Source of the DNA: a virus
Taxonomy: Duplodnaviria > Heunggongvirae > Uroviricota > Caudoviricetes
Length of the DNA stretch: 14,941 nucleotides
Reading direction: 5' to 3' (one strand)
IMG/VR virus record: IMGVR_UViG_2545824709_000009
Below, in pieces: positions 1 to 14,941 of this stretch. How positions within the stretch are numbered: the first letter of the stretch is position 1; every line of letters starts with the position of its first letter. The position numbers were made by a program, and so were the translations under genes. The notes beneath the pieces were generated by a model. It was not told where the DNA came from and made no database searches. It worked only from the letters and a program-made list of their open reading frames with translations.

Positions 1-1284
1 TTACTTCTTCGCCTCTGCAACCACTTTACTACCCACGCCGCGGTTATTGTATTCCCACATGCGGTTGTAGTTAGTGTCATTCAGATTGCGCTGTATTTCG
101 TCGTTATCATCTACGCTGCCGGTATTACCCGCAAACGGACGATTAGAGATCACCGCATCGGCCCACGGTTTAGCCGTGTTAAAACCTTCGTTGATGGCGC
201 TATCACGGATCACCACCTGACCGTTGGTATTGGCATCAACATCCAGCGAGCGGCCCAGTTGCGCCACGCCATCACCGGAAGCATTGAAACGGCTGTTTAC
301 AGCGAGGAAACCGTAGTAAATGTTGGACAGCGTTGCCGGTGCAAACACATACGCTTCTTGCTGAGTACGTGAGTTCACCACGCGGAATTCGGTGTTATCG
401 AACACCACTGCGCCGCGACCAGAAACGATATCCACATCCCCTTCAATGTAGCTGTTGGTCACCAGCGTACGCGGCTGACGATTCGTTTCCAGACGGTTCT
501 GCACACCGCTGTTGGTGACAAAGAAGGTGTTCTGACGACCGAGAATGTTCACGTTGTTAATCTGTACCTGGTCACCATCAGTACGCAGTGCCACCGCCGG
601 ATGGTTACCCGCATCTACGCTATCGCCCAGCGTGTTTTCGATGGTCAGGTTTTGCAGTTGCAGGCCATTGTTTTGTGACCAGAAGACCGCTGAACAGAGA
701 ACACCGATACTGTTGCTGCGTTTGCTCTGGCAGCTATCGTACATATACCACGCTGGTTTACCTGGCATATATTTGCCGCGCGGGTTGACGTCGTGACGCC
801 AGTCGGCAGGGCTCATGCCCCCATCAAGGGAAAGCCCAATCTTCACATCAATCGGTTTTTCACCTGTACCGTACAGAGTAATTCCACCCGGAGCGGCAGG
901 AACATATACCGTTCCCTGATACTCACCTGGCATCACGGCAATATACTGGCGCTTGTTGGTACGCTTGATAATTGCCGCATCTACCGCCGCCTGAATCGTG
1001 GTATGCGTTACACCTTGAGTACCCGCCGGGCCGACAACAAAGTCAGGTTGCGCAGGCAGGGTAATCGGGGAAGGATTCCACGCTGCAGCACCTGGTGTCA
1101 GGGATGCAAAATAGTGTTGAGCATCGAAATTCTGCGCTTCTTTTGCCGACAGAATCGGGCGAGAAGAGGTACCAGGCGCGGTTTGATCAGAAGGACGTTG
1201 ATCGGGTGGTGTTGAGCTACAGGCGGTCAGCGTCACGCCAAAAGCCAATGCCAGCGCCAGACGGGAAACTGAAAATGTGTTCAC
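1..1284 (-). CDS. ybhC: Outer-membrane lipoprotein YbhC (pectinesterase-like / acyl-CoA thioesterase family), host gene flanking the lambda attachment site
   Basis: 427-aa minus-strand ORF with an N-terminal signal peptide and lipobox (LTLTAC SS). Recognised from memory as E. coli YbhC, the gene next to lambda attB. Confidence 0.9.
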   Translation of the reverse strand: MNTFSVSRLALALAFGVTLTACSSTPPDQRPSDQTAPGTSSRPILSAKEAQNFDAQHYFASLTPGAAAWNPSPITLPAQPDFVVGPAGTQGVTHTTIQAAVDAAIIKRTNKRQYIAVMPGEYQGTVYVPAAPGGITLYGTGEKPIDVKIGLSLDGGMSPADWRHDVNPRGKYMPGKPAWYMYDSCQSKRSNSIGVLCSAVFWSQNNGLQLQNLTIENTLGDSVDAGNHPAVALRTDGDQVQINNVNILGRQNTFFVTNSGVQNRLETNRQPRTLVTNSYIEGDVDIVSGRGAVVFDNTEFRVVNSRTQQEAYVFAPATLSNIYYGFLAVNSRFNASGDGVAQLGRSLDVDANTNGQVVIRDSAINEGFNTAKPWADAVISNRPFAGNTGSVDDNDEIQRNLNDTNYNRMWEYNNRGVGSKVVAEAKK

Positions 1285-1330
1285 AGGTTGCTCCGGGCTA
1301 TGAAATAGAAAAATGAATCCGTTGAAGCCT

Positions 1331-1345
1331 GCTTTTTTATACTAA
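1331..1345. other. attL: Prophage attL core (lambda att common core, B-O-P' junction)
   Basis: Exact 15-bp lambda core GCTTTTTTATACTAA. The left flank (gttgaagcct) reads as the bacterial attB arm, the right flank (gttggcattataaaaaagcattgcttatcaatttgttgcaacgaacaggtcactatcagtcaaaataaaatc) as the phage P' arm. Confidence 0.85.
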
Positions 1346-1418
1346 GTTGGCATTATAAAAAAGCATTGCTTATCAATTTGTTGCAACGAACAGGTCACTA
1401 TCAGTCAAAATAAAATCA
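1346..1418. promoter_or_regulatory. attP P' arm with Int arm-type binding sites
   Basis: AT-rich arm between the core and the int stop, with arm-type Int motifs aggtcactat / cagtcaaaat at about 1392-1411. Confidence 0.6.
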
Positions 1419-2489
1419 TTATTTGATTTCAATTTTGTCCCACTCCCTGCCTCTGTCATCACGATACTGTGATGCCATGGTGTCCGACTTATGCCCGAGA
1501 AGATGTTGAGCAAACTTATCGCTTATCTGCTTCTCATAGAGTCTTGCAGACAAACTGCGCAACTCGTGAAAGGTAGGCGGATCCCCTTCGAAGGAAAGAC
1601 CTGATGCTTTTCGTGCGCGCATAAAATACCTTGATACTGTGCCGGATGAAAGCGGTTCGCGACGAGTAGATGCAATTATGGTTTCTCCGCCAAGAATCTC
1701 TTTGCATTTATCAAGTGTTTCCTTCATTGATATTCCGAGAGCATCAACATGCAATGCTGTTGGGATGGCAATTTTTACGCCTGTTTTGCTTTGCTCGACA
1801 TAAAGATATCCATCTACGATATCAGACCACTTCATTTCGCATAAATCACCAACTCGTTGCCCGGTAACAACAGCCAGTTCCATTGCAAGTCTGAGCCAAC
1901 ATGGTGATGATTCTGCTGCTTGATAAATTTTCAGGTATTCGTCAGCCGTAAGTCTTGATCTCCTTACCTCTGATTTTGCTGCGCGAGTGGCAGCGACAGG
2001 GTTTGTTGTTATATGGCCTTCAGCTATTGCCTCTCGGAATGCATCGCTCAGTGTTGATCTGATTAACTTGGCTGACGCCGCCTTGCCCTCGTCTATGTAT
2101 CCATTGAGCATTGCCGCAATTTCTTTTGTGGTGATGTCTTCAAGTGGAGCATCAGGCAGACCCCTCCTTATTGCTTTAATTTTGCTCATGTAATTTATGA
2201 GTGTCTTCTGCTTGATTCCTCTGCTGGCCAGGATTTTTTCGTAGCGATCAAGCCATGAATGTAACGTAACGGAATTATCACTGTTGATTCTCGCTGTCAG
2301 AGGCTTGTGTTTGTGTCCTGAAAATAACTCAATGTTGGCCTGTATGGCTTCAGTGATTGCGATTCGCCTGTCTCTGCCTAATCCAAACTCTTTACCCGTC
2401 CTTGGGTCCCTGTAGCAGTAATATCCATTGTTTCTTATATAAAGGTTAGGGGGTAAATCCCGGCGCTCATGACTTCGCCTTCTTCCCAT
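1419..2489 (-). CDS. int: Tyrosine integrase, lambda Int type
   Basis: 356-aa ORF starting MGRRRSHERRDLPPNLYIRNNGYYCYRDPRTGKEFGLG and ending ...HLLGHKSDTMASQYRDDRGREWDKIEIK. Recognised from memory as essentially lambda Int, with the expected 3' end about 70 bp from the att core. Confidence 0.97.
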   Translation of the reverse strand: MGRRRSHERRDLPPNLYIRNNGYYCYRDPRTGKEFGLGRDRRIAITEAIQANIELFSGHKHKPLTARINSDNSVTLHSWLDRYEKILASRGIKQKTLINYMSKIKAIRRGLPDAPLEDITTKEIAAMLNGYIDEGKAASAKLIRSTLSDAFREAIAEGHITTNPVAATRAAKSEVRRSRLTADEYLKIYQAAESSPCWLRLAMELAVVTGQRVGDLCEMKWSDIVDGYLYVEQSKTGVKIAIPTALHVDALGISMKETLDKCKEILGGETIIASTRREPLSSGTVSRYFMRARKASGLSFEGDPPTFHELRSLSARLYEKQISDKFAQHLLGHKSDTMASQYRDDRGREWDKIEIK

Positions 2490-2685
2490 TTCTGATCCTC
2501 TTCAAAAGGCTACCTGTTACTGGTCGATTTAAGTCAACCTTTACCGCTGATTCGTGGAACAGATACTCTCTTCCATCCTTAACCGGAGGAGGGAATATCC
2601 TGCACTCGCGTACCCATCGACGAACTGTTTCAAGGCTTCTTGGGCGTCGCTGGCGTGCGTTCCACTCCTGAAGTGTCAAGTACAT
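2467..2685 (-). CDS. xis: Excisionase, lambda Xis type
   Basis: 72-aa ORF MYLTLQEWNARQRRPRSLETVRRWVRECRIFPPPVKDGREYLFHESAVKVDLNRPVTGSLLKRIRNGKKAKS, overlapping the int start by 23 nt as in lambda. Confidence 0.95.
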   Translation of the reverse strand: MYLTLQEWNARQRRPRSLETVRRWVRECRIFPPPVKDGREYLFHESAVKVDLNRPVTGSLLKRIRNGKKAKS

Positions 2686-2710
2686 CGCAAAGTCTCCGCA
2701 ATTACACGCA

Positions 2711-2733
2711 AGAAAAAACCGCCATCAGGCGGC
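2711..2733 (-). terminator. Putative intrinsic terminator just upstream of xis in the leftward transcript
   Basis: Minus-strand reading gives CCGCC-tgat-GGCGG followed by TTTTTTCTT (plus strand aaaaaaccgccatcaggcgg). Confidence 0.5.
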
Positions 2734-3134
2734 TTGGTGTTCTTTCAGTTCTTCAATTCGAATATTGGTTACGTCTGCATGTGCTATCTGCGCCCACAGC
2801 ATTCAGTGGTCATAGCAGTCGCTGATGTTCTCGGCTTCGATAACTCTGTTGAATGGTTCTCCATTCCATTCACCTGTGACTCGGAAGTGCATTTATCATC
2901 TCCATAAAACAAAACCCGCCGTAGCGAGTTCAGATAAAAGAAATCCTCGTCAGTGCGAGGATGCTGTTCATTGCTGCTATACACTTTTTTGCTCTCAACG
3001 TAAGCGGTAGCCCATTCTGTTGGGTTGGTGCAGTTGCTTTTAGGAAATGCTATTTACCCCTTAAATGTCGGCTGAAAGAGCTAAAATCCATGCAAAAAAT
3101 TTACGCAATTTTGTGTATTATTGTGCAGTAAGTA

Positions 3135-3737
3135 ATGAGCTATTTTCTGCGCAAAAAATGGATGGTAAATTTGTCCGGGTCAGGAAAAATTTTATGGGCG
3201 CTAAACATGAAAAAAGATTCGTATCCTTATTTGATTTGCATGACAGTTTCAGGGCTGATCTTTATTTTCCTTTTCTTCTGGTGGCGGGCAGATATCTACA
3301 GGGTCACGTTTCTTAATCAGAGTATATCCCACTATTACATTCTGTTTAGCATGGGAATAGCTTTTCTGTTATCTCTGTTTTGGGTTAAGAAGGGGATAGT
3401 AAAACAAAGAGGCTGGAAGAGTCTGTCAGCATACCTTAAGGTTTATGCAGGGATGTGCATATTTGCAGGATTTTTTCTGATTATACCCCTTACGACACTA
3501 ACTTATTTTTTGCCTGGAGAGACATCGTCTTATGTTGCACCGTATCGGTATACTTCCGGTAGTTCAAAAAGTTGTTCTGGAGCTGAGGTGGATGACCCCG
3601 ATCTACATGAGAATATTCGCATTTGCTATCCGTATGGCAATTATGAGTACGATAATATTATCTATGTTGAAAAGAAAATTAATATATTAGGTGCGGTAGT
3701 GACATATGCACAGACCGCGCGTGATGATACTGAATGA
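3135..3737 (+). CDS. Small polytopic membrane protein of unknown family; candidate lysogen-expressed accessory (exclusion/defence) gene
   Basis: Uninterrupted 200-codon ORF on the strand opposite the early-left operon. It sits in an AT-rich segment (about 38% GC by eye against about 50% in flanking phage genes). Three hydrophobic helices (LICMTVSGLIFIFLFFWW, YYILFSMGIAFLLSLFWV, GMCIFAGFFLIIPLTTL) with a very basic loop KKGIVKQRGWK, then an approximately 70-aa hydrophilic C-terminal tail containing two Cys. Start uncertain: in-frame ATGs at 3135, 3162 and 3207, none with a strong SD. Confidence 0.7.
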   Translation: MSYFLRKKWMVNLSGSGKILWALNMKKDSYPYLICMTVSGLIFIFLFFWWRADIYRVTFLNQSISHYYILFSMGIAFLLSLFWVKKGIVKQRGWKSLSAYLKVYAGMCIFAGFFLIIPLTTLTYFLPGETSSYVAPYRYTSGSSKSCSGAEVDDPDLHENIRICYPYGNYEYDNIIYVEKKINILGAVVTYAQTARDDTE

Positions 3738-3771
3738 TATAGTATATAGCGGGCAAGTTTTAGTTAATTTA

Positions 3772-3809
3772 TCGAGGTAATATAATTTACCTCGACTCGT
3801 TTGTTCTGG
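3772..3809 (+). terminator. Putative hairpin terminator downstream of the membrane-protein gene
   Basis: Perfect 9-bp stem TCGAGGTAA / TTACCTCGA with 6-nt loop TATAAT, followed by a moderately T-rich tract (ctcgtttgttctgg). Confidence 0.4.
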
Positions 3810-3947
3810 TATTAATATTTCGCTTTACGACCGATTTTTATCTGATGATATCATGCGGTTTTCATATACTGACTTACTGTCTTTTCTCCGTTAGCGATTT
3901 TCTCCTGCTCAGCGATGATTTTATCTTTGGCTTCTAGTTAATTTCGC

Positions 3948-4169
3948 TCACTTCGAACCTCTCTGTTTACTGATAAGCTCCAGATCCTCCTGGCAACTTG
4001 CACAAGTCCGACAACCCTGAACGACCAGGCGTCTTCGTTCATCTATCGGATCGCCACACTCACAACAATGAGTGGCAGATATAGCCTGGTGGTTCAGGCG
4101 GCGCATTTTTATTGCTGTGTTGCGCTGTAATTCTTCAATTTCTGATGCTGAATCAATGATGTCTGCCAT
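3948..4169 (-). CDS. TraR/DksA-family C4 zinc-finger protein (lambda orf73-like)
   Basis: 73-aa ORF with CxxC-x17-CxxC (CCECGDPIDERRRLVVQGCRTCASCQ), the pattern of TraR-like RNA-polymerase secondary-channel binders. Position matches lambda orf73 as I recall it. Confidence 0.8.
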   Translation of the reverse strand: MADIIDSASEIEELQRNTAIKMRRLNHQAISATHCCECGDPIDERRRLVVQGCRTCASCQEDLELISKQRGSK

Positions 4170-4223
4170 CTTCCATTAATCCCTGAATTGTTGGTTAATA
4201 CGCTTGAGGGTGAATGCGAATAA

Positions 4224-4246
4224 TAAAAAAGGAGCCTGTAGCTCCC
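4224..4246 (-). terminator. Putative intrinsic terminator in the early-left operon
   Basis: Minus-strand reading gives GGAGC-tacag-GCTCC followed by TTTTTTATT (plus strand aaaaaaggagcctgtagctcc). Confidence 0.5.
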
Positions 4247-4267
4247 TGATGATTTTGCTTTTCATGT

Positions 4268-4579
4268 TCATCGTTCCTTAAAGACGCCGTTTAACATGCC
4301 GATTGCCAGGCTTAAATGAGTCGGTGTGAATCCCATCAGCGTTACCGTTTCGCGGTGCTTCTTCAGTACGCTACGGCAAATGTCATCGACGTTTTTATCC
4401 GGAAACTGCTGTCTGGCTTTTTTGATTTCAGAATTAGCCTGACGGGCAATGCTGCGAAGGGCGTTTTCCTGCTGAGGTGTCATTGAACAAGTCCCATGTC
4501 GGCAAGCATAAGCACACAGAATATGAAGCCCGCTGCCAGAAAAATGCATTCCGTGGTTGTCATACCTGGTCTCTCTCAT
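4268..4579 (-). CDS. Hypothetical early-left protein (lambda orf61-like region, 103 codons here)
   Basis: Minus-strand ORF co-directional with exo and overlapping the stop of the upstream orf63-like ORF. The 5' part aligns positionally with lambda orf61, but the ORF runs longer than 61 codons; the true start could be internal (MTPQQENAL...). Confidence 0.55.
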   Translation of the reverse strand: MRETRYDNHGMHFSGSGLHILCAYACRHGTCSMTPQQENALRSIARQANSEIKKARQQFPDKNVDDICRSVLKKHRETVTLMGFTPTHLSLAIGMLNGVFKER

Positions 4580-4751
4580 CTGCTTCTGCTTTCGCCACCA
4601 TCATTTCCAGCTTTTGTGAAAGGGATGCGGCTAACGTATGAAATTCTTCGTCTGTTTCTACTGGTATTGGCACAAACCTGACTCCAATTTGAGCGAGGCT
4701 ATGTGCCATCTCGATACTCGTTCTTAACTCAACGGGAGATGCTTTGTGCAT
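4560..4751 (-). CDS. Hypothetical protein, lambda orf63-like
   Basis: 63-aa ORF with the same length and relative position to exo as lambda orf63. Confidence 0.75.
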   Translation of the reverse strand: MHKASPVELRTSIEMAHSLAQIGVRFVPIPVETDEEFHTLAASLSQKLEMMVAKAEADERDQV

Positions 4752-4906
4752 ACAGCTCCCCGTTTATTATTTATCTCCTCAGCCAGCCGCTGTGCTTTCA
4801 GGGGATTTCGGATAACAGAAAGGCCGGGAAATACCCAGCCTCGCTTCGTAACGGAGTAGACGAAAGTGATCGTGCCTACGCGGATATTATCGTGAGGATG
4901 TTTCAT
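4724..4906 (-). CDS. Hypothetical protein, lambda orf60a-like
   Basis: 60-aa ORF ([10 protein letters not shown]...) whose start overlaps the exo stop. The six-frame track begins two codons upstream (MAM, at 4912); the ATG at 4906 gives the lambda-like length. Confidence 0.7.
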
Positions 4907-5583
4907 CGCCATTGCTCCCCAAATACAAAACCAATTTCAGCCAGTGCCTCGTCCATTTTTTCGATGAACTCCGGCACCATCTCGTCAAAACTCGCCATGT
5001 AATTTTCATCCCGCTCAACCACGACATAATGCAGGCCTTCACGCTTCATTCGTGGGTCATAGTTGGCAAAGTACCAGGCATCTTTTCGCGTCACCCACAT
5101 GCTGTACTGCACCTGGGCCATGTAAGCTGACTTTATGGCCTCGAAACCACCGAGCCGGAATTTCATGAAATCCCGGGAGGTAAACGGGCATTTCAGTTCA
5201 AGGCCGTTGCCGTCACTGCATAAACCATCGGGAGAGCAGGCGGTGCGCATACTTTCGTCGCGATAGATGATCGGGGATTCAGTAACATTCACGCCGGAAG
5301 TAAACTCAAACAGGGCTCTGGCGTCGTTCTCGTACTGTTTTCCCCAGGCCAGCGCCTTAGCATTAACTTCCGGAGCCACACCGGTGCAAACCTCAGCCAG
5401 CAGGGTGTGGAAGTAGGACATTTTCATGTCAGGCCACTTCTTTCCTGAGCGGGGCTTTGCTATCACGTTGTGAACTTCTGAAGCGGTGATGACGCCGAGC
5501 CGTAATTTGTGCCATGCATCATCCCCCTGTTCGACAGCTCTCACGTCGATCCCGGTACGCTGCAGGATAATGTCCGGTGTCAT
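4903..5583 (-). CDS. exo: Lambda exonuclease (Red-alpha, YqaJ-type 5'-3' exonuclease)
   Basis: 226-aa [43 protein letters not shown]...FGEQWR, recognised as near-identical to lambda Exo; overlaps the bet stop. Confidence 0.97.
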
Positions 5584-6365
5584 GCTGCCACCTTCTGCTC
5601 AGTGGCTTTCTGTTTCAGGAATCCAAGAGCTTTCACTGCTTCGGCCTGTGTCAGTTCTGACGATGCGCGAATGTCGCGGCGAAATATCTGGGAACAGAGC
5701 GGCAATAAGTCGTCATCCCATGTTTTATCCAGGGCGATCAGCAGAGTGTTAATCTCCTGCATGGTTTCATCGTTAACCGGAGTGATGTCGCGTTCCGGCT
5801 GACGTTCTGCAGTGTATGCAGTATTTTCGACAATGCGCTCGGCTTCATCCTTGTCATAGATACCAGCAAATCCGAAGGCCAGACGGGCACACTGAATCAT
5901 GGCTTTATGCCGTAACATCCGTTTGGGATGCGACTGCCACGGCCCCGTAATTTCTCTGCCTTCGCGAGTTTTGAATGGTTCGCGGCGGCATTCATCCATC
6001 CATTCGGTAACGCAGATCGGATGATTACGGTCCTTGCGGTAAATCCGGCATGTACAGGATTCATTGTCCTGCTCAAAGTCCATGCCATCAAACTGCTGGT
6101 TTTCATTGATGATGCGGGACCAGCCATCAACGCCCACCACCGGAACGATGCCGTTCTGCTTATCAGGGAAGGCGTAAATTTCTTTCGTCCACGGATTAAG
6201 GCCGTACTGGTTGGCGACGATCAACAATGCGATGAACTGCGCATCGCTGGCATCACCTTTAAATGCCGTCTGGCGAAGAGTGGTGATCAGTTCCTGTGGG
6301 TCGACAGAATCCATGCCGACACGTTCAGCCAGCTTCCCTGCCAGCGTTGCGAGTGCTGTACTCAT
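5580..6365 (-). CDS. bet: Bet (Red-beta single-strand annealing protein, RecT-like)
   Basis: 261-aa [62 protein letters not shown]..., recognised as lambda Bet. Confidence 0.97.
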
Positions 6366-6370
6366 CCGTT

Positions 6371-6667
6371 TTATACCTCTGAATCAATATCAACCTGGTG
6401 GCGGGCAATAGTTTCAACCATGTACCGTATGTGTTCTGCCATGCGTTCCTGAAACTCAACATCGTCATCAAACGCACGGGTAATGGCTTTTTTGCTGGCC
6501 CCGTGGCGTTGCAAATGATCGATGCATAGCGATTCAAACAGGTGCTGGGGCAGGCCTTTTTCCATGTCGTCTGCCAGTTCTGCCTCTTTCTCTTCACGGG
6601 CGATCTGCTGGTAGTGACGCGCCCAGCTCTGAGCCTCAAGACGATCCTGAATGTAATAAGCGTTCAT
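6371..6667 (-). CDS. gam: Gam (RecBCD inhibitor), short form
   Basis: 98-aa [63 protein letters not shown]..., recognised as lambda GamS with a CAGGAG RBS. The upstream in-frame sequence resembles the N-terminal extension of long Gam only loosely. Confidence 0.95.
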
Positions 6668-6743
6668 GGCTGAACTCCTGAAAATGGCTGTGAAAATATC
6701 GCCCGCGAAATGCCAGGCTGATTAGGAAAACAGGAAAGGGGGG

Positions 6744-7034
6744 TTAGTGATTCAGGCCGTTACCGCGTCCGTCGAGAAAAACTTCCACGAGCAAATCACG
6801 GGTATAAGTGCGCTCGATGCCGCGATGCAGATAAAGCCGTCCGCGTAAATTAGCTGATGCAGTCCAGGTACCATCTTTGTGTTTGACCAGCATTCCTGGC
6901 ATGACCGCACCTCGATTAACGGTCTGCGTTCCGTAATGTTGATGAACCATAAAAACTCCTGCCCGTAAGCTGGGCTGCTGAACATATAAAGACTTCTGCG
7001 CGTATTCAGGCGGTGGATGGCCGCCGGTTGTCAT
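6744..7034 (-). CDS. Hypothetical early-left protein at the kil/cIII position (first ORF downstream of pL)
   Basis: 96-codon ORF from the track. An internal ATG at 6950 (MVHQHYGTQTVNRG...) is preceded by a strong AGGAG RBS and may be the real start, giving 68 aa. Its stop sits where lambda kil ends. No family recognised, and no arginine-rich motif of N type. Confidence 0.5.
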   Translation of the reverse strand: MTTGGHPPPEYAQKSLYVQQPSLRAGVFMVHQHYGTQTVNRGAVMPGMLVKHKDGTWTASANLRGRLYLHRGIERTYTRDLLVEVFLDGRGNGLNH

Positions 7035-7204
7035 AACTAAGCCGCCTCGTTGAAGCGACTAAGGTATGAAATGTTGAGTTAATTTCAGCTGGTCACACCG
7101 ACGTTCACGCGTCCGTTTCACCCCTCGCACTCCCCGAAGCCTGCTGAAATTCAAACTGCGGATCTAAGCGGTCATCGCAACGGTGAATCAGGTAGTTGCC
7201 GTAT

Positions 7205-7290
7205 CGTTGTGTTGTTGCGATGAACTTATTTAAAACTATAGTTGTTTTATCGTCAACAACAAAAGTTGTTTTATTGGTTGTTTTAGATAT
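7205..7290 (-). promoter_or_regulatory. Putative OL operators and pL promoter
   Basis: Palindrome GTTGTTttatcgtcAACAAC (7241-7260) overlapping a -35 TTGACG (minus strand, 7251-7256), with a TTTTAAAT -10-like element about 16-17 bp downstream (7228-7235). Further GTTGTTTTA half-sites at 7265 and 7277. The module is nearly a copy of the OR/pR module at 8277-8312. Confidence 0.5.
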
Positions 7291-7396
7291 AACTGGTTGT
7301 ATTTAGGATGGATTTATTTTGTGACTTGAATCGCATAGCGATAACTGAAGCGAGGTTATGGTGGTTTTTTTAACGGTGTGTGTGATGAGGGGAGGG

Positions 7397-7424
7397 CAAA
7401 AGAAAACCCGGCACGGTGACCGGG
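7397..7424 (-). terminator. Putative intrinsic terminator downstream of cI
   Basis: Minus-strand reading gives CCCGG-tcaccgtg-CCGGG followed by TTTTCTTTTG, about 120 nt past the cI stop. Confidence 0.5.
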
Positions 7425-7545
7425 ATTCTTACGCCGTTAGGTAAAGATATTATTGCGGTGGCTTAATATTACTACCTAGAGCAAAGATAGGAATTAGTTC
7501 TTTACTGAATGAGCACAATGCCCAGTTGATAATTTTTAATTGGTA

Positions 7546-8235
7546 CTACCCATGCTTCCTATATGTCTGCGGCATGCTCCCAATAACCTTACCGAAGATG
7601 AACACCCGGTTCATCTCGTCTTTCTCGATCGGGTCCCACGGTGAGTAGCTTTTGTTATCAGAGATGACCAGCAGCTTATTCTTCATCATTTGCAGGCGCT
7701 TTACATGGGCTGTGTCGTCGTACAGAAACGCATAGATACCATCACCGTCGAAAGATTTAACTGTGATATCAACGAACAGCAGATCACCTGGTTCGATCGT
7801 TCCTGACATGCTGTCACCACGCACGTTAATGATGCGGATATTTTCCGCCTTCCTACCATCGAACATGTGACGAGCATCGTCAAACGAGTACTCAACCGAG
7901 CGTAGAACTTCTACAAACTCACGGTTGATGACTCCCGGCCCAGCACTGACTTCTATATCAAGAACGTCAATCTTGAAGTATTTGGAATGGCTGACAGTTG
8001 ATTGTATTGGTTGCACTGTACTGTCTGACATATTTCCAACGCCAGAAGATAACCATTCTGCGCGCACACCCAAAGCGTTCGCGATCTCCACGATTTTAGT
8101 TGTTTGATTAGCTTTCCCTGTTTCGATTTTCTGAATAGCAGCCTGGCTAACCCCGACCAAATCCCCAAGCGCCTTTTGTGTAAGGCCTCGCGCTAATCTG
8201 GCTTCTTTAAGTCTTTCTGAGAGTGTTGTTTTCAT
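7546..8235 (-). CDS. cI: Prophage repressor CI (N-terminal HTH, C-terminal S24 LexA-like autopeptidase domain)
   Basis: ORF with start chosen at MKTTLSERLKEARLARGLTQKALGDLVGVSQAAIQKIETGK (HTH, XRE-type); C-terminal domain carries the GDSM serine motif and a downstream Lys (AHVKRL). The track's upstream extension (to 8301) runs through the operator region and is unlikely. Divergent from cro across an operator region. Confidence 0.9.
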   Translation of the reverse strand: MKTTLSERLKEARLARGLTQKALGDLVGVSQAAIQKIETGKANQTTKIVEIANALGVRAEWLSSGVGNMSDSTVQPIQSTVSHSKYFKIDVLDIEVSAGPGVINREFVEVLRSVEYSFDDARHMFDGRKAENIRIINVRGDSMSGTIEPGDLLFVDITVKSFDGDGIYAFLYDDTAHVKRLQMMKNKLLVISDNKSYSPWDPIEKDEMNRVFIFGKVIGSMPQTYRKHG

Positions 8236-8339
8236 AGTCCAAATGTACAACCAAGGTTTTATTCCATCAAACGAAAATGGTTGTTGACTAAAAACAACCA
8301 TAGTTTTAATCTTGATTCAAATTAACCACGGAGGTTGTT
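8236..8339. promoter_or_regulatory. OR operator region with divergent pRM/pR promoters
   Basis: 25-bp palindrome ATGGTTGTTgactaaaAACAACCAT (8277-8301) containing -35 TTGACT (8284-8289), with a TTTTAAT-like -10 about 16 bp downstream. Extra half-sites ACAACC (about 8243) and GGTTGTT (8333-8339). Lies between divergent cI and cro. Confidence 0.6.
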
Positions 8340-8570
8340 ATGAACCCAGCTATCAAAACAGCGATCAATATCGTTGGTTCACAAAAGAAACTGGGCGCTG
8401 CTTGCGAAGTTTCACAGCAGGCCGTCTATAAGTGGCTTCACAACAAAGCAAAGGTATCCCCTGAACATGTCGGCAGCATTGTTACGGCTACTGGTGGAGT
8501 AGTGAAGGCATACCAGATTCGCCCGGATCTTCCGAAGTTGTTTCCACACACCGAAAAGAACGCAGCTTAA
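8340..8570 (+). CDS. cro: Cro-like HTH regulator
   Basis: 76-aa ORF directly right of OR and divergent from cI; small HTH-like protein (…QKKLGAACEVSQQAVYKWLHNK…). Confidence 0.8.
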   Translation: MNPAIKTAINIVGSQKKLGAACEVSQQAVYKWLHNKAKVSPEHVGSIVTATGGVVKAYQIRPDLPKLFPHTEKNAA

Positions 8571-8582
8571 ATTTCCATTTCA

Positions 8583-8595
8583 CGCTCTTTAACAA
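8583..8595 (+). promoter_or_regulatory. boxA-like element (nutR-type) in the pR transcript
   Basis: CGCTCTTTAACAA, a 12/13 match to the boxA consensus as I recall it (TGCTCTTTAACAA), 13 nt after the cro stop. No convincing boxB hairpin follows. Confidence 0.45.
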
Positions 8596-8639
8596 TAAGC
8601 AATCAACTTAACAGTCAATTCAAACTAAAGGAGTCAATT

Positions 8640-9179
8640 ATGCAACCACTTACATACCAACAGACTAGCGGATTTAGCCCGACTGCGGTGATAAATCGTT
8701 CTCAAACAAAACAGGTGCCAGGCCACGAAAAAATCCGTGATGCCGTCCGCGCCTGGTCGGCTGTAGATAATCAGGATGTCGTTGCCACACTCATTGTGAA
8801 TGAGTATCGGGAGCAGGGCGGCGGCACCATCGATTTCCCTGATGATGTCAGCCGTGCACGCCAGAAGCTGTTCCGCTTCCTCGATAACAAATTCGATTCT
8901 GAAAAATACCGAAATAATGTGCGTGAACTGACCCCGGCAATTCTGGCGGTACTACCGCTGGAATATCGCGGTTACCTGGTTGAGCAGGATAGCTTCATGG
9001 CTAGGTTGGCTGAAATGGAAAAGGAACTCAGTGAGGCAAAACAGGCTGTCATTCTCAACGCACCACGCCACCAGAAACTGAAGGAAATTAGTGAAGGTAT
9101 TGTGTCGATGTTTCGTGTGGACCCAGATCTGGCTGGTCCATTGATGGCGATGGTTACTACCATGCTGGGGGCGATATGA
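8640..9179 (+). CDS. CII-position regulatory protein, probably YdaT family (the CII analogue of Rac-type immunity regions)
   Basis: 179-aa ORF with a good RBS (aaggag) between cro and O. Motifs NEYREQGGGTIDFPDD and LTPAILAVLPLEYRGYL resemble my recollection of YdaT-like proteins. Not similar to lambda CII. Confidence 0.6.
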   Translation: MQPLTYQQTSGFSPTAVINRSQTKQVPGHEKIRDAVRAWSAVDNQDVVATLIVNEYREQGGGTIDFPDDVSRARQKLFRFLDNKFDSEKYRNNVRELTPAILAVLPLEYRGYLVEQDSFMARLAEMEKELSEAKQAVILNAPRHQKLKEISEGIVSMFRVDPDLAGPLMAMVTTMLGAI

Positions 9180-9265
9180 CAGGTTCAGAAATGGCGAAAG
9201 CCGGTCTGCTGGAACAGAACCGACTTTCAGGTGCAAATCGTAACACACTCATTGCGGGAGGAATT

Positions 9266-10195
9266 ATGGCAAACACTGCTGAGATATTCAATTTTCCAGT
9301 GCCGGATGCGGCACAAAAGGAGCCGCGCGTGGCAGATCTCGATGATGGTTATACGCGCATTGCAAATGAGTTGCTGGAAGCTGTGATGCTGGCCGGATTA
9401 ACACAGCACCAGCTTCTGGTCTTCCTGGCTGTCATGCGCAAAACATATGGCTTTAATAAAAAACTGGATTGGGTGAGCAACGAGCAACTTTCCGAGTTGA
9501 CCGGGATATTGCCGCACAAGTGTTCTGCTGCAAAAAGTGTTCTGGTAAAGCGTGGGATTTTTATTCAGAGTGGGCGGAATATCGGCATTAATAATGTGGT
9601 CAGTGAATGGTCAACATTACCCGAATCAGGTAAGAAAAATAAAGTTTACCTGAAAGAGGTAAATTTACCTGAATCAGGTAAGAAAAGTTTACCCAAATCA
9701 GGTAAAGGCGTTTACCCGAATCAGGTAAACACAAAAGACAAACTAACAAAAGACAATATAAAACCTTTTTCGTCCGAGAATTCTGGCGAATCCTCTGACC
9801 AGCCAGAAAACGACTTTCCTTTGGAGAAACTGGATGCTGCAATTCAGAGCGGCAGCAAGTGGGGGACAGCAGAAGACCTGACCGCCGCAGAGTGGATGTT
9901 TAACATGGTGAAGACCATCGCGCCCTCAGCCAGAAAACCGAATTTTGCAGGGTGGGCTAACGATATCCGCCTGATGCGTGAACGTGACGGACGTAACCAC
10001 CGCGACATGTGCGTGCTGTTCCGCTGGGCATGCCAGGACAACTTCTGGTCCGGTAACGTGCTGAGTCCGGCCAAACTCCGCGACAAGTGGACCCAACTCG
10101 AAATCAACCGTAACAAGCAACAGGCTGGCGTGACAACCGGAAAATCAAAACTCGACCTGACAAACACTGACTGGATTTACGGGGTGGATTTATGA
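9266..10195 (+). CDS. O: Replication initiator O (lambda O type, with divergent N-terminal iteron-binding domain)
   Basis: Start chosen at the ATG after GGAGG (MANTAEIFNFPVPD...), aligning with the lambda O N-terminus; the track's longer ORF starts at 9176. The C-terminal half (from ...SSENSGESSDQPENDFPLEKLDAAIQSG...) is recognised as near-identical to lambda O. Contains the iterons. Confidence 0.9.
   Translation: MANTAEIFNFPVPDAAQKEPRVADLDDGYTRIANELLEAVMLAGLTQHQLLVFLAVMRKTYGFNKKLDWVSNEQLSELTGILPHKCSAAKSVLVKRGIFIQSGRNIGINNVVSEWSTLPESGKKNKVYLKEVNLPESGKKSLPKSGKGVYPNQVNTKDKLTKDNIKPFSSENSGESSDQPENDFPLEKLDAAIQSGSKWGTAEDLTAAEWMFNMVKTIAPSARKPNFAGWANDIRLMRERDGRNHRDMCVLFRWACQDNFWSGNVLSPAKLRDKWTQLEINRNKQQAGVTTGKSKLDLTNTDWIYGVDL
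9617..9770. repeat. ori: Replication origin: five ~19-bp palindromic iterons plus AT-rich region inside O
   Basis: TTACCCGAATCAGGTAA (9617), TTACCTGAAAGAGGTAA (9646, variant), TTACCTGAATCAGGTAA (9665), TTACCCAAATCAGGTAA (9689), TTACCCGAATCAGGTAA (9713), followed by acaaaagacaaactaacaaaagacaatataaaacc. Same architecture as lambda ori but different iteron sequence. Confidence 0.8.
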
Positions 10196-10893
10196 AAAAC
10201 ATCGCCGCACAGATGGTTAACTTTGACCGTGAGCAGATGCGCCGGATCGCCAACAACATGCCGGAACAGTACGACGAAAAGCCGCAGGTACAGCAGGTAG
10301 CGCAGATCATCAACGGTGTGTTCAGCCAGTTACTGGCAACTTTCCCGGCGAGCCTGGCTAACCGTGACCAGAATGAACTGAACGAAATCCGCCGCCAGTG
10401 GGTTCTGGCTTTCTGGGAAAACGGGATCACCACAATGGAACAGGTTAACGCTGGAATGCGCGTAGCCCGTCGGCAGAATCGACCATTCCTGCCATCACCC
10501 GGGCAGTTTGTCGCCTGGTGCCGGGAAGAAGCATCCGTTACCGCCGGGCTGCCAAACGCCAGCGAGCTGGTTGATATGGTTTACGAGTATTGCCGGAAGC
10601 GCGGGCTGTATCCGGATGCAGAGTCTTATCCGTGGAAATCAAACGCGCACTACTGGCTGGTTACCAACCTGTATCAGAACATGCGGGCCAATGCGTTGAC
10701 TGACGCGGAATTACGGCGCAAGGCTGCCGATGAACTGTCCTGTATGACCGCACGAATTAACCGTGGTGAGGCTATACCTGAACCAGTAAAACAACTTCCT
10801 GTCATGGGCGGTAGACCTCTAAATCGTGCACAGGCTCTGGCGAAGATCGCAGAAATCAAAGCTAAGTTTGGGCTGAAAGGAGCAAGGGTATGA
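10192..10893 (+). CDS. P: Replication protein P (DnaB helicase loader)
   Basis: 233-aa ORF MKNIAAQMVNFDREQMRRIANNMPEQYDEKPQVQQVAQIINGVF..., recognised as near-identical to lambda P; start overlaps the O stop. Confidence 0.97.
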   Translation: MKNIAAQMVNFDREQMRRIANNMPEQYDEKPQVQQVAQIINGVFSQLLATFPASLANRDQNELNEIRRQWVLAFWENGITTMEQVNAGMRVARRQNRPFLPSPGQFVAWCREEASVTAGLPNASELVDMVYEYCRKRGLYPDAESYPWKSNAHYWLVTNLYQNMRANALTDAELRRKAADELSCMTARINRGEAIPEPVKQLPVMGGRPLNRAQALAKIAEIKAKFGLKGARV

Positions 10894-11192
10894 CGGGCAA
10901 AGAGGCAATTATTCATTACCTGGGGACTCATAAGAAATTCTGTGCGCAGGACGTTGCCGCGGTAACAGGCGCAACGGTAACCAGCATAAATCAGGCTGCG
11001 GCTAAAATGGCGCGGGCAGGAATCCTGGTCGTTGATGGTAAGGTCTGGCGAACGGTGTATTATCGGTTCGCTACCAGAGAAGAATGGGAAGGAAAGGTGA
11101 GCACGAATTTGATTTTTAAGGAGTGTCGCCAGAGTGCCGCGATGAAACGGGTATTGAGGGTATATAAAAGAACATCAATGGGTACACAATGA
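10890..11192 (+). CDS. ren: Ren (Rex exclusion-relief protein homologue)
   Basis: 100-aa ORF MTGKEAIIHYLGTHKKFCAQDVAAVTGATVTSINQAAAKMARAG..., recognised as lambda/DLP12 Ren-like; overlaps the P stop. Confidence 0.9.
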   Translation: MTGKEAIIHYLGTHKKFCAQDVAAVTGATVTSINQAAAKMARAGILVVDGKVWRTVYYRFATREEWEGKVSTNLIFKECRQSAAMKRVLRVYKRTSMGTQ

Positions 11193-11259
11193 TGAAACAG
11201 GTGAGTTGAGTTCAAACTGTAGTACAATTCTCTCCAGTTTGAACAGGAAAGAATATGCT

Positions 11260-11592
11260 ATGAATCCTTATATTTATCTTGGTGGTGCAATACTTGCAGA
11301 GGTCATTGGTACAACCTTAATGAAGTTTTCAGAAGGTTTTACACGGTTATGGCCATCTGTTGGTACAATTATTTGTTATTGTGCATCATTCTGGTTATTA
11401 GCTCAGACGCTGGCTTATATTCCTACAGGGATTGCTTATGCTATCTGGTCAGGAGTCGGTATTGTCCTGATTAGCTTACTATCATGGGGATTTTTCGGCC
11501 AACGGTTGGACCTGCCAGCCATTATAGGCATGATGTTGATTTGTGCCGGTGTGTTGGTTATTAATTTATTGTCACGAAGCACACCACATTAA
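11260..11592 (+). CDS. emrE: SMR-family multidrug/quaternary-ammonium efflux transporter EmrE
   Basis: 110-aa protein from MNPYIYLGGAILAEVIGTTLMKFSEGFTRLWPSVGTIICYCASFWLLAQTL... with an AGGAAA RBS, recognised as EmrE. The track's upstream extension (from 11206) lacks support. Confidence 0.95.
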   Translation: MNPYIYLGGAILAEVIGTTLMKFSEGFTRLWPSVGTIICYCASFWLLAQTLAYIPTGIAYAIWSGVGIVLISLLSWGFFGQRLDLPAIIGMMLICAGVLVINLLSRSTPH

Positions 11593-11624
11593 AAATAATT
11601 TGTTTTTAAACGACTAAAATATGG

Positions 11625-11660
11625 AGGCTCGTATATTTATATGGGCCTCGTTTTATGCTT
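11625..11660 (+). terminator. Putative intrinsic terminator after emrE
   Basis: GAGGCTC ... GGGCCTC stem (one G-U pair, large loop) followed by GTTTTATGCTTTTT. Confidence 0.35.
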
Positions 11661-11847
11661 TTTGTTAATGTCTTTAGTTTTTATTCATTCTTTTGTGCTT
11701 TCAAGATTATGGTGTAAGAAAATTGCAATACGATTATTGTTGTATATTCAAGATAATGTGACCTTAATTGTCTTTTTAAATAAAAATTAAACAAAAATCA
11801 TATCTCACCACTAAGGTTTATAAAAGCATACTTTAGCAGGTGTCACC

Positions 11848-13374
11848 ATGAAAAAAGCCATAGCATATATGCGATTTTCATCACCAGGTCAGATGTCTGG
11901 TGATTCATTAAACCGCCAGAGAAGGCTTATTACTGAATGGCTAAAGGTAAATAGTGATTATTACCTTGATACCGTAACGTATGAAGATTTGGGGTTAAGC
12001 GCATTCAATGGAAAGCATGCACAATCAGGAGCTTTTTCGGAATTTTTAGATGCTATAGAACATGGTTATATATTGCCAGGGACTACATTGTTAGTTGAAA
12101 GTCTGGACAGACTTTCAAGAGAAAAAGTCGGTGAAGCGATTGAGCGTCTGAAATTGATTTTGAATCACGGTATTGATGTTATAACTCTTTGCGATAATAC
12201 AGTCTATAATATTGACTCATTGAATGAGCCATATTCATTAATAAAAGCCATACTTATAGCACAAAGGGCAAATGAAGAAAGCGAGATAAAGTCAAGTCGG
12301 GTTAAATTATCATGGAAGAAAAAACGGCAGGATGCACTGGAGTCAGGCACGATTATGACGGCGTCTTGTCCGAGATGGCTCTCATTGGATGACAAAAGAA
12401 CGGCTTTTGTTCCAGACCCCGACAGGGTGAAAACTATTGAGCTAATTTTTAAACTCAGGATGGAAAGGCGCTCATTGAATGCAATAGCCAAGTATTTAAA
12501 TGATCATGCTGTAAAGAATTTCTCAGGAAAAGAAAGTGCATGGGGACCTTCTGTAATTGAAAAATTATTAGCGAATAAAGCTCTGATAGGTATATGCGTA
12601 CCTTCATATCGTGCAAGAGGTAAAGGAATAAGTGAAATCGCTGGCTATTATCCCAGAGTCATATCAGATGATTTGTTTTACGCTGTGCAGGAAATTCGGT
12701 TGGCACCTTTTGGTATTAGCAATAGTAGCAAAAATCCTATGTTGATAAATCTACTTCGAACAGTTATGAAGTGCGAGGCTTGTGGTAATACCATGATTGT
12801 TCATGCGGTATCTGGAAGTTTGCATGGCTATTATGTTTGTCCGATGAGAAGACTGCATCGATGTGACAGGCCATCAATAAAGAGAGATTTGGTTGATTAT
12901 AATATCATTAATGAGTTGCTTTTTAATTGTAGTAAAATCCAACCAGTTGAAAACAAGAAAGATGCTAATGAAACTTTAGAGTTGAAAATTATTGAGCTCC
13001 AGATGAAAATTAATAATTTAATTGCTGCATTATCTGTTGCGCCTGAAGTTACCGCTATAGCAGAAAAAATCAGAGTATTAGATAAGGAATTACGAAGGGC
13101 TTCTGTATCATTAAAAACTTTGAAGAGTAAAGCGGTGAGTTCACTTGGTGATTTTCATGCTATTGACTTAACCAGTAAAAATGGGCGAGAGCTATGTCGT
13201 ACACTTGCCTATAAAACATTCGAAAAAATCATAATCAATACAGATAATAAAACCTGTGATATCTATTTTATGAATGGCATTGTTTTTAAACACTATCCTT
13301 TAATGAAAACAATATCTGCCCAGCAGGCGATAAGTACTCTCAAATATATGGTTGATGGTGAGGTTTATTTTTGA
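11848..13374 (+). CDS. ybcK: Large serine recombinase (YbcK-like; resolvase catalytic domain, recombinase domain, zinc ribbon, coiled coil)
   Basis: 508-aa ORF. N-terminal AYMRFSSPGQ motif (catalytic Ser), Cys cluster CEACGN...YYVCPM...C, and a C-terminal predicted coiled coil (LELKIIELQMKINNLIAALS). Very AT-rich. Length and gene order ren-emrE-ybcK match the DLP12 arrangement from memory. Confidence 0.85.
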   Translation: MKKAIAYMRFSSPGQMSGDSLNRQRRLITEWLKVNSDYYLDTVTYEDLGLSAFNGKHAQSGAFSEFLDAIEHGYILPGTTLLVESLDRLSREKVGEAIERLKLILNHGIDVITLCDNTVYNIDSLNEPYSLIKAILIAQRANEESEIKSSRVKLSWKKKRQDALESGTIMTASCPRWLSLDDKRTAFVPDPDRVKTIELIFKLRMERRSLNAIAKYLNDHAVKNFSGKESAWGPSVIEKLLANKALIGICVPSYRARGKGISEIAGYYPRVISDDLFYAVQEIRLAPFGISNSSKNPMLINLLRTVMKCEACGNTMIVHAVSGSLHGYYVCPMRRLHRCDRPSIKRDLVDYNIINELLFNCSKIQPVENKKDANETLELKIIELQMKINNLIAALSVAPEVTAIAEKIRVLDKELRRASVSLKTLKSKAVSSLGDFHAIDLTSKNGRELCRTLAYKTFEKIIINTDNKTCDIYFMNGIVFKHYPLMKTISAQQAISTLKYMVDGEVYF

Positions 13375-13485
13375 GTAATAATCACTTTTTCAACCGTGCT
13401 ATAGTAAGAAAGTTAGGTAAGTACAATAAAATTATCTATCCTGAACGAAGCGTCCTGAGCTATGGTTTTACTATAGGGACTGCCA

Positions 13486-13809
13486 ATGGATGCTGGCGTT
13501 CTCGTTCTAGCAGTTCAACAATCCCCAATCACAAAACAATTCACTGATAACGAACTTTGCACACTCGCCTGGTTATGGCGAGCAGGGAATGTGATGTTAA
13601 TTACCTACCAGAACGTTACTCCTCTTCTTCAGGTTGCGGAGCATCGTGAAGCTGGTCGCTTCACTTCTATCGAGCAAGAATATCCCCAGATACTCAACAG
13701 AGCGCGAGCAATCCTCGTCCGAGAAACGGCACATGTAAAACTTCAGCCGTGGCAGGATGATAAGTGGAGTCGAGTATTGCCGCATTTACCTCAGAATCTG
13801 TTTCAATAA
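13486..13809 (+). CDS. Hypothetical protein (107 aa), unknown function
   Basis: ORF with mid-range GC and a weak RBS; no recognisable motifs. Could be a gene fragment. Confidence 0.35.
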   Translation: MDAGVLVLAVQQSPITKQFTDNELCTLAWLWRAGNVMLITYQNVTPLLQVAEHREAGRFTSIEQEYPQILNRARAILVRETAHVKLQPWQDDKWSRVLPHLPQNLFQ

Positions 13810-13827
13810 AGGCGCTAGTTAGTAAGG

Positions 13828-13853
13828 CTTCCGTCATTCTGCGATGACGGAAG
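13828..13853. other. Strong hairpin (10-bp perfect stem, 6-nt loop) without a U-tract
   Basis: CTTCCGTCAT-tctgcg-ATGACGGAAG, between the 107-aa ORF and the HNH-like gene. Confidence 0.4.
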
Positions 13854-13983
13854 TGCGGGCTGCGTACGGGAGAGCAATTGCATGAATAATATAAATATTC
13901 CGCTCACTCCATATAGCGATTTCTGATACAAACTTATCTATTGTGGTAAAATTATAGAAACAAACTTATAGCGTACTAACCAT

Positions 13984-14679
13984 ATGGACAATATTAATAA
14001 ACACGGGCTCTCAAGAAGAATACCTGAGACAATAAAACGTCAGATAAGGCAAAGGTGCGGCTTTGGCTGTGTAATTTGTGGATTTGGATTTTATGATTAT
14101 GAGCATTTTAAACCTGACTTCGTTGATGCCAAAGTACATGATCCGAATGGAATGACACTTCTTTGCTCCCAATGCAATCAAAAAAGAGCTCGTGGTAGAC
14201 TTTCAGCACAGACAGTGGAAATAGCTGACAGAAATCCCAAGTGCTTACAGGCTGGTTTTGCAAATGAAATGTTTGATTTTCATAATGAGCCTATAACAGT
14301 AAAATTTGCAGGAGTGACGTTTCATAACTGTCAAAATTTGATTGTAGTCAACGAACAACCCATTCTTTCTGTGAAACCTTCACCCATACCACATGGACCG
14401 ATGCTTTTATCAGGAATTTTCTGTAATTCTATTGGTAAGGAGACTTTACTGATAGATGAAAATGAATGGAAAGCTAAATCAGACAATTGGGATGTGGAGT
14501 GTACCGGCCCGCGTATAACAATACGACGTGGGCCAGGAGAGTTTGCCCTCGTTCTAAAAATGGAACCTCCAACAGGATTGATTGTTGAGCGTCTTGATAT
14601 GTTGTATGAAGGGGTCAGGATGAAAGGAGATAAAGATCTGCTGGAAGTTTTGAACCGCCCCGGGAATCCTGGAGACTAA
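13984..14679 (+). CDS. HNH-motif nuclease-like protein, 3' end probably truncated by IS insertion (last ~9 codons and stop come from IS sequence)
   Basis: N-terminal CVIC-x8-H-x13-N-x5-CSQC arrangement (residues ~29-64), typical of a zinc-bound HNH/HNN nuclease finger, plus an unrecognised ~150-aa C-terminal region. AT-rich. The ORF reads into the IS left inverted repeat that starts at 14651. Confidence 0.55.
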
Positions 14680-14941
14680 ACTTCCTGAGAAAGAGGTAAA
14701 CAGGATGACTAAAAATACTCGTTTTTCCCCCGAAGTCCGTCAACGGGCAGTCCGTATGGTTCTGGAAAGTCAGAGCGAATATGACTCACAATGGGCGACA
14801 ATTTGTTCCATTGCTCCAAAGATTGGCTGTACGCCGGAGACTCTGCGTGTCTGGGTTCGCCAGCATGAGCGGGATACCGGGGGCGGTGATGGAGGGCTCA
14901 CCACCGCTGAACGTCAGCGTCTGAAAGAGCTGGAACGTGAA
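14651..14941 (+). mobile_element. IS3-family insertion sequence, IS629-like, left end (runs off the window)
   Basis: Left terminal repeat TGAACCGCCCCGGGAATCCTGGAGACTAAACTTCC followed by an orfA beginning [23 protein letters not shown], recognised from memory as IS629/IS1203-type. Confidence 0.8.
14705..14941 (+). CDS. IS629-like transposase OrfA (HTH subunit), partial at window end
   Basis: [82 protein letters not shown]..., no stop within the window. Confidence 0.85.

Follow-up and report, generated by a model that had tools for sequence, protein, structure and literature searches.

A moron-like cassette shared by lambda-like and P2-like phages encodes a predicted three-helix inner-membrane protein with a possible role in superinfection exclusion

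Results

A foreign segment occupies the position of ea8.5 and ea22

The window, namely the whole 14,941-nucleotide stretch of phage DNA analysed here, matches lambda in blastn at 98.7% identity over positions 1400-2962 and at 97.7% identity over positions 3936-5499. Lambda homology ends at 2962 and restarts at 3936, so that the junctions fall at 2962/2963 and 3935/3936, and the 973-bp segment between them replaces lambda 29356-30379, which comprises ea8.5 and most of ea22 (Table 1). An initial annotation made from the sequence alone had proposed a cassette in place of ea8.5/ea22, oriented against pL, and had suggested alignment with lambda as the check on its borders. That alignment was run; its sharp breaks, together with the strand of the open reading frame, bear out a foreign cassette in this orientation, while the proposed borders at 2990 and 3948 prove to be off by approximately 30 and 12 bp. 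The segment has a GC content of 38.1%, compared with 45.7% and 49.0% in its flanks. This difference, described earlier as a marked AT-richness, is real and not extreme, 13% of equal-sized windows in the 14.9-kb sequence being as AT-rich or more.

The hairpin on the left flank marks the end of lambda homology and lies outside the moron described below. The tL4 annotation of the old phage 434 record (M60848) maps to window 2936-2966, and a terminator scan finds the same hairpin. Beyond the right junction, the gene at 3948-4169 on the minus strand had been called TraR-like and does match zf-dskA_traR (E 1.6e-8). An Rfam scan of the window found no RNA family. Phages 434, 2B8, and mEp332 carry the segment at 98.6-99.5% nucleotide identity.

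Table 1. Coordinates of features in and beside the replacement segment (window numbering).
Feature	Coordinates	Strand	Basis
Left-flank hairpin; labelled tL4, a pL operon terminator, in the old phage 434 record	2943-2962	-	M60848 annotation, terminator scan
Non-lambda replacement segment, ea8.5/ea22 position of the b region	2963-3935 (973 bp)	.	blastn break points, GC, phage matches
Portable moron unit: regulatory block, gene, and hairpin	3070-3827 (758 bp)	+	continuous blastn match to a P2-like prophage
Three direct repeats at 10-bp spacing, ~ATTGTGCAnn, degenerate here; candidate regulator-binding sites	3101-3130	+	alignment A3, repeat search
Over-called N-terminal extension of the 200-aa ORF, overlapping the promoter	3135-3206	+	homologue start comparison
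18-bp palindrome ATTTTCTGCGCAAAAAAT, just 5' of the -10; candidate operator	3142-3159	.	repeat search, alignment A3
Putative extended -10, TGgTAAATT; predicted transcription start ~3179	3164-3172	+	conservation
CDS, 176-aa inner-membrane protein	3207-3737	+	alignment A1, AF2 model, dN/dS
TM1	3219-3293	+	hydrophobic helix
TM2	3318-3389	+	hydrophobic helix
TM3	3414-3509	+	hydrophobic helix
Periplasmic domain, residues 102-176; five-stranded small beta-barrel, Cys123 and Cys140 invariant	3510-3737	+	
Hairpin 3' of the gene; weak intrinsic terminator	3772-3795	+	folding, terminator scan

The gene encodes a 176-residue protein

The segment holds a single plus-strand ORF, 3135-3737 (200 aa), which lies, as first reported, on the strand opposite to the pL operon and is opposite to int, xis, and the TraR-like gene. 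All 7 homologues examined start with MKK at the position equivalent to window 3207, and in 7/7 an in-frame stop stands 2-19 codons 5' of this start with no alternative start between them. Given these upstream stops, the true product is 176 aa and the 200-aa call from 3135 is corrected to a start at 3207; distant homologues are 169-180 aa long. The same gene appears as CPT_434_36 in phage 434 and as XSB40999 in mEp332, in records that give a product of 188 or 200 aa and also call a 56-aa ‘membrane protein’ upstream. Comparative evidence supports reading the upstream ORFs of these records as probable promoter DNA. The 56-aa ORF, window 2961-3131, was treated as an over-call, as it shares sequence with both the tL4 hairpin and the conserved repeats and matches nothing in NCBIfam or PADLOC. 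Measured against three diverged homologues, dN/dS over the whole protein is 0.10-0.16, a value low enough to conclude that 3207-3737 is not a chance ORF.

The protein had been described as having two or three N-terminal transmembrane helices, a strongly basic cytoplasmic loop, and a hydrophilic, probably periplasmic tail of about 70 aa with two cysteines. The sequence and an AF2 model (pLDDT 86.9) agree with this outline and settle on three helices; the loop between TM2 and TM3 carries 5 K/R and 0 D/E, and the C-terminal 75 aa are acidic (12 D/E, 6 K/R) and contain two invariant cysteines. Both lines of analysis place the N terminus in the cytoplasm, followed by the three predicted helices with their K/R-rich TM2-TM3 loop and by a compact periplasmic module that would sit on the membrane surface. 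This module is modelled as a five-stranded OB-like barrel supplemented by a strand from the TM1-TM2 loop, which joins the C-terminal sheet in the AF2 model, and is probably clamped by a Cys123-Cys140 disulfide. Alignment A1 of the homologues contains 30 invariant columns, and the periplasmic domain displays the motifs SCSGAxV, IxICYPxGxY, and EKRSNxLG. Constraint is strongest in this domain, with a dN/dS of 0.05-0.10.

The gene travels with its own regulatory block

In an E. coli P2-like prophage (locus L018, 5864-6619), one continuous blastn match at 76.5% identity covers window 3070-3827, a unit that spans 137 bp 5' and 90 bp 3' of the gene; Salmonella P2-like prophages match the same unit at 71-72% nucleotide identity. 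The initial annotation had given the gene its own AT-rich upstream region and a downstream hairpin, and both have substance: a conserved regulatory block precedes the gene, and the hairpin folds.

Within the block, copies of the direct repeat recur at 10-nt spacing, three in locus L005 and two in L018, while locus L004 lacks exactly one unit. The palindrome, with arms 92% complementary, is conserved in alignment A3 and recurs at L018 5936-5953. We know of no convincing match between these repeats or this palindrome and the consensus sites of CRP, PhoB, OmpR, CytR, DnaA, LexA, PurR, or NagC. The putative extended -10 retains the form TGnTAAATT in E. coli, Salmonella, and Cedecea loci, down to proteins that are 55-60% identical. 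A generic sigma-70 scan did not call this promoter because its -35 element is weak. The downstream hairpin has a 9-bp stem (dG -12.9 kcal/mol, z -3.3), which is partly kept in L018, where a compensatory change turns one A-U pair into G-C, one pair is disrupted, and no U-run follows.

The features of 3070-3827 fit the published definition of a moron (PMC3594210). The segment is present in some related phages (434, 2B8, and mEp332) and absent from lambda, with sharp junctions; its base composition differs, modestly, from that of its neighbours; and the TGnTAAATT element (a promoter predicted from conservation), the upstream block, and the hairpin travel with the gene across phage types.

The gene recurs in a P2 accessory hotspot and outside phages

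A homologue lies between the portal gene Q and the replication gene A in 14/14 P2-like IMG/VR viral loci, and the prophages examined from E. coli, Salmonella, and Klebsiella show the same placement; in a Klebsiella prophage the gene adjoins an AAA_16 two-gene candidate system. Known cargo of the P2 gpA-gpQ hotspot includes tin and old, a number of validated defence systems, and also genes outside defence, among them partition systems and CDT (PMC9122126). Rousset et al. (2022) catalogued one of its cargoes as system #4, described as ‘3 TM’ with no Pfam match and, at 470 occurrences, the fourth most frequent cargo of the hotspot; it lies outside the set that they cloned and tested. BLASTP aligns the system #4 protein with the protein described here at 51% identity over 168 aa (E 2e-56). 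This recurrence as gpA-gpQ cargo is new support for the role in defence or conversion that the initial annotation had suggested. The cassette most likely originated in P2-like prophages, at their accessory hotspot near cos between gpA and gpQ, and passed from there to the lambda-like b region.

The gene occurs in 915 of 5426 complete E. coli genomes (17%). These include O157:H7, whose decayed Sp3 prophage retains it intact while int and bet are pseudogenes. Non-phage copies occupy fixed chromosomal or megaplasmid sites without phage genes in Enterobacter, Klebsiella, Cedecea/Pseudescherichia, Serratia, and Pantoea, and two of them adjoin ptsG or bglF-like genes. The family is nonetheless rare overall: 12 of ~185,000 species representatives carry the gene, and a profile search recovers only 61 representatives among 1.8 billion proteins. 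A 3074-aa protein matched in that search was set aside as an artefact, its score being the sum of 12 repeats of ~2 bits each.

PHROG 1416, whose annotation is ‘unknown function’, matches the C-terminal 88 aa (E 7e-51). Searches of Pfam and NCBIfam returned no meaningful match, the single Pfam line being DUF6057 at E 0.18 with nothing at E<=0.1; no PADLOC-DB v2 defence model matched at E<=1; a PDB sequence profile search gave nothing under E 0.49; and every cluster member is named ‘hypothetical’ or ‘transmembrane protein’. The protein has no close structural relative. The HMM searches in Pfam, NCBIfam, and PADLOC thus agree with the initial annotation that the protein belongs to no characterised family. 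Its word ‘undescribed’ does not apply to the sequence, which phage 434 records annotate, which constitutes PHROG 1416, and which Rousset et al. list as system #4.

Discussion

We tentatively favour a role in excluding superinfecting phages at the inner membrane by way of a conserved host target. As proposed, 3070-3827 would be a classical moron and a self-contained transcription unit, which moved from the P2-like hotspot into the lambda-like b region, where it replaced ea8.5/ea22 and came to point against pL. The conserved extended -10 promoter would drive expression from the repressed prophage independently of pL, perhaps under modulation by host factors that act on the upstream repeats and the palindrome. 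The periplasmic module, which is highly conserved, would bind some conserved component of the host on the outer side of the inner membrane, and superinfecting phages would thereby fail to bring their genomes fully across it. This would amount to superinfection exclusion of the HK97 gp15, P22 SieA, or T4 Imm type, and not to cell suicide.

We lean toward exclusion because of the moron anatomy, the constraint on the protein and its confident AF2 models, the predicted topology, the P2 defence-type hotspot context, the retention of the gene in decayed Sp3, and its spread in E. coli. HK97 gp15 and P22 SieA set precedents, each being a small moron protein of the inner membrane that prevents the entry of phage genomes. 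Arguing against it are the lack of homology to phage-resistance families in PADLOC, Pfam, and NCBIfam (PHROG 1416 being of ‘unknown function’), the partly non-defence cargo of the P2 hotspot, and the fixed chromosomal and megaplasmid homologues outside phages together with the purifying selection that acts on the periplasmic domain. Also against it stand the strength of this selection, unlike the diversification of proteins that contact phage parts, and a promoter predicted from conservation that the generic scan did not call. Lambda forms plaques normally on lysogens of 434, and lambda itself is therefore probably not a target.

A possible alternative, nearly as likely as exclusion, is that the gene encodes a factor of host-envelope physiology or lysogenic conversion unrelated to defence. 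The protein would be a conserved enterobacterial accessory protein of the inner membrane whose periplasmic barrel binds a host partner, for instance a sensor kinase, a transporter, or a cell-wall enzyme, and which temperate phages took up as fitness cargo. Conserved synteny in at least 6 Enterobacter species, beside genes for a GGDEF protein and an AI-2E transporter, argues for it, as do the same neighbour in the Cedecea and Pseudescherichia copies, the fixed site on Pantoea megaplasmids, the periplasmic location of the greatest constraint, the varying neighbours with no consistent partner gene, and the presence of non-defence genes in the P2 hotspot as well. However, prophage accessory hotspots hold most copies and the greatest sequence diversity, and the absence of the gene from most Enterobacteriaceae (the 12 species representatives and 61 protein representatives given above) is a patchy distribution that a housekeeping function would rarely show. 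The case of HK97 gp15 indicates, moreover, that chromosomal homologues are compatible with an exclusion role (PMC3594210). An abortive-infection effector, silent in the membrane until infection leads it to depolarise the cell or make it permeable, as RexB and other transmembrane effectors do, is quite improbable. The transmembrane proteins of this hotspot are often read as suicide effectors, and the present protein has several such helices; yet it is encoded by a single gene with no sensor partner, its cytoplasmic part amounts to a 20-aa loop, conservation peaks in the periplasmic part and not in the helices, PADLOC returns no match, and chromosomes retain the gene stably.

We also regard as improbable that the protein guards against an agent acting in the periplasm, either as an orphan immunity protein for a bacteriocin, CDI, or T6SS, or as a membrane-anchored lysozyme inhibitor like MliC or T4 Sp. 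A small, membrane-anchored, periplasmic protein with a predicted disulfide, found as orphan copies in many genomic contexts, would suit such a task, and hhalign sets the invariant S-C-S-G-A-x-V loop on SASGARY of E. coli MliC. The loop characteristic of MliC/PliC is SxSGAxY, which the invariant SCSGAxV loop resembles. An assignment to the MliC/PliC family (MliC: COG3895), prompted by this SCSGA loop, was nevertheless rejected, with an hhalign probability against MliC of only 0.3% and no MliC-family match in Pfam at E<=0.1; nor does a toxin gene adjoin the gene in any context examined. Very improbable is a lysogeny-establishment gene activated by CII from a promoter at 3111-3124 and yielding the longer product of 188-200 aa annotated in 434 and mEp332. 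The phage 434 annotators did label 3111-3124, with its TTGT-N6-TTGT pattern, a CII site and placed the CDS start upstream of 3207. That pattern occurs at chance frequency, however (4 times in the window versus 3.8 expected), and we rejected the site; P2-like prophages, which as a group are not known to have a CII, conserve the block, and no other homologue possesses the N-terminal extension.

Superinfection exclusion, our preferred reading, can be given a more specific form, which we consider unlikely as formulated. The protein would represent a new exclusion family, novel in sequence and lacking a close structural match, that two unrelated lineages of temperate phages share, the lambda-like siphoviruses and the P2-like myoviruses. 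It would descend from an enterobacterial chromosomal gene or have been domesticated as one, and its conserved periplasmic OB-like barrel would mask a conserved host inner-membrane factor that phage genomes need for entry. PTS-type permeases are one candidate for the masked factor because two non-phage copies adjoin ptsG or bglF-like genes.

Present in the classical phage 434 and in 17% of complete E. coli genomes, and ranking fourth among cargoes of the P2 defence hotspot, the gene carries consequences under each reading. Exclusion through a host inner-membrane component would make it a widespread single-gene barrier, relevant to host range in phage therapy, and a handle on the poorly understood passage of genomes across the inner membrane. 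If the new-family form is correct, about one-sixth of E. coli genomes would possess broad, receptor-independent protection. If it is a factor of host physiology, a chromosomal envelope gene has been captured repeatedly by two unrelated phage lineages.

Comparison with known systems

HK97 gp15, the moron that was described first, is a superinfection-exclusion protein whose activity has been demonstrated; its homologues are mostly non-phage enterobacterial proteins (PMC3594210). Like gp15, the gene described here is a single-gene lambdoid moron with what appear to be its own expression signals, encodes a small inner-membrane protein, and belongs to a family confined to Enterobacteriaceae with many non-phage chromosomal homologues. 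In contrast, gp15 has 62 aa, one transmembrane helix, and no periplasmic barrel, compared with 176 aa and three helices, and it is encoded in the tail operon and not in the b region. Membership in the HK97 gp15/YebO family was rejected at an hhalign probability of 0.75%, that family having a single N-terminal transmembrane helix.

P22 SieA, which blocks DNA delivery at the inner membrane, is likewise a prophage inner-membrane protein of similar size (~165-176 aa) with three predicted transmembrane helices and its own promoter, the last being predicted for the present gene. The layouts differ: SieA consists of TM1, a soluble loop of ~45 aa, and TM2-TM3 with almost no C-terminal domain, whereas the 75-aa folded domain of the protein described here comes after TM3. 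Candidate relationships to the SieA family (types A-C) and to lambda/P22 SieB were each rejected at an hhalign probability of 0.2%, and no annotated PHROG matched in the case of SieA.

Short NfeD-type proteins share the succession of three transmembrane helices and a small five-stranded barrel. The NfeD architecture comprises three transmembrane helices and a C-terminal OB-fold barrel, with an SPFH gene adjacent. NfeD-like membership was rejected, there being no Pfam match at E<=0.1 and no SPFH neighbour in any locus examined. Rousset et al. also describe an anti-T7 system, ‘HAD hydrolase + TM’, whose transmembrane protein was judged unrelated from a reading of its sequence in Table S2. System #4 shares with the present protein its motifs, length, and three transmembrane helices; it resides in P2-like myovirus prophages between gpA and gpQ, whereas the copy described here lies in a lambdoid b region.

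A lambda-like prophage carrying a 434-type segment

With host ybhC at its left end, the window represents a lambda-like prophage integrated at attLambda, attL junction included, rather than a virion genome. By blastn, identity to lambda is 98.7% across 1400-2962 and 97.7% across 3936-5499; between these two blocks, 973 bp (2963-3935) take the place of lambda 29356-30379, with ea8.5 and most of ea22. The initial annotation had recognized this replacement and its TraR-like neighbor, a zinc-finger TraR/DksA protein, but had set the edges at 2990 and 3948. It had also called the segment markedly AT-rich; the GC content is indeed low (38.1% versus 45.7% and 49.0% in the flanks), but about 13% of windows of that size across the sequence match or exceed it in AT content. 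The same segment occurs in phages mEp332, 2B8, and 434 at 98.6-99.5% identity.

Elsewhere in the window, the lambdap35 homologue contains an internal stop, is absent from the intact-ORF list, and is an annotated pseudogene in CP025849, a genome with a cassette identical over window 3080-3830. A 508-aa large serine recombinase is present in addition to the prophage's tyrosine integrase; its region has the lowest GC in the window (about 34%) and thus looks like a second foreign insertion. The immunity region encodes a 251-aa S24/HTH repressor and, in the place of lambda's cII, a YdaT_toxin-domain protein, a module therefore unlike those of both lambda and 434, despite a b region of 434/mEp332 type.

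Features of the prophage and its cassette (window positions)
Feature	Position	Strand	Remark
ybhC (host gene)	1-1284	-	Pectinesterase Pfam; left end of window
attL junction region	1285-1418		between ybhC and int
int	1419-2489	-	
xis	2467-2685	-	
lambdap35 homologue (434 ORF55)	2725-2892	-	
Portable unit	3070-3827		
Direct repeats	3101-3130		degenerate
Palindrome	3142-3159		18 bp, TGCGCA core
TGnTAAATT	3164-3172		extended -10-like
Membrane protein gene	3207-3737	+	
Hairpin	3772-3795		
TraR/DksA zinc-finger protein	3948-4169	-	neighbor of segment
Immunity region	7546-8301	-	
Immunity region	8640-9179	+	
Serine recombinase	11848-13374	+	Resolvase, Recombinase, Zn_ribbon_recom domains; after O/P replication genes

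A corrected gene within a portable unit

The mechanical ORF spans 3135-3737 (200 aa). Because the 169-180-aa homologues of Salmonella, Klebsiella, Enterobacter, and Cedecea begin with MKK(D/Y)SYP at the equivalent of 3207, and because seven homologous loci have an in-frame stop within 2-19 codons upstream of this ATG and no alternative start, the true product is 176 aa. The stretch at 3135-3206 and the 56-aa ORF at 2961-3131 annotated in 434 and mEp332 both overlap conserved non-coding signals and are treated as over-calls. Phage 434 annotates the gene only as a ‘putative membrane protein’. Against three diverged homologues dN/dS is 0.10-0.16 for the whole gene, with 0.05-0.10 in the C-terminal domain versus 0.12-0.22 in the transmembrane part; this is therefore a real gene under purifying selection, strongest on the soluble domain.

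The unit has the anatomy of a moron. It aligns as a single block with an E. coli P2-like prophage (L018, 76.5% identity) and with Salmonella P2-like prophages (71-72%), extending beyond the gene by 137 bp on its upstream side and 90 bp on its downstream side. Upstream lie three conserved elements, together a regulatory block (3101-3172) that accompanies the gene as it passes between lambdoid and P2-like phages. The first, a set of three ATTGTGCAnn-related direct repeats spaced 10 bp apart, is perfect in one Salmonella locus (L005, 5894-5926), while another (L004) is missing exactly one repeat unit. The palindrome recurs in L018 (5936-5953), and TGnTAAATT is kept even where the proteins share only 55-60% identity. 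No transcription factor could be assigned to the repeats or palindrome. Transcription would start near 3179, giving a 28-nt leader; a generic sigma-70 scan did not call this site because its -35 is poor, so the promoter is a putative one. The downstream hairpin noted initially is stable (dG -12.9 kcal/mol, z -3.3), although only partly conserved and with a weak U-tract.

A narrow family with a folded C-terminal domain

An AlphaFold2 model built on a 21-sequence alignment (pLDDT 86.9) contains helices at residues 5-29, 38-61, and 70-101, a short strand at 34-36, and, folded after the third helix, five strands between residues 105 and 171 (pLDDT 90.5 for the isolated domain). Loop 2 (residues 62-81) has five K/R but lacks D/E; in the last 75 residues there are 12 D/E, 6 K/R, and the invariant C123 and C140, which flank the strand 2-3 hairpin and could plausibly form a disulfide. 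These features agree with the two or three transmembrane helices, basic cytoplasmic loop, and two-cysteine tail of about 70 aa proposed earlier. The positive-inside rule would place the N terminus and loop 2 in the cytoplasm and loop 1 and the barrel in the periplasm. Invariant motifs cluster in the predicted periplasmic parts: IYRxTFL lies in loop 1, and SCSGAxV, IxICYPxGxY, and EKRSNxLGxVV are likewise invariant.

The initial annotation recognized no family, and none emerged from Pfam, NCBIfam, PADLOC, a PDB sequence search, or a BFVD structure search (no significant match). A match to PHROG 1416 (unknown function) covers the C-terminal 88 residues (E 7e-51). Only 61 proteins, almost all near 170 aa in length, came out of an exhaustive profile search covering 1.8 billion representatives; a 3074-aa match arose artefactually, through the summing of weak repeats. 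When P22 SieA, P22 SieB, HK97 gp15, and E. coli MliC were compared by profile, every probability was below 1%. The family is narrow and without a characterized relative.

Residence in prophage hotspots and bacterial chromosomes

The gene resides recurrently in prophage accessory hotspots, and in P2-like prophages of E. coli, Salmonella, and Klebsiella it always lies between portal Q and replication A. IMG/VR holds 79 loci: 64 lambdoid (97-100% protein identity), 14 P2-like (51-79%, all 14 between Q and A), and one neither. Diversity is thus concentrated in P2-like copies while the lambdoid allele is nearly clonal, which suggests one recent transfer, in a direction that we infer, into the lambdoid b region and later spread by recombination. 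Among 5426 complete E. coli genomes, 915 carry the 434-type cassette; one is O157:H7 Sakai, whose decayed Sp3 prophage has kept the gene (ECs_0804) intact while int and bet are pseudogenes. A 100% identical protein on a 3.5-kb ‘Candidatus Nanosynbacter’ MAG contig (JARKOR010000073.1) almost certainly marks an E. coli prophage fragment placed in the wrong bin.

The gpA-gpQ interval is a hotspot for tin, old, and several validated defence systems, and also carries partition systems and cytolethal distending toxin (Rousset et al., 2022; PMC9122126). System #4 in Table S5B of that study (470 occurrences, no Pfam, 3 TM), which was not among the systems cloned, is 51% identical to this protein. Two neighboring gene pairs could be further hotspot systems. 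In Salmonella (L004, 5284-5888) the homologue is preceded by an 81-aa gene together with a 119-aa gene bearing a DxDGV HAD-like motif; in Klebsiella (L022, 2281-5623) genes for proteins of 790 aa (AAA_16) and 279 aa lie beside it.

Non-phage copies in at least six Enterobacter species are syntenic, adjoining GGDEF protein and AI-2E transporter genes; those of Cedecea and Pseudescherichia have one neighbor in common, and others lie on Pantoea megaplasmids. The Klebsiella copy is divergent from a bglF-like PTS gene (EIIBCA; L012, 3882-6543) and the Serratia copy directly downstream of ptsG (L124, 4333-6510); no partner gene is consistent across these contexts. In Citrobacter portucalensis (L029, 4422-7051) a 55%-identical homologue immediately precedes a gene whose product starts like the sensor kinase RstB, with tus-like and fumC-like genes after it, all three judged from N-terminal sequences only.

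Candidate function

The sequence was already in databases, the family had been catalogued without function, and morons with small membrane proteins are well known. New here are the corrected gene model, a defined portable unit with a conserved regulatory block, the link between a phage 434 b-region gene and P2 hotspot cargo, its chromosomal relatives, and a structural picture of the protein.

Tape-measure and ejection proteins build their DNA conduit at the periplasmic face of the inner membrane, which is also where entry factors in that membrane are exposed. Small and lying against the membrane, the barrel would act only there, and its extreme conservation is better explained by a conserved host target than by a rapidly evolving phage protein. 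On these two grounds we tentatively prefer superinfection exclusion: expressed from its own promoter in the repressed prophage, the protein would mask or alter a host inner-membrane component required for genome entry. In form and placement, such exclusion would be analogous to that of HK97 gp15 and P22 SieA, and it is compatible with the chromosomal copies, since homologues of HK97 gp15 are themselves mostly chromosomal (PMC3594210). PTS permeases are inner-membrane entry factors for lambdoid phages, and two independent non-phage copies (L124, L012) adjoin glucose-family permease genes; other chromosomal contexts have no PTS gene, so this adjacency may be coincidence. Lambda plates on 434 lysogens and is therefore an unlikely target of any exclusion.

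Nearly as likely as exclusion is that the gene is fitness cargo with a role in the envelope or in signalling and none in defence. An immunity or inhibitor function and an abortive-infection effector are less likely. So is a CII-dependent establishment gene: the 434 record labels 3111-3124 as a CII site, but TTGY-N6-TTGY occurs four times in the window versus 3.8 expected by chance and the block is conserved in P2-like phages, and we do not accept that reading.

Follow-up and report, generated by a model that had tools for sequence, protein, structure and literature searches.

Early-Left Region of a DLP12-Like Lambdoid Phage Without N: A Kil Gene, a Probable Relic Leader and a Covarying RNA Element

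Introduction

Processive antitermination has its textbook model in the N/nut system of phage lambda, and the put RNA of HK022 is, to our knowledge, the sole well-studied alternative that dispenses with N. Lambda nin5 and other N-independent derivatives owe their N independence to the removal of terminators and not to the replacement of the antiterminator. The put RNA involves the beta' zinc-binding domain of RNA polymerase and brings about factor-independent read-through, for which an assay is available (PMC9378689).

Here we describe the early-left region of a stretch of 14,941 nucleotides from a member of the Caudoviricetes (IMG/VR record IMGVR_UViG_2545824709_000009), hereafter called the window. 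In comparison with the pL-nutL-N-tL1 region of lambda, this locus occupies the corresponding place with respect to cI/OL and the red genes, int-xis and orf61-exo-bet-gam have 98% identity to their lambda counterparts, and its leader is locally similar to the N leader of lambda at an equal distance from pL. Differently from lambda, the window lacks N, a left boxA/boxB, cIII, ral, sieB and rex, its kil gene belongs to a different family, and the interval measures 0.9 kb instead of 4 kb. With HK022 and HK639 it shares the condition of an N-less lambdoid carrying a structured RNA directly downstream of pL, and with HK639 also a KilR-type gene and the hairpin-C element described below; unlike the put phages, its leader shows no match to a put model, no copy on the pR side and no covariation. 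Phage phi80 has the same Kil family and carries the hairpin-C/mini-ORF element between N/tL1A and the downstream genes, but retains nutL, N and the tL1A hairpin, whereas the window has none of the three and its copy of the element continues in frame into kil. The kilR region of the Rac prophage also resembles our locus in its KilR homologue, its YdaS/YdaT-type immunity genes and the lack of an annotated N; however, the region upstream of kilR (KilS, sieB, ydaF, ydaG) is unrelated in sequence to the window's leader, and in the window kil is the first gene behind pL. Finally, nin5 provides the parallel of terminator removal as a route to N independence, with the difference that the window represents a natural lineage in which, on the left arm, only the first terminator tier is gone and tL2c/tL3-like sites persist.

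The reading that we prefer, with a probability of roughly 0.55, takes the locus as the early-left control region of an intact lambdoid phage, DLP12-like (Bievrevirus), from which both N and the terminator that N had to pass have been lost.

The Interval Between gam and cI

The first-pass annotation of this DNA, made from the letters alone, had described a gam-cI interval of less than 0.9 kb, and 6668-7545 indeed comprises 878 bp, as against 3,994 bp in lambda (33233-37226), where kil, cIII, ea10, ral, orf28, sieB, N, rexB and rexA are found. The features that it had listed are all present in the sequence, with small corrections: the interval contains one ORF, a leader, the OL/pL module and the cI terminator. 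It is bordered by a lambda-type gam (6371-6667, minus strand, 98 aa; Pfam Gam, E 3.6e-65) that lies inside a block (3936-6750) with 97.8% identity to lambda 30380-33193, lambda homology stopping at window position 6750. On the other side are found the cI repressor gene (7546-8301, minus strand; Pfam HTH_3 and Peptidase_S24), a cro-like gene of the YdaS family (8340-8570, plus strand; Pfam YdaS_toxin, E 4.1e-17, and P22_Cro) and a gene for a cII-like activator of the YdaT family (8640-9179, plus strand; Pfam YdaT_toxin, E 8.5e-30; PHROG 163, CII-like, E 3.9e-67).

The pL promoter and OL operators (7228-7290, minus strand) were read from the sequence. By eye, pL consists of a -35 hexamer TTGACG (7256-7251), a 17-nt spacer and a -10 hexamer TTAAAT (7233-7228); a consensus promoter scan did not call it. 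The region shows inverted similarity to OR/pR at 8266-8309 (repeats I2 and I10), and 7230-7248 is 95% complementary to 8291-8309 over 19 nt. The pL assignment is supported because OL/pL is in this way an inverted copy of OR/pR, and the promoter hexamers, together with the module boundary discussed below, would place the transcription start near A7221.

A terminator scan detected the intrinsic terminator behind cI (7407-7424, minus strand; CCCGGTCACCGTGCCGGG followed by TTTTCTTTTG). In relatives, morons (gevAT and others) sit between cI and this terminator site. Terminator scanning found no terminator-like site from pL to kil. It did reveal a weak terminator-like hairpin between kil and gam (6701-6718, minus strand), which is located inside the lambda-homologous block and which we take to be the counterpart of tL2c on the lambda map. 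Together with this site (6718-6701), lambda-derived terminator-like hairpins further down the pL operon are located at 4842-4820, 4247-4229, 2962-2943, 2931-2912 and 2735-2716. A Rho-utilisation signature was unsupported, the maximum (C>G, 78-nt windows) of 1.5 being below the 90th percentile of 1.8 for the window.

The Gene Behind pL

Among the pL-strand ORFs of the interval, a family match was obtained only for the 96-codon frame 6744-7034 (minus strand), an overlapping 77-codon frame (6752-6985, minus strand) having no PHROG match. The internal ATG that had earlier been called well initiated (6950-6948) is preceded by a Shine-Dalgarno sequence AGGAG (6960-6956) and opens a gene of 68 codons plus stop (6744-6950, minus strand). 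The 68-aa product matches PHROG 294 (Kil) with an E-value of 1.2e-38 and is 36% identical to Rac KilR (E 9e-13, aligned Met1 to Met1) and 41% identical to phi80 Kil (E 5e-16), so that its homology to this family extends over the full length (~70 aa); no similarity to lambda Kil was found. A Kil gene of the same 207 bp is annotated in 4A7, HK225 and SEN34, and its position in the early-left operon, directly upstream of gam-bet-exo, recurs in SEN34, Mulock, phiES15, HK225 and phi80. The ORF behind pL is a Kil of the KilR/phi80 type and as such a predicted FtsZ inhibitor. Inhibition of cell division upon expression is reported for Rac KilR (PMC12482147).

The first-pass annotation had considered that this ORF might be a non-canonical early regulator, and had itself named a known Kil-type protein among the findings that would speak against its proposal; the profile search gave exactly that, PHROG 294, together with the KilR and phi80 Kil homologies. 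A regulator, whether in the 96-aa form or in a 128-139-aa form with an arginine-rich upstream part (RLRGVRGVKRTRERR, 7151-7098), now appears very improbable. Its attraction is that the arginine-rich stretch lies within the leader in the frame of kil, that this frame is open from about 7163 in most family members, where a Kil of 128-139 aa is annotated, and that six of nine common polymorphisms are synonymous in it (manual count). Nevertheless, the window shares with 15 of 60 haplotypes a TAG at 7061-7059 that breaks the frame, a 5-nt insertion is found in four haplotypes and 1-nt indels in others, and variable sites are distributed over the codon positions as 12:8:10 overall. The upstream part also has no usable start, Shine-Dalgarno sequence or PHROG match, KilR homology begins only at Met 6950, and in HK225, phi80 and HK639 the mini-ORF (see below) stands by itself and ends ahead of the gene that follows. 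As a coding sequence, the arginine-rich stretch was ruled out by the stops, the indels and the missing start signal.

Absence of N, nut and put

A lack of protein-based N antitermination had been offered as one possibility, and it is supported: neither the window nor the early regions of complete phages nearly identical to it yielded an N, Nun or N-like ORF. When lambda N, phi80 N, HK022 Nun and HK225_041 served as tblastn queries, the lowest E-value in the window and in the PhiR34_1 and 4A7 early regions was 0.68, out of context, and PHROG scans of all candidate small ORFs returned no N family. The search of the window for small arginine-rich ORFs, proposed earlier, likewise gave no N-like or arginine-rich-motif ORF, and N is not annotated anywhere in the whole genomes of near-identical complete phages. 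The pL leader has no nutL (boxA plus boxB). N is truly absent from this phage.

For put, a covariance model (R1) was built from HK022 putL, HK022 putR and HK639 putL, its training members scoring 69-97 bits. Against 7035-7225 (minus strand) this model returned nothing at E <= 10, and its best scores in the whole window were 12.9 bits or less, in coding DNA. Lacking a model match and paired pL/pR copies, the leader was rejected as a put RNA. Literature searches on Bievrevirus, GevA/GevT, N-less lambdoids and the sequence or peptide of the element turned up nothing on this question.

DLP12 itself is cryptic in K-12, and the compact interval resembles a deletion. It could therefore be supposed, as the first-pass annotation had allowed, that the prophage is a cryptic remnant, in which a plain deletion of the N region would have left an early-left operon without function. 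This is hardly credible in view of the complete isolated phages PhiR34_1, Turner, IdasGreatGrand, 4A7, Perceval, 1W, 3W and D2, which show the identical architecture and whose replication, Q, lysis and structural genes are intact. The gam-kil-leader-pL-cI module is 99-100% identical in the isolates PhiR34_1 and Turner, and the same module is found in the plaque-forming and induced phages PhiR34_1, Turner, 4A7 and Perceval (genus Bievrevirus, DLP12-like). The leader is present in 2,221 of 5,426 complete E. coli genomes (~41%).

The 5′ Leader

The leader had been estimated at about 180 nt, which agrees with the 187 nt to ATG 7034, the distance to ATG 6950 being 271 nt. Its family-specific 5′ part (7072-7221, minus strand) is predicted to fold into a 5′-terminal stem (7221-7214 with 7181-7174) and a three-way junction that is closed by 7151-7143/7089-7081 and encloses a GACG/CGTC hairpin (7113-7100). 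The closing helix is the long-range 9-bp stem of the first-pass annotation; the stem is present and its arm AATTTCAGC was correctly placed at 7081-7089, while GCTGAAATT is found at 7143-7151, not at 7144-7152. By our own estimate, ~0.07 perfect 9-bp inverted repeats are expected in 190 nt. The whole leader has a minimum free energy z-score of -0.53, with 61 of 200 shuffles folding at least as well, and the three-way junction alone a z-score of -1.55. Among 48 distinct family sequences, whose 94-100% identity gives low power, no compensatory changes were seen in the long-range stem or the GACG hairpin, and the RNAalifold consensus omits the stem. The proposed check of the fold by energy and covariation has given no support, and the long-range stem and leader fold are barely above chance.

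The module boundary at 7221/7220 adjoins at least three different immunity regions. Downstream of it, the leader resembles the stretch that directly follows boxB in the N leader of lambda, at an equal offset from pL, with a score of 14.5; shuffled sequences score 9.4 +/- 1.4 and 7 of 1000 reach 14.5 (p ~0.007), a modest similarity taken from a single pairwise alignment. At the positions aligned to boxA and boxB of lambda stand CGTTGCGA and CCGCTTAGATCCGC, which form no hairpin, and no boxA was found in the leader within 3 mismatches. The first 150 nt are probably what is left of an N leader of lambda type, without nutL. Other relatives were not detected: an inverted-repeat search of 6900-14941 revealed no second copy of the leader, an nhmmer profile gave only the self-match in the window, PhiR34_1 (1-20 kb) and 4A7, 'distant' blastn against phages found matches only within the family, and none turned up when 185,579 species genomes were scanned for exact 21-mers. 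Rfam yielded no match in the window at gathering score, and for 6850-7350 at a permissive E-value only chance-level matches (E >= 0.55, far below gathering). The Rac KilS sRNA, tried as a homologue, has no similarity to the leader.

It is also conceivable that the pL leader, through its 5′ 150 nt, the hairpin-C element or both, acts in cis as an RNA that makes polymerase terminator-resistant, as a put analogue of an unrelated family; we consider this decidedly unlikely. Like putL, the leader begins at the transcription start (here a predicted one), it moves as one module among several immunity regions, and a block of 25 nt (7108-7084) is invariant amid otherwise variable sequence. The retention of lambda terminators downstream despite the loss of N, in a family that is very successful and inducible, would also be in agreement with such an RNA. 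On the other hand, there is no put-model match and no second copy in the pR operon, the folding energy does not exceed that of shuffles, covariation is lacking, and the substitution density is like that of synonymous sites (29 variable sites in 113 nt of the 5′ leader vs 18 in 68 third codon positions of kil; manual count).

The boxA on the Right Side

A boxA-like site on the right side had been noted as well, and proves to be a perfect rrn-type boxA, GCTCTTTAACAA (8584-8595, plus strand), located 13 nt after the cro stop and the sole match in the window. It matches the rrnH leader boxA of E. coli K-12 in 12 of 12 positions and lies on the transcribed strand at the nutR position, ~270 nt downstream of pR. 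No boxB-like hairpin occurs in the 45 nt that separate it from the cII-like gene.

This match raises the alternative that host Nus factors, recruited by the rrn-type boxA, protect the early transcripts without N, an explanation that is unlikely but deserves to be kept in mind. There is, however, a single boxA, on the right side only, and the pL operon has none, with up to 3 mismatches allowed, at a place where it would be meaningful. Moreover, it is confined to this immunity type; it cannot be the family-wide answer, because sister phages with other immunity regions have no boxA. Antitermination complexes of the rrn type act mainly on Rho-dependent termination and not on intrinsic terminators, and the left-side terminators, being intrinsic, are not their main target.

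A Covarying Element Upstream of kil

Between the 5′ leader and kil lies an element (7068-7009) with a short reading frame, the mini-ORF, whose body occupies 6951-7034 (minus strand; ATG 7034-7032, MTTGGHPPP...; alignments). In the window's family it runs in frame into kil, which creates the "96-codon ORF", while in HK225, phi80 and HK639 it has about 20 codons. The in-frame fusion is fortuitous. A GAAGTCT block is conserved in the alignments in differing reading frames, and variable sites within 6951-7034 show no third-position excess (manual count). A hairpin GGCGG-CCAUCCA-CCGCC (7009-7025, minus strand) is located within a 26-nt box, AUGACAACCGGCGGCCAUCCACCGCC, that varies hardly or not at all among 21 sequences of several genera. 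Because synonymous variation is absent, the constraint on this box acts on nucleotides.

Immediately upstream, the extended hairpin C (7032-7068, minus strand) is supported by covariation, by the RNAalifold consensus and by a single-sequence z-score of -3.76. Its inner stem (7060-7055/7045-7040) reaches up to 9 bp in the window, its loop, UUCAACGAG, has an invariant GAG, and its outer stem, CAUA/UAUG, takes in ATG 7034. Both-side changes were found in all six of six inner pairs, 99.2% of the cells being paired, and the covariation score was reached by none of 500 shuffles. The covariation extends over prophages of E. coli, Enterobacter, Citrobacter and relatives. The covarying structure would sequester the mini-ORF start. 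A pairing of the loop with a conserved downstream block, GAAGUCUU, was considered and discarded, as inspection of the alignment revealed no correlated variation.

The surroundings of the element were compared in 19 out-of-family copies with upstream flank (phi80, HK225, HK639, Enterobacter, Citrobacter, Scandinavium, Huaxiibacter). In nearly all of them a GC hairpin followed by a T-run abuts its 5′ side, and in phi80 this hairpin is the annotated tL1A behind N. This directly adjoining tL1-type terminator is missing in the window's family. Hairpin C occurs also in phages with N (phi80) or put (HK639), where it cannot serve passage of the tL1-type terminator because it is located after it; this, too, counts against a cis-acting antiterminator in the leader. 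The element is absent from Rfam and unannotated, and is found in 2,318 of 5,426 complete E. coli genomes.

Discussion

According to our preferred reading, the loss of N together with its terminator, derepression would lead to transcription from pL starting near A7221. The first 150 nt would be the relic of a lambda-type N leader in which the boxA and boxB positions no longer form a nut site, and the 5′-terminal stem most likely only stabilises the mRNA. The transcript would then reach the cis element 7068-7009, with its covariation-supported hairpin that pairs the mini-ORF ATG and next the near-invariant box. Comparison places this element immediately 3′ of a tL1-type terminator in relatives with N or put, and in this family without terminator hairpin, N and nutL; since these three are missing, unmodified RNA polymerase would run on into kil, gam, bet and exo. 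Kil (68 aa) would be translated from ATG 6950 with its strong Shine-Dalgarno sequence. On the right side, as rrn biology suggests, the boxA after cro probably loads NusB/NusE, so that pR transcripts resist Rho into cII-O-P without N.

Against this reading stand the lambda terminators that persist downstream, which lambda itself gets past using N: from pL, xis and int would be poorly expressed without antitermination, although inducible relatives exist. It appears that this lineage lost N along with the first terminator and retained the lambda terminators further downstream. One of the commonest E. coli lambdoid prophage lineages has neither N/nut nor put, which raises the testable question of the route by which xis, int and Q are reached; the cultured phages PhiR34_1, Turner, 4A7 and Perceval exist for it.

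The comparison also reveals that kil and other delayed-early genes are preceded by an unannotated RNA element with covariation support. It is a long shot that 7068-7009 represents a class of cis-regulatory RNA, not described before, that serves the delayed-early genes of lambdoid phages, and that it or the relic leader gives factor-independent read-through past the remaining lambda terminators in the N-less DLP12-like family; if true, this would be a second N-less solution to antitermination, unrelated to put. The hairpin-C/mini-ORF element probably tunes the amount of toxic Kil that is made. Its presence upstream of kil accounts for the inconsistent lengths, from 68 to 139 aa, at which kil is annotated in public records.

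The prophage and its relatives

In the window, ybhC occupies 1-1284; next to it, a lambdoid prophage sits in the lambda attachment site. Window 1331-2962 matches lambda 27724-29355 (att core, int, xis) at 98.7% identity, 3936-6750 matches lambda 30380-33193 (orf61 through exo, bet and gam) at 97.8%, and 9729-11107 matches the 3' part of lambda O, P and ren at 93.7%. All of 6751-9728 is non-lambda. On the right side, the window carries ren, emrE and a ybcK-type recombinase, and this content is the DLP12 gene set. PhiR34_1, with 99.5% over 6600-7600, and Turner, with 98.9%, come nearest among complete phages; two further relatives, 4A7 and Perceval, belong to the genus Bievrevirus. The DLP12-like (Bievrevirus) phages and prophages of Escherichia coli that share the gam-kil-leader-pL-cI module are called the family here.

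Several features lie outside this module. At 13486-13809 and 13984-14679 (+), 3' of ybcK, the window departs from PhiR34_1, where ybcL and ybcM stand; past ybcK it encodes a 107-aa protein matching the C-terminal part of Ant anti-repressors, plus a 231-aa HNH-like protein. At the place of lambda ea8.5/ea22, a gene for a 200-aa membrane protein lies on the opposite strand (3135-3737 (+)), bordered by hairpins at 2912-2962 and 3772-3795, and resembles a moron equipped with terminators of its own. The O gene holds a cluster of inverted repeats with the unit TTTACCTGAATCAGGTAAA (9644-9730 (+)), presumably the origin iterons. Within the OL region, 17 nt (7263-7279) are 94% complementary to a site in the P gene (10781-10797), which may be due to chance. 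In the place that rexAB takes in lambda, after cI but ahead of its terminator, relatives carry two-gene cassettes (PhiR47_2, L002 3831-5259; 4A7, L005 1879-3295; Perceval, L006 1741-3291), annotated as GevT/GevA toxin-antitoxin, ASCH-domain protein or membrane protein; the window has none.

The gene behind pL is kil

The interval between gam (6371-6667) and cI (7546-8301), both assigned by Pfam, measures 878 bp, against 3,994 bp and nine genes in lambda; the first-pass annotation was thus right that it is short and that lambda's genes are missing. As read, pL consists of TTGACG (7256-7251), 17 nt and TTAAAT (7233-7228), from which we infer a transcription start near A7221, and OL/pL repeats OR/pR in inverted orientation. 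A terminator-like hairpin stands behind cI (7424-7407), and a terminator scan of the window found no such site between pL and kil. The pL/OL type and the first ~30 transcribed nt are matched in the Klebsiella phage ST101-KPC2phi6.1 (L093 2540-2700) and in Mulock (L095), where a leader of only about 75 nt is directly followed by small ORFs.

The 96-codon ORF behind pL had been regarded as unknown and as possibly a non-canonical early regulator. It matches PHROG 294 (Kil, septation inhibitor; E 1.2e-38), and the overlapping 77-codon frame has no PHROG match. Its internal ATG at 6950, preceded by the SD sequence AGGAG, yields a predicted 68-aa product to which Rac KilR aligns from Met1 (36% identity, E 9e-13); identity to phi80 Kil is 41% (E 5e-16), and lambda Kil shows no similarity. 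In 4A7, HK225, SEN34 and others, the same 207-bp gene bears the annotation Kil. Judged by these homologies, the ORF is a protein of known kind, an ordinary Kil, and the profile search of the 68/96-aa protein thereby speaks against the regulator proposal. Public records give kil lengths of 68, 77 (wrong frame), 93, 128 or 139 aa, the 128-139-aa annotations arising because the kil frame is open from about 7163 through the leader in most relatives. In Rac of E. coli K-12, the RefSeq annotation has a small RNA, KilS, immediately 5' of kilR (L115 2406-2503); its sequence bears no relation to the window leader, but a KilS-like sequence is present ahead of kil in the Cronobacter phage phiES15 (L096, about 2410-2470).

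N is absent throughout the lineage

Profile searches of the window's small ORFs found no N or Nun family member, and when lambda N, phi80 N, HK022 Nun and a candidate from HK225 served as tblastn queries, neither the window nor the PhiR34_1 and 4A7 early regions gave a match (best E = 0.68). N is likewise not annotated in PhiR34_1 1-20 kb or 4A7 28-49 kb, which cover the early, replication and lysis regions. Apart from Xis, Int and out-of-frame stretches, an arginine-rich scan of the window flagged a single stretch, which lies within the leader. The suggested absence of N is real and lineage-wide. Contrary to one of the explanations offered, the module is not cryptic, because isolated phages carry it unaltered.

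The arginine-rich leader stretch, RLRGVRGVKRTRERR (within 7098-7163 (-); relatives L002 and L006), sits in the kil frame, where 6/9 common polymorphisms are synonymous. We treated it as non-coding because a TAG breaks the frame both in the window and in 15/60 haplotypes, four haplotypes have a 5-nt insertion and others 1-nt indels, a start signal is absent, and variable sites favour no codon position.

Among enterobacterial phages, SEN34, Mulock, phiES15 and ST101-KPC2phi6.1 also have kil close behind pL with N not annotated, and a 2025 survey noted N-less lambdoids, for which put, the HK022-type antitermination RNA, was merely guessed (PMC12315714). N-lessness is thus a recognised pattern.

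Two distinct parts of the pL leader

The pL leader is two distinct things. Its 5' part (7221-7072) is limited to the E. coli family: among complete E. coli genomes, 2,221 of 5,426 have it, never annotated, and as an exact 21-mer it is absent from 185,579 species-representative genomes. At 7221/7220, phages with other immunity regions meet the same leader, and a third variant joins at 7187. The 9-bp long-range stem proposed earlier can indeed pair (one arm corrected by one position, to 7143-7151) and encloses the GACG/CGTC hairpin (7113-7100); the leader, however, folds no better than shuffles (z = -0.53 overall, -1.55 for the junction), no compensatory pairs occur among 48 distinct sequences, and the RNAalifold consensus drops the stem, leaving this hairpin unsupported. 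Variable sites are about as dense (29/113) as at kil third codon positions (18/68), except for an invariant block at 7108-7084.

A cis-acting RNA may be a solution to antitermination without N, but nothing in this analysis is positively in its favour. The put model does not match the 5' leader (true members score 69-97 bits), inverted-repeat and profile searches revealed no second copy, and no C>G rut signature is present. We read the 5' leader as a putative decayed N leader: its positions 79-133 align locally with the part of the lambda N leader that immediately follows boxB (lambda 82-134), at nearly equal distance from pL, with a score of 14.5 against 9.4 +/- 1.4 for shuffles (reached by 7/1000). 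The positions aligned to lambda boxA/boxB are not conserved.

The 3' part (7071-6947) is common to HK225, HK639 and phi80 (nhmmer E 3e-20, 1e-12 and 6e-11) and to 17 prophages of Enterobacter, Citrobacter, Scandinavium and Huaxiibacter. It begins with an extended hairpin, hairpin C (7068-7032 (-)), whose invariant outer stem CAUA/UAUG includes ATG 7034, whose inner stem varies among phages and whose loop has an invariant GAG at its end. On the 3' side of hairpin C lies a box of 26 nt, AUGACAACCGGCGGCCAUCCACCGCC, which is nearly invariant and contains a GGCGG/CCGCC hairpin; the GAAGUCUU block is kept in differing reading frames, and a small GC hairpin, an SD and the next gene follow. In relatives, the counterpart of ATG 7034 starts a mini-ORF (MTTGGHPPP...) some 20 codons long, which a 17-nt difference brings in frame with kil in the family. 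Hairpin C, the box and the mini-ORF start form an element with copies in the window (7009-7068 (-)), phi80 (L011 1989-2129), HK639 (L010 1725-1842), HK225 (L009 2363-2457) and L097-L113.

This hairpin/mini-ORF element is the best-supported structure in the gam-cI interval. All six inner pairs of hairpin C (6/6) show changes on both sides, with 99.2% of cells paired, and its covariation score is reached by 0/500 shuffles and far exceeds that of slid controls. The element is present, unannotated, in 2,318 of 5,426 E. coli genomes, was not found in Rfam, and a literature search found no paper containing its sequence. Its usual place is immediately after an intrinsic terminator and ahead of a varied set of delayed-early genes. 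It is a candidate new cis-regulatory RNA.

Proposed loss of N, and the remaining terminator-like hairpins

In almost every copy outside the family, a GC-rich hairpin with a T-run adjoins the 5' side of the element. In phi80 this hairpin is the annotated tL1A, behind N; in HK639 the element comes after annotated terminators downstream of putL, and hairpin C itself carries a terminator annotation. The window keeps only the TTTCATACC tail, the terminator hairpin, N and nutL being gone. The simplest history suggested by these comparisons would be that N and tL1 were lost together, so that kil-gam-bet-exo would have become immediate products of pL.

Terminator-like hairpins persist with the lambda block at 6718-6701 and 4842-4820, which we take to be tL2c and tL3 of the lambda map, and at 4247-4229, 2962-2943, 2931-2912 and 2735-2716. 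Lambda gets past these with N. The question posed by this very common phage lineage is by what route xis and int are reached, and Q on the right.

On that side, the boxA reported previously does exist (8584-8595 (+)): it is unique in the window, identical at 12/12 positions to E. coli rrnH boxA, and lies 13 nt past the cro stop, without boxB. It could serve to load NusB/NusE and to oppose Rho in the stretch from cro to the cII-like gene, but it is restricted to phages with the window's immunity type; 4A7 has a 30-nt junction with a small hairpin in its place. In some relatives, 12 nt are inserted shortly past boxA.

Follow-up and report, generated by a model that had tools for sequence, protein, structure and literature searches.

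Descriptions of hybrid O proteins, with an N-terminus for ori and a C-terminus for P, date back to 1978; crossovers within O to the right of ori give functional hybrids whose N-terminal part sets the origin and whose C-terminal part sets P (as cited in PMC6022878). The O protein binds DNA through its N-terminus and P through its C-terminus, with a flexible linker between the two. The AT-rich element of the origin functions as an unwinding element (PMC7466680). A repressor/YdaS/YdaT switch module is known from the cryptic prophages Rac and CP-933P, in which a YdaS-family gene at the Cro position precedes a YdaT-family gene at the CII position, ahead of the genes for replication (PMC9986795, PMC8630535). 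YdaT has been described as a functional equivalent of CII, and its published operator is TTGATT-N6-AATCAA (PMC9986795).

The window, by which we mean the whole 14,941-nt stretch analysed (IMG/VR record IMGVR_UViG_2545824709_000009), is a prophage of E. coli that occupies the lambda attachment site adjoining ybhC. It has the layout of the classical hybrid O (PMC6022878), with iterons and then an AT-rich element inside the gene. The classical hybrid came from a laboratory cross, whereas the window is a natural prophage with five TTACCYGAATCAGGTAA iterons that are not of the lambda, 82 or phi80 type described there. The example is already known, both by this architecture and from sequenced phages that carry the same segment.

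Lambda and the window share int-xis, the orf61-exo-bet-gam arm, the C-terminal half of O, P and ren at 94-99% identity. In blastn, the window matches lambda at 1331-2962 (98.7%), 3936-6750 (97.8%; lambda 30380-33193) and 9729-11165 (93.6%; lambda 39119-40555), with no detectable similarity to lambda in 6751-9728. The counterpart of this 3-kb segment in lambda spans 5.9 kb (kil, cIII, ea10, ral, sieB, N, rexAB, cI, cro, cII, the N-terminal half of O and four iterons); the window segment has no equivalents of N, cIII and rex. The cryptic E. coli K-12 prophage DLP12 resembles the window in the 3' end of P, ren, emrE, ylcJ and ybcK (94-96% identical to 10582-13413) and in an exo fragment matching 4877-5182. 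However, it sits at argU, and the entire stretch from exo to P, the whole swapped segment included, has been lost from it.

Identity to lambda, 95-98% as far as base 6750, changes in steps. On the left it falls from 96/101 just within the lambda-like flank to 52/110 just past the break, and on the right it rises from 59/105 to 85/100 and then 95/100, relative to a baseline of 0.47 ± 0.02 for shuffled 100-mers. A gradual profile relative to lambda was tested for and not seen. Together with the pairwise blastn blocks, these steps confirm the expectation of an earlier note on this DNA that the breakpoints are sharp and that divergence is not uniform. The left break had been put at about 6700; it lies at 6750/6751, on the kil side of gam and 83 bp past the gam start codon. 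The lambda-type flank (6371-6750, minus strand), which ends the left lambda-like block, consists of gam (6371-6667; Pfam Gam, E = 3.6e-65) and its upstream sequence as far as a shared His codon and stop. In the base-level alignment, this final His codon and the stop are all that the kil-position ORF and lambda kil have in common. Lying at the stop codon of kil, the left joint would seem to be a gene-boundary joint that selection has retained.

The right break falls within the replication initiator gene O (9266-10195, plus strand; phrog_277, E = 5e-161), a single intact reading frame. With the ATG at 9266 as its start it encodes 309 aa; the ATG at 9176, which overlaps the ydaT stop, would make it 339 aa. 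Its N-terminal domain is of the Phage_rep_O family (PF04492, E = 8.6e-34; match over residues 51-145 of the long ORF), and identity to lambda O is 46% in the N-terminal and 89% in the C-terminal half. A repeat search located the five iterons within 9617-9728 (plus strand; starts at 9617, 9646, 9665, 9689 and 9712), which amounts to five sites, or ten on both strands, versus 0.06 expected; their form, TTACC-N7-GGTAA, is of a non-lambda type. They are followed by the AT-rich origin element (9729-9769, plus strand), which aligns with those of lambda, 933W, HK97 and others, and by a lambda-type block (9770-11165, plus strand) comprising the acidic linker SSENSGESSD and C-terminal P-binding half of O, P (10192-10893; Phage_lambda_P, PF06992, E = 1e-61) and most of ren (10890-11192). 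Codon differences between P and its lambda counterpart are synonymous in 28 cases and non-synonymous in 6.

The BLAST edge at 9729 is the first base past iteron 5 and equals lambda 39119, the first base past lambda iteron 4; the sole reason why similarity restarts here is the AT-rich element, which all origin types conserve. Of this element, the first 30 nt (9729-9758) follow the iteron type and lambda-type sequence begins at 9770 (TCGTCCGAG), so that type-diagnostic bases bracket the joint to 9759-9769. The earlier note had placed it at about 9740, after the iterons and the AT-rich origin. This was right in substance; the base-level precision claimed for both breakpoints holds on the left and gives way to a resolution of about 11 nt on the right.

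Comparison with other O proteins, tblastn included, separates the two halves. In the Klebsiella phage RCIP0034, iterons of the same type go with an N-terminal half that is 79% identical (81% at the nucleotide level) and with an unrelated C-terminal half. The O proteins of lambda, 933W and PhiR12_1 are 39-46% identical in the N-terminal and 88-90% in the C-terminal half, while that of HK97 is 40% identical in the former and has no match in the latter. RCIP0034 thus bears out the view that the N-terminal half and the iterons travel together, as the nucleotide identity of 93.6% over 9729-11165 does for the lambda type of the C-terminal half, P and ren. The co-variation of the same iteron type with a 79% N-terminal half, and of other iterons with N-terminal halves of at most 46%, suggests that O is specific to its own iterons. 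In the partial genome of phage D2, O is frameshifted and turns 100% lambda in the middle of the N-domain, which looks artefactual.

We surveyed the hinge in 120 IMG/VR contigs with the AT-rich motif and five references, a sample selected by pattern and confined to the contigs listed, so that its proportions are not population estimates. Among the 120 viral contigs listed, several iteron types are joined to several C-terminal types at the same hinge. Across these and the five references, the iteron type of the window occurs with a lambda-type C-terminal half 30 times and with an RCIP-type one 14 times, and the lambda-type half with three upstream iteron-region clusters, namely this type, lambda, and 933W, which has a six-iteron arrangement of the lambda iteron sequence. 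Of 12 upstream clusters among the contigs listed, 11 share cores of 12 nt and 8 nt (ACACAAAAGACA and ACAAAAGA) flanking the last iteron, and 9 of these 11 have recognisable iteron arrays; a 35-nt linker is common even to the phi80-like HK225. We also took a spread sample of phage records, about 135 in number and at 90-95% identity; those having a lambda-type C-terminal half begin to match the window at 9729, except for two at 9716/9719.

The short AT-rich/linker island, conserved in all origin types, is likely to be the substrate of homologous exchange. The evidence for such a homology-driven hinge is its recurrence, which selection on rare illegitimate joints could also give. Illegitimate recombination at random sites, with selection of boundary joints and with functional constraint rather than use as a substrate preserving the AT-rich island, would fit the left joint, where no shared island extends beyond one codon and a stop. 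It would also fit the 11 nt at 9759-9769 (TAAAACCTTTT), which are of neither lambda nor RCIP type, as expected of a novel joint, and the unwinding function that the AT-rich element has in its own right (PMC7466680). However, the conserved cores in 11 of the 12 clusters among the contigs listed and the 35-nt linker constitute a patch of homology at the recurrent joint, and we regard this mechanism as possible but rather unlikely, favouring homologous exchange.

Between the two joints lie the genes and sites that the earlier note had named, from the Kil-position ORF, pL, cI, pR, cro and the CII-position gene to the O N-terminal domain and its iterons. The cI repressor (7546-8235, minus strand; phrog_4, phrog_6201) starts at the ATG at 8235 and is 229 aa long. 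A longer, 251-aa ORF from 8301 is probably an over-extension, and its ATG sits within the operator palindrome ATGGTTGTTGACTAAAAACAACCAT. The protein is LexA-like, with an N-terminal HTH (HTH_3, E = 6.5e-13) and a C-terminal S24 domain (Peptidase_S24, E = 1.9e-18) in which Ala-Gly (VSAGPG), GDSM and a downstream HVKR are present. Judged by these domains and the Ser/Lys dyad motifs, it would fit the LexA/CI-type SOS-cleavable repressors. The OR region (8236-8339) contains pR and presumably pRM. A 25-bp palindrome (8277-8301) spans the pR -35, and there are additional ACAAC half-sites; AACAAC sites extend over 8225-8339.

Adjacent YdaS_toxin and YdaT_toxin genes occupy the cro and cII positions. 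The Cro-position repressor (8340-8570, plus strand; phrog_35) is of the YdaS family (YdaS_toxin, PF15943, E = 4e-17; P22_Cro, 8e-5), and the 179-aa CII-position protein (8640-9179, plus strand) is of the YdaT family (YdaT_toxin, PF06254, E = 8.5e-30; phrog_163 'CII-like transcriptional activator', E = 3.9e-67). The order is that of Rac and CP-933P. Unlike these, the window has a LexA-like S24 repressor and replication genes of the lambda O/P type, and similarity to the CP-933P YdaT is distant (weak match to structure 8bt1, E = 0.002). A search for the published YdaT operator returned nothing above chance; the matches, one of them at 8312-8329 in the pR region, have two mismatches and occur at chance frequency.

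On the left side of the segment, the 96-aa Kil-family ORF (6744-7034, minus strand; phrog_294 'Kil protein for bacterial septation inhibition', E = 1.2e-38) lies between pL and gam, directly upstream of the latter. Its DNA is not lambda-type, and its start, ATGACAACCGGCGGCCATCCACCG, is kept in phi80, just past the phi80 N terminator. The pL leader (7035-7221, minus strand; about 185 nt) contains no N gene, has a fold z-score of only -1.3 and is conserved in phages of different immunity; 4A7 and PhiR70_1 match it almost exactly as far as 7221. It adjoins the immunity-specific OL/pL cassette (7222-7315, minus strand), which has clustered AACAAC/GTTGTT half-sites and is replaced in these two phages. 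Five AACAAC sites lie at 7211-7282, and a 19-nt stretch at 7230-7248 is an inverted copy of the pR core at 8291-8309 (95% complementary). The cassette probably holds promoter hexamers; those of pL and pR are weak, and the consensus scan did not pick them up. Between OL and the cI stop (7407-7545, minus strand), a terminator scan found a terminator-like hairpin 3' of cI (7424-7407), next to a cargo insertion point that is empty in the window. Relatives carry HipA/HipD, GevT, or ASCH with another gene at the equivalent of 7425/7504 to 7545; PhiR5_1, PhiR47_2 and others have such defence cargo (HipA/HipD, GevT).

The Escherichia phage PhiR34_1 (PV340559), a complete phage genome as deposited, whose record names E. 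coli K-12 MG1655 as host, is 99.6% identical to the window over 6751-9728 and 97.5% over 3974-13413. It shares kil, cI, cro, ydaT, O, P, ren, an emrE-like gene and ybcK, and differs in its integrase region. At least five further phages have the whole segment. Cargo insertions aside, the carriers are PhiR34_1, IdasGreatGrand, PhiR47_2, PhiR5_1, PhiR26_1 and probably Turner, with coverage of 96-100% in five of the six; the Turner match ends at the end of the record.

These six records, and the uninterrupted lack of lambda similarity across 6751-9728, are what the earlier note's reading would lead one to expect, in which a contiguous module from kil to the N-terminal half of O was exchanged in a single event and is inherited as a unit. 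Nevertheless, 4A7, PhiR68_2 and PhiR70_1 (the 4A7 group, genus Bievrevirus) share with the window 6751-7221, 7316-7425/7504, 7546-8102 (about 90%) and the sequence from 8639 onward, but are wholly different at 7222-7315 (OL/pL) and 8103-8638 (cI aa 1-45, OR and cro). The 4A7 cI is nearly identical at aa 46-229 and differs at aa 1-45. About ten records retain kil, the pL leader, the cI C-terminal part, ydaT and O with other OL and cI-NTD/OR/cro cassettes; 4A7, 4C10, 1W, 3W, PhiR68_2, PhiR70_1, PhiR30_1 and Perceval are among them. The origin type and the immunity core also differ in frequency (2296 versus 1508 of 5426 complete E. coli genomes); 78 complete genomes hold at least 80% of the window. 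The 3-kb segment is therefore not one unit but at least four cassettes that reassort independently, and its exchange as a single heritable module is improbable. The one-module reading is artefactual, a product of taking lambda as sole reference, and 'one event' is undefined because lambda is not the ancestor.

Faster divergence of the O N-terminal half, iterons and immunity genes than of their flanks, driven by diversifying selection for specificity and with no recombination, is highly improbable. The N-terminal halves of O are homologous (same Pfam domain, 46% identity) and the iteron regions are alike in spacing and A-rich centres, which speaks for it, but on the left an identity of 95% gives way to the random level over no more than one or two bases; the flanks retain 94-98% identity, and most differences in P are synonymous (28 versus 6). 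Moreover, RCIP0034, the closest relative in the N-terminal half, is unrelated in the C-terminal half, the closest relatives in the C-terminal half are unrelated in the N-terminal half, and the families of cro, the cII-position gene and kil are not those of the lambda genes. An assembly chimera or other artefact, for which the artefact-like frameshifted O in the related partial record of phage D2 might speak, has practically no chance of being correct, as dozens of independent complete genomes and several independently sequenced phages have this arrangement at 98.8-100% identity, and the O frame is intact.

As far as its sequence indicates, the swapped segment would bring an N-less, put-less early region into a lambda-type backbone. 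The phi80 N gene occupies the equivalent place between pL and kil; here, no ORF of at least 40 aa lies between pL and kil on that strand. A search for lambda nut sites yielded a lone boxA-like CGCTCTTTAACAA at 8583 without a boxB hairpin, and one for HK022 put RNAs gave no similarity to the HK022 early region except in cI and cro. Sequence-level comparison of the pL leader with the rightward transcript found no common element. As the leader is common to phages of different immunity, it or the lone boxA might serve in passing terminators. We give a small chance to the idea that the leader (7035-7221) or the rrn-like boxA after cro takes part in an undescribed cis-acting passage of early transcripts past terminators. 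Alternatively, phages with such a segment may simply be without early terminators.

By family membership, the LexA-like cI and the YdaS-type Cro would act on ACAAC/GTTGT operators at OL and OR, and a YdaT-type protein would replace CII. The N-terminal domain of O would bind its five cognate TTACC-N7-GGTAA iterons and open the adjoining AT-rich element, and the lambda-type C-terminal half would recruit lambda-type P with DnaB. The hybrid O would be viable because the N-domain/iteron and C-domain/P specificities lie on opposite sides of a flexible linker. Taken as a whole, the window is very probably a routine lambdoid mosaic, in which an int-to-gam arm and an O(C-half)-P-ren block of lambda type enclose a segment, 6751-9769, from another very common lineage, itself made up of at least four reassorting cassettes.

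The window starts within ybhC of E. coli (1-1284, minus strand) and passes into a prophage that occupies the lambda attachment site. Its genes run in the order int (1419-2489), xis, exo (4903-5583), bet (5580-6365), gam (6371-6667), a 96-aa Kil-family ORF (6744-7034; phrog_294, E 1e-38), cI (7546-8235; HTH_3 and S24 peptidase domains), a YdaS-family gene in the cro position (8340-8570), a 179-aa YdaT-family gene at the position of cII (8640-9179), O (ending at 10195, with its start at 9266 or 9176; Phage_rep_O domain), P (10192-10893) and ren (10890-11192). Lambda similarity stops at 11165, within the 3' end of ren, and downstream lie an emrE-like gene for an SMR/EmrE-type transporter, a large YbcK-like serine recombinase, a fragment of a P22 antirepressor C-terminal domain (13486-13809), a 231-aa ORF (13984-14679) and further genes. 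At least 80% of the window is present in 78 complete E. coli genomes, several of them at 99.8-100% identity; in the best-matching genomes the match breaks off at about 14650.

The divergence from lambda is confined by sharp breakpoints and is not uniform. Blastn returned three blocks, pairing window 1331-2962 with lambda 27724-29355 (98.7% identity), 3936-6750 with 30380-33193 (97.8%) and 9729-11165 with 39119-40555 (93.6%), whereas 6751-9728 gave no alignment to lambda, even with 11-base words. On the left the step is abrupt: identity drops from 96/101 over the final 100 bases of the flank to 52/110 over the 100 beyond it, the level of shuffled sequence (0.47 +/- 0.02). This break falls at the very end of the kil-position ORF, within its two terminal codons; what the window shares with lambda kil is limited to the His codon that ends the frame, the stop and the sequence 3' of it. 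On the right, identity rises from 59/105 through 85/100 to 95/100, beginning at the first base 3' of the fifth iteron, which corresponds to lambda 39119, the first base 3' of the fourth lambda iteron. The identity steps and the blastn blocks thus exclude uniform divergence and bear out the earlier note on the existence of sharp breaks; its positions, about 6700 and 9740, missed the left break by about 50 bp and the right one by 20-30 bp.

A second non-lambda patch (2963-3935; G+C low, about 38%) stands in place of lambda ea8.5/ea22 and contains a 200-aa ORF (3135-3737, plus strand) whose sequence looks hydrophobic and which had no Pfam or PADLOC match. PADLOC gave no matches to the accessory ORFs of the window, and an Rfam scan of the entire window at permissive thresholds gave a single chance-level match (rliD, E 0.92). 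The K-12 cryptic prophage DLP12 matches the window at 10582-13413 and 4877-5182, with exoD, peaD, renD, emrE, ylcJ and ybcK 94-96% identical. The exo-to-P arrangement is intact in the window but deleted in DLP12, which, from this comparison, looks like a deleted relative in which the whole region between exo and mid-P is gone.

The right-hand break divides O into two halves with different relatives. In protein comparisons, the N-half (aa 1-154) is 99-100% and the C-half 95-98% identical to O of PhiR5_1, 4A7 and PhiR34_1. For the Klebsiella phage RCIP0034 the N-half is 79% identical and the C-half gave no match, while for lambda, 933W and PhiR12_1 the values are 39-46% and 88-90%. HK225 gave 40% and 45%, and HK97 40% and no match. 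Tblastn surveys were concordant with this discordance between the halves. A search of PDB sequences with O returned no matches.

The origin carries five iterons, TTACCYGAATCAGGTAA, at 9617-9728; the pattern has 5 sites (10 with both strands counted) against 0.06 expected by chance. Near the start of O, a promoter-like site on the minus strand within 9197-9291 (TTGAAT, 17 nt spacer, TG-CATAAT) lies across the 9266 start in the manner of lambda pO, which argues for that start and not 9176. It is followed by a strong hairpin (9229-9197; fold z-score -2.7), and together they could specify an OOP-like antisense RNA.

In a spread of about 135 phage records at 90-95% identity, the match of those with a lambda-type C-half begins at window 9729, or in two cases at 9716 and 9719. 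An alignment of seven phages contains five iteron types, each followed by the same ACACAAAAGACA...ACAAAAGA AT-rich element. As a diagnostic of the joint, the stretch 9729-9765 had to be rejected: no type among the seven phages stands clearly closer to the window than the others (28/37 to lambda, 30/37 to RCIP0034 and 28/37 to HK97), so the stretch alone did not locate the joint. Its fine structure, resolved in the IMG/VR sample of at least 120 contigs described below, is more informative. The first 30 nt (9729-9758) go with the iteron type and the sequence is lambda-type from TCGTCCGAG (9770), which brackets the joint to 9759-9769. The next 35 nt code for an acidic linker, SSENSGESSD, common even to the phi80-like HK225.

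We also searched IMG/VR for the AT-rich motif, which retrieved at least 120 contigs, and grouped these at ≥80% identity, once by the 130 nt on the 5' side of the motif (iterons) and once by the 260 nt on its 3' side (C-half). The iteron type of the window is combined with a lambda-type C-half in at least 30 contigs and with an RCIP0034-type C-half in at least 14. The lambda-type C-half is itself joined to at least three upstream clusters, those of the window, lambda and 933W, the last being a six-iteron arrangement of the lambda iteron sequence. Among the matches listed, two further C-half types each occur with two or three iteron types. O is thus composed of a variable N-domain plus iterons, then an AT-rich element and a linker that are both conserved, and finally a variable C-domain; its conserved middle is a recurrent joint. 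Exchange at this joint may be driven by homology, or it may reflect rare illegitimate joints kept by selection. Phage D2 (OM475427) was considered as a case of an O N-domain parted from its own iterons and was rejected. Its O (7073-8094 of the D2 locus) is split by a frameshift, and halfway through the N-domain, 5' of lambda iterons, window-type sequence gives way to sequence 100% identical to lambda. Since the record is a partial genome, this arrangement is probably a chimera that arose in assembly or in the laboratory.

The earlier note had taken the whole segment, from kil into O, as a single exchanged module. This part of its interpretation does not hold, while the breakpoints and the discordance of the O halves stand. 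We compared the window by BLAST with the related phages 4A7 (whose group is the genus Bievrevirus), PhiR68_2 and PhiR70_1. All three share kil and the pL leader (6751-7221), the region 3' of the cI stop with a terminator-like hairpin (7316-7425/7504), most of cI (7546-8102; about 90% in nucleotides, aa 46-229 nearly identical) and ydaT, O and P (8639 onward; 96-97%), but differ completely at OL/pL (7222-7315) and at cI aa 1-45, OR, cro and the cro-ydaT spacer (8103-8638). The first 45 residues of cI take in the helix-turn-helix region (Pfam HTH_3). Immunity specificity therefore appears to sit in two short, non-contiguous, co-varying cassettes, a 94 bp OL cassette and a 536 bp cI aa 1-45/OR/cro cassette, and the rest of the segment reassorts independently of them. 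The cargo insertion point, between the cI stop/terminator and OL (7425/7504-7545), is empty in the window and holds extra genes in relatives: HipA/HipD in PhiR5_1, GevT in PhiR47_2, an ASCH-domain gene and another gene in 4A7 and D2, and other genes in PhiR68_2 and PhiR70_1. The origin type of the window was found in 2296 of 5426 complete E. coli genomes (about 42%) and its immunity core in 1508 of the 5426.

AACAAC/GTTGTT half-sites cluster in both OL and OR, which also have in common a 19-nt inverted copy of a promoter core. A consensus promoter scan found neither pL nor pR, so their placement is inferred, from position and the inverted copy. A search for YdaT operators remained at chance level. 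For cI, a start at 8235 (229 aa), aligned with the annotated 4A7 start, seems more plausible than the 251-aa ORF (756 nt) annotated in PhiR34_1 and PhiR5_1, which would extend the gene across 8236-8301 and whose ATG lies inside a 25-bp operator palindrome that spans the pR -35. OL (7204-7323) resembles the annotated phi80 O-L region (positions 1121-1239 of the phi80 locus) weakly (61%) but significantly, and the kil ORF start with its upstream hairpin is 82% identical to sequence just 3' of phi80 N.

Whereas phi80 carries N at the equivalent spot, no N gene or homologue was found between pL and kil. Nor was a put-like RNA detected, the HK022 early region having no similarity except in cI and cro. 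The leader of pL (7035-7221, minus strand) and the operon transcribed rightward showed no repeated element in common, and folding of the leader was unremarkable. Downstream of cro, at 8583-8595, lies a perfect boxA of the rrn type (CGCTCTTTAACAA) with no boxB hairpin; this boxA is missing from the shorter cro spacer of 4A7. The leader also contains a 31-aa TTG-start ORF (7059-7154, minus strand), for which no family match was found. Its arginine-rich stretch, RGVKRTRERR, recalls the RNA-binding motif of N proteins, but these bases also fold into a GC-rich hairpin, so the resemblance may be fortuitous. PhiR34_1, 99.6% identical to the window over the whole segment and recorded as a complete phage genome from host K-12, likewise carries this N-less, put-less segment, which leaves one loose end with some potential.

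With the gene families, iteron array, domain discordance of O and recurrence of the joint established, the working of the region can be sketched from lambda (PMC6022878, PMC7466680). Dimers of the O N-domain would bind the iterons and stress the adjoining AT-rich element, and the lambda-type C-domain would recruit P with DnaB; the hybrid would work because the flexible linker keeps the two specificities physically apart. CI and Cro would compete at OR and OL, and the role of CII would be taken by YdaT, which PMC9986795 describes as its functional equivalent.

The same O architecture had been established from hybrids of lambda with phi80 and with 82 (Furth and Yates 1978; Moore et al. 1979), as cited in PMC6022878. 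What is seen here is a known phenomenon, and the allele combination of the window is common. Our analysis carries little weight as discovery and confirms the textbook modular lambdoid design with clear coordinates. For annotation and prophage typing, the non-lambda origin and immunity types found here are far commoner in E. coli than those of lambda itself. The origin-recognition and P-recruiting halves of O are separable, and the AT-rich/linker island between them is a recurrent joint that combines several iteron types with several C-terminal/helicase-loader types across Escherichia and Klebsiella phages.

Follow-up and report, generated by a model that had tools for sequence, protein, structure and literature searches.

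The lysis/lysogeny switches of phages 434 and lambda and of CP-933P are the described systems closest to the one analyzed here. The operators of phage 434 are pseudo-symmetric 14-mers with conserved outer bases and a variable centre, annotated in its record as ACAA-N6-TTGT with a spacing of 22-23 bp; a third OL site lies 31 bp from OL2, the pRM -35 element abuts OR2, OR3 fills the pRM spacer, OR2 is located in the PR spacer and OR1 downstream of the PR -10, and the record lists a ribosome-binding site together with a start located 18 nt ahead of the ATG of cI. Lambda, for which the generally known coordinates are used in this comparison, has divergent cI and cro genes, a tripartite OR of 17-bp operators at 23/24-bp spacing, OR2 between the -35 elements of PR and PRM and centred at about -42 of PRM, a leaderless cI mRNA, an OL that repeats the module of O1, O2 and promoter, and a repressor with an S24 autocleavage domain. 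In the lambdoid PaaR2/YdaS/YdaT switch of CP-933P, the roles of Cro and CII are filled by proteins of YdaS type and YdaT type, respectively; OR and OL share promoter elements, the repressor gene is leaderless, and the operators, palindromes of 18 bp, have the consensus half GTTTAGTAA (mBio 2021, PMC8630535).

The window analyzed here, a stretch of 14,941 nucleotides of a Caudoviricetes virus (IMG/VR record IMGVR_UViG_2545824709_000009), has OL/PL and OR/PR control regions on either side of a cI gene at positions 7205-8339 (Table 1), and its assignment as a lambdoid CI/Cro-type lysis/lysogeny switch with its own immunity is supported. The cI product combines an N-terminal HTH_3 domain (Pfam, 5e-13) with a C-terminal LexA-like Peptidase_S24 autocleavage domain (1.5e-18), and its translation shows the Ala-Gly site, the Ser of GDSM and the Lys of VKRL. 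The cro gene diverges from cI over a short intergenic region and is followed by genes for a YdaT-type CII, O, P and ren, while kil, gam, bet and exo lie to the left. As in lambda, OR is tripartite, with OR3 24 bp and OR1 23 bp away from OR2, which lies between the -35 elements of PR and PRM and is centred at about -42.5 of PRM, and OL repeats the module of O1, O2 and promoter; unlike in lambda, the predicted operators are 14 bp long and of unrelated sequence, no N gene follows PL, and the CII is YdaT-type. The shared promoter elements of OR and OL and the apparently leaderless repressor gene are also found in CP-933P, the PaaR2 repressor of which is, however, unrelated to this cI and reads longer operators. 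An earlier note on this DNA had recognized a CI-type switch with a repressor specificity other than that of lambda and an operator not recognizable from 434, P22 or lambda. The assignment as a switch of this type is supported, and the specificity is not that of lambda, P22 or 434. Three similar operators over PR and PRM are matched by similar operators in OL, and all of these change along with the DNA-binding domain of the repressor in the heteroimmune relatives PhiR68_2 and L007. It is likely that the locus is a lambdoid switch of an uncharacterised immunity type in which CI and Cro would act on 14-bp operators, three in OR and two in OL, by a lambda-style mechanism.

Table 1. Predicted operators, promoters and genes of the control regions on either side of cI, with positions in the window.
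Feature	Position	Strand	Remarks
OL/PL immunity cassette	7222..7312	-	Immunity-specific; both flanks shared with heteroimmune phage
PL -10, TTAAAT	7228..7233	-	17-bp spacer; TTAAAT or TTTAAT in relatives, same spacing
OL1, ACAACTATAGTTTT (- strand)	7232..7245	-	Exact motif match; in PL spacer, 2-bp overlap with -10
PL -35, TTGACG	7251..7256	-	Read from sequence; TTGAC invariant in relatives
OL2, ACAACTTTTGTTGT (- strand)	7256..7269	-	Exact motif match; last base is first T of PL -35
Extra GTTGT half-site	7277..7281	-	Between OL2 and OL3 candidate
Candidate OL3, ACAACCAGTTATAT (- strand)	7287..7300	-	Good left half-site ACAACCA only; 31 bp from OL2
Intrinsic terminator of cI transcript	7407..7424	-	CCCGGTCACCGTGCCGGG then TTTTCTTTT; terminator scan
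cI repressor, 229 aa	7546..8235	-	HTH_3 N-terminal domain (recognition helix SQAAIQK) and S24 C-terminal domain
PRM -10, TACATT	8242..8247	-	TA..TT invariant 7/7 (variants TAGATT, TAAATT, TATCTT)
OR3, ACAACCAAGGTTTT	8247..8260	+	Exact motif match; within PRM spacer, touches PRM -10
PRM -35, TTGATG	8265..8270	-	Abuts OR2 directly; TTGA invariant 7/7
OR2, ACGAAAATGGTTGT	8271..8284	+	Between PRM and PR -35 elements; weak left half
PR -35, TTGACT	8284..8289	+	Read from sequence; kept in relatives
OR1, ACAACCATAGTTTT	8294..8307	+	Exact motif match; in PR spacer, touches PR -10
PR -10, TAATCT	8307..8312	+	17-bp spacer; TATTCT, TAATAT or TATTAT at same place in relatives
Possible fourth site over cro ribosome-binding site, ACCACGGAGGTTGT	8325..8338	+	1 mismatch; 31 bp from OR1
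cro, 76 aa	8340..8570	+	All-helical YdaS/P22-Cro type; recognition helix SQQAVYKW

Investigation of the repeats on which the earlier note had built its operators confirmed that all quoted strings are present and that GTTGTT/AACAAC hexamers cluster on both sides of cI, with 18 copies in 14.9 kb against about 8.5 expected from base composition, nine of them within two 200-bp bins (7201-7400 and 8201-8400). A palindrome with an 8-bp spacer is found in OL (GTTGTTTTATCGTCAACAAC, 7241-7260, + strand) and another with a 7-bp spacer in OR (ATGGTTGTTGACTAAAAACAACCAT, 8277-8301, + strand). The PL and PR modules, GTTGTTGACGATAAAACAACTATAGTTTTAAAT and GTTGTTGACTAAAAACAACCATAGTTTTAATC when oriented by transcription, are near-identical as had been claimed, sharing the string AAAACAAC(T/C)ATAGTTTTAA and differing by 1 bp in the distance from the -35 to AACAAC. 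Additional GTTGTT half-sites are indeed arrayed nearby, but not every copy is a site: GTTGT at 7206 and GTTGTT at 7211 belong to a flank shared unchanged with a heteroimmune phage, and GTTGTT at 8225 represents codons 3-4 of cI, reading GTCGTT or GTCTTT in all six relatives. A site made of the latter hexamer and the ACAAC at 8247 (16-bp spacer) was dropped, as the hexamer is not conserved and lies within cI codons. The extra GTTGT half-site of OL, shared by the window, L006 and L009 and lost in L008 and L012, is probably not essential.

Regarding the operator itself, the parse of these repeats as GTTGTT-N7/8-AACAAC is probably wrong, and the pattern of spacings points instead to the 14-mer A(C/A)AAC-N4-GTT(G/T)T, with an ideal form of about ACAACCATGGTTGT, as the unit of constant spacing. 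The motif AMAACNNNNGTTKT has four matches in the window against 0.11 expected, a number reached in none of 200 shuffles, and all four are located in OL or OR. A spacing scan of 12 OR/OL sequences from seven loci, those of most relatives being taken from alignment outputs, counted AMAAC-N4-GTTKT 25 times; the other same-orientation peak (10 at N7) comes from AAAAC overlapping each ACAAC 3 nt upstream, and the GTTGTT..AACAAC orientation has its spacers spread over N6, 7, 9, 10 and 14. The long palindromes probably each consist of the right half of O2 and the left half of O1 across the -35, and would arise because a strong O2 half (GTTGT) faces a strong O1 half (ACAAC) there, which also accounts for their different spacers in OR and OL. 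Weak halves are ACGAA on the left of OR2 and GTTTT on the right of OR1, OR3 and OL1, so that several sites rest on one strong half.

The alternative that each region has one long palindromic operator, GTTGTT-N7/8-AACAAC (up to ATGGTTGTT-N7-AACAACCAT), centred on the -35 and bound by one CI dimer with the other GTTGTT copies auxiliary, is improbable, even though the arms of the OR palindrome are 9 bp long and perfect, GTTGT-N7-12-ACAAC has two matches against 0.10 expected, and every relative retains an inverted repeat here. The bases beside the facing half-sites differ in L011 and L012, having changed together on both sides from ATGG/CCAT to ATAG/CTAT, which preserves the long palindrome; a shift in the consensus of the half-site at position 6 accounts for this change as well as selection on a larger dyad does. 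Against a single long operator, the spacer differs between OL and OR of the same phage and has no dominant value in relatives, and its half-sites have centres separated by 13-14 bp, a distance out of phase with the DNA helix for an HTH dimer of the 434 kind (about 9-10 bp in the homologue). The long palindrome also leaves without a partner the invariant TACAAC-N4-GTTKT beside cI, the most conserved element of OR, and does not explain OR3, the outer halves or the conserved GTTTT after O1, while the sister immunity type described below has plain 14-bp units at this place, with facing halves that form no good long palindrome.

The 14-bp operators are kept in the six loci, from other genera or strains, that have a cI with the same recognition helix as the window. 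The motif matches OR1 and OR3, at a constant distance of 47 bp, in all five relatives scanned with it, and the three of these with OL in the fetched DNA have matches at OL2 and OL1, always 24 bp apart, and in the sixth, L006, the same sites are visible in alignments; as the relatives are phylogenetically related, these counts do not represent independent events. Across the seven aligned OR sequences, the half-sites vary little or not at all, and variation is found in the central 4 bp of the sites and in the DNA that separates them: both half-sites of OR3 are invariant in 7/7 around a variable centre, OR2 is kept in 7/7 as ACGAA-N4-GTTKT, and OR1 is conserved, with L011 exchanging the strong and weak halves inside the same 14-mer (AAAACTATAGTTGT). 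In OL, OL1 is conserved in L006, L008, L009 and L012, its 24-bp spacing to OL2 is held in every relative in which OL was found, and the positions of OL1 and OL2 on PL match those of OR1 and OR2 on PR exactly.

The promoters were assigned by conservation in relatives because a generic sigma-70 scan called none of PR, PL and PRM, its single call being an unrelated site on the + strand in OL; the -10 hexamers of the three promoters match the consensus at 3-4 of six positions only. The best-conserved -10 of PR is TAATCT and not the TTTAAT-like element previously proposed, and the -10 of PL reads TTAAAT. PRM has the form TTGATG-N17-TACATT-N6-ATG with conserved key bases; a first candidate, TAGTCA-N17-TGGAAT, would have placed OR2 inside the spacer and was dropped. 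The A of the cI ATG, at 8235, lies only 7 nt downstream of the PRM -10, and for this reason the cI mRNA is apparently leaderless; no Shine-Dalgarno sequence is found in the freely variable 6 nt (7 nt in L012) ahead of the ATG. Transcription from PL is predicted to start at about 7221. Its leader (7035-7222), folded in a search for a put-like antitermination RNA, was no stabler than shuffled sequence (z -0.51), and an Rfam scan of the whole window gave nothing relevant, the lone match (E 0.92) being due to chance.

A natural exchange of operators and repressor is found in a sister immunity type, which includes Salmonella phage ST104, Escherichia phage PhiR68_2 and Klebsiella phage 6 LV-2017. 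PhiR68_2, ST104, ST-29 and Klebsiella 6 LV-2017, with cI identities of 70-82%, were rejected as close relatives, being mosaics with a different HTH and different operators, and are valuable as the sister type. The N-terminal domain, the first ~77 residues, is homologous to that of the window, with 45-52% identity and no internal gaps, apart from two members that carry small insertions following Gly17. The cI C-terminal domain and the flanks of PhiR68_2 and L007 are identical to those of the window, but their HTH differs (QPTIWRL), and OR and OL have jointly given way to 14-mers with the pattern ATASN-N4-NSTAT, such as the perfect palindrome ATACGCTTGCGTAT; with respect to the -35, the -10 and the cI ATG, these 14-mers are placed just as in the window. 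In the OL alignment with PhiR68_2, near-identity ends at about 7221 and resumes at about 7313, with unrelated sequence in between, and the same holds for L007. The 14-bp geometry and the promoter positions are shared by both types, and the half-sites, ATA(C/G)N in the sister type, the helix and the distance from O1 to O2 (25 bp vs 23-24 bp) differ; because recognition helix and half-sites differ, the two types are presumably heteroimmune. The homoimmune relatives keep the recognition helix of Cro, which changes in parallel with the CI helix, SQQAVYKW occurring with SQAAIQKI and, in the sister type, QPTVWRW with QPTIWRL.

Regarding the relationship to phage 434, the closest solved structure of the cI N-terminal domain is the 434 repressor (phmmer against PDB sequences, 1per, E 4.4e-9, residues 5-68, gap-free), the domain thus being homologous to 434 R1-69. 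Identity to 434 cI is only 28.8% (tblastn), and the recognition helix is QAAIQK compared to QQSIEQ; the Gln at the start of the helix is kept, while Ala and Lys replace 434 Gln29 and Gln33, two of the three base-contacting glutamines of the 434 repressor, and the analogy in base contacts is therefore partial. The operators of both systems are pseudo-symmetric 14-mers with outer bases ACAA..TTGT (or TTTT in the window) conserved around a variable centre and located 22-24 bp apart, with the -35 of the cI promoter abutting OR2, OR3 filling its spacer and a third OL site, a candidate in the window, 31 bp from OL2. Hence the statement that the operator is unlike that of 434 applies to its sequence but not to its geometry and outer bases. 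The locus does not belong to imm434, since the helix differs and OL2 alone fits ACAA-N6-TTGT exactly, the other sites having TTTT or ACGA. The half-site also extends to a conserved fifth base (ACAAC), with many halves reading AAAAC; the PR layout, in which the spacer contains OR1 and OR2 lies between the -35 elements, is lambda-like and unlike that of 434; cI is apparently leaderless, compared to the annotated leader of 434; and Cro, with Xfaso1 Cro as its closest solved structure, is YdaS/P22-type and, unlike in 434, no copy of the cI N-terminal domain.

Recognition of direct half-site repeats, (A/T)AAACAAC(C/T), in the style of P2 C/186, which would make the same-orientation array of OL functional, is highly improbable: four ACAAC copies do follow A-rich tracts in the same orientation on the - strand of OL (string positions 31, 50, 62 and 86), but these follow one another at uneven distances (19, 12 and 24 bp), L008 and L012 lack the copy at position 50, OR has no direct array, strong ACAAC always has GTTKT 4 bp downstream save for the distal OL copies, and the repressor is of the 434/lambda HTH-S24 type and not the P2 C type. 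Least probable of all is that the repeats represent chance A/T-rich promoter architecture or sites of another factor (a host protein or the YdaT-type CII), as, although the region is A/T-rich and contains promoters, the motif is strongly enriched, the same on both sides of cI at loci 1 kb apart, and swapped in OL and OR together with the recognition helices of CI and Cro in heteroimmune relatives with the same flanks.

For the preferred reading, in which both proteins use 14-bp operators, we infer a mechanism modelled on lambda. An SOS-cleavable CI dimer, and Cro, would bind the pseudo-symmetric sites; CI at O1 and O2 would occlude PR and PL, CI at OR2 would be positioned to stimulate PRM, and CI at OR3 would turn PRM off, while Cro would occupy the same sites with another order of preference. 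The PRM transcript would start at or adjoining the cI AUG, giving a leaderless mRNA.

Two further sites may extend this set. The ACAACCA of candidate OL3 is invariant in 5/5 OL alignments, and its distance from OL2 is 31 bp in four of these and 42 bp, one helical turn more, in L012 (Providencia). The possible fourth site of the right-hand region is a perfect ACAACCGAGGTTTT in L012 and absent in L011, and its conservation may only reflect the Shine-Dalgarno sequence. It is rather doubtful that the OL3 half-site and this fourth site are extra phased sites that mirror each other and serve OL-OR looping or act directly on the translation or transcription of cro, or, separately, that the 434 repressor partly cross-reacts, for example at OL2; such cross-reaction is conceivable because the outer bases are those of the 434 operators, and if true it would represent a rare overlapping immunity between unrelated alleles.

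Of 5426 complete E. coli genomes, 1048, approximately one fifth, carry the immunity region at a coverage of at least 80%, and it also occurs in recently isolated lambdoid phages. Operator annotation was absent from the two closest-phage records inspected, and a literature search with three PL/PR strings and phage names found nothing pertinent; a prior listing in the 2005 compilation of Cro and OR half-sites by the Cordes laboratory is possible. In some records the cI start is over-extended into OR, and a correct operator map helps their re-annotation. General understanding of how such switches work is unchanged by these results. With N-terminal domain, OR and OL exchanged while the background is otherwise identical, and with the CI and Cro helices changing in parallel, the natural swap provides a clean, small data set on HTH-DNA recognition, and the operator map would allow homo- and heteroimmunity among prophages to be predicted and reporters or orthogonal repressor/operator pairs to be designed.

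The window corresponds to the early region of an E. coli lambdoid phage or prophage; across 6700-8700 it is 99.8% identical to Escherichia phage PhiR34_1. Leftward from the switch lie a kil-like gene, gam, bet and exo. Rightward, cro is followed by the gene for a YdaT-type CII and then by O, P and ren. DLP12-like cargo genes lie beyond these and encode an SMR/EmrE-like transporter, a YbcK-like recombinase of 508 aa and products resembling YbcL and YbcM; the cargo genes are named by correspondence with the PhiR34_1 annotation. The interval 7035-7221, which separates PL from the kil-like ORF (phrog_294), contains no gene for an N-type antiterminator. The 190-nt PL leader is common to heteroimmune phages and in part similar to phi80 DNA (X13065.1); its folding revealed no unusual structure (z -0.51).

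Regarding the operators, the earlier note had described near-identical promoter modules on both sides of cI and had read long palindromes, GTTGTT-N7/8-AACAAC, as the operators of a CI-type switch with a specificity of its own. All strings quoted there are found in the window, nine of its 18 GTTGTT/AACAAC copies fall within two 200-bp bins beside cI, GTTGT-N7-12-ACAAC occurs twice against 0.10 expected, and the PL and PR modules agree nearly base for base in transcription orientation, their lengths differing by 1 bp; minor corrections concern the -10 assignments and the choice of extra GTTGTT copies that count. The reading as a switch with its own specificity is supported, and the operator unit is re-drawn here. 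The spacers of the two palindromes are unequal (8 bp in OL, 7 bp in OR), and the unit of constant geometry is ACAAC (or AAAAC), four bases and GTTGT (or GTTTT). The corresponding motif, AMAACNNNNGTTKT, has four exact matches in the window against 0.11 expected, a number reached in none of 200 shuffles, and a fifth, weaker copy lies exactly between both OR matches. Centre to centre, the three OR sites are 24 and 23 bp apart and the two OL sites 24 bp. With operators predicted in this way, each long palindrome consists of two halves of neighbouring sites, the right one of O2 and the left one of O1, which face each other over the -35 hexamer. Additional GTTGTT copies are indeed present nearby, but comparison with PhiR68_2 and L007 places GTTGT 7206 and GTTGTT 7211 outside the cassette, and GTTGTT 8225 represents unconserved Thr-Thr codons of cI, so that these three are not retained as sites.

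Features of the immunity region, with operator sites as predicted, and neighbouring genes (window positions)
Feature	Position	Strand	Remark
kil-like ORF	6744-7034		leftward from switch
OL site	7232-7245		exact match to AMAACNNNNGTTKT
OL site	7256-7269		exact match to AMAACNNNNGTTKT
Distal OL half-site	7296-7300		conserved ACAACCA
Slot between cI stop and OL	7313-7545		rexAB position in lambda
Terminator	7407-7424		within slot
cI	7546-8235	-	ATG 8235, MKTTLSERL..., 229 aa
OR site	8247-8260		exact match to AMAACNNNNGTTKT
OR2	8271-8284		weaker copy, ACGAAAATGGTTGT
OR site	8294-8307		exact match to AMAACNNNNGTTKT
Additional motif match	8325-8338		ACCACGGAGGTTGT, one mismatch
cro	8340-8570	+	YdaS-family
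DLP12-like cargo	11200-14700		past ren

In the annotated record of phage 434 the operators are 14 bp long (ACAA-N6-TTGT) and spaced 22-23 bp, OL2 and OL3 are 31 bp apart, the -35 of pRM is directly adjacent to OR2, and the pRM spacer contains OR3. The window sites share this geometry and the outer bases, OL2 (ACAACTTTTGTTGT) is an exact fit to the 434 consensus, and the conserved ACAACCA half-site stands 31 bp from OL2, as does OL3 in 434. On the PR side, the arrangement of the promoters resembles that of lambda. Judged by sequence, the switch is of lambda layout with putative operators of 434 geometry and new sequence. Through its Cro and CII of the YdaS/YdaT type the region is connected with the CP-933P switch, which has a different repressor and different operators. 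Neither of the two closest-phage records inspected carries an operator annotation, and literature text gave no match to the strings searched, a scope outside which an older Cro/OR half-site compilation falls.

With the cI N-terminal domain as query, species-representative genomes were scanned for relatives, and the same recognition helix (SQAAIQKIETGK) was detected in Kosakonia, Enterobacter, Klebsiella grimontii, Symbiopectobacterium and Providencia; in the E. coli locus L006 the same N-terminal domain is joined to another C-terminal domain. In a seven-way OR alignment the half-sites are (near-)invariant and the central four bases and inter-site DNA variable, with OR3 occurring as ACAACC-AA/GT/AT-GGTTTT, ACAACTACGGTTGT and ACAACTTCAGTTGT, and with the strong and weak halves of OR1 exchanged inside the same 14-mer in Symbiopectobacterium. 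OR1 and OR3 were matched in all five loci scanned with the motif (L008-L012), each time 47 bp apart, and OL2 and OL1 in the three with OL in the fetched DNA, at a constant 24 bp; the same sites are visible in alignments of L006. Across 12 OR/OL sequences, whose motif counts are not independent because of their kinship, spacing N4 has 25 instances, and a second peak in the same orientation (10 at N7) reflects AAAAC overlapping each ACAAC 3 nt upstream. Operators of this kind would be predicted to display just such a pattern, in which halves are conserved, centres are free and the spacing is fixed. That the long palindrome itself is the operator appears improbable: the inverted repeat is kept there in all relatives, and adjacent bases are altered on both sides in Symbiopectobacterium and Providencia, but its spacers are scattered over N6, 7, 9, 10 and 14 in the 12 sequences, a 434-like dimer would not suit its helical phasing, and it explains neither OR3 nor the outer halves. 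Recognition of direct repeats by CI does not fit OR, nor the OL array, which is irregular and partly unconserved.

The 14-bp unit also reappears in a natural immunity swap. Phage PhiR68_2 and the E. coli prophage L007 have a cI C-terminal domain identical to that of the window from about residue 85, but AQPTIWRL as the recognition helix of a different N-terminal domain. Near-identity of their DNA to the window extends up to about 7221 and resumes at about 7313, the intervening stretch being unrelated, and OR is likewise replaced. In the replacement OR and OL, 14-mers with the same geometry stand at matching positions relative to -35, -10 and the cI ATG, among them the perfect palindrome ATACGCTTGCGTAT as well as ATACGCATTGCTAT and ATAGCAATAGCTAT; O2 again ends on the first T of the -35. 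The predicted 14-bp unit is unambiguous in this sister type. HTH, OR and OL thus switch together as one immunity cassette, and this co-switching contradicts a non-repressor origin of the repeats.

Regarding the promoters, OR1 is within the PR spacer and OR2 between both -35 elements. PRM reads TTGATG-N17-TACATT and stands 6 nt before the ATG; its -10 (TA..TT) and -35 (TTGA) are conserved across seven loci, while these 6 nt (7 in Providencia) are freely variable and contain no Shine-Dalgarno sequence. The cI mRNA is thus probably leaderless, and OR2 would then be centred near -42.5. In Providencia (L012 3296-3446 aligned with 7180-7330) the distal ACAACCA is 42 bp from OL2, 11 bp further than in the window, and this shift of one helical turn hints at face-of-helix dependence. 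The additional motif match downstream of OR1, at a distance of 31 bp, overlaps the cro Shine-Dalgarno; its counterpart is a perfect ACAACCGAGGTTTT in Providencia and absent in Symbiopectobacterium, and it could be a fourth operator site or mere ribosome-binding-site conservation.

The cI product has HTH_3 and Peptidase_S24 domains, and its translation contains an Ala-Gly site, the GDSM serine and the VKRL lysine, so that it should be an SOS-inducible repressor. The ORF list and the GenBank records of PhiR34_1 and Turner start cI at ATG 8301, within OR1/OR2 (251 aa), while IdasGreatGrand and RefSeq relatives use the MKTT start preferred here; the extension 8236-8301 is not conserved as coding, with a 1-bp indel in Providencia, and the longer form is thus probably a mis-annotation. 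The closest solved structure to the N-terminal domain is the 434 repressor (E 4e-9, gap-free), relative to which the recognition helix keeps the first Gln and has Gln29 replaced by Ala and Gln33 by Lys. The cI gene is mosaic both ways, with a junction near residues 70-85 in comparison with the relative loci L002/L007 and L006: the same C-terminal domain occurs with two N-terminal domains (window and PhiR68_2/L007) and the same N-terminal domain with two C-terminal domains (window and L006). In 8340-9179, Cro is YdaS-family and the product of the gene in the cII position YdaT-family; Pfam names both 'toxin', and their assignment here agrees with the published view (PMC8630535) that they are analogues of Cro and CII rather than toxins. 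The Cro recognition helix parallels that of cI (SQQAVYKW in the window, QPTVWRW in the sister type), and this co-variation suggests that Cro reads the same half-sites.

Between the cI stop and OL the window has a slot that is empty apart from the terminator. The same slot holds two main ORFs (1074 and 378 nt) in IdasGreatGrand, GevT and GevA are among the features listed under the match to PhiR47_2, and in L006 a YafO-family toxin and a further ORF are encoded downstream of cI; the slot resembles a site of variable cargo or defence genes. The immunity region is very common among E. coli, being present in 1048 of 5426 complete genomes at a coverage of at least 80%.

Follow-up and report, generated by a model that had tools for sequence, protein, structure and literature searches.

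Gene content and organization of the immunity region

The window, by which we mean the entire stretch of 14,941 nucleotides that was analysed, comes from a lambda-like prophage that lies beside ybhC, at the lambda attachment site. Over positions 6700-9300 it is 99.8% identical to PhiR34_1, the host of which is given in the GenBank record as E. coli K-12 MG1655, and over the same interval many E. coli chromosomal prophages are 100% identical to it. The gene order starts with int and xis, followed by a leftward block that comprises exo, bet, gam and a kil-like gene (Table 1). The operator words of pR recur at pL. On the rightward side, the first gene 3' of the element described here encodes a YdaT-domain protein, and YdaT is a functional equivalent of CII (PMC9986795). 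This gene is followed by O, P and ren, and then by an emrE moron and ybcK. Repeated words of the type TTTACCTGATT within O (9618-9731) look like replication-origin iterons. An Rfam match to rliD at the same position is weak, is caused by these repeats, and was dismissed as meaningless.

The element lies between cro and ydaT, on the strand of both genes and 3' of the putative pR. The gene order implies that it is transcribed from pR and, given the putative position of that promoter, it would lie ~270 nt into the transcript.

Table 1. Coordinates of features in the window and, in the last three lines, in related prophage loci (locus names precede the coordinates).
Feature	Coordinates	Strand	Remarks
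exo	4903-5583	leftward	
bet	5580-6365	leftward	
gam	6371-6667	leftward	
kil-like gene	6744-6950	leftward	
pL leader, ~200 nt	7035..7235	-	structured, non-coding; in place of N and nutL
pL	about 7255-7225	-	
Terminator-like hairpin	7424-7407	-	directly downstream of cI
cI	7546-8235	leftward	
Putative pR promoter	8284..8318	+	TTGACT at 8284-8289, inside operator palindrome; inferred from sequence
cro analogue, 76 aa	8340..8570	+	Pfam YdaS_toxin and P22_Cro; PHROG transcriptional repressor
Untranslated cro-ydaT spacer, 69 nt	8571..8639	+	on the pR transcript; from fold and composition
BoxA RNA element CGCUCUUUAACAA	8583..8595	+	core GCUCUUUAACA, 8584-8594, fits GYTCTTTAANA
Deletion scar	8608..8616	+	holds one copy (TTAACAG, 8608-8614) of a 7-nt direct repeat
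19-nt unit GTCAATTCAAACTAAAGGA plus partial repeat GTCAATT	8614..8639	+	includes ydaT Shine-Dalgarno AAGGAG
CII analogue (YdaT domain), 179 aa	8640..9179	+	Pfam YdaT_toxin 8.5e-30; PHROG CII-like activator 3.9e-67
Intrinsic-terminator-like hairpin, 11 pairs then GTTTTATGCT	11624-11649	+	after emrE moron, between pR and Q
Hairpin across cro stop codon	L005 6243-6262; L006 3565-3583; L007 4076-4093; L008 3736-3754		GCCGCC-UAAnn-GGCGGC
Composite boxA-hairpin element, examples	L223 5921-5967; L168, L120, L260-L306, L377-L382		
phi80-type pL-leader boxA	L377 about 4290-4302 (-); L006 1067-1079 (phi80); L288, L293		

A consensus BoxA between cro and the CII analogue

The letters at 8583-8595 (+) are exactly CGCTCTTTAACAA, as reported in the original prediction, which was made from the sequence alone and also proposed that the site occupies the place of nutR. 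Both statements hold. The element starts 13 nt past the cro stop codon and ends 44 nt ahead of the ydaT ATG (8640); in position and orientation it corresponds to nutR. The core, GCTCTTTAACA (8584-8594), has no mismatch to GYTCTTTAANA, the BoxA consensus published for gamma-proteobacteria on the basis of rrn and suhB (PMC5725501). The window contains no other match to this consensus, and the only match to YGCTCTTTAACAA without mismatches is again at 8583-8595. Dinucleotide shuffles of the whole window, scored on both strands, gave a mean of 0.10 consensus matches, with one or more matches in 20 of 200 shuffles; a chance match confined to the sense strand of the 69-nt cro-ydaT gap is far less likely than this figure. 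In the whole genome of PhiR34_1 (44.6 kb), the BoxA after cro is the sole perfect match to the consensus. A chance match is ruled out by the uniqueness of the site in the window and in PhiR34_1, together with the shuffle counts.

The window BoxA is identical at 12 of 13 nucleotides to the rrn boxA, UGCUCUUUAACAA. The Kd of NusB:NusE is 5-8 nM for the rrnG BoxA and 80-90 nM for the lambda nut BoxA (PMC2800207). Judged by its sequence, the window BoxA is of the high-affinity rrn type rather than the weak lambda type.

Structure and composition of the cro-ydaT spacer

The surroundings of the BoxA are unstructured (folding of 8560-8660 gives -5 kcal/mol, z = +0.14), as is the stretch from boxA to the ATG (z = -0.26). 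The lack of a boxB hairpin, remarked on in the original prediction, is therefore borne out by folding, and we ruled out a hidden boxB in the window. Given the rrn-type sequence, for which the Kd is tight (PMC2800207), and the unpaired RNA, binding of NusB/S10 is predicted, and the BoxA is almost certainly able to bind this pair.

The spacer is C-rich and G-poor (15 C vs 6 G), with a C/G ratio of 2.3-2.7 that ranks in the top 0.2-1.4% among the 78-nt windows of the analysed stretch. It has the character of a rut site (an unstructured, C-rich, G-poor, untranslated region of ~70-80 nt), a permissive criterion from which termination does not follow. The lambda terminator tR1 occupies the equivalent position. 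Thus, a target for an anti-Rho device is available in the spacer.

The same composition allows an explanation that does not involve Nus factors, in which the motif serves for Rho loading, as a component of a tR1-like site, or, at the level of DNA, belongs to a YdaT operator or PRE-like leftward promoter region, as in the ydaS-ydaT interval of CP-933P. The gap is at the position of tR1, and the CP-933P YdaT footprint, ~95 bp long, covers the end of ydaS and the ydaS-ydaT gap, where the protein recognises TTGATTN6AATCAA (PMC9986795). Near the window BoxA there is a single AATCAA half-site, 5 nt 3' of boxA, but no full inverted repeat, the partner position reading TTAACA (3/6 match). No promoter-like site was found on the minus strand of the cro-ydaT region. 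Moreover, rut function needs C-richness, not an exact 12-nt BoxA match that is kept across divergent spacers, and the tetraloop bias of the hairpin that accompanies boxA in relatives (see below) indicates an element that acts as RNA, not DNA. We consider this explanation very improbable.

The 3' part of the spacer consists of the 19-nt unit GTCAATTCAAACTAAAGGA and a partial repeat. One to three tandem copies of the unit occur among E. coli genomes (three in locus L215, 3570-3634; one extra in H71), and the extra copies duplicate the Shine-Dalgarno sequence. Consequently, the distance from boxA to the ATG varies, from 44 nt in the window to as much as 82 nt where there are three copies.

The GCUCUUU of the BoxA (8584-8590) is able to pair with the ydaT Shine-Dalgarno region AAGGAGU (8628-8634) through 7 pairs, 2 of them G-U. 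This pairing is weak in the window (-3.6 kcal/mol, z = -0.26), and the minimum-energy folds of three relatives show pairing of the same kind. Such pairing may be trivial, as expected with any pyrimidine-rich motif.

A BoxA so close to a start codon brings to mind suhB. As in the suhB 5'UTR (Baniulyte et al., 2017; PMC5725501), the window has a consensus BoxA fewer than 50 nt upstream of an mRNA start codon, and it qualifies under the exact criteria of the genome screen in that study. The suhB BoxA, which lies within 50 nt of the start codon, represses translation of the gene and causes Rho termination (PMC5725501, PMC12360218). By the same geometry, NusB/S10 (with SuhB) bound at the window boxA could repress translation of the CII analogue and expose the operon to Rho, for which the rut-like gap would be suited and to which the boxA-Shine-Dalgarno pairing, with its equivalent in the folds of three relatives, might contribute. 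If so, the lysis-lysogeny decision and the dosage of O and P would be tied to the free Nus pool, i.e., to the growth state of the host. The suhB BoxA (GTTCTTTAACA) represses its own gene, whereas the gene downstream of the window BoxA is a CII analogue at the head of a replication operon, and what a phage would gain by throttling O and P is not obvious. The pairing is weak and is to be expected of any pyrimidine-rich motif. In addition, boxA lies well past 50 nt from the start in the wider family described below, and within the window lineage the distance varies with the repeats. Repression of this kind is, in our view, quite unlikely. Baniulyte et al. list a few prophage cI/cII BoxA matches, and the E. 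coli rows in one part of Supplementary Data 1 have no entry at a spacing of ~45 nt (PMC5725501).

Distribution of the spacer in E. coli prophages

Of 5426 complete E. coli genomes, 1514 (~28%) carry the boxA-bearing spacer, always between a window-type cro and a YdaT-domain gene; its identity is at least 99% in 1442 of these carriers. All 75 related IMG/VR loci (29 sequence variants) keep boxA. No purifying selection on boxA could be detected among them: there are no changes in boxA and almost none elsewhere. Since the whole region is nearly invariant within the lineage, the intact boxA there carries no statistical weight.

Among loci with a YdaT that is at least 98% identical, 71 carry the window-type cro and boxA and 12 carry a 4A7-type cro. 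The 4A7-type loci have a gap of 30 nt and a hairpin over the cro stop codon, and lack boxA. Homology between the two groups restarts exactly at the ydaT ATG, which by sequence places the boxA spacer in the cro (immunity) module. The 4A7-type phages, which exist as isolated phages, share the YdaT-O-P-ren operon and the pL leader with the window lineage. Thus, boxA is not indispensable to the downstream operon.

In many related cro genes (examples are found in 4A7, phi80, HK639 and a Klebsiella phage), the stop codon is spanned by a GC-rich hairpin of the form GCCGCC-UAAnn-GGCGGC. This hairpin has been lost in the window cro (GCAGCTTAA).

A composite boxA-hairpin element in related prophages

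Scans of one genome per species and of IMG/VR identified a two-part element in at least 55 prophage loci. Made up of CGCTCTTTAACAA, a spacer of 19-21 nt and a hairpin with a stem of 6-7 bp (GGCUGA-N4-UCAGCC), it is located between many different cro genes and genes of YdaT type or lambda-CII type. Across four divergent cro-ydaT spacers, the 12 nt of boxA are the sole invariant intergenic block. When 28 loci were retrieved by the spacer and hairpin alone, with boxA left unspecified, a consensus boxA was present in 27. The only recurrent boxA change in these loci is a C-to-T substitution at the tolerated Y position, resulting in the suhB form GTTCTTTAACA (five loci); one metagenomic contig has a G-to-T change. 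The hairpin loops vary freely, yet GNRA or UNCG sequences account for 6 of the 12 loop types (P about 8e-6). This bias suggests an RNA hairpin selected for stability, rather than a loop read by N or a DNA operator, and the loop enrichment and the fixed boxA-hairpin spacing together indicate a composite element at the RNA level. The boxA of this family lies well beyond 50 nt from the start codon. A second copy of the hairpin was not found on the pL side. One representative element had a match in 1 of 5426 E. coli genomes, and a search of INPHARED (50,697 phage records) with two representative elements returned no boxA-hairpin match, one of them matching at the ydaT end only.

The retention of boxA at the nutR position across divergent immunity regions of prophages with no recognisable N favours function over chance, and argues that, as far as sequence can tell, an N-independent element at the nutR/putR position has boxA as its functional core. 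Conservation of the match in related immunity regions, on which the original prediction was made to depend, is thus seen in several divergent ones with no recognisable N and is missing from the 4A7-type cro loci.

Loss of the hairpin in the window lineage

A minor variant of the window spacer (loci L147 and L211-L214) has 12 extra nucleotides, reading TTAACAG-ACTGA-TTAACAG-TC, that create a 5-bp hairpin, GACUG-AUUAA-CAGUC, 19 nt past the boxA core. Its post-boxA sequence was compared with three members of the composite family, and the scores obtained were reached by 0/2000, 2/2000 and 1/2000 shuffles. The second stem pair has changed from G-C to A-U, a compensatory change. In E. coli, 47 of the 1514 carriers match the spacer at 80-90% identity, a band that contains the 12-nt-longer form and some repeat-number variants; the remaining carriers lack the insert, so the form without the hairpin is the commoner one.

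The window form has the sequence expected of a deletion between the two 7-nt repeats that removed the 5' arm of the hairpin, with CAGTC (8612-8616) as the orphan 3' arm. Set against the composite element, its boxA and spacer are homologous and its hairpin 5' arm is deleted. By sequence, the window element is a truncated derivative of the boxA-hairpin composite. The original prediction had described a boxA standing on its own; by origin it is not free-standing, and we interpret it as the remnant of a composite that lost its hairpin through the 12-nt deletion.

The loss of the hairpin here, despite the constraint seen elsewhere, could mean that the element is decaying. Accordingly, boxA might be no more than a leftover of a boxA-hairpin (or nutR-like) ancestor, without a significant role, its intact sequence reflecting only the youth and clonality of the lineage. 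The deletion fits this idea, as do the near invariance of the cI-cro-ydaT region in the 75 loci, which makes an unmutated boxA uninformative, the existence of sister phages that have the same operon without boxA, and the drift of the distance between boxA and the ribosome binding site with the copy number of the 19-nt repeat. On the other hand, a perfect rrn-type BoxA in unstructured RNA should bind NusB/S10 regardless of its history (PMC2800207, PMC5725501), the hairpin-less form prevails among the E. coli carriers, and boxA is the most constrained part of the element in the wider family. We therefore regard a purely vestigial boxA as rather unlikely.

The left operon lacks N, nutL and put

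Lacking is a credible ORF in the ~200 nt interval between pL and kil. When lambda N, P22 gp24, phi80 'N' and HK022 Nun were used as tblastn queries against the window and the full phage genome, the best E was 0.5, and no N is listed in the RefSeq and GenBank annotations. These three results uphold the statement in the original prediction that N is absent. An arginine-rich ORF of 31 codons (RLRGVRGVKRTRERR) at 7154-7059 (-), just after pL, was rejected as a gene, having a TTG start and no Shine-Dalgarno sequence. In relatives its frame is shifted by indels of 5 nt and 1 nt, and in most of them a sense codon stands in place of its stop. It is unlikely to be a gene.

The pL leader (7035-7240, minus strand) contains no boxA-like sequence and, as the full phage genome has a single boxA, there is no nutL. 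Sites of the HK022/HK639 put type were sought with an nhmmer profile built from HK022 putL, HK022 putR and HK639 putL. In the window and in L090 the E values were 7.8 or worse, while the profile controls score 1e-14 to 1e-21 and the put sites of UPF_BP1, which are outside the profile, score 3e-18 and 8e-14. With these positive controls working, put was ruled out in either operon. Rfam searches of the window and of the MDK9L1 relative gave no relevant match, and there was no match in the pL leader.

The leader itself has three predicted hairpins (z = -2.0) and is conserved across two immunity types, with a 33-nt core, CGGACGCGTGAACGTCGGTGTGACCAGCTGAAA, unchanged throughout 37 sequence variants. 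The leader may be a further cis-acting RNA. By eye, the segment GAAACGGACGCG...CGUCGGUG of the leader resembles put stem I.

Relatives that bear the composite element have pL leaders of the phi80 type, in which a boxA is situated ~35 nt past the -10. This boxA reads TGCTTTTTAACAA in phi80 and in most of the relatives; others have the perfect rrn-type TGCTCTTTAACAA. Next come a leader of about 400-500 nt and a variable first gene. The check for a matching boxA in the pL leader, suggested with the original prediction, thus turns out negative for this phage and positive for relatives with phi80-type leaders. The phi80 gene annotated 'N' matches only a PHROG of unknown function, and none of ten early-left ORFs from composite loci matched an N-like PHROG. 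A prophage of E. coli MDK9L1 has a perfect boxA ~35 nt past the pL -10, and GTTCTTTAACA with a hairpin after cro; its RefSeq annotation includes no N. Five composite loci carry an HK639-type put (putL) on the left. In contrast, an N-like ORF (phrog_271, 1.3e-5) is present in a Leclercia locus where boxA is accompanied by different hairpins, which indicates that classical nut sites occur beside YdaT genes too.

Comparison with known antitermination systems

The element resembles the BoxA of the rrn Nus complex (NusB, NusE, NusG, NusA and SuhB) in that its core fits the rrn/suhB consensus, and in being single-stranded, in a ribosome-free stretch of a long operon and without an evident phage protein partner. 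Unlike the rrn BoxA, which is in a promoter-proximal rRNA leader, it lies within an mRNA operon after a translated gene, with neither a boxC nor an adjacent hairpin in the window, and both binding and antitermination are proposed by analogy with rrn.

With lambda nutR the element shares position, strand and the boxA-first order, to which relatives add a hairpin ~20 nt downstream. It differs in that there is no N and no nutL, and no hairpin in the window. The boxB loop is read specifically by its cognate N. In contrast, the 4-nt loop on the 6-7 bp stem of the relatives is highly variable, unlike an N-specific boxB loop. Put sites are likewise cis-acting RNA elements at the putR position of N-less lambdoid phages, and they are reported to act directly on RNA polymerase without Nus factors. 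There is no sequence similarity between put and the window element, which by its sequence is of the canonical NusB/S10 site type.

We found no description of boxA without N in lambdoid prophages in the literature searched. The boxA-hairpin element of prophages without a recognisable N is previously undescribed.

A proposed Nus complex without N

We conclude that the 13-mer is most likely a genuine BoxA, a NusB/S10 site that, from its sequence, would act without N as in rrn or suhB. We propose that it descends from the two-part element, comprising boxA, 19-21 nt and a stable tetraloop hairpin, which is located at the nutR/putR position of many lambdoid prophages of Enterobacteriaceae with no recognisable N, and that a very successful E. 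coli lineage lost the hairpin and retained boxA alone. On emerging from the polymerase, the boxA RNA, which belongs to the untranslated cro-ydaT gap of the pR transcript, would be bound by the host NusB-NusE (S10) heterodimer. Together with NusG, NusA and SuhB, this would form an rrn-like complex looped to the polymerase, without phage N, that could protect the C-rich gap and the delayed-early operon (ydaT, O, P, ren and the nin region) from Rho.

By analogy with rrn, shielding of the ribosome-free gap and the downstream operon from Rho by such a complex is the most economical mechanism, and we assign it a probability of about 0.4. We infer Nus factor binding, as well as the sign and size of any effect on transcription. 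Confidence is held at this level by the documented suhB-like opposite outcome, by the viable sister phages without boxA and by the loss of the hairpin here. We also count against it the absence of boxA from the pL leader and the presence of an intrinsic-terminator-like site between pR and Q, which a phage without N must read through, or else restart transcription downstream. Complexes of the rrn type act mainly on Rho-dependent terminators. The sign of any BoxA effect is uncertain because some BoxA sites, those of suhB and hisG among them, promote Rho termination (PMC5725501, PMC12360218).

Early antitermination in lambdoid phages is taught as either N with nut (lambda, P22, 21) or the RNA-only put of HK022. 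Here, an inducible prophage has neither and nevertheless carries a host BoxA at the nutR/putR position. The question is directly testable, since PhiR34_1 grows on E. coli K-12, mutations of boxA with known effects are at hand, and natural variants exist with the hairpin, without the hairpin and without boxA. If inert, the element is a clear example of a bipartite RNA signal that decays after its context has changed. If functional, it would add a widespread natural mRNA to the very short list of BoxA targets outside rRNA (suhB and a few predictions), and it represents a third solution, in which the rRNA Nus complex is used without a phage adaptor. More broadly, there may be a large undescribed class of N-less lambdoid phages that run early transcription on rRNA-type antitermination by the host, with no phage factor. 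Such phages would have a consensus BoxA after cro, in most cases with a tetraloop hairpin 19-21 nt further on, and those related to phi80 would have a second BoxA ~35 nt after pL, with boxA alone being enough in the window lineage. We consider this wider reading speculative and on balance unlikely. If true, the early expression of these phages would be coupled directly to the free Nus pool, and thus to ribosome synthesis and growth rate.

Follow-up and report, generated by a model that had tools for sequence, protein, structure and literature searches.

The stretch of DNA analysed here, referred to as the window, comprises the 14,941 nucleotides of the IMG/VR virus record IMGVR_UViG_2545824709_000009. 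It is the left arm of a lambdoid prophage at the lambda attachment site, as follows from its left end, where a host ybhC-like gene, an att junction near 1331 and int and xis genes 99.4% identical to those of lambda are found. The original prediction had pointed to a gene of 179 codons at 8640–9179 in the slot of cII; the gene is real, its coordinates agree exactly with the ORF listing, and the gene order (repressor, Cro-like gene, 179-aa gene, lambda-type O and P) is that expected for a gene in this slot. The main features, in the order of the map, are the following.

1419–2489, minus strand: int
2467–2685, minus strand: xis
2698–2711, minus strand: CII-binding repeats TTGCgtgtaaTTGC of lambda pI, just upstream of xis; the int-xis-pI module is 99.4% identical to lambda
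7546–8301, minus strand: CI/LexA-like repressor gene (HTH_3 and Peptidase_S24), divergent from the Cro-like gene; expected target of a pRE-like transcript
8277–8301, plus strand: operator palindrome ATGGTTGTT-N7-AACAACCAT, overlapping the pR-like promoter
8284–8312, plus strand: pR-like promoter read from the sequence, TTGACT (8284–8289), 17-nt spacer, TAATCT (8307–8312)
8340–8570, plus strand: Cro-like gene of the YdaS family (PF15943, E=4e-17), 76 aa, first gene of the rightward operon
8629–8634, plus strand: strong, consensus Shine-Dalgarno sequence AAGGAG of the cII gene, 5 nt 5' of its ATG
8640–9179, plus strand: cII gene, YdaT family, ATG start, 179 aa
9291 to 9263, minus strand: promoter-like TTGAAT-17-CATAAT, conserved with the promoter region of the phi80 M3 RNA (oop homologue)
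11206–11592: EmrE/QacE-like SMR transporter gene, DLP12-like cargo of the nin region
11848–13374: YbcK-like large serine recombinase gene, 508 aa, DLP12-like cargo of the nin region

The immunity region and its flanks

The repressor ORF of 251 aa, annotated as such in GenBank relatives, is 22 codons longer than the repressor homologues, which begin with MKT... and have 229–231 aa. Translation therefore probably begins at the ATG at 8235 (MKTTLSERL...) and not at 8301: this is where the homologues start, and the 22 additional codons of the long ORF run over the operator region, spanning the operator palindrome and the –35 element of pR. A clean terminator (7424–7407, minus strand) lies after the repressor gene. 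Further to the left, kil occupies 6744–7034 (minus strand), and between kil and the repressor gene (7035–7545) there is no ORF of at least 40 aa; a pL-like promoter (TTGACG-17-TTAAAT, approximately 7256–7228, minus strand) is found instead, followed by a 200-nt GC-rich leader that extends towards kil and is common to phages with different immunity regions. This leader was considered as a put-like antiterminator RNA and discarded, since its fold is no better than that of shuffled sequence (z=–0.05). Neither an N-like nor a cIII-like gene was seen in the window.

The original prediction had brought in the YdaT family as one that accompanies immunity modules of the RacR/YdaS type. Here this description fits the Cro-like gene, which belongs to the YdaS family, but not the repressor, which is of the CI/LexA S24 type and not RacR-type. 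The cII gene is located between the cro/ydaS-like gene and the replication genes and is divergent from the prophage repressor, the genomic context characteristic of ydaT. In most of the other upstream classes that we compared (loci L024, L186 and L197, phi80 itself as L242, and many others) a conserved hairpin, GCCGCnTAAnnGCGGC, lies approximately 25–55 nt 5' of the cII start; it contains the stop codon of whichever cro precedes it and is followed by CCTAACCACGAAAGGGAAAGCA and then by the ATG. This hairpin resembles an element common to the junctions, or else a processing or tR1-like signal, and is absent from the AT-rich 69-nt spacer of the window.

Downstream of cII the operon continues with lambda-type O (PF04492), P (PF06992), Ren, the EmrE-like gene and the YbcK-like serine recombinase. 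In the annotation, O begins at 9176 and overlaps the stop codon of cII; however, the ATG at 9266, preceded by the ribosome-binding site GGAGG, is probably the start codon in use. Alignment with phi80 supports this choice, which leaves between cII and O a gap of 86 nt matching the one that holds the oop-like M3 RNA of phi80. The conservation of the leftward promoter-like sequence with that of M3 makes an oop-like antisense RNA, running leftward into the cII-O gap, a candidate in the window as well. A weak hairpin is present in this gap (9203–9224), and Rfam at gathering threshold returned nothing in the window, the gap included.

Family assignment and predicted fold of the CII protein

The resemblance to the YdaT family had been recognised by eye, and correctly so: in a profile search the 179-aa protein matched Pfam YdaT_toxin (PF06254) with 103.5 bits against a cut-off of 21 (E=8.5e-30) and no CII family. 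It also matched PHROG 163, 'CII-like transcriptional activator', over profile positions 1–168 of 168 (E=3.9e-67), while no NCBIfam model and no PADLOC match were obtained. The protein is, as had been noted, about twice the size of lambda CII (179 aa vs 97 aa), and the supposed lack of kinship between the two was borne out by the absence of a Phage_CII match at E≤1 and by a pairwise BLASTP E value of 0.38. A search of PDB sequences returned only the solved YdaT structures 8bt1 and 3c4r (E=0.002–0.004); the similarity to CP-933P YdaT is distant when the single sequence is used (phmmer E=0.002), and a profile built from 23 homologues reaches 8bt1 with E=6e-8.

The structure was modelled with AF2 from an alignment of close homologues together with Rac-type sequences, as the 23 close homologues alone gave a DNA-binding domain with pLDDT below 50; with the combined input, pLDDT is approximately 90 over residues 30–115. 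The model predicts helices at 30–43, 45–58, 70–82, 88–104, 107–113 and 119–138, with a loop at 59–69, that is, a POU-like five-helix HTH (residues ~30–115, recognition helix 70–82) with a long alpha2-alpha3 loop, followed by a long alpha6. When the model was submitted to Foldseek, YdaT 3c4r and 8bt1 were the sole significant PDB matches (probability 1.00, TM 0.72–0.74; rmsd 2.7–3.1 A over ~120 columns with 27–28% identity; next match E=1.1), and no lambda CII structure was among the matches. Helix 119–138 aligns with alpha6 of the Rac-type proteins, the helix through which the solved relatives form a tetramer held by a four-helix bundle. The alignment also shows an N-terminal extension of 27 residues and ~40 extra C-terminal residues with respect to the Rac-type proteins: the former has pLDDT below 50, with residues 1–24 predicted disordered, and the latter are predicted to form two helices (143–160 and 162–177) that are missing from Rac and CP-933P YdaT. 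R79 aligns with the essential R57 of Rac YdaT and is invariant across both subfamilies; the position of Rac W58 is taken by F80, and Rac H56 has no clear counterpart. Judged by its profiles and by its predicted structure, the protein is a YdaT-family DNA-binding regulator to which lambda CII is unrelated.

Its nearest well-known relative is CII of phi80 (PHI80_49), with 66% identity over the full length (1–179 vs 1–180, E=7e-93), the N-terminal extension and the C-terminal helices included, which places it in a subfamily of proteins of 179–181 aa. Translated searches of phage genomes gave comparable values for mEp237 CII (66–67%, full length) and 52% for the CII proteins of HK225 and HK639, and genes annotated as 'cII' or 'CII-like transcriptional activator' in PhiR34_1, IdasGreatGrand, 4A7, D2, Perceval and others encode proteins 96–100% identical; the orthologue is labelled cII already in the 1988 record of the phi80 early region (X13065). 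The identity with Rac YdaT is 35% over the DNA-binding domain (E=2e-12). Altogether 705 homologues were retrieved, mostly of 179–180 aa, from Citrobacter, Klebsiella, Enterobacter, Salmonella and others, and the allele with its upstream 69 nt (at least 80% coverage) is found in 2196 of 5426 complete E. coli genomes (~40%), where RefSeq gives the product as 'toxin YdaT domain-containing protein'. On these homologies the gene is a phi80-type cII of the YdaT family, ordinary, known, widely annotated and partly characterised. In phi80 it occupies the same slot, between cro-like and O-like genes, whereas repressor, cro and operators differ, and the int and xis of the window are those of lambda and not of phi80. 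A side observation concerns two members of the subfamily: HK225 CII (L243, 1501–2046) and phi80 CII (L242, 2501–3043) form an intragenic mosaic, with C-terminal halves near-identical from approximately residue 115 and different N-terminal DNA-binding domains (QKVFRW vs QKLFRF).

The function of the Rac-type relatives is documented in several studies. YdaS and YdaT were assigned as the equivalents of Cro and CII from their context (Casjens, 2003, cited in Jobling, PMC5917428). The YdaT of CP-933P, homologous to phi80 CII according to Jurenas et al., is non-toxic and activates a PRE-like promoter between ydaS and ydaT (PMC8630535); its crystal structure displays a POU-like HTH and a tetramerising helix, and the tetramer footprints on TTGATT-N6-AATCAA (PMC9986795). 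With the window protein it shares Pfam family, CII slot, POU-like HTH, long alpha2-alpha3 loop, alpha6 (PDB 8BT1, of which 3C4R is a close homologue) and the recognition-helix motif QK[IL]FR[WF]LD, but with its 141 aa it has neither the N-terminal extension of 27 residues nor the two C-terminal helices, and its own C-terminus is disordered. Rac YdaT, a tetramer of 140 aa whose partner is RacR, in place of the S24 repressor of the window, requires H56/R57, and W58 for its fold; it binds ATGATT-N6-AATCAA over its own start codon, increasing the transcription of the repressor gene up to 29-fold, and although it is only ~30% identical to CP-933P YdaT, the two proteins cross-bind each other's box (PMC11879457).

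The original prediction had left two roles side by side, toxin and CII analogue. That the protein is the toxin of a YdaS/YdaT toxin-antitoxin pair, devoted to growth arrest and not to regulation, is what the Pfam names (YdaT_toxin, YdaS_toxin) and the RefSeq product name imply, and overexpression of Rac YdaT does result in filamentation and death. However, according to PMC11879457 the toxicity comes about through transcriptional activation of rcsA, and PMC5917428 and PMC9986795 trace the toxin label to a prediction algorithm and state that it failed when put to experimental test. The non-toxic CP-933P protein, the HTH DNA-binding fold predicted here, the lack of a PADLOC match, the phage immunity context and the position of the gene in the cII slot of plaque-forming temperate phages all argue against it as well, so that a toxin function is highly improbable and largely refuted already; toxicity on overexpression, if any, would result incidentally from the action of a transcription factor. 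The CII-analogue part of the proposal is thus supported, and the issue is largely settled in print (PMC5917428, PMC8630535, PMC9986795, PMC11879457): this reading is right but already known, as the literature treats YdaT as a CII analogue and not as a toxin.

A conserved box and a candidate –10 element within the cII gene

Approximately 240 related loci were compared, and conservation was scored on 24 representatives whose nucleotide identity to one another is below 90%. The same cII allele lies behind at least two unrelated cro modules, with homology breaking exactly at the ATG, and the genome matches likewise begin at query position 67–69, i.e., at the ATG; elements co-evolving with the protein should therefore sit inside the gene. 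Two such elements were found, both candidates on the grounds of conservation, with a presumed function.

8688–8705, no strand assigned: candidate CII/YdaT operator GTGATA-AATCGT-TCTCAA, codons 17–22 of cII
8667–8662, minus strand: candidate –10 element TAGTCT of a leftward pRE-like promoter

The core of the box, TGATA...TCAA, is invariant in the 24 representatives, synonymous sites included, and nowhere in the gene is there a longer stretch of invariant nucleotides than TGATAAA (nt 50–56). Third-position conservation peaks at codons 17–22, which score 0.944 and rank first among 174 six-codon windows (mean 0.716, sd 0.086). Ile is encoded by the rare ATA, and Gln by CAA, in 24 of 24; codon 21, which may specify A, S, N or T, always ends in T. 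These sites combine into the consensus [AG]TGATA-AAYCGY-nnTCAA, whose geometry is that of a YdaT box, and in the Salmonella clade the sequence ATGATA-AATCGC-AATCAA is one mismatch away from the Rac box ATGATT-N6-AATCAA, which we located in the K-12 sequence (L241, 2179–2196). The copy in the window keeps the invariant core, matches 8 of the 12 specified positions of the Rac or CP-933P box and is more degenerate than that of phi80. Exactly 20 bp to the left of the box, all 24 representatives carry TAnnnT on the minus strand, the only TAnnnT conserved in every one of them anywhere in the gene on either strand; it reads TAGTCT in the window and TATTGT, TATTTT, TATCCT or TATCAT elsewhere, and one of its bases falls on a third-codon position that is constantly T whether the residue is N, T, D or S. 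The interval between box and TAnnnT is free of indels, though residues 10–16 are the most variable of the protein. The same layout recurs in phi80, whose N-terminal extension carries ATGATAAACCGCGCTCAA and TATTGT at equal positions, in a Klebsiella phage and in HK225, where the DNA-binding domain is different and the box reads ATGATT-TACCAG-AATCGC; the embedded box thus differs along with the domain, being ATGATT-N6-AATCGC in HK225 and ATGATA-N6-GCTCAA in phi80.

This conservation suggests that, as in lambda, the gene contains a leftward promoter of the pRE kind. The signal has to be read with the caveat that the synonymous component is modest (z ~2.7) and that the conserved INRxQ peptide may be under selection at the protein level. 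Moreover, the –10 candidate of the window, TAGTCT, is weak and was not flagged by the promoter scan, and no pRE is annotated in the GenBank record of phi80. In the window as a whole, the canonical TTGATT-N6-AATCAA with up to three mismatches occurs 16 times against 13 expected, so it is not enriched, nor do such matches exceed chance close to cII, and near int and xis there is no further copy of the subfamily box TGATA-N8-TCAA. Two other candidates around the start codon were dropped: a good –10 sequence, CATAAT, over the start codon on the minus strand, which is not conserved in other upstream classes, and a direct repeat of two copies of AGTCAATT 5' of the ATG, considered as a CII site, which is specific to the cro module of the window and absent from other modules carrying the same gene. 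Separately, a perfect YdaT box (TTGATT-TTGGGA-AATCAA; ~0.001 expected by chance in 14 kb) was noticed in PhiR34_1 (L001, PV340559) at 12985–13002, between ybcM and ybcN in the nin region; the immunity region of this phage is 99.9% identical to that of the window, where this nin box is absent, and the site is a possible further CII/YdaT target, a counterpart of paQ in lambda.

Taken as a whole, we consider it likely that the gene encodes a phi80-type CII protein of the YdaT family that acts as a lysogeny-favouring activator of a leftward promoter; homology establishes the phi80-type assignment, the POU-like HTH and the long helix. The protein would be made from the rightward early operon, after Cro, and would bind an inverted repeat related to TTGATT-N6-AATCAA. 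Once bound, it would switch on a leftward promoter whose transcript, antisense through cro and extending into the CI-like repressor gene, would favour lysogeny. Operator and –10 would both lie inside the first 22 codons of the gene itself; if TAnnnT is the –10, transcription would start near 8655 in the leftward direction, with the centre of the box near –41.5, and the disordered 27-residue N-terminal extension would be translated regulatory DNA. A comparable layout exists in lambda, where a TTGC-N6-TTGC site (on the minus strand within codons 4–8 of cII in the lambda sequence) and pRE overlap the start of cII, so that the activator site and the establishment –10 sit in the 5' end of the gene for the activator or adjoin it. 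Lambda CII has the same slot and presumably the same role, and both proteins combine an HTH with an oligomerisation element; they show no detectable sequence similarity, however, the lambda site is a direct repeat whereas that of the YdaT family is an inverted repeat, and no TTGC-N6-TTGC is present between cro and cII of the window.

The proximal, class-II-like arrangement is not a rule of the YdaT family. PMC9986795 places the main operator of CP-933P, a perfect TTGATT-N6-AATCAA where ydaS ends, on the downstream side of PRE, and in Rac, where the box overlaps the ATG at the 5' end of the gene (that of the window, also at the 5' end, is 18 nt further upstream relative to the start of the domain), it acts on PracR4, ~190 bp away inside ydaS (PMC11879457). 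The distant promoter, the host target rcsA and the toxicity are features of Rac YdaT, none being known for the window allele. By this precedent, and given the weakness of TAGTCT, the CII analogue might use the conserved box to activate a distal leftward promoter inside cro, TAnnnT being coincidental or having another role. We regard this as rather unlikely: the promoter scan found no promoter-like site on the minus strand within cro, the cro modules 5' of the same allele are mutually unrelated and each would need a promoter of its own, and TAnnnT stands out as the only one conserved in the gene, at a fixed spacing from the box.

A further possibility is that the main role of the protein is to repress or modulate rightward or host promoters, such as that of the cI-cro intergenic region or rcsA, and not to establish the repressor. 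Rac YdaT binds the racR-ydaS intergenic region and the rcsA promoter (PMC11879457), and the window has a box-like sequence with two mismatches just after the –10 of pR (8312–8329). The latter was treated as a chance match, being within chance expectation and not conserved in L209, the closest heterologous immunity region, and phi80 cII was named and annotated as a decision gene; this alternative appears to us improbable, and the activation of a leftward establishment promoter remains the preferred reading.

Possible consequences for the lysogeny circuit

Lambda CII, besides pRE, also activates pI and paQ. In the window, TTGC-N6-TTGC occurs as a sole copy, at the lambda pI, whose repeats are intact, and no lambda-type CII is encoded; a phi80-type CII probably cannot read the lambda-CII boxes of pI. 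Of the 5426 complete E. coli genomes, 356 have the arrangement from int to cII, which makes the combination an evolutionarily successful one. From these observations we put forward, tentatively and at somewhat less than an even chance, a joint proposal: the establishment promoter and its operator lie in the first 22 codons of cII, the N-terminal extension is mainly their carrier, and either Int expression does not depend on CII or the YdaT fold acts at lambda pI. A promoter and operator embedded in the first codons would explain why the mosaic junctions fall exactly at the start codon, and with junctions at the ATG the gene and its proposed site travel together.

In itself, the identification of the gene matters little, as it is a common, annotated lysogeny regulator whose 'toxin' label has been corrected in the literature; it is of use as a warning on annotation, since RefSeq still applies the toxin name in more than 2000 complete E. 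coli genomes. Its by-products, namely a pRE and operator predicted within coding sequence and a lambda pI whose activator is missing, offer testable ideas on how mosaic lambdoid phages keep their lysogeny circuit coherent. On the joint proposal above, either the expression of Int during lysogenisation would be independent of CII in these phages, or a protein of the YdaT fold could act at a promoter of lambda CII.

What the first reader, a model, noticed from the sequence alone, without database searches (positions are those of the whole stretch)
11200..13480. Low-GC cargo in the nin position: emrE efflux pump plus a lone large serine recombinase
Directly after ren, where lambda has the nin genes, the sequence turns AT-rich and carries emrE (SMR drug/antiseptic efflux) with its own terminator, then a 255-bp AT-rich promoter region and a 508-aa large serine recombinase. 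That puts a phage-borne resistance determinant on an inducible lambdoid prophage. The recombinase has no obvious job in a phage that already has a tyrosine integrase at att. It could mobilise this cargo as a nested element, or invert a segment. I found no cognate recombination sites flanking it in the window.
Basis: partly seen in the sequence, partly recalled or inferred. Interest (0 to 1): 0.5.

Follow-up and report, generated by a model that had tools for sequence, protein, structure and literature searches.

The report
Known emrE–ybcK cargo of lambdoid phages
This is the emrE–ylcJ–ybcK accessory block already known from the E. coli K-12 DLP12 prophage and from live lambda-like phages: two separately acquired AT-rich genes, not a nested mobile element, and the intact serine recombinase still has no known target.

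Summary
After ren (10890-11192) come emrE (11260-11592), an intrinsic terminator, a 255-bp AT-rich spacer and a 508-aa large serine recombinase (LSR), ybcK (11848-13374). GC is 0.28-0.39 here against 0.48 in the rest of the window.

The block is not new. It is the DLP12 emrE-ylcJ-ybcK locus of E. coli K-12 (96% identical). It is present in 1398 of 5426 complete E. coli genomes and in 12 phage records. Phage-borne emrE has already been published.

The nested-element idea is not supported:
- About 2300 genomes carry emrE without ybcK.
- None of the roughly 17 homologue contexts whose flanking genes were read shows an SMR gene.
- In 80 viral contigs the left context of ybcK is constant, apart from contig ends and interruptions, while the right breakpoints scatter over at least 12 positions.
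- No flanking repeats and no inverted variants were found.

YbcK is not dead. Its catalytic Ser/Arg motifs and four zinc-ribbon cysteines are invariant across a 42-61% identical enterobacterial family. Its dN/dS is 0.06-0.075, the same as replication gene P. In K-12 its leader is a Rho-dependent terminator, so it is probably expressed only under N antitermination. Its DNA target remains unknown.

Ordinary and already known. The one small open question is what YbcK does.

The parts
10890..11192 (+). ren (Ren-like exclusion protein), the last backbone gene before the cargo
   Evidence: PHROG phrog_142 E 1e-41. Annotated 'protein ren' in matching genomes.
11135..11183 (.). Left mosaic joint, inside the 3' end of ren
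   Evidence: Phages that lack the cargo lose homology at 11165 (PhiR5_1) and 11135 (IdasGreatGrand). The chromosomal emrE islet starts matching at 11183.
11210..11244 (.). Imperfect palindrome (13-nt arms, 9-nt spacer) in the emrE leader. It belongs to the emrE cassette.
   Evidence: I22. Conserved in K-12 and, with one change in one arm, in the ST131 islet. As an RNA hairpin it is unexceptional (-13.4 kcal/mol, z -0.69). Function unknown.
11260..11592 (+). emrE, an SMR proton/drug antiporter (110 aa)
   Evidence: NCBIfam EmrE 240.6 bits, cutoff 226. Pfam PF00893. One residue different from K-12 EmrE, Glu14 present. As a cassette, 11183-11600 occurs alone in about 2300 genomes.
11624..11659 (+). 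Intrinsic terminator after emrE
   Evidence: 11-bp stem with 5 GC pairs plus a T-run. It lies inside the 2083-bp ylcJ-ybcK indel that is absent from the emrE-ybcL islet.
11641..11790 (+). ylcJ-like small ORF (49 aa, hydrophobic)
   Evidence: Translation. K-12 YlcJ was detected by epitope tagging (PMC6001520). The region is 85% identical in O157, where the annotated small ORF has different coordinates and length.
11593..11847 (+). AT-rich ybcK leader (GC 0.28). The homologous K-12 region is a Rho/NusG-dependent terminator (tybcK).
   Evidence: 95.7% identical to K-12. PMC4150792. Applying this to the window copy is an inference.
11848..13374 (+). ybcK, a large serine recombinase (508 aa), intact
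   Evidence: Pfam Resolvase, Recombinase and Zn_ribbon_recom. Invariant R9, S11, D87-R88, R91 and four Cys. AF2 model and full-length Foldseek hits to serine integrases. PHROG integrase E 3e-120. dN/dS 0.06-0.075.
13375..13498 (.). 3' flank of ybcK. It is homologous to the K-12 flank for about 100 nt but strongly diverged. Many mosaic breakpoints start here.
   Evidence: Breakpoints at 13383, 13425, 13586 ... 14650.
13486..13809 (+). 5'-truncated Rha/Ant-type antirepressor gene (only the P22AR C-terminal domain remains). It marks the right edge of the cargo.
   Evidence: Pfam P22_AR_C. Homology to the full-length 'Rha protein' gene of PhiR5_1 resumes at 13499, about 440 nt into that gene.

Best explanation
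The segment is the DLP12-type accessory block of lambda-like coliphages. It consists of two AT-rich cassettes of separate origin, fixed at the ren/nin junction by ordinary mosaic (illegitimate or homeologous) recombination. It is not a nested transposable unit.

Cassette 1 is emrE (about 11183-11600). It encodes the well-characterised SMR proton/drug antiporter. It gives the lysogen an extra or replacement copy of a gene that most E. coli already have.

Cassette 2 is the terminator, ylcJ and ybcK (about 11601-13470). It encodes a complete, catalytically competent large serine recombinase that is kept under strong purifying selection.

Inferred steps:
- In the lysogen, ybcK is kept silent by the emrE intrinsic terminator, by a Rho/NusG-dependent terminator in its leader, and by nucleoid-protein silencing of AT-rich DNA.
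- It is transcribed mainly when N-antiterminated pR transcription reads through after infection or induction.
- It therefore acts as a phage early function, on DNA sites that lie outside its own cassette and are still unknown.
- It does not integrate its carrier phage, which uses the lambda-type tyrosine integrase at attB next to ybhC. It does not move emrE.
For: Shown:
- Identity with DLP12 emrE-ylcJ-ybcK: 95.9% over 10979-13413.
- The module is present in 1398 of 5426 complete E. coli genomes and in 12 phage records.
- emrE alone (11183-11600, about 92% identical) sits in a fliE-emrE-ybcL-ybcM islet in the remaining roughly 2300 genomes; 3 of 3 sampled were this islet.
- A 2083-bp ylcJ-ybcK indel separates the K-12 and islet arrangements.
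- Identity steps down between the cassettes: emrE 98.5-99.4%, ybcK 95.6-97.1%.
- In 80 viral contigs ybcK has P-ren-emrE on its left wherever the left side is readable without interruption, and the nin genes 0.9-4 kb to its right in 74 of 80. Right breakpoints fall at 12 or more positions.
- The roughly 17 homologue contexts whose flanking genes were read show no SMR gene.
- Catalytic and zinc-binding residues are invariant. The fold is that of a serine integrase.
- dN/dS is 0.06-0.075, against 0.06-0.10 for P.
- The carrier has its own lambda-type Int and Xis next to ybhC.

From the literature:
- tybcK is a Rho/NusG-dependent terminator and ybcK rises in rho/nusG mutants (PMC4150792).
- Hfq/polyP bind ybcK DNA (PMC10954037).
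- emrE has been reported on lambda-like phages, and Perceval is an active prophage (PMC6969025, PMC9928086).
Against: - No DNA target, activity or phenotype of YbcK is known. The 'early phage function acting elsewhere' step is inference from gene position and from K-12 regulation data.
- Homologous LSR genes behave as single-gene cassettes in several MGE contexts: L028 and L038 are 94% identical only from -223 to +75, and L015 and L023 share a left end at -120. This could mean the gene moves itself.
- Purifying selection was estimated from five alleles only.
- The right edge of the cargo truncates a Rha-like gene, so at least one acquisition event was disruptive and not a clean gene-boundary joint.
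Confidence: 0.7

Rival explanations
1. Nested element. YbcK excises and integrates a unit made of emrE and ybcK, in the manner of the LSR transposons Tn4451 or Tn5397 that carry a resistance gene.
For: The recombinase gene lies at the right end of the AT-rich block. The block is present or absent among related phages. The right edge truncates a gene.
Against: - emrE occurs without ybcK in about 2300 genomes, and ybcK homologues are not seen with an SMR gene.
- There is one constant left junction and many scattered right breakpoints, not two fixed ends.
- No inverted-repeat half-sites occur at the ends.
- The two genes differ in divergence.
Confidence: 0.04
2. Self-mobile single-gene cassette. 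The ybcK-type LSR gene, with about 70-220 bp of leader, is itself a minimal serine-recombinase element that inserts into mobile-element DNA. emrE is only a neighbour.
For: - Homology between related LSR genes in different contexts stops at the gene edges: L006 vs L015 from -68 to the stop codon; L028 vs L038 from -223 to +75 at 94%; L015 vs L023 with a left end at -120.
- The contexts include nin regions, the ends of prophages beyond the tail fibres, ICE/plasmid DNA and positions next to a tyrosine integrase.
- One copy sits beside a truncated DUF1367 gene.
Against: - In E. coli the gene has a single location across 1398 genomes and 80 viral contigs. The median is one place per genome, with no sign of ongoing transposition.
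- No terminal inverted repeats or conserved target sequence could be found.
- Gene-edge boundaries are also what ordinary moron mosaicism produces.
Confidence: 0.12
3. Relic integrase. ybcK is a leftover of a serine-integrase phage that recombined into the lambdoid gene pool. It has no present function.
For: - A distant relative is the only annotated recombinase in the lambda-like Burkholderia phage Bcep176, where gp53 sits in the int position.
- Enterobacterial homologues often lie within 0.5-2 kb of a provirus end, or next to ssrA in the position and orientation typical of an integrase.
- The gene is transcriptionally silenced in K-12 (PMC4150792, PMC10954037).
Against: - dN/dS is 0.06-0.075, as low as for the replication gene P.
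- Catalytic and zinc residues are invariant over a family only 42-61% identical.
- All five alleles compared are full length, and 12 phage records give a full-length protein match.
Confidence: 0.1
4. Local invertase. YbcK flips a nearby segment, as Pin, Gin or PinQ do in other prophages.
For: - Serine recombinases of cryptic prophages do invert DNA (PMC12529663).
- A 15/16 inverted repeat exists at 11949-11964 and 13375-13390.
Against: - That repeat is about what chance gives in 3 kb of AT-rich DNA (my estimate of the expected number is about 0.3). One arm lies inside ybcK itself, and K-12 differs from the window in the stretch holding the downstream arm.
- No inverted arrangement was found among 80 loci.
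- Known invertases are small serine recombinases. YbcK has the integrase-type C-terminal domains.
Confidence: 0.03

Closest known systems
DLP12 cryptic prophage locus renD-emrE-ylcJ-ybcK of E. coli K-12 (b0542-b0544)
   Same: Same genes, same order and same junction with ren. 95.9% nucleotide identity over window 10979-13413.
   Different: In K-12, ren is split by IS3 and ybcK is followed by ybcL-ybcM. Here ren is intact, and ybcK is followed by a truncated Rha/Ant gene, an unknown ORF and an IS3-family element. Homology ends about 40 nt after the ybcK stop codon.
Active lambda-like coliphages carrying emrE-ybcK (Perceval of strain LF82, Turner, 4A7, Lambda_4C10, 1W, 3W, D2, PhiR34_1 and others)
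   Same: P-ren-emrE-ybcK block at 96-97% identity. emrE on these phages has been reported as a moron (PMC6969025, PMC9928086).
   Different: The sequences to the right of ybcK differ (alpha/beta hydrolase, ybcL-ybcM, small ORFs). Immunity regions and integration sites also differ.
Phage serine integrases (PhiC31, Bxb1, Listeria A118/LI integrase)
   Same: Same domain set (catalytic domain, recombinase domain, zinc ribbon with coiled coil). Full-length structural matches at E 3e-19 to 2e-10. PHROG 'integrase'.
   Different: From general knowledge, those enzymes are the sole integrase of their phage and lie next to attP. YbcK coexists with a lambda-type tyrosine integrase and lies mid-genome in the early right operon. 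No prophage is seen integrated through a ybcK-adjacent site.
LSR transposons that carry a resistance gene (Tn4451 TnpX, Tn5397 TndX)
   Same: A large serine recombinase gene next to a resistance-type gene in low-GC DNA.
   Different: Those elements have defined ends and circular intermediates and are found at several target sites (general knowledge). Here the two genes are distributed independently, and no defined ends exist.
Small serine invertases of E. coli cryptic prophages (PinE, PinQ, PinR)
   Same: A serine recombinase encoded by a lambdoid or cryptic prophage that is not the prophage's integrase.
   Different: Those are small recombinases that flip tail-fibre segments flanked by inverted repeats (general knowledge; PMC12529663 for PinQ). 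YbcK is a 508-aa integrase-type enzyme with no invertible segment nearby.

Membership tests
Large serine recombinase (integrase-type) | N-terminal resolvase-type catalytic domain with a serine nucleophile and conserved arginines | tested here: met
   PF00239 68.5 bits, cutoff 23.3. R9, S11, Q15, D87, R88 and R91 are invariant in 20 family members.
Large serine recombinase (integrase-type) | Recombinase domain followed by a zinc-ribbon domain with four Cys | tested here: met
   PF07508 53.9 bits and PF13408 32.9 bits, both above their cutoffs. C309, C312, C331 and C339 are invariant.
Large serine recombinase (integrase-type) | Long coiled-coil arm inserted in the zinc-ribbon domain; overall integrase fold | tested here: met
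   The AF2 model has helices 346-427. Full-length Foldseek matches to serine integrase complexes 9dxd, 9iu2, 9tep and 4kis.
Large serine recombinase (integrase-type) | A cognate pair of att sites on which it acts | tested here: inconclusive
   No convincing repeats at the cassette ends. No prophage junctions next to ybcK. The sites may lie elsewhere. Activity cannot be tested in silico.
EmrE / SMR efflux transporter | About 110 aa, four-TM SMR family, essential Glu14, EmrE-level sequence match | tested here: met
   NCBIfam SMR_efflux_EmrE 240.6 bits, cutoff 226. One substitution relative to K-12 EmrE, Glu14 present. Transport itself was not tested.
LSR-mobilised nested element (Tn4451/Tn5397-like) | Both genes travel together, with the same two ends, at different target sites | tested here: not met
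   emrE alone in about 2300 genomes. ybcK homologues are not seen with emrE. One left junction and at least 12 right breakpoints.
LSR-mobilised nested element (Tn4451/Tn5397-like) | Terminal recombination sites (imperfect inverted half-sites around a crossover dinucleotide) | tested here: not met
   No end-to-end inverted repeat above chance. The K-12 versus ST131 indel junction shows only AATAAT microhomology.
LSR-mobilised nested element (Tn4451/Tn5397-like) | Circular excision intermediate | not testable with these tools
   Needs PCR or long-read sequencing after YbcK expression.
Invertible-segment system (Gin/Pin type) | Segment flanked by inverted repeats and found in both orientations | tested here: not met
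   The only inverted matches among 80 loci are IS ends at 14651. The best local inverted repeat is at chance level and not conserved.
Phage moron / accessory cassette | Dispensable insert of deviant composition, between backbone genes, with its own terminator | tested here: met
   GC 0.28-0.39 against 0.48. Absent from related phages PhiR5_1 and IdasGreatGrand. Terminator present. An independent promoter was not demonstrated: the consensus scan found no more sites than expected by chance.

The most novel reading that the evidence does not exclude
YbcK-type recombinases may be a distinct class of accessory large serine recombinases of enterobacterial temperate phages, maintained by selection. 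They recur in the nin region and at the tail-fibre end of prophages. They would be silent in the lysogen and switched on by antitermination, and would act on sites outside their own cassette. Possible roles are an alternative integration route, recombination with resident prophages, or interference with competing elements.
Probability: 0.15. Interest if true: 0.6.

Novelty: already known. Interest (0 to 1): 0.2.

Why it matters
As a finding it matters little. The gene arrangement is in the K-12 reference annotation. emrE on lambda-like phages has been reported. emrE is a native gene of most E. coli, so its transfer by phage adds little resistance risk.

The residual interest is YbcK. It is an intact serine integrase-type enzyme, present in a quarter of complete E. 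coli genomes and in plaque-forming phages. It is under selection as strong as that on a replication gene, yet it has no known substrate. Finding its sites could reveal a second recombination activity of lambdoid phages and might yield another recombinase for genome engineering.

Tried and rejected
- Repeat searches for att-like or inverted repeats at the cargo ends gave nothing above chance.
- The palindrome in the emrE leader folds no better than shuffled sequence.
- Rfam gave no credible RNA family.
- There is no LexA box ahead of ybcK.
- PADLOC gave no defence-system hit for YbcK or its neighbours.
- A PDB sequence search gave no hit; the fold search was needed.
- A 'distant' search for a second, diverged LSR homologue in E. 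coli genomes, which would have let me inspect a whole prophage, found only ybcK itself.
- I could not show whether homologues at prophage ends are the sole integrase. Flanks are limited to 10 kb, so the far end of those prophages could not be read.
- The 80-aa plus UmuD-like gene pair next to the LSR in three genera was considered as a possible directionality factor. I set it aside as an SOS-type moron pair: PHROG UmuD-like, and a LexA box read by eye ahead of the L006 copy.
- The K-12 versus ST131 indel junction was examined as a possible excision scar. It is too diverged (about 10%) to interpret, and only AATAAT microhomology is visible.
Full report
**What is in the window.** The window is the left part of a lambda-like prophage. 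It starts with ybhC (pectinesterase-like, 1-1284, minus strand). Next come a lambda-type tyrosine integrase with an arm-binding domain (1419-2489) and Xis. Further on are a CI-type repressor with HTH and S24 peptidase domains (7546-8301), Cro- and CII-position genes, O (9176-10195), P (10192-10893) and ren (10890-11192). The best database matches share the window at 99.8-100% identity up to about 14650.

**Observation check.** Right after ren the GC content falls from 0.48 to 0.39, 0.28 and 0.365.
- emrE is 11260-11592. It scores above the NCBIfam EmrE-specific cutoff (240.6 against 226) and differs from K-12 EmrE at one residue, with Glu14 intact.
- An intrinsic terminator lies at 11624-11649 with a T-run.
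- The 255-bp spacer is real.
- ybcK (11848-13374) encodes 508 aa with the Resolvase, Recombinase and Zn_ribbon_recom domains.

Two details need correcting. The spacer holds a copy of ylcJ (11641-11790), whose 49-aa product was detected in K-12 (PMC6001520). In K-12 the same region was characterised as a Rho/NusG-dependent terminator, tybcK, not as a promoter (PMC4150792). The promoter scan found no more sigma-70-like sites than shuffled sequence gives.

**It is a known locus.** K-12 DLP12 has renD-emrE-ylcJ-ybcK in the same order, 95.9% identical over window 10979-13413.
- The emrE plus ybcK block covers at least 80% of the query in 1398 of 5426 complete E. coli genomes. A diverged LSR probe found ybcK in exactly 1398 genomes and nothing else.
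- Twelve phage records give a full-length YbcK match at 97-99% amino-acid identity, among them Perceval, Turner, 4A7, Lambda_4C10, 1W, 3W, D2, PhiR34_1 and PhiR47_2.
- Mathieu et al. reported EmrE in two lambda genomes from infant stool (PMC6969025).
- Misson et al. showed that Perceval is an active prophage of LF82. They listed EmrE among the morons induced in DMEM and used ybcK as a qPCR target (PMC9928086).

**Boundaries.** Related phages without the cargo (PhiR5_1, IdasGreatGrand) lose homology at 11165 and 11135, inside the end of ren. They regain it at 13499, about 440 nt into a 750-nt 'Rha protein' gene. The window's P22AR-C ORF (13486-13809) is therefore a 5'-truncated antirepressor-type gene. 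In 80 IMG/VR contigs carrying ybcK at 97-100% identity:
- the left context is P-ren-emrE wherever it can be read; the exceptions are contig ends and interruptions or context changes that I did not fully resolve;
- the right breakpoint varies: 13383 (20 contigs), 13425, 13586 (9), 13644, 13657, 13700, 13705, 13789 (14), 13797, 13802, 13860 (12) and 14650 (14);
- in 74 of 80 the nin genes (ybcN/ninB, ninE, ybcO, rusA and, in most, Q) follow 0.9-4 kb downstream.

This is the pattern of ordinary mosaic recombination at a fixed position. It is not the pattern of a site-specific element with two defined ends.

**emrE and ybcK are separate cassettes.**
- About 2300 genomes match only 11183-11600, at about 92% identity. 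In 3 of 3 sampled cases this is a fliE-adjacent islet, emrE-ybcL-ybcM, without ylcJ-ybcK.
- Against that islet, K-12 has a 2083-bp extra segment containing the emrE terminator, ylcJ, ybcK and 310 bp. Only AATAAT microhomology is visible at the junctions.
- The islet still carries the last 10 nt of ren, so it is itself a prophage remnant.
- Identity between the window and other alleles steps from 98.5-99.4% in emrE to 95.6-97.1% in ybcK.
- None of the YbcK homologue contexts whose flanking genes I read contains an SMR gene.
- There are no inverted arrangements among the 80 loci other than IS ends, and no end-to-end repeats above chance.

The nested-element and invertase readings are therefore not supported.

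**The recombinase is alive.**
- A family of full-length (502-523 aa) homologues at 42-61% identity exists in Atlantibacter, Yersinia, Pantoea, Erwinia, Kluyvera, Ewingella and Citrobacter.
- Across 20 members, R9, S11, Q15, the E-S-L-D-R-L-S-R-E motif and four zinc-ribbon cysteines are invariant.
- The AlphaFold model (pLDDT 79) shows a long helical arm at 346-427. It matches whole serine-integrase chains in the PDB (9dxd at E 3e-19, plus Bxb1, PhiC31 and LI integrase).
- The PHROGs hit is 'integrase', E 3e-120.
- Among five E. coli and phage alleles, dN/dS is 0.06-0.075 in eight of ten pairs. The other two pairs, with only 7-8 substitutions each, give 0.11 and 0.16. Replication gene P gives 0.06-0.10.

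**Where homologues sit.**
- Some lie beyond the tail-fibre genes at a prophage end: next to the 3' end of ssrA in Atlantibacter, and near lepA in Erwinia. In IMG/VR proviruses they lie within 0.5-2 kb of the contig end.
- Some lie in the nin region of lambdoid phages. The Atlantibacter clade has a constant right context (dinI, DUF1367, ninG, Q) and variable left contexts. A Pantoea clade copy is convergent with P.
- Others are in ICE or plasmid DNA, or next to a tyrosine integrase.
- Homology between related copies stops at the gene edges.
- A 27% identical relative, gp53, is the only annotated recombinase of the lambda-like Burkholderia phage Bcep176 and sits in the int position.

The family therefore descends from phage integrases and now circulates as a single-gene accessory cassette. 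I could not tell whether the copies at prophage ends are the working integrase, because only 10-kb flanks are available.

**Most likely mechanism.**
- Shown: two independent accessory cassettes at the ren/nin junction; an intact recombinase under selection; and a carrier phage that has its own tyrosine integrase.
- Inferred: in the lysogen, ybcK is kept off by the emrE terminator, by the Rho-dependent leader terminator and by silencing of AT-rich DNA (PMC4150792; PMC10954037). It is expressed when N-modified polymerase reads through from pR. YbcK would then act early in infection or induction, on sites that are not next to its gene.
- Unknown: what those sites are.

**Verdict.** The main interpretation, a nested or inverting element, is not supported. 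The arrangement is already known. Interest is low, with a modest open question about the function of YbcK.

Noticed in passing
window 14651-14941: The left end of an IS3-family insertion sequence starts at 14651 (TGAACCGCCCCGGG...). Its OrfA starts at 14705 (HTH_Tnp_1). It cuts the ORF that begins at 13984, which is 260 aa in uninterrupted relatives. Genomes that are otherwise 100% identical lack this insertion.
   Followed up: partly
window 13486-13809: This ORF is only the C-terminal 107 aa of a Rha/Ant-type antirepressor (P22AR C-terminal domain). The full-length gene is present in phage PhiR5_1, so acquisition of the cargo deleted its 5' half.
   Followed up: yes
L101 6001-7937, L232, L233 (E. 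coli chromosomes next to fliE): About 2300 complete E. coli genomes carry an emrE-ybcL-ybcM islet beside fliE. It still contains the last 10 nt of ren, and in one case is followed by an nmpC-like porin gene. It is a remnant of the nin region of a DLP12-like prophage, and it is where most strains keep their emrE.
   Followed up: partly
L006 7092-7684, L016 9325-9890, L011 10207-10772: A conserved pair of small genes (80 aa of unknown function plus a 107-115 aa UmuD-like protein) lies directly beside the YbcK-type recombinase in Atlantibacter, Pantoea and Erwinia prophages. In L006 it is preceded by a perfect LexA box, read by eye. Other neighbours are also SOS-related (umuDC, SRAP, dinI).
   Followed up: partly
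L015 5755-7695: A 646-aa SIR2-domain protein that matches pAgo-associated and PDC-S65 defence models lies in the nin region of a lambdoid contig, a few kb upstream of the recombinase homologue.
   Followed up: no
L015 9673-9918 and 12653-13249: A 60-codon N-terminal fragment of a DUF1367 gene lies just upstream of the recombinase cassette, and a full DUF1367 gene lies 2.8 kb downstream. The two copies are 97% identical in protein but visibly diverged in DNA. This is a footprint of homeologous recombination between two phages.
   Followed up: partly
window 11210-11244: There is a 13-nt-arm palindrome in the emrE leader. It is conserved in K-12 and nearly so in the chromosomal islet. It could be a protein-binding site. 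As an RNA hairpin it is unremarkable.
   Followed up: partly
window, whole: The loose LexA-box pattern CTGT-N8-ACAG with up to one mismatch occurs 14 times, against 4.8 expected (0 of 200 shuffles reach 14). The only perfect copy is at 7710-7725, inside the repressor gene.
   Followed up: no
window 3135-3737: A 200-aa ORF on the plus strand in the int-exo region has no Pfam or PADLOC match.
   Followed up: no

Follow-up and report, generated by a model that had tools for sequence, protein, structure and literature searches.

BstA is a prophage-encoded abortive-infection protein that has been validated experimentally and has a self-immunity element, aba (PMC8585504). Sirona and Nemetona are single integron cassettes of Vibrio cholerae N16961 that have anti-phage activity and are distantly related to His-Me/HNH and NinG proteins; Sirona was found in 34 genera (bioRxiv 10.1101/2024.07.02.601686). 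The DNA analyzed here, a stretch of 14,941 nucleotides referred to as the window, ends in a prophage region that an earlier note had described as an uncharacterized two-gene block, comprising an open reading frame (ORF) of 107 codons, a strong hairpin, and a gene for an HNH-like nuclease disrupted by an insertion sequence (IS). Sequence comparisons instead point to two unrelated parts, a backbone segment formed by ORF107 and the hairpin, followed by a self-contained cargo cassette. The apparent two-gene puzzle thus becomes a defined variable accessory slot; the validated defence gene BstA is one of the alleles it can hold, and another belongs to an uncharacterized HNH protein family, here HNH-β. 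The features of the region are the following.

11848..13374, + strand: ybcK, a large serine recombinase, given as context only (Pfam Resolvase, Recombinase, and Zn_ribbon_recom; annotated as ybcK in near-identical genomes).
13486..13809, + strand: ORF107, 107 aa, the C-terminal half (remnant or short form) of a Bro-N/P22_AR_C antirepressor-type gene (Pfam, PHROG, and comparison with sister prophage L018).
13828..13853, + strand: perfect 10-bp hairpin in backbone sequence, 19 nt past the ORF107 stop codon (arms 13828-13837 and 13844-13853).
13861..13983, + strand: 5' part of the cargo cassette, starting at the left homology breakpoint and containing a promoter-like site and two ACAAACTTAT repeats.
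13984..14650, + strand: native part of the HNH-β gene, codons 1-222 of 260 (comparison with intact alleles).
13984..14679, + strand: chimeric ORF as it now stands, 231 aa, of which 222 are native and nine (LNRPGNPGD) are contributed by the IS end (ORF list and comparison with intact alleles).
14651..14941, + strand: left end of an IS3-family element running off the window (terminal repeat TGAACCGCCCCGGG…, orfA ATG at 14705).

ORF107 was correctly located by the earlier note, but its family is not an unknown one. The protein matched Pfam P22_AR_C (E = 1.3e-15; 57.6 bits for a cut-off of 22.4), and its PHROG matches were anti-repressor Ant families. The full-length version of 202 aa encoded by L018 consists of Bro-N plus P22_AR_C; homology with it starts at about position 13499, and ORF107 corresponds to residues ~100-202 only. 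A domain test found no N-terminal Bro-N (or ANT/KilA-N) domain in ORF107. The 5' half of the antirepressor gene is missing in prophages harboring the emrE-ylcJ-ybcK module, which, including ybcK, lies upstream of the remnant. An internal stop codon makes ORF107 a pseudogene in strain 90-9281. ORF107 was detected in 838 E. coli genomes versus 81 for the HNH-β gene, i.e. in about 10 times more genomes, and it adjoins other cargo genes in genomes lacking the latter. Judged from these comparisons, ORF107 belongs to the prophage backbone instead of forming a pair with the HNH-β gene.

Both arms of the hairpin are present as the earlier note had described them, and the predicted RNA fold is stable (-26.6 kcal/mol; z = -2.4 versus shuffled sequences). 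Its assignment to the same block as the nuclease gene did not hold, as homology with prophages carrying other cargo extends through the hairpin to about position 13860. The corresponding sequence of sister prophages L017 and L018 is GCCAGCA…TGCTGGC, with 6 T and 8 T, respectively, after it, i.e. a canonical intrinsic terminator. In the window, no T-run was found 3' of the hairpin, and a terminator scan made no call there. The alignment indicates that the hairpin is a variant of the terminator region of the antirepressor gene that has lost its T-run. Its interpretation as an intrinsic terminator or regulatory element of the cassette was rejected because the T-run is absent and because the hairpin belongs to the backbone, where its counterpart in sister prophages is a true terminator.

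The slot is bounded in DLP12/λ-like prophages by the antirepressor remnant on one side and by ylcH-ybcN on the other. Comparison of six prophages with different cargo placed the cassette of the window between about position 13861 and 10 nt beyond the native stop codon of the HNH-β gene. At the same position, E. coli RM9387 harbors BstA (PADLOC E = 3.6e-121), O157-type prophages harbor the HEPN candidate pair PDC-M28A (PADLOC), and the DLP12 prophage of K-12 harbors ybcL (PEBP family) and ybcM (AraC family), the counterpart that the earlier note had named. Other alleles encode proteins of unknown function (169 aa, 118 aa, and 58+210 aa), and several of these had no PADLOC match. The slot is not purely defensive, as shown by the ybcL-ybcM allele and by the several alleles without a PADLOC match. 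A neighboring slot contains PD-Lambda-1 (PADLOC E = 1e-189). Location at a prophage accessory locus beside a recombinase had been taken as a hint of defence or of a homing element; the accessory nature of the locus was borne out, whereas the proximity of ybcK to the HNH-β gene is incidental.

The cassette contains a promoter-like site of its own. A promoter scan identified a site at positions 13923-13952 (CTGATA and TAAAAT separated by 18 nt, with an upstream TG; 9 of 12 matches), bracketed by the two copies of the direct repeat ACAAACTTAT (within 13925-13937 and 13957-13969), which were found where the earlier note had located them. An exact repeat of at least 10 nt occurred in 1.2% of shuffles of this 174-nt intergenic region (P ~0.012). 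The repeats are not conserved upstream of homologues in other taxa because the upstream regions of these homologues are unrelated. No Shine-Dalgarno sequence was evident before the ATG of the HNH-β gene. No terminator belonging to the cassette was identified, the hairpin located downstream of the cassette being conserved backbone sequence. The gene is AT-rich, as had been proposed, with a GC content of 39.9% for its native part and 39.7% for the cassette versus 45.8% for the window.

Intact homologues devoid of the IS were found, as the earlier note had suggested looking for; they extend past the truncation point. Since the intact allele encodes 260 aa (WP_001348590.1), only residues 1-222 of the ORF present in the window are native. 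The protein is predicted to combine a basic zinc-finger HNH domain (approximately residues 20-90) with an acidic all-β domain extending from about residue 90 onward. The ββα-metal fold was recovered in the HNH protein, as was the superfamily signature of a first-strand catalytic His, a metal ligand (H or N) opening the helix, and a flanking CxxC…CxxC zinc site, here represented by E40-H41, C29-x2-C32, and C61-x2-C64-N65, in addition to C25 and H52. C29, H41, H52, and C61 are invariant among 63 divergent members of the family, in which the consensus at position 65 is H. Fold, motif, and family-profile evidence together support the proposal of a predicted nuclease with an HNH fold and an additional, unrecognized C-terminal domain. 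Profile searches supported the motif in part: the family profile aligned CxxC…H…CxxCH with IscB (E = 0.01), and the motifs also aligned with ZRANB3, but Pfam PF01844 remained below its gathering score of 21.4 for both the ORF of the window (15.7 bits) and the intact protein (14.5 bits). Family member P0175 reached 25.0 bits with PF01844, and membership of the HNH superfamily therefore holds transitively. No NCBIfam model matched the protein, for which no match scored above a curated Pfam or NCBIfam cut-off. Searches of PDB sequences returned only a spurious gp160 match with the narrow family profile, and weak but correctly aligned HNH matches with a broader one. Structural matches in BFVD were restricted to the HNH core of about 70 residues and included NinG-annotated proteins and free-standing HNH homing genes. 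The fold of the C-terminal domain was predicted from the P0001 sequence; no solved structural relative was found, nor was any fusion of this domain to other effector domains. The β-domain otherwise matched only short fragments (152-193 aa), possibly the products of split genes.

The IS3-family element begins at 14651, the first base diverging from intact alleles, and its right end and target duplication lie outside the window. Its assignment is based on a terminal inverted repeat followed by orfA and on 100% identity of the remaining 291 nt (14651-14941) to annotated IS3-family transposase elements; we take it to be IS629/IS1203-like from its orfA and terminal-repeat sequences. In agreement with the earlier note, the insertion replaces the native 3' end of the gene. 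The 38 codons removed encode the last three conserved β-strands, comprising the conserved residues W229 and G243 and strands modelled with high confidence (229-246). Loss of these strands most likely renders the window copy inactive. The additional suggestion that the intact gene might be costly or toxic is not supported, since a search of 5,426 complete E. coli genomes gave no instance of the junction at 14651 and since at least 80% of the native stretch was present in 79 of the 81 carriers. The gene is also intact in the nearest relative, which is 100% identical over 11.2 kb. The window copy is thus a broken allele of little functional interest in itself.

The family has many members and a very broad phylogenetic range. 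With E < 1e-30, HNH-β matched at least 423 clusters (50% identity), which are distributed patchily from Proteobacteria to Cyanobacteria, Actinobacteria, Planctomycetes, and one archaeal genome bin. In E. coli, the gene was at least 99% identical in all 81 genomes harboring it. Homologues are mostly located in prophages, with a single occurrence among 50,697 phage records; others occupy numerous chromosomal sites outside phages, and in V. cholerae the gene forms an integron cassette by itself, located between VCR/attC-like repeats. Neither a P22_AR_C partner nor a conserved neighbor was found for the homologues of Enterobacter, Klebsiella, Pseudomonas, Vibrio, Paraburkholderia, and 72 further species. 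All-against-all BLAST of 547 neighboring ORFs from 72 loci of diverse taxa revealed no conserved partner gene, no neighbor family recurring in more than three of the 72 loci. The 136 immediate neighbors were heterogeneous, many being housekeeping genes. Some neighbors matched PADLOC models for a type IV restriction enzyme, HEC-05/06, IetA, SspE, pAgo, and Cas1, a count made without background control, and Mrr_cat and Schlafen AlbA_2 were each found twice. The gene is therefore not half of a two-gene block: it is autonomous and can move by itself, both within prophage slots and as an integron cassette. A restriction-modification system was also considered on account of a methylase located nearby in Klebsiella and Pseudomonas prophages, but was rejected because no methylase recurs beside the HNH-β gene. 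No experimental or other literature on the family was found under its RefSeq accessions or PHROG number.

On the reading we favor, with a probability of roughly 55%, the gene encodes a candidate anti-phage nuclease acting as a single protein, and its copy in the window is an inactivated one. A role in defence is plausible because the same slot holds BstA or the HEPN candidate in other prophages and the neighboring slot holds PD-Lambda-1. A low-GC single-gene cassette with its own promoter-like site occupies the accessory slot between the antirepressor remnant and ylcH-ybcN, and according to this model the HNH-β protein, expressed from the lysogen, would act by itself as an anti-phage or superinfection-exclusion nuclease. 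The β-domain would restrain or direct the HNH domain, either through detection of an infection cue or through choice of the target, and the HNH domain, once activated, would cut DNA. Entry of the IS3-family element after codon 222 has most likely inactivated this copy. The function proposed for the β-domain is suggested by its acidity, its exclusivity to the HNH-β family, and the absence of a fold relative. Whether HNH-β represents a previously undescribed and widespread single-protein anti-phage system, in which the acidic β-domain gates an HNH nuclease as a novel type of autoinhibitory module or infection sensor, is a proposal that we advance only tentatively. If the family is a defence system, immunity would be conferred by a nuclease module of a single compact gene, with a regulatory fold not described before, and the slot alleles of 169 aa, 118 aa, and 58+210 aa would become candidates too.

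Other functions were weighed against this reading. The proteins of ORF107 and of the HNH-β gene might form a two-component system, acting as modulator and effector or as toxin and antitoxin, since all E. coli copies examined have the two genes next to each other in the same orientation. The co-occurrence that the earlier note had proposed to verify is thus observed within this species, but never in other genera, in which homologues have no P22_AR_C neighbor. The far wider distribution of ORF107, beside other cargo genes, its nature as a truncated and sometimes inactivated antirepressor-type gene, and the position of the homology break, between the two genes and downstream of the hairpin, leave this pairing with hardly any credibility. 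Involvement in the lytic cycle of the prophage itself, as a DNA-metabolism nuclease (NinG/Rap-like or terminase-associated HNH) and not in defence, would account for the location of the gene at the start of the nin region, close to ybcN, ybcO, and rusA, and for the NinG-annotated proteins among the BFVD matches. We regard this function as improbable: among the E. coli genomes with the backbone, no more than 81 carry the gene, which can be replaced by unrelated genes, is preceded by a promoter-like region of its own, is poorer in GC, and occurs outside phages too, and the structural similarity does not extend beyond the HNH core.

A selfish, free-standing homing-type HNH endonuclease, spreading by cutting slot alleles devoid of the cassette, is very doubtful, although phages often carry free-standing homing genes of the HNH type, as seen among the BFVD matches, and although the gene is located between conserved backbone genes and nearly invariant in its 81 carriers. 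Pfam detected no NUMOD, IENR1, AP2, or HTH DNA-binding module, the insertion contexts, for which an intron, an intein, or a fixed conserved target would be expected, are highly diverse, including an integron cassette and many non-phage chromosomal sites, the second domain is conserved and acidic, and only one sequenced phage harbors a homologue. In addition, many unrelated cargo genes occupy the same slot, and ordinary recombination at the conserved flanks accounts for these. Finally, HNH-β might be a type IV modification-dependent restriction endonuclease, the β-domain reading hmC or glucosyl-hmC on phage DNA and the HNH domain cutting such DNA only. Such specificity would allow a constitutive nuclease to do without an immunity partner. 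No modified-DNA reader (SRA, PUA/EVE, winged-helix, sulfur-binding, or McrA N-domain) was recognizable in the protein, and its HNH domain is N-terminal, whereas that of EcoKMcrA, TagI, ScoMcrA, and VcaM4I is C-terminal, the second domain of HNH-β being acidic. We consider a type IV enzyme rather unlikely.

The candidate single-protein anti-phage nuclease can be compared with several known systems. HNH-β had no significant match to the curated defence models of PADLOC-DB 2.0.0; the only hit, to PtuB of Septu, was marginal (E = 0.03) and covered the HNH core only, and no PtuA-like ATPase was found among the neighbors at the 72 loci. For the CBASS effector Cap5 (HNH plus SAVED), only the HNH part aligned. 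Unlike Cap5, HNH-β contains an acidic β-meander as second domain, in place of SAVED, and has no cyclase/CD-NTase neighbor. The organization of the cassette resembles that of phage 'morons', reportedly described by Juhala and colleagues in 2000 as autonomous units of a promoter and a gene with deviant GC content inserted between backbone genes. The cassette likewise associates a promoter-like site and a gene, has a deviant GC content, and lies between backbone genes, but it differs in having no identified terminator of its own. No abundant V. cholerae cluster was present among the close homologues of HNH-β, and strain N16961 therefore probably has no close relative of the protein. HNH-β nonetheless resembles Sirona and Nemetona, by description only, in occurring as a V. 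cholerae integron cassette and in having NinG-like BFVD matches. BstA is unrelated to HNH-β in sequence and fold, and contains a KilA-N-like domain and no nuclease motif. It is nevertheless located in the same prophage slot, in RM9387, and, like HNH-β, is a single protein made of two domains (about 300 aa for BstA), expressed from an accessory locus of a prophage and found across the Proteobacteria.

The window holds the left portion of a lambdoid prophage, which is integrated beside ybhC, the bacterial gene at the left end of the window (1-2489). This location is presumably the λ attachment region and not the site occupied by DLP12 in K-12; the segment from ren to nin is DLP12-like. The prophage genes run in the order int, xis, exo, bet, gam, S24 repressor, cro, O, P, ren, emrE, ylcJ, ybcK, ORF107, and the HNH gene, which is followed in intact relatives by ylcH, ybcN, ninE, ybcO, and rusA. 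The closest relative, 100% identical across 11.2 kb, carries an intact HNH gene. The 200-aa ORF located between xis and exo (WP_001348592.1 in relatives) is on the strand opposite to the surrounding early-left genes, had no match in Pfam or PADLOC, and is possibly another accessory cargo gene. The features considered are as follows.

3135-3737 (+): the 200-aa ORF
13486-13809 (+): ORF107, coordinates confirmed
13828-13837 and 13844-13853: arms of a perfect 10-bp inverted repeat
13923-13952: promoter-like site (CTGATA, 18 nt, TAAAAT, upstream TG)
13925-13937 and 13957-13969: stretches each containing a copy of ACAAACTTAT
13984-14679 (+): HNH-like ORF as it stands
14651 onward: end of an IS3-family element

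The borders of the cassette were defined by comparing six prophages with shared flanks and different cargo. Left-hand homology stops between the end of ORF107 and position ~13860, and right-hand homology restarts 10 nt past the HNH stop codon. Thus, the cargo is a unit of ~0.9 kb, comprising one gene preceded by an AT-rich leader that contains a promoter-like site (GC content of 39.7% versus 45.8% for the window). Alternative cargos include a 309-aa protein identified as BstA (PADLOC E = 3.6e-121), a HEPN protein (match to the candidate PDC-M28A) paired with a 133-aa protein, and proteins of unknown kind (169 and 118 aa; a 58-aa plus 210-aa pair). As stated in the earlier note, DLP12 of K-12 harbors ybcL (PEBP family) and ybcM (AraC family) between ybcK and ylcH. 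Experiments have validated BstA as an abortive-infection protein of prophages (PMC8585504). In E. coli SCU-482, PD-Lambda-1 (L018:879-2099, minus strand; DUF4041 and T5orf172; PADLOC E = 1e-189) occupies a neighboring slot between ren and the antirepressor-type gene, where the window has emrE-ylcJ-ybcK (~11200-13400). Two variable slots may thus lie side by side. The locus is therefore a hotspot of accessory genes that leans clearly, though not exclusively, toward defense.

Prophages lacking emrE-ybcK hold two copies of a stretch of ~90-120 bp, one before the antirepressor-type gene and one after the cargo (L018:2699-2787 and L019:2667-2787 versus L001:7435-7555, just downstream of the window's end). 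Within this stretch lie the start of ylcH and a conserved hairpin, CACCGGAG…CTCCGGTG. Such direct repeats on both sides of the antirepressor-plus-cargo unit could promote the exchange of modules.

ORF107, described earlier as a gene of unknown function and as the partner of the HNH gene, belongs to a known family and is no partner of that gene. Its product matched P22_AR_C in Pfam (E = 1.3e-15) and Ant families in PHROG. The homologue is 202 to 234 aa long in prophages lacking the emrE-ybcK module, and Bro-N precedes P22_AR_C in the 202-aa version. Since nucleotide homology with the latter begins at ~13499, just within ORF107, this ORF is the 3' half of a 202-aa-type gene with a new start. Besides this antirepressor-type origin, partnership is contradicted by distribution (838 complete E. 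coli genomes with ORF107 versus 81 with the HNH gene, out of 5,426) and by one strain in which ORF107 is annotated as a pseudogene because of an internal stop. In E. coli YA-1 (L105:969-2224), two divergently arranged Arc-family regulator genes precede a 234-aa P22_AR_C gene. This arrangement, presumably like immI of P22 (arc-ant), resembles an antirepressor module and, by analogy, supports an antirepressor origin of ORF107.

The 10-bp hairpin and the direct repeats reported in the earlier note were both found. The hairpin (13828-13853; RNA fold of -26.6 kcal/mol, z = -2.4 against shuffles) is inside the left flank common to prophages with different cargo. In prophage loci L017 and L018, the same stretch, GCCAGCA…TGCTGGC, is followed by 6 and 8 T, respectively, forming a canonical terminator. 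No T-run follows the hairpin in the window, where cargo sequence takes its place. The two copies of ACAAACTTAT bracket the sole promoter-like site upstream of the HNH gene, and 1.2% of shuffles of the intergenic region give a repeat of this length. No Shine-Dalgarno-like sequence was detected before the start codon (13953-13986, …GCGTACTAACCATATG). Use of the predicted -10 would generate a leader of ~24 nt with the second ACAAACTTAT copy at its very 5' end. This organization may reflect low or regulated translation of the HNH gene.

The intact allele, WP_001348590.1, encodes 260 aa and was modeled with AlphaFold2 from a 42-sequence alignment (pLDDT 85, pTM 0.70). The zinc-finger HNH domain spans residues ~20-90. 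In a family profile built from 63 members, C29-x2-C32, H41, and C61-x2-C64-(H/N)65 aligned on the HNH motifs of IscB and ZRANB3; C29, H41, H52, and C61 are invariant among these 63. The window protein was sub-threshold for Pfam HNH (15.7 bits), and the relative P0175 was above threshold. Residues ~90-250 form a domain of 16-17 consecutive β-strands, in which N160 and D170 are invariant and W169 is nearly invariant. The median pI is 8.9 for the HNH part, which is basic, and 4.8 for the acidic β-part (net charge ~-8). Profile searches with the β-domain retrieved only proteins of this one family and no fusion to other effectors. Since it is acidic and confined to this family, the β-domain looks more like a regulatory, sensor, or oligomerization module than like a DNA reader. 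No match above curated cut-offs was obtained for the family in Pfam (HNH sub-threshold, E = 0.018-0.041) or NCBIfam, and none that was significant in PADLOC 2.0.0; its PHROG is of unknown function, and its accessions were named by no paper in the literature collection searched.

Short proteins of 152-175 aa consisting of the β-domain only (P0350, 168 aa, Burkholderia aenigmatica; P0349, P0264, P0351, P0356, P0371) may represent genes that are split or frameshifted, or else β-domain proteins that stand alone. In the distant members P0144 (383 aa) and P0139 (455 aa), the C terminus is extended by TPR repeats or a CxxCxxCC zinc/iron-chelating domain, and members of 590-670 aa have extensions without a Pfam match.

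As the earlier note had proposed, an IS replaces the native 3' end of the gene from 14651. The part of the element within the window, which we take to be IS629/IS1203-like, is 100% identical to annotated IS3-family copies. It entered after the first base of codon 223, eliminating 38 residues, and nine IS-derived residues now close the ORF. Among the lost residues are W229 (nearly invariant), G243 (invariant), and three strands modeled with confidence (229-246); the shortest natural homologues still extend to position ~246. Thus, the truncation cuts the conserved core and probably inactivates or destabilizes the protein. The suggestion that the intact gene is costly or toxic was not borne out, as the junction was absent from all 5,426 genomes, 79 of the 81 carriers keep at least 80% of the native stretch, and the gene is intact in the closest relative. 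An independent IS1/IS3 disruption of the HNH gene was detected in a heavily decayed prophage of E. coli ST12468 (L109:1748-4524), with an IS1-associated deletion of the first codons and most of the early region, and IS3 at nucleotide ~396. The pattern is in keeping with routine IS traffic and the decay of prophages.

Searching 1.84 billion cluster representatives with phmmer returned 2,040 matches at E ≤ 1e-3 (423 at E ≤ 1e-30), and the best 150 of the 2,040 covered both domains. Species-representative genomes with matches belonged to the α-, β-, γ-, δ-, and ε-Proteobacteria, Cyanobacteria, Planctomycetes, Acidobacteria, Verrucomicrobia, Chlamydiae, Chloroflexi, Deinococcus, and Streptomyces, with a single archaeal match in a Methanothrix genome bin. 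Among 50,697 deposited phage genomes, a homologue is encoded by a single one, that of an induced Klebsiella prophage. The gene follows P in Enterobacter prophages and an MT-A70 methylase block in Klebsiella prophages, is antisense in the early region of a Pseudomonas prophage, adjoins a giant UvrA-like gene in Paraburkholderia, and is a single integron cassette flanked by VCR/attC-like repeats in V. cholerae. Among 547 ORFs from 72 loci, no neighbor family recurred in more than three loci. The 136 immediate neighbors matched 116 different Pfam families, including Mrr_cat and Schlafen AlbA_2 (twice each). Single neighbors matched PADLOC models at E ≤ 1e-10 (type IV restriction enzyme, HEC-05/06, IetA, SspE, pAgo, Cas1, and defense reverse transcriptase); as raw matches with no background rate beside them, they are only suggestive of a defense context.

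Together, these results show that the HNH gene is a self-contained mobile single-gene cassette, that its product has an HNH fold whose active site looks intact and a unique β-domain of acidic character, and that its slot is shared with known defense genes. The best overall reading, with a probability of roughly 0.55, is an inactivated copy of a candidate single-protein anti-phage nuclease; the chances of the defense role itself are even. The protein would act alone as an anti-phage or exclusion nuclease, its β-domain controlling or directing the HNH domain. Competing explanations are that it restricts DNA by a type IV mechanism, that it is a homing nuclease of the selfish kind, or that it takes part in the phage's own DNA metabolism. 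We class the finding as prophage- or integron-borne single-protein nuclease cargo, of which the window has an inactivated copy. In behavior, the nearest analogues described are single-gene nuclease defense cassettes, such as Sirona and Nemetona, two HNH-like integron cassettes (bioRxiv 10.1101/2024.07.02.601686).
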